From Isurus oxyrinchus (Eukaryota): a stretch of DNA of 64,000 nt. The translations under genes were made by a program, and so were the position numbers. Below, one piece after another: positions 1 through 64,000 of this stretch (positions within the stretch are counted from its first letter, which is position 1; each line of letters starts with the position of its first letter). The notes beneath the pieces were generated by a model. The model was given only the letters and a program-made list of their open reading frames with translations. It was not told the DNA's origin and made no database searches. The stretch is from positions 10,602,001-10,666,000 of the forward strand of contig JANJGN010000039.1 of NCBI GenBank assembly GCA_026770705.1, read 5' to 3'.

Positions 1-357
1 AATTAGTGGCGTTTCTCTATGTTACATTTGTCGAGTTATCCTGATCCAGATGGTGATGTTTTGTGTGTTGATCAGAACAACTGTTCCAATGAACACAAGG
101 CTGTCAGAACATGGCATCACAATTCATTCTGTCAAACTCTGCAACGCTAACAGAGGCTGATCAGTTTTTTTTATTATTAACACAATTGCAATTCACCATT
201 GATTACAGTATACTGTGAAATGGAGTTCAATTTGACATTATATTATAAACGAAAATTCTTAACAGCATATTAATTTCTTAGGATATTAAACGTTGTTACA
301 AGCGCTATTCTAACATGAGTTGTTTCAGGGTACAATGTTTATGTCCTCCTGTAAAGG

Positions 358-1262
358 TCAATGGGTTTTCAGCTGTGATTTGCATAATTTTACGCACAGT
401 TTCACAAGGTACTTCATTCCGCTCCTCAGCTCCTCCCTAAACCTAGCCTGTGTCAGCACATAAATGAATGTATTTGTGCAGCAACTTAGGTCCCCTAGCA
501 TGAATCCAACTGACTCAAGGTGATTTGCGCCAGAATTCGATGTAATTGTTACATGCAGAGAGATAAGATATATAACCGGAGTTGTCCAGAGCAATATAAA
601 GCAGCCGGTTATACTGAAGAGTAAAATAATGGACTTTCTTCGGCTTTCTATTTCAGAGTCCGTGTGATCTTCTCCATTGCTGCAACTGCGGAGACCCCTG
701 CGAACCTTACTGGCCACCAAAATATGTCTAGCCGTCAAAACATTTAGCAACAAGATTAGAATGAATGGAACACATGGTTTCAAGGTAAGGGTAAAAAAGG
801 CAAATGCGGCCCATTCATCAGAAATGAAAAATGTCTGTTTTAGGACACAACCACGATTTACATTGTCCATTATTTCTGCAGGTTCAAGCGCAAAGTACCA
901 GGGAATATTTATAAAAAAACTCAACACGCTCACCACTGATATGACAGCTACTGCTGTTGTCTCCGTGGAATATTTTTTTCGTAGCTTCCTACAACATATA
1001 GCCACAAAACGATCGAAGGTGAACATCACTGTTAACCAGAGAGACGCTGATGTGACTACATTAATCAGTGTCACATTTAGCTGGCACAGCGTGCTCATGG
1101 TCAAGAATGAAACAGCGAAATAAATATCCAGTGTATTCTTCAGTATGACTTCAGCACAAACAACCAGGAGATCTGCCACGGCCATGGCGATCATATAGTG
1201 GGTAATACATTTGGAGAGGCCACACTTTCTTCGGGAAAGAATCACAATCGCAACAACATTAA
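358..1262 (-). CDS. GPCR copy 1, exon 2: class A GPCR, GPR139/GPR142-like (rest of TM1 to C-terminus)
   Basis: Open frame with hydrophobic helices and motifs VNVVAIVIL, AMAVADLL, FTFDRFVAIC, NIPWYF, ECL2 Cys, PCVPF, LLWTT, SCCTNTFIYVLTQARFREEL. Acceptor tcttccag|TT at 1263/1262; TGA at 358-360. The ORF-track N-terminus MSSISCSLCPSLP is the intron polypyrimidine tract. Confidence 0.93.
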
Positions 1263-4200
1263 CTGGAAGAGAGGGACAGAGAGAGCAGGAGATTGATGAC
1301 ACAGAAGAACTTGATTAATTTTCTTCCTGTTGTAGCAAAGAAATGTGCATTTGACCCACATATGCCACAGTTAGCTTTCCGAGGCGAAGTTGTTCTAAAT
1401 GTAAACTGGACCTATTGAAAGTGCTTAGGGAAGAGAAACATTAGTTGATAATTCGTCTTTTGAAATGAAAATCATCAATGTAGACTGGACAACTATTGTA
1501 CAATAAAGACTGAGATTGCTGAGGGCGAATTTGACCTGGACAATTTGAATGCACACAAACGGCTTGGCATGGTGAATATTAAAAGGAAAATGGGTGGTGT
1601 AAAAATTCAATTCATGTGTGTTGGTCCAATGTGAAATGTGAAAGGTATGCACAATATAGAATCTGGGCCAAGTAAAATTATACTCCAGAAGAGGTAGACA
1701 TGCAGTTCGTGCTGGGCTGTCTATAGATGCGATAGGCACTGGGAAGGATTATTGTACTACAGGACTTACAGTTTGAAGATTAAATATTGCCCAGGGACAC
1801 GAACATACCGTGAACGCAAGTGAAAGTAAAAATGGAAAGGTAAAAAAAAACAGGAACATATAAGGCCACTGAGCTACATAAAAGACCAGCATAGATGAGG
1901 CCAAATGCAAGTTTTCACAAGCGTCATCACAGTGGCAGTACAATTTGAATCAATACAAGGTGACATTCTTATGCAGATTCCCAGTGAGAAGTTTTATTTG
2001 AGGATGAGAGCTGATTAGTCCAGTGTCTTAAGTCAGGCTGAGTAACGTGAGATTGATATGCTGGCTGGGCATTGTGCAGGATTATTTCAGATGAACACAT
2101 TGCTAATGCATTGCAGAAAAAGTGAAGCAACATTGCTATGCAGAATGGGTACAGTCAGTGCTGATCAAGAGGGCAGTATAATGGCAGAATGGGACCGGTG
2201 ACATGCTATCAGATTGAGTGAGCAATATTTATTGGCCATAGGGGCACATTTCTTGCAAAGCATAGTGAATGAGCAATTCGAAGATGTGCTTCTCGTGAGG
2301 ACATAACTAGCGTTTTGCTTCCGAGTAGGCCGGACAGAGTTCCCATTAATTGAACGGCTGCAGAACAAATCACTTTGTTGTGGAAAGGGCAGAAGGGAAT
2401 CGCTTGTCTTTCAAGGACAGCATCATTGATTTGAAAGGTGAAGCTGAAAATTTAATTTTGCTTGGCACCAAGTACAGAAGATCGTGGTAAAGATTGACTG
2501 TGATGGGCACATCGATTTGAGTCTGTAGACTAATATGTGTTCAGAAAGGTGAAATTACAAATTGTCGATTACCTGACGATAAAGACCTAGCACCTAACAC
2601 ATCCATGTTTAAATTAATACCCTCTAAAGCTTACTTCATTTCAGATTGGCCAGGCTCATAAAGTCCATGAATTTTAGCATTTGTTCATAAAATGCATGTT
2701 TCTTTTTTTTTCAAAATGCAGGAACCTTTTCAGAGAATTAGCGAAGTGAATCACTGCTGAATCACTATACAGAAGATTAACTTCAGACATTTATACTGAT
2801 TACTGATGAAAATAAGTGATCTATATAAATCAAATGAAATTGACCTGAGACTCAGATAATCACGGTTGCATTATGATTCTGTTGTCTACTTAGTAAAGGT
2901 CCAGTTGAATTGTTAAGAACAGATTTGCTAAGTGAATCTCACTGAACGAATTTGTAGCTGCCAGATATGTAATAACTTGATGCACACGTTTATTAAATTA
3001 CTTTTCTGCATTTCAAAGCACTTTAAATACCTCCAGCCTGAATTTTTATCGAATGTAGGTAATCAGCACATTGCCGAAATTTTGTTTGTACGTCTGGTGG
3101 CGATGATAGAGGATAAGATTCATGGCTCTGGAAAGGGTGCAGAATAGGTTTCCGACTGAAAACTCCGGTGAGATTCGGGAGGCACAGATTAGGAAAGAAG
3201 ATAATGCACATTCTCAAAATAATGGGATGAATAGATATAGAGTTATTTCAAGTACCAGCTGTTCTCAAGGCTATGCAATATGGTTGCAGACTGAACGTAG
3301 ACTTTTCGCAAAATTGAACTTAGGGAAACAAAAATGCATTGATGTCTATAAACAGGGTGGTGAAGTAACAGTTTGGATCATATTATTTCAGTAAGTTGTT
3401 CGTTAATAATTCAGATGAACTCTAAATGAAGTAAGGCGAATTAGCCGGATAAAGATAAACAGTTTTTAACATTTCTGAATCAGATTGCAAGTTGGCAAGC
3501 TTTGACCACAAAAAAAAATCTATTCGTGTTACATACACAACCCAGTTTGGTAGCCTCCTGTTGACAATTCTCTAACTCGAATGCAAGCAGCAAACATTGA
3601 TTGTCTTAATGGAGCTGTCAATGATAATCACAAACAGCCTTGGAAACGCCAGGTAATGGATAAAAAATAAAGTTTGAGTTTCTGTTGACCATGTAGGATT
3701 CACTGGAAAAGGTGGAATTATTAATCAAAGCTAGTTTGACACAATTGCAGCTTAAAATAAATAACAAAATAAAACAAGTTAAAATAAATAACAAAAATGA
3801 AAATTGAACTTCATTTACCCGATAACATTTACCCGAAATAATTAACTATGCGCTATTGTGAGTGATGATAAGATGGTTAGCCAAAATATCCTCATTTGAA
3901 ACTGTACTGGTCAGCACTGTAAATAAGGAAACAATGTAAACAGTGCAGTAATTTAAACAATTATATATTGAAGCAACTAATGTTTGGACAAATTAATTTT
4001 CAAAACAATTATCCAATAAATTATCATTATATTCCCAGAATATTCCTCCGAATTAAACATTGAAATGCCCAAGGAATGAACTAACCATTATCTACCGAAT
4101 GAAATAGTCCCCAATCCAAAAGATTATCCACTACTTAGCTAGCAAATTAATTATACAGACATGAAATATATTATCAACATTATTCCCTGCTAAATAAACT

Positions 4201-4707
4201 AGAGATATGAACATGTATACATGCTATAGAATCATCCATTGCTCCCTGCAAATGCAGTCTGCTTCTGACCTGTTATTGACCTGCTGTTTGGGAAAGGAAA
4301 ATGGAGCAGGTGCAGTGCACTTTGGTTTATGTGCCTCTTGGTTTTGTTACTGTAACCATCCGAGTCTGAAGAACTGCAGAGCGGTGAAGTTTCCTCCACG
4401 GTCCCAAATCCATATCACTTGAACAACAATGATCTATTCGCAATGTAAGTACAAAATAACAATTTCCTATGGCATCTTTTGCATGCAAAACAGAAACTTA
4501 AGGGCTAATTCTTTTCAGTGGATATCTGAATGTTGTGGAGAACGCAATACCGAGTGTGATTCACTGAACTGTGTTTTTGGTTCTGACGCATTGTTGAGGG
4601 TCGGTAGCAGCATTTACACTAGAGAAGTGACACACATCCTCCGGTGCAGGTTCAAAACGCTAATCCCGATTTTGGATCATAAAGAAACATTACATTAAGT
4701 AGACAGC

Positions 4708-5496
4708 GGCCTGGATTTTACATTATTCGGCAGCGTGAAATTAGAGAAATGTAAAATTAGCACTTTTCCTACTCAGCCTCCCTTAGACCATCTCCCGCCC
4801 CACAATTCATTAAATTCCCTCGGGGAGGAGGCAATGAGGGAGCCAAAATGGGGTCCGCGTCCAATCGGCAGTGAAAGCCTGAACATCGTGCGGCAGAATG
4901 TAATGCAGTGAACAGAAAGTCGATATGGCTGCAAGCTCAAGACCACCTGGTCTCAGAAACTGTTTTTGCAAAACTATTATTCGTTGGAAACTCAGGCAAG
5001 AAACAAAACAGAGAAAAGTAGACATGAAGGCAGCACAATCCCACCTTCCCCAGCACAATCTGTTGCTACATTTATTCATGGTCCCGGAGGCAGAACGTCT
5101 CTTCCGCGCGATTGCCGTCAGATGGTTGCTGCCGGAAACTTTGTTTTCTCTCGTCTGGGCCACGGTAAGTGCAAGTCACGAATGAATAAAAGATGCCATT
5201 GTGTCATTGACAAACTCAATAACTTGCTCATTAGCAACTTTTAAAAGGTGGGCCCTCCCGTTCCCCATCTGCAACTGGGAGATTCAGGTACGTGACGACA
5301 TTATACCCGATGCACGTCATTGATCTTCGTGCGTATTCGGCATTTTTGAAGTGGGTGGGTGATGGAGGTGGGAGTTCTGGGGGAATCAGGCGGTGGTGGG
5401 GGGGGGGGGGGGTTGGGTGGGTGGGGGGTAGTGGGGGGGGGGGGGGTGGGGGGGGAGAGGGGGAGGGGTGCGTGTTTCGGTCGAAATTTCCAGCCA
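4708..5496. mobile_element. Possible non-autonomous DNA transposon (MITE-like) in the GPCR intron, containing a poly-G tract
   Basis: Imperfect terminal inverted repeats GGCCTGGATTTTAC ... GAAATTTCCAGCC; paralogous copy near 42400-43110. Confidence 0.4.
5352..5470 (+). repeat. G-rich low-complexity tract
   Basis: Several runs of 7 or more G; source of the poly-Pro and poly-Gly ORFs. Confidence 0.9.
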
Positions 5497-6519
5497 ATCC
5501 TTTTGCTTAAATATTTAGATATTTAGAAGTGAATTCAAAACATACGTTCTCAGTTTGGGACCAGTGTTCTCCAAAATAATTTACATTTAAACATGCATTT
5601 TGTAGTTAATCTTTGTTGAGTCGGAACAAAAGAAACTTCCGGGCCATCATTTCAATAGAAAAAGGACATCAATATTCATAGATTCTTCACCATGCAACAT
5701 TTTATTTTCTTTGCTTATATTGTCAAGAGTAGCACTTTTATTTCCTTTTGCACTAGTTCTTCTTGACAGTAACGGTTTTAAAGTGTTGCAGTCCATGTGA
5801 AGTGGATACAAACACAATGCTACGAGCGACGATTTCCAGGTTTTTGGTCTAGTGACAGTCAGGGAACGGTGATTTATCTCCAAGTCAGAGTGGTGTGTGA
5901 CTTGGAAAGGATTTTGTAATTAAGAGTGTTCTCCTGCCTCTCCTGCTCTTGCCGTTCCAGGCTTTCGAGGTCAAATGCACAAACGAAAAAACTTTGCTAA
6001 CATCTGACATATGTCTCAGCAGCAGCGATCATGCGTAACAACACGGCTTATCCTGGTGAATTGTAAGACAGGAAAACAAACAGGTGCAAAAACCTAATTG
6101 AATTCGCTCTACCAACCAATACGCCACATGTATATGTGTCCATTCAATCATGGATATGATTGACCAGGGCACGGTCCTCGTGCAGACGAATTCCACCTTC
6201 ACATTGGGGCTTCCCTCCATCGTTTTGTGTGAGACAACCATTGTGCTAAATGGGGTCGGTTTCACCTAGATCAAAAACTCAAAAGTGCACATTCACGACG
6301 CACTGTGGACCATTGGCTGGAGCTGATTTGTGCACAACCATAATTTGTAACCCCAAGCCCAACGTATCCCCGACTCTACAATTTTCATGTGAGCTCTTTA
6401 TGCTGATGTTTGCGGTGCTGGTCAAGCATTCTACTTTGCTCCTTTGGTGTAGATTTCATTAGGTATGTTGTAACTCTGCGACAAGGAATGTTCAACAGAT
6501 TACCTCTTGGATTACTGGT

Positions 6520-6990
6520 ATTTAGCTGGGATTGTCCTATGTGGAGACATTGATGACACTGGTCCTCTGCTTTCTGGCGCCCTGGTAAATGAGAAGTGAT
6601 CTCACTGAAGCATTGACCGTTCTTATACGTTTCGGTGGTGTAGATCTTGCATGGATGTTTCCCCTGGCGGGTGTGTCTAAAACCAGGAAAAACAATATCA
6701 GAATAAGAGGACTGAATTTACAAATGAGATGAGGATAATTGCATCACTCAGGGAGGGATAAATGATCGAAATTATGTCCTGCAACCTCGGCAGATGGGCA
6801 GTCACTGAATATATTGAAGGCGCCTATGAACTGATTTCTCAATATTCAATGCATCCGAAGATATGAGATATTGCATGGAATGTCGTGAAGGCATTATTTC
6901 AGCCGGGATATACTTGAGTTGTGGAGCACCCCCCTTGCGGCCAAGTGGCCAACTTCTACTCGGATTTCCTATGCTTCTATGTCTTTCTGC
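6520..6990 (+). mobile_element. Old CR1-type LINE 3' fragment (paralogues at ~46100-46570 and, inverted, ~61150-61640)
   Basis: Degenerate match to the RT C-terminal 'RMRGDLIE..KIL.G.D..D...MFPL' DNA seen in younger copies in this window. Confidence 0.6.
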
Positions 6991-8130
6991 CAGTGCCACC
7001 ATTTAGTGTGACAATATGATTTTCCCAAAGCCAAAGGGGAGTCCGACAATGCTTACTATAAATTCACTCCAATTCTGAATGTAAATTAGTTAGAAGAGGA
7101 AGCAGGTTTTACAACAACAGGAAGTGGAGGGCTAGGAATTGAAATGAGCAGAATAAGGAGAACCAGATAACTACTCGAGAAGCACAGGTGTTCCGAAATC
7201 GGGCCACGTATGTTTCAGTTAGCAATCTGCATGCTGAGATAGATGTTTGACTACTTACGCCCGGCGTCAGTAGTTGAGTACAGAATTCTCGGCTAATGCT
7301 CTATTGCCGTAGTGAAGTAATTCTGCACCATCGGACGTAATAACTTTCAGAACAGATGTCAATTCGATTGAAAGTGTAAACGTGCAAGAACGCTTGCGAT
7401 TATTTCCTCGGACAACATTGTCGTAGCCACTTGCGTCCTGCTAAAGCCTACAAAAAATATCATCTGGTCATTGTCAACTTGCTGCTTGTGGAAGCTTCCG
7501 GACCAAAAATTGCCTGCCACCTTTTGCGTTACTTCGGTGACTGCACTTCATGTAAATTCATTAAGGTGATCGATATTAGAGAGTGTAGAAATGCATGCAT
7601 TTCAATAGACAAGTGACTAAGACATCGGAATGTCTTCAGCACACATAGTAATCTGTTTCACCCAGATTTCCAGATATCCTCTCTGTATACAGATTTGTAA
7701 AAGTATCGCTGTGGTAAGATGTATGTGATTTGACAGGGATTCCGTTCCTTTAAATATTGGAAGATGGATGAAAATAATTAGCAACGGCTTCAAGTATTTC
7801 AAGCAGAATTTTGCAGAATGCGAATTTGCTTCTGCACAGATTTTTCACAGTTTGTGTTTGCTACAAATTCAAACTCGGTTTGCACCTGATAATGATAATT
7901 ATTGCAGAGCCGACCCTGTTATATGACATTCCGTAAAGCAAGAATAAGGTGTCAGCAGTGGAGACCACGGAGAGTAAGAGAGAGCAACAGGAAGACCGTG
8001 TTAACGTTATGGTTAAACATACATCCCTGCTTTGACAACTTTCCATCTGTAAATAAATAATTCCATGTTATCGGAACCGGCGTTTGAGAACATCCATTTA
8101 TTCAGGCAATGATTGTATTTAGGCTCTTAC

Positions 8131-8200
8131 CAGGAACACCAATAGCCGCGAGAATAGGATAGTAAATGGCTTCTATCTGCCGAAGTATCAGTTCTCCCAT
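8131..8200 (-). CDS. GPCR copy 1, exon 1 (MGELILRQIEAIYYPILAAIGVP + 1 nt)
   Basis: ATG at 8200 is conserved in all three copies. The 70-nt exon ends G|GTAAG. Phase 1 joins exon 2 (G+TT=Val), giving 975 nt = 324 aa + stop. Confidence 0.92.
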
Positions 8201-8469
8201 CTTCATGTGGAGATGTCTTTCCTGCAGAGATGGATGCACAACATGGAATGAACGTGTGAGCTGAAAGGTAGAAATCCTCTTCTTCTTTAAATTCATTTCA
8301 GGAAAATAAGAGAAACACGTCAAAATCACAGGCGATTCGGAAGGAGTTGCCACATTAATTAATCTGGAGCACCAGGGTAAAACTGGCGCGACAGCATTCG
8401 TAGCAGGGAACAGAGAAAATCTGTTAACTGTGGATAACATGAAGCCCTTTATTTAAGTAATCATACTCA

Positions 8470-8760
8470 CGGCCGCTACGATCTAGAAAGACAAAGGCAA
8501 AATAATCATGGGAATGCCACATGCTGAAGGTTCCTCTCCCAGCCACTCATCGCCCTGGTTCGCAAAAATATCGCCGTTTCTTCACTGTCTCCGTGTCAAA
8601 TTAAAGGACCACAAACCCCCAACCCCTGCTAATAATAACGTGAATGTAACAACACCACAAAGACCGCAGCAGCTCACCACCCACTTCACAAGGGGAATTA
8701 TAGTTGGGCAATAAATTCTGGCATTGCCAGCGTTGCCCTCATTGATGAATTGAAAGAAGG
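8470..8760 (+). mobile_element. HER1/CR1-type LINE 3' end just upstream of GPCR exon 1 (paralogues ~48075-48380 and ~59400-59690)
   Basis: cagcagctcaccacccactt...gggcaataaattctggcattgccagcg tail; reverse complement of the repeat at 17225-17525. Confidence 0.65.
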
Positions 8761-11700
8761 ACAGAAATTTATATTGTTCATCCGAGGGCATTTTAGTAAA
8801 CGTACATCGGAAAACGAGAGCTTCGAAAATGGGTTTGTAAATGGCCCGTGTCTGATGAAGTACAGCAAATTATATCTTCGGTGAGAAGCGCTAACTCTTG
8901 TTGAAACAGATACACCAGCCTGTTGGAAAAGATGAAATGTGACATTCAGAGGAACTGTTAAGTAGACAGCAGCTAAATCGCGAGGAGAGCATTCATGTCC
9001 CCTAAAGAAATCAATTAGTTTCAGTCATTGAACAAACAGGTTACGTCAGTTGCTCTCCTTCTGAAATGAACCGTTTCGAACTGAAACGGCCAACATTGGA
9101 ATACAATTGAAGGGGCTATATTTTAATGAGCAACGGGTAGATCCCATACTGGATAGTCACGGCGGGAAATGATTGACCCACAGGGCGATGTTGGGAATCA
9201 AATCGTTACTAATTTATATCAAAATGATTCGAGAGAACTCAATCAGCCTGAACCGCCACGAGAAGAAGTGGGGCAATTGTAAATGTTCATCACTGTTTTG
9301 TGATTCCGGACCAAGTCTTTGCTGAAACTGGGCACATGTCTGATGGATGTCTTTCTCATTAAATCTTCCAGAGCGAACTCATACGCTGCCCAGATCTTTC
9401 CGTGGATTCCTTGGGCACTGACATTTCGGTCAGATTCTTGGCCTACATTGTGGGTGGTTGCACAAAAATTTGCACCATTCTGCCTGGAAATTATAAACGT
9501 AACCATAGGACCGGGAAGGCTGGTGTTGGTGGTGACCTGATGAGCAGTAGAAATTGTATGCAGTAGGCTTTTCTTTTCTCAACCAAAATATTTCAAAATA
9601 ATGTGTTGAAGACAATCCGACCCCATACCCCCTCAGTAACGATTCTCCACGCCATGCAATGCTGCTGCTCAACCTCTCACATACTCCATCCAGAGAGATG
9701 GTTGACATGAATGAAAAAACCTTTTTTTGTAATAGAAGAATGGGATATATAGACTACATTGCTCGGAGGCTGTTCCACTCTTAACATTTAACTCTTAACC
9801 ATCAAACGTCTTCTGCAGACAATCATTAGCACATGGATGCACTGATTACAATGAACCCGAATCGACGGCGCCTCCGGCTTTGGTGTGGTCTGCATTTCAA
9901 ACACCCACCAAAACCAGAGTATTTACTGGCAGTTGGTCATTCGGCCCCTTGAGCATGTTCTGCAACTCGGAAAACTCATGGTTTATCTGATCGTGGCCTC
10001 AGCCCCGCTCTCCGCCAATCAGCGTCTTCCGCCGGCCCTTTCCGCCACTTTCCGCACATCACACACTTAAACGCTCATGACCCTACTCTCCCTTATTGGT
10101 CAATAAACTTTTCAACTCAGCCAATATTATGCGACAGAACGGAACAGACGATCAGTGTAATTCTCTCTTTTTGCAAAGTGGGTCGTCAATGTGAACCTAT
10201 TTCATGTCACTTGCGGCGCCAAATAAGGCTGTTTAATACACTTTAATGTGCAACCCAGCTCTGTTTTTCATACATTTGTGAGTCATTCTCCAAGCATGCG
10301 GTCAAAGCGCTTGACACAGGATTACACATATATTTCAGGACCACAGGCAGCGTTTCCAAAGAGCCAAAATTAAATCCTTGCACAGAGGTTACTGGAAAGC
10401 TACAGAGGAATGTCTTATTCGCGGACCAATGCACACTCATAGTTCAGGATCCGGAGACATTCAGCTGCGTGCTGAGCGCTTTGCTGCAAACTCAGAATGT
10501 CTTCGATTGACAATATATCTGAGGATAGAGATGCTGCATCAAATCGTTGCTGGTCACGTGCTCCAAGATACCACAGTCGCTTTGAACAACGCACTCCTCT
10601 GTTCTTTACGGAAGTTTTGCTAACTTGGCAGCATGCAATCCAAGAACACTAACTGGATGGGAAAATTTCCCATCGCCTGACAAAAACAAGCTCGGCATTT
10701 GGCAAGCTTCACTCGCTGACTTCTGCAAATAAAACACGGATTTTCCCGCAGATGGAAGATCAAGGCCTGCCAGGCAGTGTTTCTTTTTATATCACTTTCA
10801 TATCAGCGCGAGACTTGCATAACCTTTCGGCCTCTTAGGAAGTTCATGAAAACTTTACAACTTGACTGCCCGTAAAACATTTCCAACGGTTCTTGGCAAT
10901 GCAAAATCCGCAAAACCGATAATCTTGCAAAGTGCAGCATGACTGACAGCGAAAATATATTCATTACAGCCCCGGTTCCCGGAGTAGGTCATGCGGTTCA
11001 TCTGGAAAATGCCTACGTACCAAACGCCACACTCGGTGAGCACAGGATGTCTGAAATCTGAAGGCCAAACTCAGAGATTGCAAGCTGGATCACAGTACAT
11101 GGATTCCTGATGCGACCTTGCTAAAAACAACGCGGTGTGCCTGCACCATATGAAGCATACTCCCGGAGCACCGGAATTCTCGTACTAAAATGGGGGGTTC
11201 ACAGGCTGGCTTCTGGCGAAAAACCCTGTGGGGATGGAGGATTGGGGAAAGGGGCAAGACTGTGTTGGCCCCCAGTCAAAATCCTGCACAAATGCGGCAG
11301 ATTTGTGGCAGTCAATGGGCACATTTTTCAGGAAAGGGGTGCCTTTCCGTACCTGCCTCTGTCACTTACCATTCCTCGTCCAAAGGGCGGCCAAAGAGAA
11401 AGGTGTAAGGCTGCACTGCAGGTCTCCGTAAAGCAATGAGGCCTTAACAACAGGGCACGGGAGGAGAATGCTGCCAGTCTCTCAGCCTGGCACCAAACTG
11501 TCCATCAAATCGAAAACCACTTCGAGGCTCAAAAGAGTGCTGAAAAGGCCGAGGCACAGGAAGGAAAAGTGAACCGTCCTAGGCCTTTAATTTCCAAAAG
11601 TTAGTGCTAAAAACCAGTCCCACGGCGGAAGAACATATTTGTCCTGAGTTGGAATCCTCAGTCATCTGAAATCACCTTGAGCTTAACACACTTCTTTCTA

Positions 11701-12300
11701 GGTACTGATGGAATGCCCCTGACGTCAATAAGATGAAACAGACAATTTCAGGAAGATAGGACACCTCCACATCTTCAAGGGCAATTTGGGTGGAGCAACA
11801 AGTTGTGGCCCATCTAACCACATCCCTGCCACATGAATGGATACGTCTGAAAACATGATTCTGAACAAAATAACAAACCATCGGCACAACCAAATGGAGG
11901 AATCATCCAGTGATTTCAGCATGTGTGGAGAGCAGAGTCAAGCACATTAAAGACAAGGAAGCGAGTGCAAAGTTAATTTATTCCGCCTGAAAAGACATTT
12001 TATGCAGAATTTGGCAATCGATCGTGCAAGGATAGACCTGATCTAACCTCTCACGTGATAGCACACTGGCACTTTTTTTTTTTGCAGCGCACTCACATGT
12101 CGACGGGCCGGGAGAATTAATCATCAAGCAGACCGACAGACGGATAGTCAGACACATAGATGTACAGATAGACAGACCTTCAAATGGATAGACTGATTTG
12201 AAGAGAGAGTTGAACGCGCGCGAGAGAGAGAGCGAGACAGAATGTGCAACAAATGGACCGACCGAGTGAAAGAGCAAGAGAGTGAGAGAGCGAGATGGAC

Positions 12301-13152
12301 GGATAGATAGATAGATATTTAAATAGATAGATAGATAGACCGANNNNNNNNNNNNNNNNNNNNNNNNNNNNNNNNNNNNNNNNNNNNNNNNNNNNNNNNN
12401 NNNNNNNNNNNNNNNNNNNNNNNNNNNNNNNNNNNNNNNNNNNNNNNNNNNNNNNNNNNNNNNNNNNNNNNNNNNNNNNNNNNNNNNNNNNNNNNNNNNN
12501 NNNNNNNNNNNNNNNNNNNNNNNNNNNNNNNNNNNNNNNNNNNNNNNNNNNNNNNNNNNNNNNNNNNNNNNNNNNNNNNNNNNNNNNNNNNNNNNNNNNN
12601 NNNNNNNNNNNNNNNNNNNNNNNNNNNNNNNNNNNNNNNNNNNNNNNNNNNNNNNNNNNNNNNNNNNNNNNNNNNNNNNNNNNNNNNNNNNNNNNNNNNN
12701 NNNNNNNNNNNNNNNNNNNNNNNNNNNNNNNNNNNNNNNNNNNNNNNNNNNNNNNNNNNNNNNNNNNNNNNNNNNNNNNNNNNNNNNNNNNNNNNNNNNN
12801 NNNNNNNNNNNNNNNNNNNNNNNNNNNNNNNNNNNNNNNNNNNNNNNACATAGAAAGATAGATAGATCGATAGATAGATAGATAGAAAGATAGATAGATG
12901 GATAGACTGATANNNNNNNNNNNNNNNNNNNNNNNNNNNNNNNNNNNNNNNNNNNNNNNNNNNNNNNNNNNNNNNNNNNNNNNNNNNNNNNNNNNNNNNN
13001 NNNNNNNNNNNNNNNNNNNNNNNNNNNNNNNNNNNNNNNNNNNNNNNNNNNNNNNNNNNNNNNNNNNNNNNNNNNNNNNNNNNNNNNNNNNNNNNNNNNN
13101 NNNNNNNAAATAGATAGGTATATATATATAGATAGATAGATAGATAGATAGT

Positions 13153-13210
<58 letters not shown>
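12301..13210. repeat. (GATA)n microsatellite containing two assembly gaps (12344-12847, 12913-13107)
   Basis: Directly visible. Confidence 0.97.
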
Positions 13211-13211
<1 letters not shown>

Positions 13212-13475
13212 AAGCAAAGAACTGCAGATGCTGGGAATCCTAAACAAAAGCAAAAATACGTGGAAGAACTCAGCAGGTCTGACAGCATCTGCACAGAGAA
13301 ACACAATTAACGTTTCGCGTTCGTATGACTCTTCAACGGAACTCAGGAAAAATTGAAAAGAGGCGAAATATAAGCTGGTTTAAAGGAGGTTGTGAGGCAC
13401 AGGTAGAGCTCGATAAAAGGCCAGTGATCACTGTCATACGGACTTGAAACGTTAACTGTCTTCCTTTCCACAGAG
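13211..13475. mobile_element. Penelope-type terminal repeat units (two, in opposite orientation)
   Basis: gcagatgctggga...ctcagcaggtctgacagcatctg...ttaacgtttcg; same family as 21762-21955 and 39726-39866. Confidence 0.65.
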
Positions 13476-13602
13476 CACACGTCCAGATCAATCATTCAAT
13501 ATATTACCACCTTGAGTCGCCGCTCTCCCAATTCAAGCTTTTGAAGTAACCGTAGGATCACGGATCATGCCTCAATTTCTCTCTCTCTCTCTCTCCCTCT
13601 TT

Positions 13603-14490
13603 CACAGAATCACAGAACCAGGAAGCGCAGAAAAGGCACTTCTGCCTATCGAGTCTGCACCGACACGTGAGAAACACCTGACTTTCCACCTAATCCCATT
13701 TGCCACCATTTGGCCCATAGTCAAGAATGTTATGACGTGCCTGGTGCTCATCCAGTTACTTTTTAAAGGATGTGAGGCAACCCGCATACAACATCTTCCC
13801 AGGCAGCATCTTCCAGACCTTCACCACCCTCTGGGTAAAAAGGCTTTCCTCGCATCCCCCCTAAACCTCCTGCCCACCATTTTGAAATTGTGTCCCCTCA
13901 AGACTGACCCTTCTAATAAGGGGAACAGCTGCTCTCTATCCAGCCTGTCCACGCCCCTCATAAACTTGTACACCTCTTTCAGGTCACCCCTCAGTCTTCT
14001 CTGCTCCAACGAAAACAACCCAACTCTATCCAACCTCTCTTCACAACTTAATTGTTTCATCCCAGGCAACATCCTGATGAATATCCTCAGCACCCCCTCC
14101 AGTGCAATCACATCCTTCCTATAATGTGTCGACCAGAACTGCAAACAATACTCCAGCTGTGGCCTCAACAAGGTTCTAAACAACTTCAGCATTACCACCC
14201 TACTTTCGTAATCTCTGCCTCGATTGATAAGTGCAGGTGTCCCATATGTCCTTTTCCCCACCCCACTAACATGCCCTCCATCTTCAGAAATATATGGACA
14301 CAGATGCCAACGTCCATTTTTTCTCAGAACCTCCTAGTGCCATGCCATTCATTGAATACTTCCTCGTCAAATTGCTCCTTCCAAAGTGTATCACCTCACA
14401 TTTTTCAGGGTTAAATACCATCGCCCACTTATCTGCCCATTTGATCATCCCATCTATATCTTCCTGTTGACCAAGACACTAAACCTCACG
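13603..14490 (-). mobile_element. 5'-truncated CR1-type LINE (RT C-terminus and 3' tail)
   Basis: Translation LFRTLLRPQLEYCLQFWS..YRKDVIALE..RLRGDLKEVYKFMRG; tail repeat (CACAGAAT) at 13603. Confidence 0.9.
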
Positions 14491-14959
14491 ATTAACCAAC
14501 AAGCTAACGATAAATGGTTAAGATGCACAACAACTTGGTGAAAGGAGTAATGTTCAAGCAGTGCCTTGAAGGAGGGGAGCGAGTTAGAGAGGCAATGGAG
14601 GTAAATACCGGAGCTTGAGGCATAGGTAACTAACTAAAGATACTGTCATGACAGTTGGGGCAATTCTGCTCGGGAAGGCACAAAAGACCAGATTGTGACC
14701 AGCGCTGATAACTTGGAGAATCATGGGGCTGTGGGTAATTGCAAGCAAGAATGAGAATTGAAAAGTCAATATGGTCCTCGATGATTAGCAATTTCGTAAT
14801 AGTGATTACAGCAAGGACAATTGAACTTAAATGCATTGAGACCCAACAATTTTCACGCACTATTAAATATTCCAATCAAGTCAGAACAGCATGTTGCATT
14901 GGAAGTTTCTATATGTGACTCAATCAGTCAGTTGAGGGTCTCTGCCTCTGCTACCCTTT

Positions 14960-15617
14960 TGTACAGCGAGTTCCTGACTCCAGGTACCCGCGGTTTTTCT
15001 TCAAATCCAAAGCGGGGTTTCCCCACATGGTTTGAATCCTACCGACTATTCCAATCTGTTGTCACTTTGACAACCCGACCACAGGGGCCTCAGGTACAGG
15101 TCACGAACGTTTATTCCAGCAATTGCAAGGGGAGAGTCATCTCAGTACAGCTTGAGATCACACTCTGCTAAATTACAAGCGTTCAACATATTTATACATT
15201 ATTGGTCACGTACAAGAAGAGTTTCCAGATTCCCATCTCGTCACTATATCCGTTTACATTAAACAGGCATCTCTGGTAACAGGTACATTCATCGCATGTC
15301 CCTATTTTTACCCAGGCAGAGACCTTCCGTCCTACCTAAACTAGGACCATCCGTCCTTCCCCTATCTGTTGAAGAGCACAATTACTCTATGTCTTAGCCA
15401 TCCTCTGACTCCAGTGTGGCTCCTGAGGCCTTTCCGTTGGTAACAGGCCCTAAGCCTGAGCAAAGTTCATCTGGTAATCTTTAAGTGTTAATATACATGA
15501 TAGCACTGGCTGCCTGGAGATTTAAAGTAATTAATTCCTTTTCAATAAATTTTCCCTTACCATAAATTCTTACTTAATTTCTTCCCCAACACACTCTCTG
15601 CTCTAAAATTCCTAACA
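14960..15617 (-). mobile_element. Possible solo LTR
   Basis: Minus strand starts TGTTAGG, has AATAAA near 15110, and interrupts LINE-derived sequence; no partner LTR seen. Confidence 0.25.
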
Positions 15618-15639
15618 ACCCCGTTAAACCCAATTCCCC

Positions 15640-15915
15640 TAGTCACTGGTTGAAGTAAATAGGTCCGTCACATCCATTCGATCCAGGCTGCTCACAATTC
15701 TGTATATTTCAATGTAATCTCCCCTCAGCCTCCTCTCTTGCAAGAAGAACGACTCCAGCCTATCCAGTCTTTCTTCATTGTTGCAATTGTCAAGGTCTGG
15801 AAATATCCTCGTTATATTTCCTCTGTACCATGTCTAATGGAATTGCATCTTTTCTGTAAAGAGGTTACCAGAAATGCACACAATACTCAAAGTCACAACT
15901 AATGAACGTTTCATA
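15640..15915 (-). mobile_element. Degenerate CR1-type LINE RT fragment
   Basis: Similar to 13960-14170 (cccctcagcctcctct...accagaaatgcacacaatactc). Confidence 0.7.
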
Positions 15916-17224
15916 GCCCTAGTACCTTGAAGACACGCTCGCTGATATAAATTTAATTTTTTAAATATAAATTAGTTACAACCCAGTCGACATCTCCAAA
16001 TGTATTTGATGTTGTCAGCTGGGGACATTGTGTCTGATTATCCGTTTTACTTACTGTTCGTTTTGCATGGACTGCAGAGAGTAAGCAGTCAACTTGATTC
16101 GCCACAAACTGTTATTTGACTCATTTCCATTATGTTCACTGGACTGGCAGAATTCCCTTTGTCCCCTTCCATTCCCCTTGCATATCATCCAACGGACTCC
16201 ACATGCCCGCAAAACAGGACGCGTGCTCCTGATAATTGGCCGCATCAATTCAGGTCTGAGCACTCTCTTGGACTAAGGTTCACCAAGGAGCATTGCCTAT
16301 TAGTGGATGCATTTGAATCGCCTCCTCACACACTTAGGCACTCCGCCATTTTCTGCATGCCATGATGCCCCTTCAGGAATTCACCACAAAATCAGCCCAG
16401 GCACAGCTATCTTCGACTCTACATTGCTCCTTGCAAACTGCCTGTTCTCCCAACCCGTGAGAAATGGACTGTTGCTTTATCAAACTCATTCAGACACCTC
16501 CAGTGGAGGTTTGAAAGCAGTGGGGATGATCGTTTCCTTCCAGTATTCTAAGTTCTATTCCGATTTAAAAAGTACATCTGGGACCTGGTTCTCGCCCGAC
16601 GGGTCTCTGACCTTCCCTTCTCATGGTCTCTGCACAGATTGTTAACCTTTACGCCTTGGTAATGCTCGATAATGTTGGAGTTCATCAAGGGCTCTATTAT
16701 CGCTTACTTCCATGTGGCTGCTTACACAACAGGTTCTGTGGTGCTCTGTTACAAAAGACATTGAAATTGTTGTCCTGTCCTAGCAGTGAAATGAAATTTC
16801 ATTAAAATTTCACTGAAATTAATTTGTCCCAACTCCAACAGAACAATTGACCGTGACTCTACAGCATGTCATTTCACTGTCCCAAACCATTCTGTCCCTT
16901 TTGTGTGTGTGTGTGTGTGCAAGTTGTTGTCAAAAACATCTAATTAAAACTTGGCTTTTTCTGAACAGTTCCAGAAGCATCTGCTATTGTCTATGCTTTC
17001 ACAATCTAAGGCAGACATTCTGATTGAGCTCCAGTTTTGGTTCATTTCTAAATAACGTGGCTTCTTGCCTTCACTTGCTTTATCAGGAATATCCTAGGAT
17101 CAAGACTGATAATTTGCATCACGGAATTAAGAGAAGACGAAGTACTTTGTGTTGTCTAGGGACTGTGTGTTATTTAAAAAAAAACAGTAAAACCAGCCCA
17201 GAACATTTGCCGTCAATATTGTTT

Positions 17225-17525
17225 TTTCATTCATTCAGGGTATGTGGGCTTCGCTGTCACGGCACAGCATTTATTGCCCATCTCTAGTTGCCCTTGAGAA
17301 GGTGGTGGTGAGCTGCCTTCTTGAGCCGTTGCAGTCCCGGTGGTGTGGGTAGACCCACAGTGCTGTTAGGAGGGAGTTCCAGGTTTTTGACCCAATGATA
17401 GTGAAGGAACGGCCGATATATTTCCCAGTCAGGATGGTGAGTGACTTGGAGGGGAACTTCCAGGTGGCGGTGTTCCCATCTATCTGCTGCCCTTGTCCTT
17501 CTAGATGGTAGTTCTCGTGGGTTTA
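17225..17525 (-). mobile_element. HER1/CR1-type LINE 3' end
   Basis: cattcattca...gcatttattgcccatctctagttgcccttgagaaggtggtggtgagctgcc; recurs near 28150, 35370 and 59440. Confidence 0.8.
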
Positions 17526-17817
17526 GCCTTTATCATGTGGGCGTTAAGACCGCCAGGTCAGGCAGCCAAGAGGAAAATCGTGGAAGAAATTTTAAACGCT
17601 GGCCGTTTAAAATCCCCTGCTACTGATTTTATTAAGTTGTTCGGAAAAAATGTCCAATGGATTCTGTTAGGGTGCACGATTTTACAGTGGCTAAGGGGCG
17701 TTTAGCACACAATCAGCTGGGAAGAATTTCCAAAGCTATTGATGTATTTCATTACATTAGCACGCACATGGTTGTGTATTTAATCTTACACATGTTCAAC
17801 GTTTTATTGCTCCTCAG

Positions 17818-17919
17818 GGCCAGGGACCACTTTCCCTCTAATTGCTGTCCTGGGGTGTGCAGCCGAAATAATCCTGGCAACGTTTGTGGCAATGATGGCG
17901 TGCTTGTTCGCCAGAAGAA
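17818..17919 (+). CDS. ITIM receptor: transmembrane exon (xPGTTFPLIAVLGCAAEIILATFVAMMACLFARR)
   Basis: ctcctcag| acceptor, |GTAAGT donor; 102 nt, phase 1-1; hydrophobic helix followed by RR. Confidence 0.8.
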
Positions 17920-18484
17920 GTAAGTGTTCGTCAAGAAAAAAAAAATAACTACCATTTTTCATGAAAAAAGGAGGAAAAGTTGGCGGGAACCTGCAAACAA
18001 CCCTAAACTCAACTGCAGCATTAAAATTGTCAGCAGCTATGGATGAATACATGTTGAGGAATGAGGCCTTGTCTTAATTGAAAGGTCACTTTGATGCAGA
18101 GGATGTGAGTAAAGCAACTGGAACATCACCCTCATTACTGGCGGACAACAGTGACCCTCTCGATCGCACGCCCCTTCCCTTTCGTCTCACCCCATCGAAT
18201 GTCACCACTCCCTGTGTACTTACGGTTTGCTCTCACCTGCCCTCTCTGGCTTTGTCTTCAGAAACGGCCACCGCTTCAACTCCTGGCAAACCGGCGTAGA
18301 GTGTAATTTGCGACAGGGGTCATAAACCACACGCCCAGGCTTGTGGCACGGCCTCAGATTCCACCACGGCAGCTGCTGGAGTTTGAGGTAAACCAATTAA
18401 TAATTTTAGAATTTTAAGTCAGTGTCAGTACTGCTATCCAGGAATCTACAATCGATTACAATTTATATATATATATATTTTAAA

Positions 18485-18690
18485 ATGGTCCAGTAATGCT
18501 CTTTAGGGAAGCAACTCGGCCATCGTTGCCTGATCTCGCCTACATGTGACTCCTGCACACAGCAATATTGCTAACGCTTAAATGTCCTCTGAAATCGCTT
18601 AGACATTCGGTTCAAGAACAATGAGGCATGAGCAACAAACTCAGGCATTGCCAGGGAAAACGACATACCATGGGAGGATGAGTTGAAAGG
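18485..18690 (+). mobile_element. Degenerate HE1-type SINE 3' part
   Basis: ctttagggaag...cctacatgtgactcc...ctctgaaat...ttcaag body, recalled from shark SINEs; inverted relative at ~23120-23450. Confidence 0.55.
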
Positions 18691-18964
18691 AGAAATTTGA
18701 CAAGAAGCCTCAGTATATTTTGACCTCAACATTCAAATGGACATACAAACTTACATCTGACATCTTCCTTTGGCCGAATATTGCATTGAGCTTCTCATTC
18801 GGAAGTGTTGTATTGACAGCAGCTTTTTCAAATTCTCTGCAGGGATATTAAGCTGAACAAGCAGTACTCCGGTCTCTCAGCTCGAAACCAAAAGTCAAAA
18901 ATTTAGGCCAAGCTCGTAACATTTTTTCTTGTACCAGAATAGGATATCGATATCAGATTTGAAA

Positions 18965-19525
18965 GGCCAACTCTCCACTACTGCCTTCTACCGCCCCCTG
19001 GATCATGGCACCCCTTCATAAAATGAAGCCACCCGATCTAGGGCCGTCACTGACCTGATCTCCTGTGCAGATCTCCCCTCCATGCCTTCCAATCACATGG
19101 CCCAACCTCCCTAAATAGTCAGCATCTACCTCCACCCCAATCTGAAAAGGCGACGTATCTGGTTTCATCCTATTGTTTCAAACTACTCCTAACCAACTGT
19201 GCTTAATTATTCCTATCTCGATTCTATTTATTTCTTATACATCACTCCCTACCTACATCCATTGCTCTGCTGATGCCCTCCGTCTCTTCAACAGTTTCTG
19301 GCTCTGCTTCCGTTTCGCCATGGACGTCCAATCACTCTGTAGGTCAATTCGCCACCAGGGCGACCTGTGAGCCCTCCCCATTCTTTCTCCTTGTATGGAG
19401 GACCAACAAATCGCCGTGTCGTTAAACAACATTTGCTTCCACTCCACTTAACTCCTTCAAATTAAACATGTTGCTCTGGGCACTGAGTGGGACCTAGCAA
19501 CAGCTTCACTTCGCTGTTTTGTAGA
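18965..19525 (+). mobile_element. Decayed Penelope-like element reverse transcriptase
   Basis: Translation FAMDVQSL..SI.HQ (cf. PLE RT MDV.SLYTSIPH) and downstream VALGT/GPS..SLF remnants; stops and frameshifts. Confidence 0.7.
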
Positions 19526-19559
19526 GGAGGCGATAGCATAGTTGCATTGTTAGTGGACT

Positions 19560-20108
19560 TAGTAATCTTTGGTCCCCTTTATTCAAGAATGAATACACTG
19601 GCATTGGAGGCAGTTCAAAAGAGATTCAATGGGCTGATTCCTGGGATGGAAGTGTTGACTCATCGAGAACGGCTAAAGAGTTTAAGCCTTTATTCATTCG
19701 AGTTTAGAAGAATGAGGGGTGATCTTATTGAGACCTGCAAGATTTTGAGGGGGCTTGACAGTGTCAATGTTGAGAAGATGTTTCCACTCGTGGAAGAATC
19801 TCAAACTAGGAGACATAGTTACAGCATAAGGGGCCACTCAATTAAAACTGAGCTGCATGTGGATTTCCTCTCTCAGAGGGTAGTGAATGTGTGGAAATCT
19901 CTAGCCTAGTGAGTTGTGGAGTCTAAACCGTTGAAAGTATTTAATGATGATGTAGATAGATTTTTGAAATATTGGGGAGTTGAGGGCTATGAGGAGCTGG
20001 CACGAAAGAGGAGTTGAGGCCTGGGGCTAATCATCCATAATATTATTTAATGGCTCGGGTGGCTAGAGGGGCCGAATGGCCTACCTCTGCTCCTTTTTTG
20101 TGTTCTGT
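19560..20108 (+). mobile_element. CR1-type LINE 3' fragment
   Basis: ALEAVQKRF..LIPGM..RRMRGDLIETCKILRGLD..KMFPL; typical ggccgaatggcctacctctgctcc 3' UTR. Confidence 0.9.
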
Positions 20109-20719
20109 CCTACACCCTAATACAAATCATCCCTTTTGTTCCTCTTCACGGCCTTCTGTGATTTCACCTGCGGAGAGAGAAACAGAGATAACATTTCGAG
20201 TCGAATATGACTCATCTTGCACACTGATCCTGCTGTTTCCCCTTCCCTACTGCAGATAGCTCTTTGTTCCATTCGCCAATATACAGATGTCAAACTGTTC
20301 CCCCTATTCATCCGGTCGTTTCACGTTGGTGTGCCACGTTCCATTTTCAACAATCTGAAGACTGAAACATTCCTAGTCGCACAGCCACATATCACAGCTG
20401 TGCCCACTACAGAATCCACTCCATGTCATTCGCCTTCATCACTGATGGTGGTGCTTCAGCGAAAGTTTTCAGAACTTAACTAGCTAACTGGAAGCTTCCG
20501 AAAAGTTAAAGCCATCTACAAAATGCATCACTTCGAGAACGCTTTTGATCCATTCCTTCTGTAAAACAATTCAGGAGCACTTCCATCACCCAAAGAAAGG
20601 CGAGAACTCGAAGTCTTCTCTTTATTTCTCTCTGTTTTTTATACTTTTCTTGTCAAAACTGGTAACACCATTAATAAAGGCGGACCTGATGTGTTCAAGA
20701 GCGAAGGGGTAATAGAGAG

Positions 20720-20889
20720 AGTGATAAGTGGGAAGACTAGAAAGAGGCAATTAGGTCACGTGAGGTGTCAAGAACTGGATTATAAACACCAACACTAAAT
20801 TACGTGTTTCAAAGCTATTTATGTGTGTAGCCCAAGTGCTCTGGAGCACACGGGATATTTTACTGCCTTCAGGCACTGAATTTGTAAGT
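20720..20889 (+). promoter_or_regulatory. Candidate intronic promoter / alternative first exon of the ITIM gene
   Basis: TGATAA (20722), GTCACGTGA E-box (20755), TATAAA (20781), then consensus donor GTAAGT at 20884. Confidence 0.35.
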
Positions 20890-21113
20890 GGAAGCTATTG
20901 ATACTGAGACGCAAGTAGAGGAAACTGGGTTGGAGGATATTATCGGTTAATTTCATGGTTTCCTACACCATAGCATGTTTATTAGTCATATATCCTCATT
21001 ATATTAGGAGCAAATTCATAAAACCTTTCAATGCATTAAATCCATAGAATATTGAGCATTTGGAAAACTTTATCAAGTGCCTTACATTTTTCCCACTTTT
21101 TGCTTTATTGCAG

Positions 21114-21141
21114 GAAAGAGAAAAAGACTAAATATTGAGAG
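21114..21141 (+). CDS. ITIM receptor: juxtamembrane micro-exon (RKRKRLNIE)
   Basis: tttattgcag| ... AG|GTAATG; 28 nt; only the phase-1 frame is open and it matches the TM exon. Confidence 0.8.
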
Positions 21142-21311
21142 GTAATGACATTGCTTTAGTTCTCCAGTATTTATAGTTGTGAGCAAAATGTACCACACGA
21201 TATTACTCAATTCAGTAAAAGTTAAATATTTTCTTAAACTTGTGCATTGGAAAATAAACATGATTTTGGGGGGAATACTTCTAACAAATCAAACTTTCTT
21301 TCATTTTAAAG

Positions 21312-21364
21312 GTGCGCAGCGTCTGCAAGTGGAATGGCAAATCAGCAAGATGGTGATCTCCTGT
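21312..21364 (+). CDS. ITIM receptor: cytoplasmic exon (RCAASASGMANQQDGDLL)
   Basis: ttttaaag| ... |GTAAGT; 53 nt, phase 2-1. Confidence 0.78.
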
Positions 21365-21761
21365 GTAAGTATAGTAATGTTGACATTGACTGTATTTCTT
21401 GATCAAGGATCATTGCTCTTTCTGACACTGTCCGTCACGGTTGTCTGAATGGCTTATGTAGTTATTTCCAATATTCTCCCTTCTATATTTAAATAGAATT
21501 TATTTGGTAGACCTAGTATAGAATTAGAAACATTTCTAAAGATTGTTGATCACTTGGTTGCAAGAAACATGGGTCTTTGGGGATCAAATTTTTCATGGGT
21601 CATCAAACAAACTGCATCCATTTTACAGTGTTATACTACACACCCAGTATTCTGTTCTATTAAAGTCGTGGTTACAGGAAAACTGGATGATATGGGAATC
21701 GAATTATTCGTGGGCTGGCACATCAAACATACGGGATCTATTTAAAAGTGGAAAAGACTCT

Positions 21762-21955
21762 GCAGGTCTGACAGCATCTGTGGAGAGAAAGGGACAGTTA
21801 ACGTTTGGAGTCAGTATGTCTCTTCTTCAGAGCTCTGGAAAGAGCCACACGCATTCGAAAGGTTCGCTTTTTCTTTCTCTCCATGGATACTGTCAGACCT
21901 GCTCAGTGTTTGTCAAGCATTTTCTATTCTTGTTTCAGATTACCAGTATCCGCAA
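21762..21955. mobile_element. Inverted pair of Penelope-type terminal units forming a ~140-bp imperfect palindrome
   Basis: gcaggtctgacag (21762) ... ctgtcagacctgc (21902), centre GAGCTC 21830-21835. Confidence 0.75.
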
Positions 21956-22141
21956 AGCAGGAGTGTTTGGCTGCCTGCAAGTCATGTGTTTGAAATGGAA
22001 TTGAAATTCACGTCGTTCCTATAAACAACAACACATCTGTAACACCGCTTAACGTCAATAGACAAGGAACTTGCTAGACCATTTACCCTCCATGAAAGCA
22101 TGCAACAATTGAATCAAAATGCACTTGTCTTTCCTTTTCAG

Positions 22142-22179
22142 TTCTTAACCAGAGTGGTTCCTCCAACCTGGAGATGAAC
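22142..22179 (+). CDS. ITIM receptor: cytoplasmic micro-exon (FLNQSGSSNLEMN)
   Basis: ttccttttcag| ... |GTAAGC; 38 nt, phase 1-0, exactly restoring frame into the ITIM exon. Confidence 0.8.
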
Positions 22180-22244
22180 GTAAGCACCTATTTTGAATAT
22201 TGCTATTATTCTCAGCCAACTCACGGAAAAATGGACGCAAACAT

Positions 22245-22560
22245 ATGATATTCTGAGTGGGAGGTATGATATTCTGAGTGGGAGGTAGAGAGTGAGGTAT
22301 AGGGGGCAAAAAGTGAACAGGGAACCCTGGAATTGCAGATCAAGGAAGAGAGAATGAATATTGAGAGAGAGGAAAAGGGTGGGAGAGCGAGCAAGAGCGG
22401 GAAAAAAGATGAAAAGCCTGAAATTTGGAAACACAAGGAAAGACAGGAGGCGCGAGAGTGACTTAGAGAGTGACATAGGGAGGGACAAAAGAACAGGGGG
22501 CAGTCTGAGGAAGGGTGAGTGAAATTCAAAAGGAACATTCGATAGAAGAAATGAAACAAT
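22245..22560. repeat. Purine-rich (GA) low-complexity intron tract with a 21-bp tandem duplication at its start
   Basis: tatgatattctgagtgggagg x2, then GA-rich sequence. Confidence 0.75.
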
Positions 22561-23119
22561 AAAGCAGTGCATGATCGCACCATTGTTGAAGCGAACCGCC
22601 AAGGAGGAGGCCGTTCTGCCCATCGTCCAAGGGCTATCAGCCTCACTTACTCCTCCATGCTAGAACCGTGCCCATATCACTGTAAATTCCTCATTCAAAA
22701 TATTTTTTGAAACATTGCACGGGGTTGCCTCGAATCACGTTATCAGATGGTATGCTCCAGATTCTAACAACTCCCTGAATGAAAAATAAGGTAACAACAA
22801 TCTATGCTCTTCTGCCCTCCAGTTTTATTTAATTCTCCAAATAATGTCCACTCCCTGCTGTTGTAGGATGGTCCAGTAGTTAGCGGGAATATTGGCTTCC
22901 CTCTATCGACTATGTTGAAAATGTCATCGCCGTGGAAACATATCTCAGTTAAACTCATAGTTCGAAGCGATGACTGATTTGTTTTAGTTTATTCTATCTC
23001 CAAGGAAGCCCCACGTCCACTTAATTTACCAATGAACGGACTTATGTTTTACCCTTTTTCTGAGATCATTATCTCATTCCTGAAGTCTGGTGTTTAGGTT
23101 TCAGAAATAAGTTTTTCAT

Positions 23120-23450
23120 GGGTTGTGGGTGCCATTATCAAGGCCTCCCGAAATCACCCTTAAAATGAGCGGCTTGCTTGGCCATTTCAGAGGGCAGGTA
23201 AGGGCCAATCACTTTGCTTTTAGGTCTGGACTTACAGGTGGGCCAGACCAGGTGAGGGCGTCAGATTTCCTTCCCTCGAGGACATGCGTGAACCAGATGG
23301 GCTGCTAGAACAAACAATGGTAGCTTCATGAGGCCATATTCCAATTCCACATTTATTAAGTGAACTTGGATGAGCCTGATCAGTTAATTCAGTAAGTGTT
23401 AATCAAGGCTTCTGAATTACCTTTCCAAGCAATTGGTCACTAGGCCACTG
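23120..23450 (-). mobile_element. Degenerate HE1-type SINE
   Basis: gccatttcagagggcag...ggccagaccaggtgagg..cagatttccttccct; reverse complement of the SINE body at ~18485. Confidence 0.6.
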
Positions 23451-23701
23451 CTTCCCCTGAATTGCCCACAGTGCTCTAACCAATGATATTATAAATCTGC
23501 AAAATGTCATCTTCGTTGTAATATTCCTCCCGTCTTGTCCTTTTGACTCAATCCAAATTATATGTTCTTCAAATCAATTTATTAGACTGCTCTGTTTCAT
23601 GGAAAGACATATAGCTTCCAGGAATTTAAATTTAGCCTGCGCCTGTTGCGATCACCTTGTTCCCTTTGCTTTTATTATTTCCTGTGTGTTATTCATCGCA
23701 G

Positions 23702-23827
23702 GGATTCTATTCAGAAGTGCTAGAGGACGACAATGGGGAGATAAACTATGCATCGTTGAACCTGGAAGCCCTCAGTTGGAAAGATGGGGCCTCCACCTGT
23801 GAACCAGGCGCCAACTTCCCAGCTAAA
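23702..23827 (+). CDS. ITIM receptor: exon with YSEV and ITIM INYASL
   Basis: catcgcag|GGA ... AAA|GTAGG; 126 nt, phase 0-0; GFYSEVLEDDNGEINYASLNLEALSWKDGASTCEPGANFPAK. Confidence 0.88.
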
Positions 23828-23994
23828 GTAGGGAAAAAAATTACATTTCTGTTCGGTGGGTGCTTGATTTGTGTGATGAAAAAGTGGGCGTAAAGAGGCA
23901 GAAGGAAAACTAAAAGGGGGAAATGTCAAAAAGTTTGTAGCTGGGGGTAAAGGAAACTAGAGCAGGACCCTAGGAAATACAAAGAAAATAAAAA

Positions 23995-24325
23995 CGTTGC
24001 AGAGACAGAGAAAAAACGCAGAGGACATGGGGACGCAGAGAGAGAGAGAGACAGAGACAGAGCGTGGGAGAGGGAAAAGGTGAGTAAGAGAGACAGCGAG
24101 AGAACATGGAGGTGGGGTGTCGAGGATGTGAGAGTGAGAGAGGGAGGGAATCAATGAGAGAGACAGAGACAGAACATGAGGCTTGGGGAGCGAGAGCGAG
24201 AGATAGCATGGGAGAGGGAGAAAGTGAGTGAGAGAGACGGGGAGAGAACATCGGGGTGACGTTGAATGGATTGCCAGAGGAAGGGAAGAGAGCATGAGGT
24301 TGATAAAAGGCGAATCGAGAGAAAG
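23995..24325. repeat. GA-rich low-complexity intron tract
   Basis: Directly visible; explains the S/L-rich minus-strand ORFs. Confidence 0.85.
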
Positions 24326-24367
24326 GTGATCTTACCCACTTGTGCCATTGTGTTTCTTTCCTTGCAG

Positions 24368-24451
24368 AAGAAGCGTTCTGAATTAGCAAAGAGCGAGTTT
24401 CAAGATGTCACCTACGCACCTGTGAGAGTTGACTCGGATAAACCGCAATGA
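24368..24451 (+). CDS. ITIM receptor: terminal exon with ITIM VTYAPV
   Basis: tttctttccttgcag|AAG; KKRSELAKSEFQDVTYAPVRVDSDKPQ*; phase 0. Confidence 0.88.
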   Translation, partial: KKRSELAKSEFQDVTYAPVRVDSDKPQ

Positions 24452-24658
24452 ATGGACACTGCACCGCGTTAGACTCTGTAAGCTGTTCCGCCTGCATGTT
24501 CCCAAAACACTTTGACTAAGTGCGAATATCGCCACTTACGGGACCTGTATGAACTGTGGTACTTAAAGATTTTTTGAGAGGTTATAAATTTGCACGTATA
24601 TCAGCTTGAAGCACTTTTTCATGTTGCAATATATTCTACGCTCTTTGAATGTGTTTAT

Positions 24659-24664
24659 AATAAA
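24659..24664 (+). terminator. Candidate polyadenylation signal of the ITIM receptor gene
   Basis: AATAAA ~210 nt after the stop, followed by T/GT-rich sequence; a second AATAAA at 24843. Confidence 0.55.
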
Positions 24665-25068
24665 CTTTGAATGAACTTTTTCTATATTTTGTGGCAATAA
24701 TCCAGATTGAAATTATTCAAAAAGTTACAATTTCAGTGTCGCTTTGATACAAATATCCAAGTTGGAACCATAAGCATAATTATTTCGTGGGCAATTTTCC
24801 GTCTGATAGGCTCAGCAGAATAGTTAGCAATTAGGTTCTTACAATAAATGCTCATTTAGTAGCACAGGACTGGAGTACTGCTGCTAAAATAGACCCACTG
24901 TCACAGCTTTTCGCCTTACGCTCATCAGGATAGCTCGTGACAAATTACCAACAGGAAAGGAGGAGTGATAATGAATACTCCAACTCTCACAGCAGTGACA
25001 CATCTAACGCCAGGCCGCCTCGTTTTGAACACACAGCGGAATTATTCCCTGTGTGTCATTCATCGCAG

Positions 25069-25170
25069 AGACTCTATTCTGAAGTGCTAGCGAATGACAA
25101 TGAGGAGATAGACCATATATCGTTGAACCTGGAAGCCCTCAGTCGGAAAGAAGAGGCCTCCACTGTTTAA
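25069..25170 (+). other. Duplicated ITIM exon (pseudo-exon or alternative last exon), ITIM Tyr>His
   Basis: Clear paralogue of 23702-23800 including the acceptor; RLYSEVLANDNEEIDHISLNLEALSRKEEASTV*. Confidence 0.75.
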
Positions 25171-28149
25171 TATTAAATCTTCCAGCCTCACGTACAGTCA
25201 TCTTAATTCAGCAGATGAAAACATGATTTTCAATTATGAATATTTTTTTTAAAAATCACTTTTTAAGAATACTGGCTGCTGAGTCATCGGAGAAATGTGG
25301 AAGCATATATCTCCGTGAGTCAATGGGGACATCGCTCCAGCAATGGCACTGGGCTGAATGAGCATTAAAACTATCCGCAAGATGAGATTTTTCATTATTT
25401 TCATTGGATTTGCTGAGAGTTAGTATCAGGATGCTGGAGTTGAAGTGTCCTTATTCTAATCTCCGAAAGTGTGCTGCTTTCATATTCACACACAATCGGG
25501 TAGTGACATCACTCACTGAACTTATTGGGGCAGAAGGCGTTTCACTTCCTGCTGCATCTCATTTACCTGAGTGAAGGCTTCAGGCCAGAGCTCCACTCGC
25601 TGGCCGCTTGCTGAACGTCGACTAGGGTGCCTTGAGGTGTATTTAAGTGGTGCAGTGTAGCTGAAACCGCAGCTGCACTTATTGCAGGAGGCTGAATCTG
25701 AGTTCTCTTGTATGGATTGTCTGTAAAAGGAAAAGGAGCAATGTGGAAGAGTGAAGGCGCTGACGGCAGTGTTGCAGTTCTTTAGTCCAGGGCTCTGCAG
25801 GAGGACCGAGGCCACTGTTCTGTTGTGGGCTGTGCAGGAGAACATGAAACAGAACGATCAGGATGAAAGGATTGCAGGGGGCGAAGGAGGGATGTTCGCA
25901 GAGTTTCTCCTCGAGGAACTAAACGCGTGTTACTCGATGTGAGACACCATTGTAGAGTCACTAGGACAGAGAAAGAAGACAAACGGATTTTCCATCAATG
26001 CAAGTTCCTGGGCAATAGATGTAGCCCCATCCTCCGCCCTATTCCCATGTCCTGCATGTTAATTTCCACCAAACAATGTTTATTTGATATCATGACTATA
26101 CCTGCTTCTACATTTAAAAGCAGCAAATTCCCAATCATTACCATCTGCTGCATCAAAGTTATTGTCCCCATCACCCTTACACACACCCTATGCCTACGCC
26201 TCAGTAACTCTTCACCTAAAGTCAAACTGAGGAGAACATACACAAGGTTGGAGTGTGGAACGAAAGCTGCTCGTGATATTCGAATCAGCACGTAAATATG
26301 TTACAGTTATATTAGGAAAAGCACGGTTGGCGTAAGCAGTGTTGGTCAGTTCAAAACTGATAATGATGTTCCTGTCAATGAAACTAATCAGGTAGCGGAC
26401 ACGCTGAATGGTAACCATGTTTCAGTTATTGAAGTTGAGGAATAGATCAGCCTGTCAGAGATCCCATGGAAACTATTCCTGAATCAGGTGCAGGAATTCA
26501 ACAAAGTTAATGTGAACAACAATAATATTAATAGACAAATTATAGACACATGGGAGGGGAAAATCTCCAAGACCAGAAGTTTTATTCCTAGGGTGTGAAA
26601 GGAAGTAAATGGGAACGTTGTAGATGCCTTAATCATAAATGTAACATTTTTCTCCACTCCTTTCACATAAAAGGAAAGTGACGGGGCAATCCCGTAAGAT
26701 AGAAATAAGGAGGCTTTTTTTTTTCACTGAAAGAAACACGCACCATTCGAGTTTTCATCCTTAAAGGCCAGTGGAAGCAGAACTTCTCAATAATATTTTA
26801 AGGCAGAACAAGATAAATTGCTGGGAGGCAAGATGGTGGAAATTTTATCAATGGTAGGAGCGAATGTAGAGATGATGATATGGTCAGGTCAGTCTTTATA
26901 TTATCAATTGTGAAGAAGTCACGAGGGGCCGAGTGGACTACTGTTCCTAATTCGTATCTTCATATGTTCGCATGTGTTATGTGATGGGGAGGGAAATCTG
27001 CTGCAAAGCTTGGAATCACCAATACGTTTTCACCTTGTTTAGCGACAAACACAAGCAGGAATAGAAACCACAGAGAGGTTCATATGACAACGGGGGTTAT
27101 AAATGCTGAGTTAGTGACATTGAACATGTTCAGCATGCTTGTTGGGATTGTGAGATCGTGTTTTCCTTCGGACGAAATGAGACGACAATAATCTTGTCAT
27201 AAGACGGTAGACATTTGTTGAGGAGGGAGGTGGGGGGAGAGAAAGAGAGAGTGAAATGCCGCTAGACGGAGTGTAACTTTATCATTTGCAGTAAGATTTT
27301 TCAAATGTAACTTTATTTTTCAACTCCTGCATCTGGTTTAACTTTTATTTGTCTGTAGAGCATTTTAACTTAATTTTATATATTCGCTCATAATTTAATT
27401 GTGTACTTTATTTTTCCTTCCATTTCGACCCATTCCTGAGCATAATTATTTCTTTCATTTTATCGTTCCTGCTTTTCCTGTCATTGTACTTACTGTTGAG
27501 TTTTGCCTTAAGCCCTGAATTCTAGGCTACCCAATCTCGTAGAGACCAGCCTTCCTTCTAAGTTCTGGTGAAATAGCTTGCTCCTTTTTAAATATAATTT
27601 TACAATCATTATGGTTATTAATCCTAATTTGCTTGAAAAAATGTCTTCGATTCTGTTCTCTATGGTTCAGCTTTTTAGCACGTACTCATTTACGCTCAAA
27701 AGCCTTTTTGCTTGACAGTGTTTTTAGTTTCAAATATGCTTCTGCACTGGTAGTTCTGTGTTGCTGAATCTGTTCTCCATGTATTACTTCTCCTCCATTG
27801 TTTTGATCATCTTTTTAGTATTTCATACTGCTGTGCTCCCTCTCTGATCATCCACATGTAATAGATGAACGTCATATGTTGCATTTAATGGAGCCCATCA
27901 TTAACCTTTTCATAGAATTGTCGAAAATTACAACACGGCGTCTTCACAGGCCAAAAATGAAACGTCCAGCTTCATCCCAATTTCAAACTCAATCTGTAGC
28001 CCTGCTGTTTACAGCACTTGAGGTGTATATCAATACATTAATTGGGTTGTGGGTTTTGTTCCTCTGCTGCCTTTCCGGGCAGTAAGTTCAAGGCACCCAC
28101 ATACCTCTGGGTAAGAAGAAAACATGCCTTTTTTTAAAGCAATCCTCTT

Positions 28150-29680
28150 ACCTGGGCGTCGCTGGCCAAGTTATCAAGCTTTTGCCGACCCATAAATGCA
28201 CTTGGCATGGTGCCTGGTGAGCTGCCCTCATGAACGGCTACATACCTTGTGATGTGTGTAAACCCACAATGCTGTTCTGGGAGACGCCCAGCTCCTGCGC
28301 CAGCTGCAGCAAATGGAAGGTGACATGTTTTAAATTGATGATGATGTGTGGATTGAAGGGGAACTCACAGGCGGTGGTTTTCCCGTGCATCTGCTTTTCT
28401 TGTCCGTCTAAATGCTAGCAGTTGTGGATTTCTTTGTGGCTGTCTAAGGGTCTTGCGCCTTCTTGGATCCATCTTGTCAATAGTACACAGCTCTGTAACT
28501 ATGGGTCAGTGTTGGAGGGAGAGTGTATATGTGAATATAGTGCCAATCAATGTTTTGTCCTGGATGATTTCAAGCTTCTTCCGTGTTGGAGCTGCCCATC
28601 TCCAGGCAATTTCAAAGCATTCCATAAGAAACCTCTCGTGTGCCCTCAAGATTGTGGACAAGAATCTGGGAGCTGTTGGCCGGAGTAGTATTAGCCTCTG
28701 GCCGGTAATTGAAGCCGAGGTATTGATATGGCAGCCAATTCAGTCACTGATCAGTGATAAATTCCACGCTGTTGAATGTGGGGACTACAGTGATGGCAGT
28801 GCCATTCAATGTCAAAGGCATTGTTAGATTCGGGACATTGCCTGTCAACTGTGTGCGGTGGATTCTACTTGCCACTTGAAAGCCAAAGCTTGCATATTGT
28901 GCAAGTGATGGCATATTTGTATCTGGATTGCTTCAGTGTCTGAGGACTCACGAATGGCACTAAACATTGTGCAGTGAACATCTCCACTTGTAACCTTATG
29001 ATGGCAATAAGGACATTGATGATGCAGCTGAGATGGCTGGCCGAGGACACAACAATATGGAACTTATGCAGTGATGCACTCGGGCTGGGACCATTGACCT
29101 CCAGAAACCACAAATATCTTGCTTTGAGCTAGGTATGAATTAAACCACCGGGAATTTTTCCCTCTTTAGTATTGACTCCAAATATTCTCGGGCGTCATGA
29201 TGTCACACTCTGTCAAATGCTGCCTTGATGCTAGAGGCAGCAATTCTTACTTCGTCTCTGAATATTAATCAGTATCTATTCTTTGACTAAGGCTGTATTG
29301 TGCTCAAGGGCTGAGTGATCCGAGCAGAAAAAAAACACATCAGCGAATATGTTATTGCTAATTAAACGCTGCTTCATTATATATTCATAACGCCTTCTAT
29401 CACCACTTCACGTGGAAAGCAAACTGGTGGTACAACAGTTGACTGGGTTGGATTTGCCCGGTTTTTTTTACGACAGAACGTACCTGAGCAATTGCCCATG
29501 TTTCCAGGTATATGCCAGTTTTGCCGCTGTACTGGAAGGGCTTAGCAATGGGCGCGACAAGTACTGTAACACAGGTCCTCAGTGATATTGCTGGAATATT
29601 GTTAAGATCCATTGTCCTTGTGTATCCTCTGCCTTCAGTCATTTCGTGATATCACGTGGAATGAATCGAATTGGCAGAGG
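28150..29680 (-). mobile_element. Degenerate HER1/CR1-type LINE 3' portion
   Basis: Begins with the same tail as 17225; translation remnant NNIPAI.L.TC..VL.APIAKPFQYS..TGIY..W.IAQV. Confidence 0.8.
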
Positions 29681-29689
29681 AATGTCCCC

Positions 29690-30610
29690 CTCTACTCTTT
29701 GAACAAACATCGTAAGTATATGTCCGCTCGTCACTGATCTCTCCGTTCATACAAATAGACGGTTGCACCCATTCTATCCTGGCTCCACACAGTTTTGTAC
29801 ATCTCAATTAAATCTCACCAAGTCTCCTCAGTTTCAAGGAGACGAAGCCCTAGCCGATCCAATCTTTCCTCAAAGCTTTAATTTTCCAGTCCTAGCAACA
29901 TCCTTAGAAATATTTTCTCTACCCTCTTTAATGCAATTGCATCCTTTCTGTAATATGGCGACCTGGCCTGCGCACAGCATTAAGGTTTGCTTCCAAGTAA
30001 TGTTTTAGATAGTTCCAGCATAACCTCCGTACTGTTATATTATGTGTCTCGGTTAAAAAACATGGAAGCATTCCAGATAGCTTCTCAGCCGCCTCACCAA
30101 CTTTTCCTCCTGCGTTCGGGCATGAGTGGGCTATCCCTTCAAGATCCAGAATCCTCAAGACCTCTTATTATCATTCCATTTATTGCGCAATAATTTCCTT
30201 TGTTTGGCCTTATTAAATGCATCGCCTCACAGTTCTGTGGGTTGAATTCCACTTGAAACGTTTCTGTCCACCTGACCAGTCCGTGAATACCTTGCTGCAA
30301 TCTACAGAATTCCTTCTCGCTATCAAACGCTCGGTCAATTTTTTTGAGGCCTACAACTTCTTTCTCAGTCCCGCGACATTTGTAACTAAAACCATTAATA
30401 AACGCCATACAAAGCAGAGTTACAACTGAGAAGTCCAGATGAAGCTCAATGGGAACAGCTCTCGGGTCACAAAAGCACCCGTCATTAATTATTCTTTGTT
30501 TTCAATGAATTAGTTTCATATCCAGCTTTTTACATTGTCCTGGAACATATGGGCTTCCATATATTTTAACCAATCAGCCATGTGCGATTTCGTCAAATAA
30601 ACTTGTTCCA
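29690..30610 (-). mobile_element. Degenerate CR1-type LINE RT fragment
   Basis: RLQQGIHGLVRW...FQVEFNPQNCEAMH (cf. LQ.DID.LV.W...WQMEFNP.KCEVMH). Confidence 0.8.
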
Positions 30611-32769
30611 ACAAATTATTAATTCAATCAACCATAATCACTAATATCAAGTTCTCCAATCTATTCGTAGAACTTGTAATAATTATTTTTAGACATATTA
30701 ATATTATTATTGCATTCATATTTCTAAATCTGGCTCATAATGCTTGAAATTACAACTGGACCCTTTCCGAACGCAAGGCATTTAAACATTTCATGACTTT
30801 GCACACATATTTTGCTCCAATTTTCTCCAATGTTAGTTGGGCTGTAGAATGCACATAGCGTTACTTAAACGGTCTGTGTTCCACCCTTCGTCGAGCAGCC
30901 TGTTTGCCAGATGGAAATACGGTTTGTAGCAAGAACCGTTTGCTGCCAATTATTTTAATGCTGAAGGAACATTTAGAAACTGACGACAGCGCTTCAGTTA
31001 CAGAGACAGGCTGTGGAAATTAAGGTTGGGTCGAGGGGGAGGGGAAGCAGAGAAGATGACCAGAGCGAAACACATTGAACACATGTACTCATCAGGACAT
31101 GTGCTAATGATGCAGAATTAGGTTATTTTGTTAACATACTTTGAAGCCCCGTTCAATTTACTTGTATATCGTCATTTTTTGCCAAACGTTGAACTCTCCA
31201 TGTAAACTTTCATTCCACCAGCATCAACATATTTGATCGAAAGATTTCTGATTTTATTCAAAGACCGAGCAACCTGCTGCTTTCTGTGGAGAAAATTCCA
31301 CAGATTCCCAACGCTTTTCAGTGAAGAAATTTGCTCACATCTTACTGATAAATGGCTAACCCTTGCCGCGATTTTCCAGTGTTTTGATTATCCATTTACG
31401 TTCAATAATCAGCGACAGATGCATAACACAGTAACAAAACGAGTTCAGGTTTGGAATTGGGTGAGGTGTTGAAGTGGGTCTGCGGCAGAGGTTAAAAGCA
31501 AAAGGAAGATTCTTACCAACAAAAAGACAAAAGAAGGTCAGATAAAGGAATAGATCTATTTGGTTTTCATCATCTTCTCCTTGATTGTTATTTTACTGAC
31601 GACAGGCAATTGGCTTCCAATATAGTTTTACGCAGTTTCATGCAAGCGTCCTCGTTCCTTGTTCCTGTTTGGGTAAACCAAAGCCCCTGTGCATTTCTAT
31701 ATTCAAGCGTTTCAAAACTTGAACATACTTCTGTTTACTGACTTTATTGTTAATATGTAAAAATTTTACTTTTTAATATCAGACAGCATCTGACTCCTTG
31801 TTTCACCCTTTATTTAAAATGTGCGTATCTAATTGGAGTCCATTTCTTTTCTCCTTATAGTTGACATTTCTTTTCGTCTGTTGACGCTTTCCAGATGTAA
31901 ATACATTAGTCTCCATCAGCTGATCGTTAATACCAGTTGCGAATGGCAGAGTCGCAAGCAGTAGTCCCTCTGGTGCATCCAAAGTTCCAGCCTGACAAGT
32001 TGAAAATACCCCACCTGTTCCATCTCCCTGCTGCTTCCCTGTTACCATTTCTCCATCAATAATATCCTGACTACTTCAACTCTGCTCTTGCCTGTCACGA
32101 TTTTCCGTGTCACTACACAGTCCAGACAGCTTCATGTCGAGAACGACAGCCTTTGATAGAATGAGGTAGAAAGAGAGAAAAGGTTAAAGGCCGAAAGGCA
32201 CTGCAGACATGTGGTCATATGAACTTCAATTGTAGGAGCTGCGAAGGCGACTTGTTCCTTGGAGCTTACTTTCCCACTCACATTCAACATGCCTGATCTT
32301 TTAACTTCGCTCTACTTGTAAAAAAATTCCCAACACCTTTAATCCACTTTGTACCAAAAACACCACTGATTTTTTTATTGTAAAAACTCAAAGTCCGAGC
32401 ATCAGCAGCTCTCTGCGGTTGAGAATGTCAAAGATTCTCAAACTTTTAATTGAAGAAATTTGAATATATTTTGAACTAAATTGCTGTCAGTTATTCTGCG
32501 CCTACAAATTCTCAATTATCCAGCCAACAGATGAATTCATGAAAGATCACATTTGGGAGAGATGGTCGATTAGACGTGGAGGCAGATCTGAGGGGGATGT
32601 TAAGCATAATCAGTCAAAATCCACCTGATTAATTGCAAAATCATTTCGGAACTAATTTCACTGTCGCAGTCTGGCTCATCCAGAGAAGCTGATTTTAAAA
32701 AGTGGTTTGAAAGCTGATTTTTTTGTGTTAAATATGGTTTGTGTGCATGCTCCGCTACTAAAAAAGTGT

Positions 32770-33910
32770 TTAACCAAGGGCTGAACTAAGAACAGAGAAG
32801 CGGGGCGGTATTCGGGAGTTCAAAAGAAGCGCGAGAGGAGCTGGGAGTTGATAAGATGCACGACAGGAGTCCGGAGTTGAAGAGAAGCCGGGAGGAGTGG
32901 TGGGTTGTAAAAGAGTTGGGAGAGCACTATCGACTAATGGAGTTCAGTGACGAGGGAACGAGATCTTCCTGTGAGTACAGTAAGGCAACGATTTGCTACT
33001 TTTATCGCATATACTTATTGAAGTTTCATTTTGTGGTTCATCGTTTGTCAGGGTTTTATTCTGTAACAACGAGGAGCCTTAGATTAATTGATATTATGTG
33101 ATATTAAATATATTCCTAAAGGTTTCATTTAAATTAAGTGGGTAAGCCTGGCAGGAGGGCTCAAAGCCATGGTGTGTTCCTCCTGCTCTGTGTGGGAAGC
33201 CTGGAACACTTCCAAAGCCCGGGTCCAGCATGTGTGCACAAAGTGTCGCCAGCTGCATATATTAGAAGCCCGGGTTTCGGAGCTGGAGCGGCGTGTAGGG
33301 ACACTGTGTTGCATCCATGAGGCACAGAGTATCTTGAATGGCACGTGGTCACACCACAGGCTTAGAGTCCTCAGACAGGAAGGGAAGGGGTAACCACCAG
33401 TCATAGCAAGAAGACTAGACAGAGAGTGCAGGAATCTCCTGTGGCAATTCCACTGCAAAACAGATATGCTGCTATGGAAACGTTTGGAGGTAGTGGCCTC
33501 TCAGGAGAAAGCAGCAGCAGTCAAATTCGTTGCCCCACGGTTGGATTTGTTGCACAGGGGATGAGTAAAAATTGTAGGGATGCAATTGTAAAAGGTGATT
33601 CAATTGTAAGGGGAATAGATAGACGTTTATGTGGTTGCAAACGAGGCTCTAGGTTGGTATCTAGCCTCCCTGATGCTGGGGTGAAGGATGTCTCAGAGCG
33701 GCTAAAAGACATCCTGAAGTGAGAGGGTGAACATACAATGGCCGTGGTACTCGTTCTTACAAACGACATAGGTCAATGCCGGGATTAGCTTCTAATAGCA
33801 GGATGCAAGGAATTAGGAAGTATGTTGAAAAGTAGGACCTCAAATGATTGATCTCAGGATTACTACTTTTGTGACGTGGTAGCCAGAGCAGAAATCACAG
33901 GACATGTCGG
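32770..33910 (+). mobile_element. 5' end of a CR1-type LINE: decayed ORF1 (Zn-finger/coiled coil + SGNH esterase-like domain)
   Basis: VCSSCSVWE...VCTKCRQLHILEARVSELERRV; PLQNRY; IVKGDSIVRGIDRRLCG...LPDAGVKDVSERL; in-frame stops at 33391 and 33720. Confidence 0.85.
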
Positions 33911-34139
33911 ATGTTTTCCGGAGAACATTTCAAGGTCTTATCATTCTCTCGTTATTTTTCTGTCTTTTCTTTGCATCCAAGCAATATTGTCCCCATTTCC
34001 TTTGTTTCTGCTCATGCTAGCCATTGAATCCTAAATACAAATAGGGCCGCTCATTTGTGTCACTTAAACAGTCTCCTTCAAACTTACCCAGATAGGAATG
34101 GCCACCCCCTTTCACAGATCACTGCAGCACAGTCCATAT

Positions 34140-34620
34140 CTGCCCTCAATGTGCGGTGCCAGGCCCGGTCGCCACAATTTTCCAAACCCGAGGCACGGCT
34201 CTGTCTGCTTTACTCTTACATCGAAGCACATGCACCTTGGTACCTCCATTCTATCAAATTCTTTGGGACAGTGACATTCCATCTCTATTTCCCCTCACTA
34301 CCACTTGTGCCAAATTCTATTATTTTCACTGCAATACATTAAATTGCATCTGCTAATCCACTGCACATTCTGGTCGTCTCTCCATGTCCAATTGCAACGG
34401 ATTCGTATCATCCTCACATGTTTAACTCCCACCATGTCTGCATCACGAACACTTTTTGAGACGTTGTGCTGTAATCCAAGATTCAACTGGTATATGTCGA
34501 CCAAAAATAAAACAAACCCGGATTCTTTGGAACGCCAACGGCTACCATCATCCAGACTGATGGAAAACGATAACAAACAGTTCCTGTTTTCTGTGCATTA
34601 CTGCAATTGATGCAATTGGA
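34140..34620 (-). mobile_element. Highly degenerate CR1-type LINE RT fragment
   Basis: Remnants such as DIYQLNLG..NVSKSVRDA and QMQFNV (cf. ISKFADDT, WQMQFN). Confidence 0.55.
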
Positions 34621-35364
34621 AAGCGACTCCTCCCCCTCCCACAATTCGCGTCTCTGTCATTTTTAACGAGCGTAAATGTTCTTAAGCAGCCTTATCTGCG
34701 ATTAGTTGTGAATTAATATCTCAAAGTCCACTTCATTAATTCATTAATTTTCTCTGTTGTGATATCAAAATGCAAGTAGTTTGTGCAAGCATATTCTTAT
34801 TTTAAGGCATGGTGTTACAAACCAGTGACCATTCTTAATTAAACTCAACTGTCTCTAATTCCCGGCTATACTCTTGGCAGTCAGGGCAGGTTAAAGTATT
34901 CGTTTAATGCTGCAGTTGAAGAGTTAGAGCAGAGATTTAGAGAGAGTGGGGAGCTGATCATGAACAGGTGATTTTTATTTTAAAAAAGAGGAGTAGTTGA
35001 GTTGCTAGGGCAGAAAGGTAAAAGAGCGGGAGCTGAGCTGCCAGAGGAGAGATTTAAAAAGAGCTACAGCGAGATATTCAAAGCACGGATTAGAAAGTCA
35101 CTGCTCCCCCATAACAGATTTAAAAATATTAGGAGTTAGATAATCAAAACACAGATAGGAAAGTAAAAGGCGCTCTTCTCCCAAAGCAGAGATTAATAAA
35201 AGTAAGGAAGCTGAATAGGTAGAGCATAGCTTTATAAGAAGCAGGAAGTATTGTCTAGGACATTGATTTTGCTGCAGTACAACAGAGCTGTCAGACTGGA
35301 GAAACGCAGTATCTGTGCAGTCACAGAGACAATACTTATTTATTATTATTGATTAAGGGGGTTT

Positions 35365-36330
35365 CAGCATCAATCGTTCTCACAGCATTCATTGCCCAGA
35401 CGTAGGTACCCTTGAGAATATGGTGGTGAGCTCCCTTCTTGAATCGCAGCAGGTAACCGTACAGCCAATATGCTCATAAGCAGGGAGATCCTGGAATTTG
35501 ACCCAACTACAGTGATGGAACAGGGACATCTTTTCAAACAGGCTGGTGTGTAGCTTGGAGGGGAACATCCAAATCGTTGTGTTCCCATGTATCTGCTGCC
35601 CATTATTCTTCTAGATGGTTCCGGTCGTGGGTTTGGACTGTAATGTTAAAGGTTACTTTGGAAATTCAGGCAGTGCACCTTTCAGTTAAAACACACTGCT
35701 TCTTTTGTTCATCGGTTGTGGAGGGAGTCAACTTTTATTGAGTTGGTGTCAATCTACAGCTGATTTATCCCAGAAGCTGTCGTGCATCTTGGATGCTTTG
35801 CAGCTATACGCACCCAATCAAGTGGGGAGTATATCATCACAATCCTATCATCTGTGTTGTAGATGGTGGAATGGAATTGGGGAGTCAGGAGGTGTGTTAC
35901 TCGCCGCAGGATATCTTGTCTCTGAACTGCAATTGTAGACGTTCTGTTTATATGGCCAATCCAGTTCTGTTTCTGGTCATTGATAAGCGTTACAATGCTG
36001 TTAGTGCGACTTTCAGCGATGGTAATGCCATTGAATGCTGATGGTCAATGGTTTGATTTTCTCTTTTGGAGATATTCATTGTCTGGTACTTGTATGTTGT
36101 CAATGTCCTTTCCCTCTCCTCAGCCAAAGCCTGAACATGCTGCATTTGGCCATGGACAACCTTATTATCTCAGGAGTGACGAACTGAGTTGAGCATTGCG
36201 TAATCATCAGCGAACATCCCCATTTCCAACCTTAAGGTGGAGAGAAGGTCATTGTTGATGGAGCTAAACATCGTTGTGTCTTGGACATTACCCTGAGGAA
36301 CTGATGTTCCCTCAGGAACTAAAATGACTT
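35365..36330 (-). mobile_element. HER1/CR1-type LINE 3' portion
   Basis: Same tail and body as 17225 and 28150; atcatcagcgaacatcccc encodes GMFADD on the minus strand. Confidence 0.8.
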
Positions 36331-37905
36331 GGAGCTGAGCAGTCGAGATGTATATTTAGAAAGTGCACGTGCCTAAAAGAAAGAGCAACGATTTAGAAAA
36401 GAGTTGTAGCTGAGCTGGCAGTGTGGGCATTTAGTAATTCAGGCCCTAAGCAGCCTGTGTGAAGATGTCAGAAACACGGTAGCTGCTCAAAAAGACGGAT
36501 CACGTATGGTTTTCTGTAAGAGTAATTAAAGATTGGCAATAATTGTTTTTCTTGACAACTATGCCCCTCATGCCATGACCTAACCTGTCGTCTTTTTAAT
36601 GTTCAATTATTCAAGGACAGTGGTTGTAGTTTTCTATTTAATGCCACTTTAATTGGCAGTTTTTCTGGACAATCATTTTACCGGGTGATTAGGGTGGTGA
36701 ATTAGGAATCGTCAAGACGTAATTGTATTAATATCTTTGAAAAGCGAATGACCCACATAACAGGGAGAAGCCGGATAGTGACTTCCGGCTGCATCTTCCT
36801 TAAGAGAGACAATAAGGAAAGGAGGGGCCAAATGATCTGCTTCTGTGCTGTAGACTGTATATGGTTGCATTCTATGCACGGCATTTAAGTTCAGTAAATT
36901 ATAAGAATATGCGACGAGAAGAATTACATTATAATTTTTCACATTCAATATGCGTAGGTATACAGGGAAGGAATGTAATGTTGGGGCCATGTGTAGTCAG
37001 ACGTTTCTTGGCTGGGAATTCGTGCAGATACCTGGTTGAAGCGTCACTCGCTATATCAACTCATACATACGGAATCAAGTCATACATATGGAAATATTCG
37101 AGAATTATGATAACAGCCATTTGGTGTGTGTGTGTGTGTGAAAAGACCGGATAACATGGAACAGAGAATGTTGTGAATGAGCATGTGGGGAGGAGATAGC
37201 CTCAGTAATCGTGAAAAAAACAAGTATGAGCAATTTGCGCTTTCAAATGAATTGGAGGGAAATCGGATTTAAAAGTTCAGAATCCAATATATGGAGTCGT
37301 CTCTCAGTTAAACGGATCATGGTAATGAGTGATCAATTGCGCCACTGCCCGTCCTTTCCCAAAACACGTGATGACCAGGCCTTCCTTGTTTTAATCATGT
37401 GAGGTAAATGGAAATCTGAGAAGCAGCACATTGCGCAACTGTTCGATATTTGGAGGGTGCCAGACTTCGTGAAACATGTTCTGAAAATTCCCTCTATGTA
37501 CCAATTGCCCCAGAATAGACGTCGTAGAAAATTTGCCATGTTTGTCTAAGTTGCATTTGTCGAGTTGTCGTGATCCAGCTGCTGATGCTTGGGTCTTCCC
37601 TTGTTGATCAGAACAACTGTTCCAATGAACACAAGGCTGTAAAAACCTGGCATCACAATTCATCCTTTCAAACTCTGCAACACTAACAGGAGCTGTTCAG
37701 TATTATTATTATTATTATTTATTATTATTGTTATCACAACTTACAATTCACCATTGAGTAGTGTGTACTATCAAAAAGAGGTCATTATATTTTAACAGAG
37801 CATTTTAAGTTGGATACCTTTTTTAGTAGAATATTAAACGTTGGTACAAGCGTTATTCTAACATGAGTTGTTTCAGGGCACAATGTTTATGTCCGCCTGT
37901 AAAGG

Positions 37906-38809
37906 TCAATGGGTTTTGAGGTGTAAATTACATAGTTTTGCGGTCAGTTTCAAAAGGTACTGCATTCCGCTCTTCAGCTCCTCCCTAAACCTAGCCTGTG
38001 TCAGCACATAAATGAATGCATTTGTGCAGCAACTGAGTTCCCCTAGCATGAATCCAACTGACTTAAGCTCATTTGCGTCAGAATTTGAAGTGATTGCTAC
38101 ATGCAGAGAGATAATATATATAACAGGAGTTGTCCAGGGCAATATATAGCTGTCAGTTATACTGAGGAGTAAAATAATGGACTATCTTCGGATTTCAATT
38201 TCAGAGTCCTTGTGGTGTTCTCCATTACTGCAACCGATGAGACCCCTGCGAACTTTACTGTCTGCCAAAATACGTCTCACCGTCAAAACATTTAGCAACA
38301 AGATTAGAATGAAAGGAACACATGGGGTCAAGGTAAGGGTAAAAAATTCAAAGGCGGCCCATTCAGCAGAAATGAAAAATGTCTCTATTAGGACACAACC
38401 ACGATTTACATTGTCCATTATATACACAGGTTCATACGCAAAGTACCATGGAATGTTTATCAAAAAACTCAAAACACTCACCACTGTTATGACAGCTACC
38501 GCTGTTGTTTCGGTGCAATATTTTTTCGCAGTTTCTTACAACATATGGCCACAAAACGATTGAAGGGGAACACCACTGTTGACCACATAGAGGCTGATGG
38601 GACTACATAAATCAGTGTTACAGAGAGATGGCACACTGTGCCCATGGTCAAGAACAAAACACGAAAATACATATCCAGCGCATTATTCAGAATGACTTCA
38701 GCACAAACAACCAGGAGATCCGACACGGCAATGGCGATCATATAGTGGGTAATACATTTGGAGAGGCCACACTTTCCTCGGGAAAGGATCACAATCGCAA
38801 CAACATTAA
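37906..38809 (-). pseudogene. GPCR copy 2, exon 2 (GPR139/GPR142-like pseudogene)
   Basis: Collinear with 358-1262 but 904 nt: 1-bp loss in the T run at 38521-38526, AAG>TAG at 38182-38184, DRF>NRF. Confidence 0.9.
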
Positions 38810-39725
38810 CTGTAAGAGAGGGATAGAGATAGCAGAAGATAGACGACACAGATGAACATGATTATTTTCTTCCTGTTGCAGCACAGGATCGTGCACTTGA
38901 CCCAAGTATGCACAGACTGCTTTCTGAGGTGAGCATGTTCTAAATGTAAACTGGACCTAGTGAAAGTAGATAGGATAGGGAAACATCAATTGATAATTCG
39001 TCTTTTGAAACAACGTAAACTGGACAACTAATTTTCAATAAGGATTGATATTGCTGAGGGCGAATTTGACCTGGACAATTTGAATGCAAACAAGCAGCTA
39101 GGCATCGTGAACATTAAAAAGTTAAATAGGAGGTGTAAAGAGTAAATTCACTTGTGATGGCACAAAGTGAATTGGGAAGTTAATGGGCAAAATAGAATCT
39201 GGGCCATGTAGAGTTATACTCAGGAAGAGGTAGTGGTGCAATGCGTGCTGGGTGATCTATAGATGTAAATAAGTAATTGGAAGGATTACTGGGCTTCAGA
39301 ACTTACAGCTTGAAGGTAAAACATTGCCCAGTGGCACGAACATACTCTGAACGCTTGTGGGGGAAAAGATGGAATGATAAAAACGCAGGAACACGCAATG
39401 GTCACTGAGCTACAAAAAAAGACCAGCATAGATGAGCCCGATTTCAAGCTTATAGCGGCGTCATCACAGTGGCATTACAATGACAATCAGTAAAAGGTGA
39501 TGTTCTTATGCAGTTTCCCAGGGAGATTTTTTACTCAGAGATAAGAACTGATCAATCATGAGCTTTAAGTCAGATTGAGTAACATGAGATTGATTTGCTG
39601 GCTGGGCATTGTGCAGGATTATTTCAGATGAATGCATCGCTAATTCATTGCAGAAAGAGGTAAAGACACATTGCTATGCAGAATGGGTGCAGTCAGTGCT
39701 AATCAAAAGGGCAGTTTAATAGCGG

Positions 39726-39866
39726 TAAAAACAAAATAACTGCGGATGCTGGAAATCCTAAACAAAAACAAAAACAGAATTACCTGGAAAAACTCAGCAG
39801 GTCTGGCAGCATCGGCGGAGAAGAAAAGAGTTGATGTTTCGAGTCCTCATGACCCTTCGATAGAAC
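39726..39866 (-). mobile_element. Penelope-type short element inserted in the copy 2 intron
   Basis: Absent at the equivalent copy 1 site (~2180); flanked by TAGCGG direct repeats at 39720-39725 and 39867-39872. Confidence 0.85.
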
Positions 39867-42800
39867 TAGCGGACTGGGAAAGGAGATATTGCAATGAGAT
39901 TGAGTGGGCAATATCTTTTGGCCAAAGAGGCACATATCTTGCAAATCAATGTGAATGAGCAATTCAAAGATGCGATTCTAGTGAGGTTATAACTACCGAG
40001 TAGACAGGACGGAGTTCCCATTAATTAACTGGCTGCAGAACAAATCACTTTGTTGCCGAAAGGGCAGAAGGGACTCGCTTGCGTCTCAATGACAACATCC
40101 ATGCTTTGAAAGCTGGAGCTTATTTCTTTTTTTTTCTGGGCACCAAGTGCATAAAATCGTGATAAAGATTGACCGTGATGGGCACAAAGATTTGAGTCTG
40201 TAGACTAATATATGTTCAGAAAAGTGAAATTATGAATTGTCGATTACCTGACGATAAAGATCTAGTTTCTAACACACCCATGTTTAAATTAATATCTTTT
40301 ACAGCTTAATTCACTTCAAATTGGCCAGGCTCGTAAACCCCATGAGTCTTAGCATTATTTGTTAAAATGCATATTTCTTTTTTTTCAAAATGCAGGATCC
40401 TTTTCAGAGAATTAGCGGTTATTCACTGCTGCATTATTATATAGTTGATTAACTTCAGACATTTACACCGATTACTGGTCAAATTAAATGTTCTATATAA
40501 GTCAAGTGTAATTGACCTGAGCCTCAGTTAATCACGGTTGCATTATGATTTTTGTTGTTTAGTTAGTGAAGTTCTATTTGCATTTTGAAGAAGAGGCTTT
40601 CCAAGTGAATCTCACTGAACTAATTTGTAACTGCCAGATATGTGATAATGTGATGCGCACGTTTATTAAATTATTTCCTGCATTTCAAAGCAAGTTAAAT
40701 AACTCTAGCCTGAATTATTATTGAAAGTAATTAATCGGCTCACTGCGAAAATTTTGTTTGTAGTTCTGGATTGCGATGCTATAGGATCGGATTCATGGCT
40801 CTGGCAACGTGCAGAACAGCTTTCCAACTGAAATCTCCCCTCAGATTCGGCAGGCACCGATTAGGGAATGGAAAATGCACATTCTCAAAATTATGGGATG
40901 AGCAGACAGAGAGTTTCTTCAAGTACCAACTGGCTTCATGGCTATGCAATATGGTGCAGATTGAACGTAGATTTTTTCGCAAACTTGAACTTAGGGAAAA
41001 AACAATGCATTGAACGTCTATTAATTGGGTGGTGAAGTAACATTTTGGATCATATTATTTCAGTAAGTTATTGTTTTATGTTTCAGATGAACGTTGAATG
41101 AAGTAAGGCGAATGAGTCAGATAAAGCTTTTTAAAATTTTTGTATCCGATTATAAGTTGGCAAGCTTTGACCACACAAACAAAGAAAATATCTATTTGAG
41201 TTACATACACAGCCAGTTGGCAGCCTCCGATTCGTAAATCTCTAACCCGAATGCAAGCACCAAACATCGATTGACTTAATGGAGCTGTCAAAGCTAATCA
41301 CAAATAGCCGTGAGAACGCCAGGCAATGGATAAAAATTAAAGTTTGATTTTCTGTGAACCATGTAGGATTCACTGGAAAAGCTGGAAGCATTATTAATCA
41401 AAGTTATTTTCACTCAATTGCATCTTAAAATAAATGTCAATAATGAAAATTGACCTTCATTTACCCGATATCTATTAAGATTTGAGCAAAGGTAATATAT
41501 ATATTCCTACAATGACATGCATTTCAACTGAGAGACATAATTATCTGTGCACTGTTATGAATTATACAAAGATTGTTATCCAAATTATCAGCACTTGAAA
41601 GAGTACCGACCAGAACGGTAAATAAGCAAGCAGCTTAAAAATATTGTATTTGAAACAATTATATAATAAAGCAGCCAATATTTGAACTCATTAATTATCA
41701 AAAAGATTATCCAATAAATAATCAGTATACTTGCAGAATTTTCCTTCGAATAAAATTTGAAATGCCCCAGGAATGAACCACCCAATTATCTACCGAATGA
41801 AATAGTGACTTATACAAGCTATTATCCACTATTCAGCTAACAAATTAAGTATACAGTCATCAAATATATTATCAACATTATTCCCTGCTAAATAAATTGG
41901 AGAAATAAACATATATATATGCCACAGAATTACCGATTGCTCTCTGCAACTGCAATCTGCTTCTGACCTGTTATTGATTTGCTGTTTGGGAAAAGGAACA
42001 AGGAGCAGGTGCAGTGCACTTTGGAAAATGTGCCTCTTAGTGTCGTTTCTACAAACACCCGACTCTGAAGAACTGCAGAGTTTCCTTCACCGACCCAAAT
42101 CCATATCACTTCAACTGCAATGTTCTATTCGCAATGTAATTACAAAATAACAATTTTCTATGGCATCTTTTGCATGCAAAACAGATCCTGAAGGGCTAAT
42201 TCATTTCAGTGAATTTGTGAATGTTGTGGCGAACGCACCACGGAGTGTGATCCACTGAATTGTGATTGTGGTTACGGCACATTGCTGCAGGCTCCATACC
42301 AGCAGTTACACTAGAAAAGTGAGACAAATCCTGTGGTGCAGGTTCAAAACGCTAATCGTGATTTAAGATCATAAAGAAACATTACAGTAAGTAGACAGTG
42401 GCCTGGATTATACGTTTTTCGGCAACGTGAGATGGTGAAATGTAAAATTAGCCCTTTTCCTATTCACCCTCCCTTAGACCACCTCCCCTTCCACAATTTC
42501 TTTAAATTCCCAAGGGGAGGAGGCCTGGAGTGATGCGAAATGGGGTCCGCATCCAATCGGCAGTGAAAGCCTGAACATCGTGCGGCAGAATGCAATGCTG
42601 TGAACAGAACGTCGTTATAACTGAAAGCTCAAGATGACATGCTCTCAGAAACTGTTTTTCCAAAAATATTTTTAGTTGTAAGTTCAGGCAAGAAACAAAA
42701 AAGTGAAAAGTAAACATGAACGCGCCGGCACGTTCCCCAGCACAATCTGTTGCCACATTTAATCATGGTCCCGGGGCCTCTGTTCCGCAGGATGGTTGTC

Positions 42801-43699
42801 TGATGGTAGGTGCACAGAAACATTCTTTTTCTTTCGTCTGGGCCACGGTAAGTGCAAAGCACGAATCAAGAAATCATACCATTGTGTCGCTCACAAACTC
42901 AATAACTTGCTAATTAGGAAGTTTTAAAAGGTGTGCCCACCCGTTCTCCATCTGCAACTGGGAGATTCATGTACGTGGCGTCATTATTCCCGATGCATGA
43001 CATTGATCTTCGTGCATGTTCGGCATTTTTGAGGGAGGTGTAAGGTGGGGAATGGGGGTTTCGGGTGGTGACGTAAGGTGGTGCGAGTTTCAGACGAAAT
43101 TTTCAGCCAATCTTTTTGGTTAAGGATTTAATATTCAGGAGCGAATTCGAAATATACGTTCTCAGTTAGGGGCCAGTGTTCTCCGAAATAATTTACATTT
43201 AAACATGCATTTCCTAGTTATTCTTTGTTGAGCCGGACAAAAGAAATAGCCAGGGCCGCGATTTCAATAACAAAAGGACATCAGTATTCATAGAATCGTC
43301 ATCATGCAACGTTTTATTTTCTTTGGCTATATTGTCAAGATTAGCACTTTTATTTCCCTTTTCACTAATTCTTCTTGAAAATAAGGGTTTTCTAGTGTTG
43401 CGGTCCATGTGAAACGGGTGCACACACAATGCTGCGAGCGATTGATTTCCAGGCTTTTGATCCAGTGACAATAAAGGAACTGTGATGTATCTGCAAGTCA
43501 GCTTGGTGCGTGACTCGGAAAGGATTTTGTAATTCATAGCGTTCCCATGACCCTTCTATTGTTGCCCTTCCAGGATTTTGAGATCAAATGCACAAAAGAA
43601 GGAACATTGCCGACATCTGCCCTATGTCCAAAACAGCAGCAAGCAAAGCTAACAACATGGCTTAACCTGGTGAATTTCAAGCCAGGGCAACTTGCAAGC

Positions 43700-45200
43700 A
43701 AAACAGCGTATTCAGCATGAGAAAGACAGGGCTCATTGATCCCCCTACAAAATAACGATAGCTCAGCTCTGAAGTCCTGTCACAGTCACCTTTAATGGTT
43801 GTGGAAAATTCTGCACCTCACTGGTGGACGGCTCTCCACCAATATCTCCATCGGCAATGACTGTGGAGCGCAGCACACCAGTGCATATACATGACAGAAG
43901 AATTTGCAGCCACATTTACCCTGAAGTGACGGGTGGATGAACCATCCGGCCTCCTCTTACGGATGACAAGCATCACAGATGCCAGTCTTCATACAATGTG
44001 ATTCTCAGCACTCGGATTTAAGGAATGACTGAAGGAACTGGATGATGAAGAGGTTACAGGTCCTTTTACATAATGCCAATAGTACGGCGGATCACTGCTC
44101 CTGAATAAGCCTTCCTGTCGATGCTGGTATGGCGCATCTAAACCTTTGGCATCTATGAGAAACGTTGAGAATTTTGACAGGTATGCCTATCCAAAAATAA
44201 TCACGACAAATCCAACCAATCTAAGGACAGCCCCATCAGCCTACATTTCATCAGGATCAATGTGATGAAAAGTATCATAGAAAATGCTTTCAATCGCCAA
44301 ATACTCGGCAGCAAACTGTTCACTGACGCTCACTTTTTGCTTCGTGCGAGCTCCAACTCTTGGTTCGGCCTTCCTCGAAGCATGGACACAGGTGCCGTAC
44401 TTATAAGATGAGGAAAGAGTGGCTGTGTATTATATCAACACATCAGTTATCACACTGAGATATCAAGGAGGGGTATAAGAATTGTGGTCAATAAGAATAA
44501 GCGGCAACTTCCCTACTGAGTGAACTCATACCAAGCAAAAATAATTTATTTTTTCATTTTTATTTTCTTTTGCAGGTGCATCATCTCAGCCCCATGACAT
44601 AACTGGACGACAGACTGAGGGCATTGTCCTGAGACCTCCCATCTTAAGCTACTGCATCAATTATGTTCTCTCCATTTGAAACACAGTAGGAAGCTGGTGT
44701 AGTGGGGAGGGTGTGGGAAAGTGAGGGGAGGTTATATCCGCTGAAAATTGTTCAACGTTCTGCATCGTTCACGACTCAACAGATGCTGATGAAATCGGTG
44801 CCCATGTGCATCAAGTCCTGGGCAACAGCCAGACTTGTGCTGAAAAATGACAAGTAATATTCGCCCCGCAAAATTGACAGGAAATGACCATCTGCACGAA
44901 AAGAACAGCCAACAAAATACCCTTGAAATTTACTGGCATTGCCAGCGCTTAAGCCCGCGTTTTCAACATCCTTGGACAAACCATTGACAGGAATCTGTGA
45001 CTCGAAGAGCAGTTCAGAATCTGAAAATGTTGTAGTGAGCAACACACCCCCTGACTCTCCAAAACCTTGCCTCCATCTAAAATGCACACATCAGGAATGT
45101 GATGGGATATGCTACACCTGTCTGGATGATTTACCCTCCAGTAGAATTCAAGGATATTGACTTAACCCAGAACAAAGCTAATTGCTTGATTTGCAATCAT
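43700..45200 (+). mobile_element. Degenerate HER1/CR1-type LINE RT segment in the copy 2 intron
   Basis: Reverse complement of the family at 28150-29680; paralogous to ~62900-64000. Confidence 0.75.
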
Positions 45201-47744
45201 TCTATAAATTTAATGATTCGAGCTGTTTATCCTTATCTGAATAATTCATCTTCCTGTTTTTAAAGTTCATACGAATCTTCAGCAAACATCTGAGTGGAAT
45301 TATCTTATCTAAAACATAATATATCCACCCAATTTGTCGGTACGCTCAACTCTATTACTGCTTTCCTAAATATCATTTTGCAACACTTTCAGCGTGCACC
45401 ATTTTTCATATCCTTCAGTACACGTGGTACTTAAGTGACATCTCATGACATCACGTAACACATGAGTAATGAATGTCCGCTTCAACTGACCCGTTCACCT
45501 CAGCGGATGAATCAATGATCATCAATGGCCGACGTTTTAGGGAGACAGAATGAAAAAAAAAGCTTTCCATCGGGGACCTCGAAGTCTGTGAGCAAGAGAG
45601 GATCGGTAGCATCAATAATGTCCGAGCTGGCAGAGTCATAAAGATAAATGCTAAACTAGGTCTTTGGTAGGTGGTCAGGGAACCAACCAGCTGCAAAACT
45701 CTACGTGAATTCGCTCCACAAACCTACCCAGCACAGGTGCATCTGTCCATTTAAGAATTGATATGATGGACCACTGCACGTCCTTGTACAAATGAATTCC
45801 GCCTTCACAATAGGGCTTCCATCCATCGTATTGTGTGAGACAACCATTGTCCTGAATGGGGTAGGTTTCCCCTTGATTAACAACTCAAAAATGGGCATTC
45901 ACGAGGCATTGTGGACCATTAGCTGCAGCTGATTTGTGCACAACCTTAATTTGTAACCCCAAGCCCAGTCTATCCGCAACTCTGCAATTTTCATCTGGAC
46001 TGTTTATGGTGATGTTTCTGATGCCAGTCAAACATTCTACTTTGCTCCTTTAGTGTAGCTCTTCGACAAGGAATGTTCAACAAATTACTTATCGCATTAC
46101 GGGGATTTAGCTGGGATTGTCCTATATGGAGACATTGACGAGACTAATCCTCGGCTTTCTGGAGCATTGGCAAATGAGAAGTGATCTCACTGAAGCATTC
46201 ACCCTTCTTATAAGTTTTGGTGATGTCGATATTGGATGGATCATTCCGCTGGCTGGTGTGTCTAAAAGCAGGAAAAGCAATATGACAATAAGAGGACTGC
46301 ATTTAGGATTATGATGAGGAATAATTTAATCACTGAGGGAGGGGTAAATGTTCGAAATTATGTACTGCAACCTCGGCAGATGGGCAGTCATTGAGTATGT
46401 TGAAGGTGCTGATGAAGCAATTTCTCAATATAAAATGCATCGAAATATATGAGATAGTGCATGGAATGTCGTGCAGACATAATTTCCGCCATGATGGACT
46501 TTGAGTAGTGAGGCACATTCGTGCGGCCAAATGATCAACTTCTCCTGAAATTTCCTGTGCTCTTATGTCCTTCTGTCAGCGCCACCATGAAACGTGGCAA
46601 TGTGAGTTTTCCAAAGCTACAGGGGATTCGGACAATGGTTAATATCAATCTACTGCAATTCTCAATGTAAGTAAGTTAGATTTAGAAGCAGGGTTTACAA
46701 CAGCAGGAAGTGTAAGGCTAGAAATTGAAATGAGCAGAATAATGAGAACCATATAGCTACCCAGGGAGCATAGTTGTTCCAAAATCGGATCACTTATGGC
46801 TCAGTTCACAATCTCCGTGCTGGGATAAATGTTTCAATACTTATGTCCGGCTTCAGTACTTGAAGACAAAAGTCTCAGCTAATGTGCCTTTGCCGTAGTG
46901 AAGTTGTTCTACACTATCTGATGTAATAACTTTCAGAACAGATGTCAAATTGTTTCACAGGGTAAACGTCAAAGATTCCATGCCCCTATTTCGAAGATCG
47001 AGACTGTCGTGACACCGTGCGTCCTAACAACTATTTACACCTCTGTTAAATCCCACAAAACGGATAATTTGGTCATTGCCATCTTGCTGCTTGTGGAAGC
47101 TTCCCGACCACAAATTGCCTGTCCCCTTTTGCGTTGCGTCAGTGACTACACTACATGTAAATTCATTAAGGTGGTCGATAAATGAGGTTGTGAAAATGCA
47201 TGTATTTCAAGAGACAAGTAACTAAGACATCGGAATGTCTTCAGCACACACAGTAATCTGTTTCAGCCAGACTTCCAGAGATCCTCTCTGCATACAGATT
47301 TGTAAAAGTATCGTTGTGGTAACAAATATGTGATTTCACAGGGATTCAGTTCCTTTAAATATTGGAAAATAAATGAAAACCATTGGCAACGGCTTCAAGT
47401 ATTTTAAGCAGAATTTTGCATAATGCGTATTTGCTTCTGCACAGATTTTCACAGATTGTGTTTTCTACAAGCTCATACTCGGTTTGCACTTGATAATGAT
47501 AATTATTGCAGAGCCCAGCTTGTTACATGACATTCCGTAAAGCAAGAATAAGGTGTCAGCAGTGGTGACCACGGAGTGTAAGATACAACAACAGGAAGAA
47601 AACCGTTAATGTTATGGTTAAACATACATCCCTGCTTTGATGACTCCCCAACAGTAAAGAATCAACTCCATGTTATTGGGACTGGCGTTTGAGAAGAACG
47701 TGAACATCCATTTACTCGGGTAATGATTGCATTTAGGCTTTTAC

Positions 47745-47814
47745 CAGGAACACCAATAGCCGCGAGAATAGGATAGGAAATGGTTTTTATCTGCCGAAGT
47801 ATCTGTTCTCCCAT
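47745..47814 (-). pseudogene. GPCR copy 2, exon 1 (MGEQILRQIKTISYPILAAIGVP)
   Basis: 70 nt, ATG at 47814, donor G|GTAAAA; paralogue of 8131-8200. Confidence 0.9.
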
Positions 47815-50800
47815 CTTTATGAGGAGATGACTTTGCTGCAGAGATGGATGCACAAGATGGAATGAATGTGTGAGCTGAAAAGTGGAAATCCTCTTCCTCT
47901 TTAAATTCATTTCAGGAAAATAAGAGAAGAAAGTTAAAATCGCAGGAGAATCAGAAGGAGATGTCACATCAATTAATCTAGAGCACCCGGGTAAAACTGC
48001 CAGGACAGCATTCGTAGCAGGGAACAGACAAAGGCAACATTAAGCCGTTTAGTTAACTAATCAAACCCACGGCCGCTACGATCCAGAAAGACAAAGGCAA
48101 CAAGAACATGGGAACGAAATTAACTGAACGTCCCTCCCCCAGCCACTCATCGTCCTGGTTCAGAAAAATATCGCCGTTCCTTCAATGTCTCTGTATCAAA
48201 TCAATGGAACCCGATCCCCCACCGCCCACACCCCCACCCCACAAAAAAAAAATACCGTGGATGTAACTGCATCATAAAGACCGCAGCAGCTCACCACCCA
48301 CTTCACAAGGGGAGTTAGAGATTGACAATAACTGTTGACCTTGCCAGCGTTGCCCTAATCCACGAATGGAAAGAAAGCTATAAATTTAAGTACTTAGTCA
48401 GAGAGTCTTTTAAACGTACATCGGAAAACGAGAGCTTCGAGAATGAGTTTGTAAATGGCCCGTATCTGATGAAGTACAACCAATTACATGCTCAGTGAGA
48501 AGCGCAAACTCCTGTTGAAACAGATGCACCGAGCCCGTTGGGAAACATGAAATGTGGCAATCAGAGAAACTATTATGTACACAGGAGATAAATCCCCTTG
48601 AGCGCATTCCCTTAAATAAATCAATTAGTTTCAATCATTGAATAAACAGGTTATGTCAGTCGCTCTCTCTCTGAAAGGAACCGTTTCGAAGTGAAACGAC
48701 AAACATTGAAATGTTCGGATAATACAGTTGAAGGGGCTATATTTTACCGAGCAACGGGTAGATCAAATCGCTATTAATTTATATCAAAATGATTCGAGGA
48801 AACATAATCGGCCTGAACCACCAGGAGAAGTAGTGGGAAAATTTCATATGTTCACCACCGTTTTGTGTTTTGGTACCCATTCTATGTTCCAACAGGGCAC
48901 ATGACTGAGGGATGTCTTTGTCATTTAATCTTCCAGTGAGCACTGATACGCTGCACATATATCCCCGTGGATTCCTCTGGCAATGACAGTTCCATCAGTG
49001 ACTTGACCTACATTCTGTGTCGTTGTACATAAATGTGCAACATTCTGCCTGGAAATTATAAACACAACCACAGGGCCAGGAAGGTTTGTGTTGGTGGTAA
49101 CCTGATGCGCAATAGAAAGTGTATGGAGAAGGCTTTTGTTTTCTCAACTGAAAGATGTACAAATAATGCGTTCAAGTCAATCCGCACCCATACACTCTCA
49201 CTAACGATTCCCCATGCCATGCAATCCTCCTGCTCACTCACTCACATACTCCATCCAGAGTGATGCTTGAACTGAATGAATAACAATGCTTTGAATAAAT
49301 TAATGGGATATCGAGAGTACATGGTTGGCAGTGTATTCCATGCTTAACATTTAACTCCTGGCCCTCAAATTTCTTCAGCAGATAATCATTAGCAGATGGA
49401 TGCAGTGATTATAATGTCTCAGAATCGACGGCGCATCCAGCTTTTGTGTGGGCCGCATTTCAAACCCGCACCAAAAGCAGAATAGTTAAGGTCAGTAGGT
49501 CATTCGGCCCATTGAGCCTGTTCTGCAACTCGGAAAGCTCATGGTTTATCTGATCGTGGCCTCAGTCCCGCTCTCGTGCCTGCTCTCCCACAACCAACGC
49601 TGTACACCGCCCCCGTCCGCCACCTCCGTCACATCACACACTTATATCCTTATGACCCTAGTCTCCCGTATTGGTCAATAAACTATCCAACACAGCCATG
49701 AATATGTGACAGCCCTGAACAGATGATCAGTGTCATTCGCTCTTTGGTGATGGTGTCATAATCAGATCGATGCAAAGTCGCTGATCAGTGGGAACCCATT
49801 TCATGTCACTTGCGGCACCAGATAAGGGTGTTTAGTAGCTCCAGCTCGGTTTTTCATACATTTGCCGGTCAATCTCCAGGCATGCACTCAAAGAGCTTGA
49901 CACAGGATTACACATTCATTTCAGGACCACAGGCAGCCTTTTCAAAGAGCCAAAATTAAATCCTAGCACAGAGGTTACTGGAAAGCTACAGGTGGATGCC
50001 TTATTCACGGACCAATGTGCACTTGTAGCACAGGATCAGTATACATTTTGCTGCATGCTGAGAGCTTTGCTGCAAACTCAGAATGCTTTCCATTGACAAT
50101 ATATCTGAGGATAGAAATGCTGTATCAAACTGTTGCTGGTCACGTGCTCCAAGACGCCACAGCCGCTTTGAACAACACGCTCCTCTGTTCTTTGCGGAAG
50201 TGTTGCTAACTTGGCAGCATGCAATCCAAGGGCACTAACTGGATGGGCAAATTACCCATCGCCTGCCATAAACAAGCTCGGCACTTGGCAGGCTTCACTC
50301 ACTGACTTCTGCAAAGAAAACAAGGAATTTCCCTCAGATGTAAGACCAAGTCGTTCCAGGCAATGTTTTTTAAATCACTTTCATATCAGTGCGAAACTTG
50401 CATAACTTTTTGGCCTCTTTCAAAGCTAATGAAAACTTGCCTACTTCGCTGTCCATGAACCATTTCCAACGGTTGTTGGCAGGACCAAATCCGCAAAACC
50501 GATAATCTTGTAAAGTGCAGCATGCCTGACATTGTAAATATGTTCATTAGTGCCCCGGTTGCCTGGGCAAGTCATGTGGTTCATCTGGATAATGCCTACG
50601 CAATAAAACGCCACAGTCGGTTAGCGCAGGAAGCTCCACTATGGAATGTCTGAAATCTCAAAGCCAAACTCAGAGATTGCAAGCTGGGTCCCAGTACATG
50701 GGGTCCTGACACCACCTTGCTAAAAGCAACGTGTTGTGCCTGCACCATAAGATGCATACACTCTGCCACCCTTTGTGGGTCTGTGTGTCACTTTGCGAGT

Positions 50801-51369
50801 CTCACTAAGCAGCGAGAATATCTTATGCATTTCCAATTTCATTCTACTCTACCCGAATATTTAAGACTCTTAAGCAATGGGAACAATGCATCTGGCTTCC
50901 CTTCAGCAAACTAACGTTAGCTTGTACCTGGTATTAGCATTCTTCTCCAGGTGCAGAGTGTTCCCGACTGTCCTGCAACGAATTCCCCATCACATGCGCC
51001 CAATCCTTACAAATGGATTCCACAGGCTATTCTTCCATCCGGTCAGCATTCACTTTCTGGCTCCTGCCTAATGCTGATGCTGGACCCATTGGAGCCCAAC
51101 TGAAAAGTGTGGCCAATTGCGCTCTCAGTTCATACCTCCTCTTTGTCATCTCCTAAAAGATACTTGAAAACAGTTTTACTGTTAAAGAGATGCCAATTCA
51201 AAGGCATCTCATCAATAATACAATAATACATACCTATCGAGGAATTTCATCACTAACATTATGTACAGTAGAAATGCTATCTTAAGCAACAAAAAGGTTA
51301 GAACATCATTATCTTTTCGATATGCCTGGTTTTGCTCTTGAAACTCTCTCCTGCATTCGTCAGTGAGTC

Positions 51370-51950
51370 AGGCTTGATCCCTTGCCTTCAAGGTTATGGT
51401 GGTGTCAGGAATATGCCAGACCAAGGCCCTGCAGGTTGCGTTTGAAGTTAATGTTACTGCTGCAGATGACCCAGTGTTCCTTGTGGAAGTTGAGATTTGA
51501 GCTGTCTGGTCTGTTCTGAATCCAACCTTTTGAAAGAAATGGGTGCAAGAGAACACAACGGAGCGTGTCTTCATTGAGAAGACAGTATCCCGTCGTCACA
51601 AGGTCACAGAATGTCAGGGACACATGCATCGGCAGGAGGTATATTGGTGAGGATGATGTTGAGTAGAAGGTTCCTTCGTGTTGGTTCATCTGCCTCAGGC
51701 CTATTCCGGCTTTCAAGGCTCGGTCTCCTTGGTCTGTAACAGTGACCATGAGTCACTATTAGTGATGAACATGCAGACCCAAAGCAGAGAACATTATGTG
51801 CCCTTGCTAAGCACAGTTCTTCTTCCATGTGGTGCTTGACATGGAGAACTAAACACTGGTCAAATTCTGGACAGTGGTATGTGGGAGTCAGCTGGAGTTT
51901 CCCTTCCCTTGTTTTCCCACCTGTCATGAGATATCAGAGACAATGGATCA
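51370..51950 (-). mobile_element. HER1/CR1-type LINE endonuclease-region remnant
   Basis: IGLRQM / EPTRRNLLLNIILTNIPPADA (cf. EPTRG.N.LDLILTN). Confidence 0.7.
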
Positions 51951-51964
51951 ATGCTGCACACTCA

Positions 51965-52745
51965 AAGGACAAAGAACAAAGAACAAAGAAAAGTACAGCA
52001 CAGCAACAGGCACTTCGGCCATCCAAGCCTGCACCAATCATATTGCCCGTCAACTAAAATATTTTGAACTTCCGGGGTCCGAATATCTCTATTCACATCC
52101 TATTCATGTATTTGTCAAGCTGCCTCTTTAACACTCCTATTGTACATGCTTCCACCACTTCCTCTGGCAGCAGATTCCAGACACTGAATACCCTCTGTGT
52201 AAAACAACTTGCCCCGCACATCTCAGTTGTAGTATTCTCCTCACACCTTAAATCTATGTCCCCTAGTAATTGACTCTTCCACCCCGGGAAAAAGCTTCTG
52301 ACTATCTACTCTGTCCAAGCCAGTCATAATTTTGTAAACTTATGTCAAGCCACCCCTCCATCTCCGTCGCTGTAGTGAGAGCAATCCTAGTTTGTCGACA
52401 TTCCCGTCATAGCTAGTAACCTCAAGACCAGGGAGAAGCCTGGTAGACCTCTCTGCACCCTGTCCAACGCCTCCATATACTTCTGGTAACGTGGTGACCA
52501 GAATTGCACGCGATATTCCAAGTGTGCCCTCACCAAGGTTCTATACAGCAGCAACGTGACTTGTGAGCTTTTATACTCAATACCCCTGCCATTGAAGGCA
52601 AGCATGCCATATGCCTTCCTGACTACCTTATCCAGTTGCGTTGTCACTTTCAGTGACCTGTAGACCTGTACACCCAGATCCCTCTGCCCGTGGATGCAAT
52701 TAAGGGTTCTGTCACTTACTCTATAAAAGGTATATTAGACCTTCC
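51965..52745 (-). mobile_element. 5'-truncated CR1-type LINE
   Basis: KVVRKAYGMLAF.GRGIEYKS..LLLYRTLVRAHLEY.VQFWSP; (AAAGAAC)n tail at ~51970. Confidence 0.9.
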
Positions 52746-53199
52746 AAAAGGACTTCAGCATAGCCGGCCTCCAGCACCTCATGTACTCCCCTTAAACTGT
52801 GCAAACCGAGACAGCTATAGCTTAACAAACTGGAATGATGTGTAATGTTCAATTAAAAATTGCTTTTGTGTCATTACATTTGATATTCTTGTACATTGGT
52901 ACTTGAAATTGAATAATTAAAGGCTGCATTTTTCCAAATGGAAGCAGGCTGGAGGCCTGGATGCTTGTTTAGAGACATGTTGGCTTTTTTTTCAAAGCAT
53001 CTCATCATTCAACAAAGTAACACAGGAAGTTGGATGGCAGCAGCAAGGGGATGGTTCAAGAGGAGACGCGCGGGTGAAACCAATTAATCAGGTGTAACGT
53101 TCAGAATTCAGGAAGCGATTGGGGACTAAGGTGGGTTAGTGACATTGATTTGTGGAGAGAAAGCAAGAAGGAACAAGATGGATAAGAGAGGAAAATATA

Positions 53200-53211
53200 A
53201 AGGGAGAGAGC

Positions 53212-53247
<36 letters not shown>

Positions 53248-53256
53248 GCGAGAGAG
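53200..53256. repeat. (GA)n microsatellite
   Basis: Directly visible. Confidence 0.9.
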
Positions 53257-53339
53257 GGTGAAGTGCAAAGGGAAGCAAAACGTAGAGCAGTCTCTGTGTG
53301 AACGGTAGATCAGGATGAACCTCTGAAAGTTCAAAAATC

Positions 53340-53985
53340 ATAGAAACTTATATCGCTTAAAACACGGGAGTGCATTCGGCCCAGCATGCCTGTGTCAGCC
53401 CTCTGCAACAACAGCACATGCTGTGCCATTATCAGTCTTTCCCCCTGTAGCCCTTCAACCATTTCCTCTTCAAACGATGATCCATTTGTCTTTTTGAACA
53501 TTGTCTTCTAGGTTGAATGTGCTTCCACGAGATTCTCTACTGACCATCCCAGTTCCTGAGCAATTGCTGTGTAATGAAGGCGTGCTTCATGTCAATTTTG
53601 CTTCTTGGCTCAATCACCTTAAATTGGTTCTCGATAGCTCCACAATAAGGTGTAATTTCTTCATTTGTACTCATTCCAGACCGATCATTTTTTGACAGCC
53701 TCTTGACCTCATGTTTGGCTTTTCTTCTCCAAGGAAAACTGTCCCAACTTCGCATTCAGTCCACATGAAAGATGTTCTCATCTTTGGACCTTTGCCGTGG
53801 AACTTTCTACAGCAGCCCTCGTGCTTTTGCATACTTCCTGCATACTTTTGGTCTGCAGTGGACATATACACTAGTTGTAGCCGAACAGCATTCTACCCAG
53901 ACCTATCAATGCTTCCTTGCTTTGGACGTTCCCTAAACCTCTCAAATATCAGCAACATGCAGGTCAATTATTATGGAATACAGTC
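53340..53985 (-). mobile_element. Old CR1-type LINE 3' fragment
   Basis: atcatagaa tail, cattcggcccagcatgcctgtg 3' UTR, degenerate RT DNA. Confidence 0.6.
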
Positions 53986-54879
53986 AGCAAGAGGAAGGAC
54001 AGGACAAATAACAAAACATTCTATTGATGGCACCCAAACCACCAGCAATAAAAACGACCCTCTGCAAAATCGGGGCACATAGCTGCTCGTCTCTACAATC
54101 AACAGGATGCACTACAGTGGTGGCTAAAAGCTTGATAGAACATTCCAAACGAGCAATCTTCACGACGTATAAGAACCAGGACGGCATGTACATTGAGAGA
54201 ACATATAAAACATGAGCTGGAGAAAGTCATTGTCCTTTCGAGCCTCCTCCACCAATCAAGTGATCTTCTATCTCAAATCGATCTTCCCGTACTGTGACCA
54301 TAATCCTAAATTCACTAAATACTCGAAAACACATCCATCTGCAAACGTATTAAATAAATTCAATGTGTTTGTAGAATACATGTCTCGCACTTCTCTCAAC
54401 TACAAATGAAATTCTGCATCTCGCTTCCGAAATTTCCAGGGACGGCAACATCACCAGTGAAAAAGAAGACACCGTGAAATAATGAGATTTGAAGACATGG
54501 TGCGGATATTCCTGGTCAGATGAGTTTCATCATTCCCGATGTGTGTTTATCACTGTCGAATTCGAAACCTGCTGTATTGGATGCTCATTTGCCATTAATT
54601 TTTAGAACGGATTAAATAGAACCAATATTCAATGATGGTGTCTCACAATGGCTTAGCAATATGTGCCTGCAAAATTCAATGAAGGACAATGTGTTTTTCA
54701 CTCATCTCCATTAATCGATAGGTTGTCAAAATAATTTGTATATATTTATAGGAAACTGTTTATTCAGAAGTTTTTCTCTCTCTCTCTGGACAAGAGCCAG
54801 ACAGGCTCACAGTTCAAAGTCACATCAGTTGTGTTATTGCAATTTATAGATTTCTCACGACACACGATGTTAATATGCA

Positions 54880-55565
54880 GGTACAGCAAGGCAAATAGAA
54901 TTCTGTATTTTGTTAATTGCAAAGGAAATTGATTATTGAAGTAGTGATGTCTTACTGCAGTTGTGTAGAACGTTGCCGATATCACATCTAAGGTACTGTG
55001 CACAGTTTTGGTCTCCAAATTTAAGAAAGGATATCAACTAATTAGAATCAGTTGATATAACATTCACTCTGCAGATACTTGCGATGCTGAGTTGGTGGAG
55101 GGTTTTGGTGGTTTGGGTGTTAACTTACTCGGAAAGTTTGACAACATTTGTTGATTGGAGTCTGGACATTGAGAGGTGCTTTGAAACAGGTTAGATCCTG
55201 AGTCGTCGTCCATAATTGATGCAAAGAGAAAGTTTCCCTTGTCGTGGAGTTTGGAGCAAAGGGGGAACAGTTTTCAAGTTGATGGTCTCCCGCTGAAAGG
55301 GAGGTGGAAGCGATTTTTTTCATTCATAGGGTTCAACGGCTTTGGAACTCTCTTCCCGCAAGTGCTGTGTAGGGAGGCTGATTGGATATCTATTCAGGCA
55401 GAGACAGATATTCTCTTGCGTCCCAAGGGTATCAAATGTTATTGGAGGTGGAGGGAATGTGGAATTGCGTCCACAATCATATGAACCATAATGTTATTGA
55501 ATGGCGGGGCTGGCTCGAGGAGCCGGATTCTCTACTTCTGCTCTAGATTCGTATTTATATGTTTC
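54880..55565 (+). mobile_element. Old CR1-type LINE 3' fragment
   Basis: gtactgtgcacagttttggtctcc...aaaggatatc; attgaatggcggggctggctcgagg 3' UTR. Confidence 0.65.
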
Positions 55566-58500
55566 CATTACCCTCAGCAGATTAATCTCCTTTTCAAAGA
55601 GAAAATCTCTTCCTCTTTCAATCCACCATTTCCTCCAGCATGACTTCAGTTTCCCCTCGTCCCTAAACCATGCCCTCCTGTTCCAACAGTGCATCTGCCT
55701 CAAGGTCTTGAAAGCAGTGATCATTGCCTTTCCAAATTTCGATCTATCACTGGCTCGACCTCCAGCTTCCACATCGAACTCCTTCCGGAAACTGAAGCTC
55801 CCAGCCGTGGCTCTCAGGCTGTTCCCGTTTTCTGAAGCCCACTGTTGATCCTTGTGACGCATAGGAACAAACGACCTTCACCTCCAACTGTCTTGTTCAA
55901 ACCTATACTGAGTGTGGAGCTAAGTCTCATTTTCATCCATATATTTGCTTTCACCTGAATGCATTTATTGAACACAGCGCCCTCACTTAGAACTTCCAGT
56001 GTATTGTGCGCAAACATTGTTCACTTTATGTTTGTGATTGTACGAGCAATTTTTGATAATGGGATTTAGATACATTTTTGTGACTGAATGTGTTGTCCAG
56101 GCCAATTATCAGTTTATGTGTTAAATGCTGCAAAGAACGGGAATTTTAGGACAGTTCAAGGCACACTGTTCCCTTGGCTCCAGGTCTGGTGAAACACTTC
56201 TATTTTTTTCCTGTTTATTCTCCCTTCCAGGTAACTTGGTGACATTTTTGTTCCTGTCACGAGGAACCTATTGCATCTCAAAGTGTATTAATGCTACCTG
56301 GAGAGAATGGCAGGGACCGAATTCTAGGCCGTTATTTCTGATCGCATATTAAAGAGTATTTGTCAGGAGAGATTTCCAGTTCTATGCGAGCACAATACTC
56401 GCATGTGGAAATTCATATTGTTTCTGTTCTTTTTTTCAATTATCACGAAATCCTCTTTCTGCCTTACAGTTGACATTACCTACTACCCTTTAGTGGATAT
56501 TTGTTGCATGAAGCAAATGTCTTGCATCCCATCATGTTCATAGCTCCAAAACTATATTCCTATCTATCAGTATTGCTTTTTAGCTATCTGTGTATGTATC
56601 TATCAACCTATCTATCAATCTGGCTCTTTCACTCACTCACTCTCTTTCTCGCTCACACTGTCTTGTTCTCTCTCTCTCTCATGTTACTTCTCTCTTCCTA
56701 TCACTCTATTCAAATGTCAATCTCTGTCCATTTATCTGTCTGTCTATCTGGCTATCAGTTTGTCTATCGAACTATCTTGATGATTCATTCTCCAGGCACT
56801 TCCACAGGTGAGCACTCAGAAAAACACAGCACGATATCATTTGTGAAGTTAGACCAAGTCTAAATTGCACAATCAATTGTCATGCTCTGTTTACAAAATC
56901 CGTTCAGGCGGGGTAAATTAACTTTGCCCGCCTTTCCTGGTCTTTAACGCACTTGAACCTGTTCTCCACAAATGTAGAAATCACTGAATGAATTTTAAAT
57001 TTGAGGTTGCCATAGGTTTGTTTAATGTTCACATTATATTTTAAAATACATTCTTTCATGAGGCGGGTATGTGTATAAATGGGCCAGAATATTCTGCTCT
57101 TTCCTAATTGCCTTTGAGAATGTAGCAGTGCCCCACCTTCCTGAAATTATGCATCTCATGTGATTGTTGTCAGTGGGCATTCCTTGTAATCCAGCTCCTT
57201 CAGGCTCATGGAGAATTCAAATGAATGAGAATTCTGGACCTATATGTTCATCCGCCGCGGGGCTCGCTTTTGGCCCATTTTGGGTTTCTTCTGCTCCTGT
57301 GCCTCTGCCCTACCAATTCTCTGTCGAGTCACTGAGCCGCAAACTGGTTTTAGCCTTGAAGGGCCAGGTGGTGCCAGGCCGAGAGATTGGCAGCATTCTG
57401 AACCTGCTCACTGGTGTTAATTCCTCCGTGCTTTAGGGCCACATTGAGCGTGCACTGATAACTTTATATTTGTCCGCCCTTTGGACCAGGACTGCTCAGT
57501 GGCAGATGCAGCTGCCGATAGGCACCCCTTTCCCGAAACATGTGTGCGGTGACTGCCACACATCTGCCGCCTTTATGCAGAATTTTGGCTGGTATCAAAG
57601 GTATCCAGTTATCACAGCCTTGCACCTGTCGACAATCCTCCATCCGCACAGTGCCTGTCACTTGTGTAGTTTAGCATCAAGAATCCAGTGCACCGGGTGT
57701 AGAATTCATGAGGTGCAGGTATGCCACAGGGCTGTTAGCAAGGGAGAATCAGGAGACCATGCATTGGGACCCAGCTTCCAATCCCTGGGTTTGGCTTTTG
57801 GATTGGAGACAACCTGTCGTGCAGCTTCTCGTGTTCCCCTATTGTGGCCTGTGGAATGTGGGCATCCTCCAAATGAGTCAAATCGGTGTTGCAAATCTCG
57901 CACTGAAATAGAATTGAGACAATAAAAAAACACTGCCTGACAGGCTTTCATCTTCCATCTGAGGGGAGCCCCATGTTTTTCTTCCAGAAGTCAGTCAGTG
58001 CAGCCTGCCCAATGCCGAACTCATTTTTGTCAGGTGATGTTTAATTTGCTCATTCAGTTAGTTCTTTTGGAGAGCATGCTGCCGAGTTAGCAAACTTCCT
58101 CACAGAACAGAGGGGTGTTTTGTTCAGAGCGGCTGTGTCTTCTTGGATCAAGTGACCAGCGGCAATTTGATACAGCTTCTCTAACTGCGGATATATTGTT
58201 AACAGAAAGTGTTCTGAGTCAGCACGCAGCTGGATATCTCCAGGTTCTGCCCTATGATAGCGCGGTGGACGCGAATAAGGCTTCACTCAGACGCTGTTCA
58301 GTCATCTATGTACAAGGTTTTACTCCTGGCTCATTGCAATCATTGCCGTTAGTCCTGCAATGAAAATGCAAACAATCTCAAGCTTTTGAGTGTAAGCTGG
58401 AGAATGGCCGGCAAGTATATGACAAGAAGAGCTGAAGCCATGGACAGACTCTTACTTGGTGCCGCAAGTCACATGAAAGGGGTCCACACTGATGAACCAG

Positions 58501-59948
58501 TTTGCATCACTTTGATTATCAGGTCATGGTGAAAAGAGCAAATGACACTGATGCTCTTTTTCATCTTTTCAGGGAGGCCTCATATTCCAGACAGATTTGG
58601 ATAGTTAATTACACATCATGTAACTGACCAACACCAACCCTCCAGGTCCTCTGGTTGTATTTATAATTTCCCAGTGGAAGGGTGCAAATTTCTGTGCAAC
58701 GCCATGGATTGTAGGTCTATTAACCGACGGAGGTGTCAGTGCCAGTGTAATCCACGGAATGATCTGGGCAGCGTATGTCTTCCCTCTGGGAGCTTGAATT
58801 TGAAAGACAAGGATCACACAGGTGCCTTGTTGGAACTTAGAATGTGACCCGAAACACAAAGCAGTGGGGAACATCTGAAATTTCCCCATTAGGTCTGGGG
58901 GATCAAGAACATTGAGTTGCTAAGGTTCATTTTGATCTAATTTAGATACGATTATTCCCGCAATAACGCCTTGTGGTTTAATCGTTTCCCGCCCTCACCA
59001 GCTCCGATAATATTTACCCATTGATCGCTATCATACAGCCCCTTCCATTAGTTTGACCACAGACATCAGTCCAATATTTGACGTTTCAATTTGAAATGGT
59101 TGTTTTCACAAGGAGAGCGACTGACGTAACCTGTTTGTTCAATGACTGAAACTGATTTCTTTCTTCAGGGAACATGAATGAGCTAATGGGGATTTATCTG
59201 TTGTATAAATAAGAGGTTCTCTGAACGGATCATTTCATGTTCTCCACAAGACTCAATGATTCTGCTTCAATTAGCGCTTCTCACAGCGAATAGCGTTTGT
59301 TTCACTTTTTCAGATACGGGACATTTACAAACCCATTCTCGAAGTTCTCGTTGTCTACTGCATGTTCATTTTCATACTCTCAGGATAGAAATACGAATTT
59401 CTCTTATTCTATCCATTCATTGAATGCGAGCGACGCTGGCGAGGCCAGCATTTATTGCCCATCCCTAATTGCGCTTGAAAGGATGGTAGTGAGATGCATT
59501 TTTGAGCTGCTGTAGTCTGTGTTATAAGGGGGAGGTCCAGTACTTTGACACAGAGACCGTGAAGGAACGGCGATATATTTCCAAATCAGGGTGGTGAGTG
59601 GTTTGGAGAGGAGCTACGAGATGGTGGCGTTCCCAAGTCTATGTTACCCTTGTCTTTCTAGGTGGTAGCTGACGTGGGTTTGGAAGTTTATGTACAGGGC
59701 TTCATGTCTGTAAAATGTAGCAGCTTTTCTCTCTTTCCTGTTACGAATGCTTTGGTGAGAGTTTTACCCTGATATTTTGGGGTTAATTAATGTGGTATCT
59801 CCTTCCGCGTCTCGACAATGATTCTACTTTGTTTATTTTATGTTTCTGATATTAATTCAAAGGAGACGGGGGTTTGTAAGTTCCAGCTCACATCGTTTCA
59901 TTCCCTCCTGTTTACCCATCTCAGGAGGAAAGACATCTTCTCATAAAG

Positions 59949-60018
59949 ATGGGAGAACTGATACTTCACAAGATAGAAGCCATTTACTACCCTATTCTCG
60001 CAGCTGTCGGTGTACCAG
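59949..60018 (+). CDS. GPCR copy 3, exon 1 (MGELILHKIEAIYYPILAAVGVP); exon 2 outside the window
   Basis: 70 nt, aaagATGG start, CAG|GTAAG donor. The ORF track shows only a different frame here. Confidence 0.88.
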
Positions 60019-62204
60019 GTAAGAGCCTAAACACAGTCAGTGGACGTATAAATGGATATTGACTTTCTTCTCAAACGGTGTTTCTGGTAACGTGAAATCG
60101 TTCCTTTTCTGTTGGAGAGTTATCAAAGTTGAGGTGTCACGTTACCTGATTTCTTACTGTTGCTTCATCTTTCACGCAGCTATCTACAGTGTTGACACCG
60201 TTTTTATTCTTTGGGGAATTTCTTGAATTTGGGTGGAATAATTGTCTTAACCAAGTGCAGACCATGTTTAATCTTGAATGTAATTCATGTGTATGAAAAT
60301 GAATGCAATGGCAAATTAGCATTCTGCGGAATTCAGCTTGATTCAATTGAAAGTGTTTGCTCACGGTTTTCCCCTGTTTTCAAACATCGCAAGCAACAGA
60401 ATCCCTGTCAAATCACGTACTTTTTAAATGCGATATTTTTACAGATCAGTGTTAAATGACGAAATCTGGAAGCCTGGCTGAATCACAATGCTGTGTGCGA
60501 TTAAGAAATTCCAAAGTCTTACTCACTTGTATATTGATAAACATGAATTTGAACAGCCTTTGTTCACTACCACAATGATGGAATTATTTAAAGTAAGCGT
60601 GACCATCAATTTGTGCTCGGGAAGCTTCCATAGACAACATGTTGACAATGACCGGATTTTTTATTTTGTGGTTTTTACCAGAGGTATAAATATCGTTCAG
60701 GACACAAGGGGCTACGGCAATTTTGCTCATCAAATAAGTGGAATTGAATCTTTTTGGTTTTCCTCGTGAATTGATTTGACATCTGTTCTCAAAGTCTCTA
60801 ATTGCGATAGAATTACTTCACTAAGAGATTGGAGCAGTAGCCGAGAACTTTGTTCTGAAGTCCTGGCGCCGGAAGTATATCGTTAAACATCTATCTCAGC
60901 ACGGAGATTTCAACTGACTCTTCAATAAGTGGTCCGATTTTAAAACACCTACGAACTTCGAGTTATCTGGTTCTCGTTATTCTGCTCCATTCAATTTCTC
61001 GCCCTCCTCTACCTGCTGATGCAAATCGAACTTCCAAATATAATTGATTTGTATTGAGTATTGAAGTGAATTGGTTTAAAACATTTTCGGACTCCCCTGT
61101 CTCTTTTTGAATCTCGCATTGCTAAGTGACATGCAGACTCTGACAAAACGACATAGAGGCAGAGGCAGTGGGAGCAGAAGTTAACAATTTGGCCGTTCGA
61201 GCTTGTTCCACTACACAAGTATATCATGGCTGTAATCATGCCTTCACGTCATTCCCTTGCACTATCTCTTAACTCTGGACGCATTTAACATTTAGAAAAT
61301 GGTTCATCGCGCTGCCTTCAACATTCCCAATGACTGAGGCTCTGCTGCTGTTGGGAGAGATAATTTCAAACATTCGCTGCTCTCTGAGTGAAGAAATTGC
61401 CCCTCATATCTGCCCTAAATGCACACCTGTTACTCTGATACTGTCTCTCATGATATTAGACACAGCCCCGGGGACACATCCCTCCAGCATCTGTAACATC
61501 GAACCCTGTAAGAACGGTGTACGATTCAGTGAGATCATTTCTAATTTGATAATGCTCCAGAAAGCGTGGGTCAGTCTGGTCAATGTCACCACATTGGAAA
61601 ATGGCGCCTAATTCCCAGTAGTCCAAGGACTTATCTGGTTAACATTCATTGTAGCACAGCTGCGATAACAGCGAAAAATCTCACGCCAAAAGGCGAAATT
61701 GGAATGCTTGTCCTGCACCACAACCATCGCCATAGTAATGCCACATGGAAATTCAGGAGTTGGAGATAGTTTGGGCTTCGAAGTACAAATAATGGTTTGC
61801 ACATCTCTGCTCCAGCTGATGGCAAAGTGCCCGGTGAATGCCCACTTTTGTGTTGCTGATCAGATTGAAAACTACCCGATATCGCACAATGGTAGTGTCA
61901 CACCATACGATGAAGGAACTTTCCAATGAGAAGGCCGGCGATGTCTGCACAAGGACCGTGCGGTGTTCAATTCTATCATCCTGTAATGGGCAGGTTAATA
62001 TGTTGCTTCACTTTTTTGTGAGGCGTGTTCATTTCGGTCTTTGCACCTTGTTGGTTCCCTGATCACCTTCCAAATTCCCAATCTTGCAGTTATAAGTCTG
62101 ACTCAGCCTGATTGGCCATTAGTGGTGCTACGGATCCTGTCTTGGTCATAGACAATGACGGCCCCTGCTTACAATAATTTTGTTTCTTGCCACTCACAAA
62201 AACT

Positions 62205-62517
62205 TCGTTTTATGCCCCACAAGAGTGCATAAGTTAAGGGTGAGGTGCAAGTGTTTTAGGAGGGATGGGAGGGCAGACATTTTTCCCCAGAGTTTGGTGA
62301 CTGTCTCTAATGCGCTGCCTGGCAGGGTGGTAGAGGCTGATTGCCTCACATCCCTTAAGAATTAACTGGATGAGCACTTGGCACGTCAATACATTCAAGC
62401 CTATGGATCAAGTTCTGGTAAATGTGATTAAGTAGTCAGGACAGGTGCTTCCCAAATACTGGTGCAGACTAGAAGGGCCGAAGGGCCTATTCTGCACTGT
62501 GATTCTGTGATTCTATG
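62205..62517 (+). mobile_element. CR1-type LINE 3' end specific to the copy 3 intron
   Basis: ALPGRVVEA remnant; gggccgaagggcct and (CTGTGATT)n tail; not seen at the equivalent copy 2 site (~45560). Confidence 0.8.
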
Positions 62518-62899
62518 CTTCGTCCATGGATATTCATTCATTCATCCTCTGGGGGAACGGGAGGTGGTCAACACAAGAGAATATTCAGTGCCCTTGTTCT
62601 AGTTAATGCCATGAGGTTGAAGAAAAGTTTCACGTGCTCTTGGTGCTCTGAAAAATGGTGCTCACTGAACGGAAGGAGTAGGAAAATGGTATTTAAGAAA
62701 GCAACAATGGAATTGGGCGAAGCCTAAACTCCCGTTTTATATAAAGTTCGTTTCCTCAGGTGTTGGCTGATGGTTTAGATGAACTTTAAAATCAGTAAGA
62801 ATAACAATTCGATAAAGATAAACAGCTTGAATCATTATAGCTAAGCACTGTTTGTCAATCAAGCAGCCTGCTTTGCCGTGGATTATTTCAATGTTGCTG

Positions 62900-64000
62900 A
62901 ATGTTATTGAAGCAGAACTCATCCAGAAATCTGTTGTTTATTCCAGTACATTCGTGAATTGCGCATTAAAGTTGGAGTGAAGGTTTTGCAGAATCAGGCT
63001 GGGATGTCCTCGCCACAGAATTCCCAGCTCCTGACCTGCGCTTCTAGTCACAGTTTCTCGTCAATAGTTTTTCCGTGGATGTTAAAAAGGGAGAATTAAA
63101 CGATGGTGATACCATTAAATATATAGAAGAAATTGTTGGACACTCTTTTTTCGTAGGTGGTCATTACCTGTCAGTTGTGTAGGGCTCAAATGACTTGTTA
63201 GTTTTCAGCAGAAGCCGAGATATTGCACAGGTCTTGGTGCACACGGGCAAGATTTCTTCAGCATCTGTTGAGTCGCGACTGGTTTTGAACTTTGAGCAAT
63301 CATCAGCGGACACTACCGCCAACCCACTCCCCCACCACAAAACTTCCTCTGGGTATATGTTGCAAGAAATTAATTGATGAAGCAGCTCAAGGTGGTTTGG
63401 TTCAGGACACTGCCCATAGTATCGCATGCAGTGCTTTCATCGGGATGAGATGATTCACCTGAGAAACAAAACAAAAAAAATATTCTTTGTGATAGGTATG
63501 ACAGCAATCAATGGAGAAGCTTCCCCATTATTTTTATTGACCCCAATCCTGATATATCTTTTGACACCACAGTATGTCAAATGTCGCCTTGAGGTAAATA
63601 ACAGCCGCTCTCCACTCACCTCGTGAATTCAGCACTTTTGACCATGTCTGGTTTAAGGCAAAACAGAGAGCTGGAGCTCGTACGAAGCAGAAGATGGTCG
63701 CTAGTGAGCAGGTTACTCACTAGTATGTGGCGATTGAAAGCAATCCCCATGACTGATTCCATCACCATGTTCATGATGAAGAGTAGGCAGATGAGGGGGT
63801 AATTCGATTGGTTGGATTTGACCAATTTTGTTTTTGTGTATAGTCCCAGCAGTGCGACTGTCACATTTTCGCGTAGATGCCAGTGTTTTAGCTGTCCTAT
63901 ACCAGGTTGTCTAGGAAGGTTGATTCGGGAGCACTGATCTCCCTTACAATTGCCGGTATCTGACAGGACCCATAGTCTCTGCATCATCCAGTTCCTTCAG
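62900..64000 (-). mobile_element. Degenerate HER1/CR1-type LINE RT segment
   Basis: KSNQSNYPLICLL..MNMVMESV..IAFNRHI (cf. KSNPANYRPISLLS...KVME). Confidence 0.8.

What the first reader, a model, noticed from the sequence alone, without database searches (positions are those of the whole stretch)
17818..24451. Hidden six-exon ITIM-bearing membrane receptor inside a GPCR cluster
Seen: six GT-AG exons (17818-17919, 21114-21141, 21312-21364, 22142-22179, 23702-23827, 24368-24451) join in phase (1-1, 1-2, 2-1, 1-0, 0-0, 0-stop) with no internal stop. They give xPGTTFPLIAVLGCAAEIILATFVAMMACLFA-RRRKRKR-LNIERCAASASGMANQQDGDLLFLNQSGSSNLEMNGFYSEVLEDDNGEINYASLNLEALSWKDGASTCEPGANFPAKKKRSELAKSEFQDVTYAPVRVDSDKPQ*. 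Knowledge: INYASL and VTYAPV fit the ITIM consensus (I/V/L/S)xYxx(L/V) that recruits SHP-1/SHP-2. EINYASLNL resembles the CD33 motif ELHYASLNF, and YSEV occurs in the CD33 and PECAM1 tails. A phase-1 TM exon plus several small tail exons is typical of Ig-superfamily receptors. Inference: an inhibitory immune receptor or transmembrane adaptor of a cartilaginous fish that ORF-based annotation would miss.
Basis: partly seen in the sequence, partly recalled or inferred. Interest (0 to 1): 0.85.

Follow-up and report, generated by a model that had tools for sequence, protein, structure and literature searches.

The report
Shark ITIM receptor tail without ectodomain
The six small exons are real and encode the membrane anchor and inhibitory-type tail of a shark two-Ig immune receptor family, but this copy has no visible outer part, so it may be a headless leftover, not a working receptor.

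Summary
All six exons have AG/GT borders, the stated phases and no internal stop.

Independent support comes from one public protein, P0003 (371 aa), which NCBI names 'immunoglobulin superfamily member 1-like [Cetorhinus maximus]'. Taken one at a time, the exon peptides map to its residues 231-371 in order and without gaps. Exactly one residue is missing at each split codon. Identity is 107/138. YSEV and both ITIM-type tyrosines are conserved.

P0003 has a leader and two C2-type Ig domains (Pfam Ig_3 and Ig_2). Its weak best PDB matches are LILRB4 and FCRL4.

The window holds only the transmembrane exon and the tail:
- No leader or Ig exon is detectable on either strand.
- The tail lies between two tandem minus-strand GPCR genes.
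- An orphan copy of exon 5, with the ITIM tyrosine lost, sits 620 nt past the stop.
- No RNA run holds the locus, and no contig covered exons 1-4.
- No protein with this exact tail is in the collections searched.

My reading is a 5'-truncated family copy (0.45). The rivals are a complete gene with far-upstream exons (0.3) and an expressed Ig-less adaptor (0.12). This is a new member of a known kind, of modest interest. The scan's own first-reader notes on this window had already flagged the missing ectodomain.

The parts
17818..17919 (+). Exon 1 of the visible part. It starts in phase 1 and encodes a short stalk (PGTT), a transmembrane helix with an internal Glu, and the start of the basic stop-transfer run.
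   Evidence: Searches show the borders and frame. One search gives a Kyte-Doolittle 19-residue maximum of 2.36. Searches align it to P0003 231-262 (25/32 identical). P0003 has Ala where the window has Glu.
21114..21141 (+). Exon 2, 28 nt. It encodes the rest of the basic stop-transfer run (KRKRLNIE).
   Evidence: Searches show the borders and frame. One search aligns it to P0003 264-271 (7/8 identical).
21312..21364 (+). Exon 3, 53 nt, a cytoplasmic segment.
   Evidence: Searches show the borders and frame. One search aligns it to P0003 273-289 (15/17 identical). One search gives tblastn E 1.4e-5.
22142..22179 (+). Exon 4, 38 nt, a cytoplasmic segment.
   Evidence: Searches show the borders and frame. 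One search aligns it to P0003 291-302 (10/12 identical).
23702..23827 (+). Exon 5, 126 nt. It holds GFYSEV, which is not a strict ITIM, and the ITIM-type INYASL.
   Evidence: Searches show the borders and frame. (phmmer) gives E 1.7e-7 to P0003 303-343. One search gives 29/42 identical.
24368..24451 (+). Exon 6, 84 nt. It holds the ITIM-type VTYAPV and the TGA stop.
   Evidence: Searches show the borders and frame. One search aligns it to P0003 345-371 (21/27 identical), ending on the same last residue.
24659..24664 (+). AATAAA poly(A) signal candidate, about 210 nt after the stop.
   Evidence: Read. Its use is not shown.
25041..25167 (+). Orphan copy of exon 5, including 28 nt of its upstream intron and the acceptor. 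It keeps YSEV, has His in place of the ITIM tyrosine, and ends in TAA.
   Evidence: One search gives 87% identity over 123 nt. One search shows the alignment. One search gives 23/31 identical to P0003 304-334.

Best explanation
The six exons are a genuine, structurally unbroken transmembrane-plus-cytoplasmic module. It belongs to a shark receptor family whose full-length member is P0003. P0003 has a leader, two C2-type Ig domains, a transmembrane helix and a roughly 109-aa tail carrying YSEV and two ITIM-type tyrosines.

In this window the module stands alone. I read it as most likely a 5'-truncated copy, left by a partial duplication or deletion between two tandem GPCR genes. It is still intact in sequence but probably makes no receptor.

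The mechanism the module is built for is inferred from established ITIM biology and is not shown here. After ligand engagement of the ectodomain, Src-family kinases phosphorylate the INYASL and VTYAPV tyrosines, which lie 42 residues apart. These then dock the SH2 domains of SHP-1/SHP-2 (or SHIP) and damp activating signals. YSEV would be a third SH2 docking site.
For: The module is real.
- Borders, phases and open frames are as described.
- It maps gaplessly and in order to P0003 231-371, with one residue missing exactly at each of the three split codons and none at the two phase-0 joints. Identity is 107/138. tblastn E-values reach 5.5e-12.

Family evidence.
- P0003 is named by NCBI 'immunoglobulin superfamily member 1-like [Cetorhinus maximus]'.
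- Pfam finds Ig_3 at 27-99 and Ig_2 at 130-204.

Evidence for truncation.
- P0003 residues 1-228 have no credible match anywhere in the window on either strand (E limit 10). A repeat on the plus strand upstream with E limit 200 gave best E-values of 4.9, 14 and 0.78, all short chance-like strings.
- No stop-free segment of 60 aa or more on either strand has an Ig-type Cys...Y/F-x-Cys pattern in a believable context. Five pattern hits were found and none was Ig-like.
- The open frame around exon 1 has no ATG before the helix (segment 17784-17945).
- The tail's own introns are short (170-3194 nt). A complete gene would need an intron longer than 17.8 kb that also contains a whole two-exon antisense GPCR gene at 358 to about 8200.
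- The orphan exon-5 copy shows that partial duplication happened at this locus.
- No product of the locus is in the collections. Only P0003 was found among 458 and 3663 candidates, and nothing among proteins of 47-149 aa.
- No RNA holder was listed.
- Exons 1-4 had zero depth in 4 of 4 runs laid.
Against: - All six exons, all eleven splice sites, the stop and a poly(A) signal are intact, and all three tyrosine motifs are kept. An old relic would be expected to show breaks.
- The window ends 17.8 kb upstream of the transmembrane exon. Shark introns can be long, so distant Ig exons cannot be excluded.
- Two N runs (12344-12847 and 12913-13107) were not and may not be read.
- The runs laid were small (48-116 million letters) and only guessed to be RNA, so their silence means little.
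- A product longer than 649 aa, or one of 150-203 aa, would have escaped.
Confidence: 0.45

Rival explanations
1. This is a complete, working inhibitory receptor gene. Its leader and Ig exons lie more than 17.8 kb upstream, outside the window. GPCR gene A is nested antisense in that long intron. The product would be an unannotated paralogue or orthologue of P0003.
For: - All exons, splice sites and motifs are perfectly intact.
- The phase-1 acceptor at 17818 is what an Ig exon would splice to.
- An earlier first-reader note (s1-900693, unchecked) places another ITIM Ig-superfamily gene 101 kb upstream on the same piece, so a receptor cluster is nearby.
Against: - The tail's own introns are 170-3194 nt.
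- The model needs a very long intron that holds a two-exon GPCR gene.
- No product was found in the collections.
- No expression was seen.
Confidence: 0.3
2. This is an expressed Ig-less ('headless') product. A local leader exon splices to the transmembrane exon and gives a small membrane protein with almost no ectodomain and an ITIM tail, that is, a transmembrane adaptor.
For: - A scan of 8450-17700 for ATG exons with a hydrophobic core and a phase-1 donor gave 3 candidates.
- The best is 17505-17556 (donor CAG|GTCAGG), 261 nt upstream of the transmembrane exon.
- The window-specific Glu in the helix, where P0003 has Ala, would suit pairing with a partner that has a basic residue.
- Earlier notes of this scan report headless receptor copies elsewhere in this genome (s1-866044, s1-870005).
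Against: - The candidate leader overlaps the end of a repeat at 17225-17532 that has six or more other matches in the window.
- One such candidate near the exon is expected by chance about one time in ten.
- There is no RNA evidence.
- The follow-up of s1-866044 judged its own headless copy a deletion leftover.
Confidence: 0.12
3. The Ig exons are hidden by an assembly problem. They would lie in the N runs, or the tail has been misplaced into the GPCR cluster.
For: Two N runs of 504 and 195 nt lie 4.7-5.5 kb upstream of the transmembrane exon.
Against: - The N runs are flanked by a simple-sequence repeat (translations around 11978-13306).
- Together they could hold at most two Ig exons with almost no intron.
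- I did not and may not look into them.
Confidence: 0.05
4. This is a chance chain of open frames and GT-AG sites with no gene behind it.
Against: The exons map gaplessly and colinearly to a natural protein, and the split codons fall exactly where single residues are missing.
Confidence: 0.01

Closest known systems
P0003, NCBI 'immunoglobulin superfamily member 1-like [Cetorhinus maximus]' (371 aa; automatic name)
   Same: The transmembrane helix and the whole tail are colinear, with 107/138 identical residues, the same C-terminal residue, and conserved YSEV, IxYASL and VTYAP motifs.
   Different: - P0003 has a leader and two Ig domains. The window has none.
- P0003 has Ala where the window's helix has Glu.
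- P0003's last motif ends in Met (VTYAPM), while the window's ends in the canonical Val.
LILR / LRC-type and FCRL-type C2-Ig inhibitory receptors (e.g. LILRB4, FCRL4/5)
   Same: - The design is the same: C2-type Ig domains, a single transmembrane helix, and a tail with two ITIM-type tyrosines.
- P0003's best PDB sequence matches are LILRB4 (E 0.016) and FCRL4 (E 0.019).
- The protein-atlas look-alikes are IGSF1, TARM1, allergin-1, LILRA2/B3 and FCRL5 clusters, scoring 0.96-0.97 (leads only).
- The LPKPTLSV start of domain 1 after a 23-24 aa leader recalls LILR. This is recalled knowledge, not tested.
   Different: - The sequence similarity is below significance.
- The tail has no detectable relative outside P0003 (1 true hit of 6).
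- The ITIM tyrosines are 42 residues apart. From memory, the spacing in KIR, LILRB and LAIR-1 is about 23-31.
- Synteny with the LRC or FCR loci was not tested.
CD33-related Siglecs (CD33, Siglec-5)
   Same: INYASLNL compares with ELHYASLNFH, and YSEV with STEYSEVRTQ (PMC9570199 Table 1). Siglec-5 has LHYASL and TEYSEI (PMC2722167, passages read).
   Different: - The motif order is reversed, and there is a third motif (VTYAPV).
- P0003's ectodomain shows no V-set lectin domain above threshold.
- The likeness is at motif level only and may be convergent.
PECAM-1 / CEACAM1-type tails encoded by many small exons
   Same: A phase-1 transmembrane exon is followed by several very short cytoplasmic exons that carry the tyrosine motifs. 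This gene-structure knowledge is recalled.
   Different: No sequence relationship was found, and this was not tested beyond the searches above.

Membership tests
P0003 family (shark two-Ig ITIM receptor, NCBI 'IGSF1-like') | Colinear homology of the transmembrane helix and tail | tested here: met
   One search gives six gapless exon-by-exon alignments covering P0003 231-371, 107/138 identical. One search gives E-values down to 5.5e-12.
P0003 family (shark two-Ig ITIM receptor, NCBI 'IGSF1-like') | Leader plus two Ig domains encoded upstream of the transmembrane exon | tested here: not met
   Searches find no match to P0003 1-228 and no Ig-like exon anywhere in the 64 kb window. The N runs and the DNA outside the window were not examined.
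ITIM-bearing inhibitory receptors (functional class) | At least one cytoplasmic (I/V/L/S)xYxx(L/V/I) motif after a transmembrane helix | tested here: met
   One search shows INYASL and VTYAPV. One search shows the hydrophobic helix, followed by an Arg/Lys run. The consensus is as quoted in PMC2722167.
ITIM-bearing inhibitory receptors (functional class) | Phosphotyrosine-dependent recruitment of SHP-1/SHP-2/SHIP | not testable with these tools
   This needs biochemistry.
ITIM-bearing inhibitory receptors (functional class) | The gene is expressed as a spliced mRNA | tested here: inconclusive
   In one search, 0 of 5 listed runs hold the stretch. In one search, 4 of those 5 runs were laid, no joint fell at any exon, and depth was zero over exons 1-4. 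The runs are small and only guessed to be RNA.
LRC (LILR/KIR-like) or FCRL receptors | Significant sequence or fold similarity of the Ig domains to LILR/FCRL domains | tested here: inconclusive
   This could be tested on the homologue P0003 only. Best matches are LILRB4 (E 0.016) and FCRL4 (E 0.019). The AlphaFold single-sequence model was too poor to search with (pLDDT 46.6).
LRC (LILR/KIR-like) or FCRL receptors | Genomic linkage to the LRC or FCR region | not tested
   In the window only GPCR genes flank the locus.
CD33-related Siglecs | N-terminal V-set domain with the sialic-acid-binding arginine | tested here: not met
   The domain is absent from the window. P0003 shows Ig_3 and Ig_2. 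Its only V-set-type hit is far below cut-off (V-set_CD47, 14.1 bits against 21).
CD33-related Siglecs | Membrane-proximal ITIM followed by a distal ITIM-like/ITSM motif | tested here: not met
   Here YSEV lies 13 residues before the ITIM tyrosine. In CD33 the ITIM (Y340) precedes YSEV (Y358).
Transmembrane adaptors (short ectodomain, e.g. SIT1/LAX-type) | Own start codon and leader directly before the transmembrane helix | tested here: inconclusive
   The frame of exon 1 has no ATG upstream. One speculative leader candidate lies at 17505-17556, with no support.

The most novel reading that the evidence does not exclude
The copy is not dead. It would be expressed as an Ig-less membrane protein from a local leader exon such as 17505-17556. 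Its window-specific transmembrane glutamate would pair with receptors that carry a basic transmembrane residue. That would make it an ITIM-bearing inhibitory counterpart of the DAP12/FcR-gamma type of signalling adaptor.
Probability: 0.05. Interest if true: 0.8.

Novelty: new member of a known kind. Interest (0 to 1): 0.3.

Why it matters
The exon model is correct. It adds a second, previously unrecorded tail copy to a shark two-Ig receptor family with ITIM-type motifs that so far rests on one automatically named protein.

The one paper I could find on the question (Akula et al. 2014, PMC4016189, passages read) states that no FcRL or C2-only LRC homologues exist in sharks. A family whose nearest, though weak, relatives are LILR and FCRL therefore bears on when such receptors arose. 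That point rests on P0003 and not on this window.

The locus itself is probably a fragment, so its value lies mainly in annotation and in showing how these families turn over.

Tried and rejected
- Spurious phmmer hits. Five of the six hits to exon 5 (P0001, P0002, P0004-P0006; 318-1368 aa) are long repeat proteins matched through 3-7 short stretches. Reading them, I rejected them as repeat or composition artefacts.
- Structure. The AlphaFold2 single-sequence model of P0003 was poor (mean pLDDT 46.6, pTM 0.30). I ran no fold search on it.
- False lead for domain 1. The weak tblastn hit 'PKPSLSA' at 45919-45993, and its look-alike at 6250-6459, belong to a repeat with three copies in the window. 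It is not an Ig exon.
- Pfam scan. Of ten stretches scanned (nine plus-strand or repeat ORFs upstream and the GPCR), only the GPCR gave a real family (7tm_1).
- Short proteins. A search for proteins of 47-149 aa sharing exon 5 found nothing.
- Papers. Searches found no paper describing this family in cartilaginous fish. I saw only listings and abstract starts, apart from the passages of PMC4016189, PMC2722167 and PMC9570199 named above. Most subscription journals are not in that library. I did not ask for supplements, and they could hold shark receptor lists.
- Earlier findings. The search of earlier findings gave only titles for the neighbouring notes.
- One open detail. Run X1 shows depth 0.91 in the bin 23590-23789. 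The contig's exact place was not listed, so I cannot say whether it touches exon 5.
- The joined step. The exons were never joined, and no joined peptide was translated, searched, folded or typed. The three split codons were read by eye. Two of the three agree with P0003.

Full report
**1. The observation**

I read the five stretches that hold the six exons and translated each exon alone in its stated phase.

The separate peptides are:
- exon 1: PGTTFPLIAVLGCAAEIILATFVAMMACLFARR
- exon 2: KRKRLNIE
- exon 3: CAASASGMANQQDGDLL
- exon 4: LNQSGSSNLEMN
- exon 5: GFYSEVLEDDNGEINYASLNLEALSWKDGASTCEPGANFPAK
- exon 6: KKRSELAKSEFQDVTYAPVRVDSDKPQ, then the stop

No joined peptide was translated, searched or folded.

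I scored the splice sites with a rough matrix whose frequencies I recalled. The acceptors fall in the 95.2-99.7th percentile of the window's 4043 AG dinucleotides. The donors fall in the 91.1-98.4th percentile of its 3451 GT dinucleotides. Exon 1 has a 19-residue hydropathy maximum of 2.36 and is followed by an Arg/Lys run. AATAAA lies at 24659-24664.

**2. Independent confirmation**

I ran phmmer with exon 5 alone (42 aa) against 1.84 billion representative proteins. Six proteins had E of 0.001 or less. After reading the sequences, I rejected five of them as long repeat proteins.

The sixth is P0003 (371 aa). It matches exon 5 at residues 303-343 with 71% identity. NCBI names it 'immunoglobulin superfamily member 1-like [Cetorhinus maximus]'.

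A local tblastn of P0003 against the window hits exons 1, 3, 4, 5 and 6 in order. Aligning each exon peptide alone places them as follows.

| Exon | P0003 residues |
|---|---|
| 1 | 231-262 |
| 2 | 264-271 |
| 3 | 273-289 |
| 4 | 291-302 |
| 5 | 303-344 |
| 6 | 345-371 |

There are no gaps. Exactly one residue is missing at each of the three split codons, none is missing at the two phase-0 joints, and the last residue is the same. Identity is 107 of 138. That pattern is very unlikely unless the splice model is right. YSEV, IxYASL and VTYAP are all conserved. P0003's last motif ends in Met and the window's ends in Val. The Glu in the window's helix is Ala in P0003.

**3. What family**

P0003 carries Pfam Ig_3 (residues 27-99, E 9.9e-7) and Ig_2 (130-204, E 8.4e-8). 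Twelve PDB sequences matched at E of 1 or less, all weakly. The best are LILRB4 (0.016), FCRL4 (0.019) and contactin-2 (0.027).

The protein-atlas feature search lists IGSF1, TARM1-like, allergin-1, LILRA2/B3 and FCRL5 clusters at 0.96-0.97. These are leads only.

Word-indexed searches with P0003's tail (458 candidates) and with the whole protein (3663 candidates) returned only P0003 itself. The family is therefore sparsely recorded, and the tail has no detectable relative elsewhere.

A single-sequence AlphaFold model was too poor to use.

My conclusion is a two-Ig, C2-type receptor of LILR/FCRL-like design. Formal membership in the LRC or FCRL families is undecided.

**4. What is missing here**

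- P0003 residues 1-228 (leader and both Ig domains) have no credible match in the window on either strand.
- No stop-free segment of 60 aa or more on either strand looks like an Ig exon.
- Nine upstream ORFs gave no Pfam family.
- The open frame that contains exon 1 has no ATG before the helix.
- Two N runs (12344-12847 and 12913-13107) were left alone.

So the window holds a transmembrane-plus-tail module only.

**5. Context**

The flanking GPCRs are two-exon genes on the minus strand.
- Copy A has exon 2 at 358-1263 and exon 1 ending at a GTAAGA donor near 8131. Pfam gives 7tm_1 with E 1.6e-20.
- Copy B has exon 2 at 37909-38849, 75-80% identical to A, and is split into two frames.

The tail lies in the roughly 30 kb between them, among repeats.

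A copy of exon 5 with its acceptor lies at 25041-25167, 620 nt after the stop. It is 87% identical over 123 nt. It keeps YSEV, has His for the ITIM tyrosine, and stops early. By eye, exon 5 and this orphan copy differ mostly at non-synonymous sites. Each has about as many private amino-acid changes relative to P0003. So exon 5 does not look clearly more constrained than the orphan, though the numbers are small.

**6. Expression**

No listed run holds the stretch (0 of 5). I laid four of the five runs on 17790-23789. Contigs lay only on intronic repeats. Depth was zero in every bin that holds exons 1-4. No joint touched an exon. One X1 contig of depth 0.91 lies somewhere in 23590-23789.

The runs are small and only guessed to be RNA, so this is weak negative evidence. 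Exon 6 and the 5-6 junction were outside the 6000 letters allowed.

**7. Reading**

The module is real (about 0.99). Three readings differ on whether it is part of a working gene.

A complete gene needs an intron longer than 17.8 kb that holds an entire antisense GPCR gene, whereas the tail's own introns are 170-3194 nt. The locus also shows partial duplication, and no product or transcript was found. Against a relic, all six exons, eleven splice sites, the stop and the three motifs are intact.

I put a truncated copy at 0.45, a complete gene with distant exons at 0.30, an expressed headless adaptor at 0.12, an assembly problem at 0.05, and the rest on other possibilities.

A speculative leader (17505-17556, phase-1 donor) exists, but it overlaps the end of a repeat and is unsupported.

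The mechanism is inference from established ITIM biology: Src-kinase phosphorylation of the two ITIM-type tyrosines, then SHP-1/SHP-2 docking.

**8. Known and new**

The CD33 likeness is true at motif level, but the motif order is reversed and the homologue has no lectin V-set domain.

Akula et al. 2014 (PMC4016189, passages read) reported no FcRL or C2-only LRC homologues in sharks. P0003 and this tail are at least candidates against that statement. Six searches found no paper on the family.

First-reader notes on this same window had already flagged the missing ectodomain, the acidic helix residue and the duplicated exon. I checked all three.

Noticed in passing
window 358-8200 (-): There is an intact two-exon rhodopsin-type GPCR gene here. 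Exon 1 ends at a GTAAGA donor near 8131 inside TM1. Exon 2 runs 358-1263 after a pyrimidine-rich acceptor. Pfam gives 7tm_1 with E 1.6e-20. The 314-aa 'ORF' in the list starts at a GTG only because the true start lies in exon 1.
   Followed up: partly
window 37909-38849 (-) and 47662-47967 (-): A second GPCR copy is 75-80% identical to the first. Its exon 2 is split into two frames near residue 109-114, from a frameshift or an assembly error. An exon-1-like ORF lies about 9 kb upstream of it.
   Followed up: partly
window 25041-25167 (+): This is an orphan duplicate of exon 5 with its acceptor. The ITIM tyrosine is replaced by His and there is an early TAA followed by ATTAAA. It could be an alternative last exon or a dead copy.
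   Followed up: partly
window 17505-17556 (+): An ATG-initiated hydrophobic mini-ORF with a phase-1 donor (CAG|GTCAGG) lies 261 nt upstream of the transmembrane exon. It overlaps the end of a repeat. It is a speculative leader for a headless product.
   Followed up: partly
window 17225-17532, with six other matches in the window (e.g. 59411-59681, 35381-35642, 8476-8742): This is a short interspersed repeat, 66-74% identical between copies. It lies just upstream of the transmembrane exon.
   Followed up: no
window 13821-14261 (-) and 19487-19909 (+): Two ORFs resemble each other and look like the C-terminal part of a retroelement protein. That judgement is from memory, and Pfam found nothing for the first. 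The second lies in intron 1 of the tail. Public contigs cover 19590-20389, 21590-21989 and 22990-23389 at high depth, as expected of repeats.
   Followed up: no
window 11978-13306: Two N runs (12344-12847 and 12913-13107) are embedded in a simple-sequence repeat.
   Followed up: no
window 5235-5523 (+): This is a G-rich low-complexity stretch that reads as poly-Gly in two frames.
   Followed up: no
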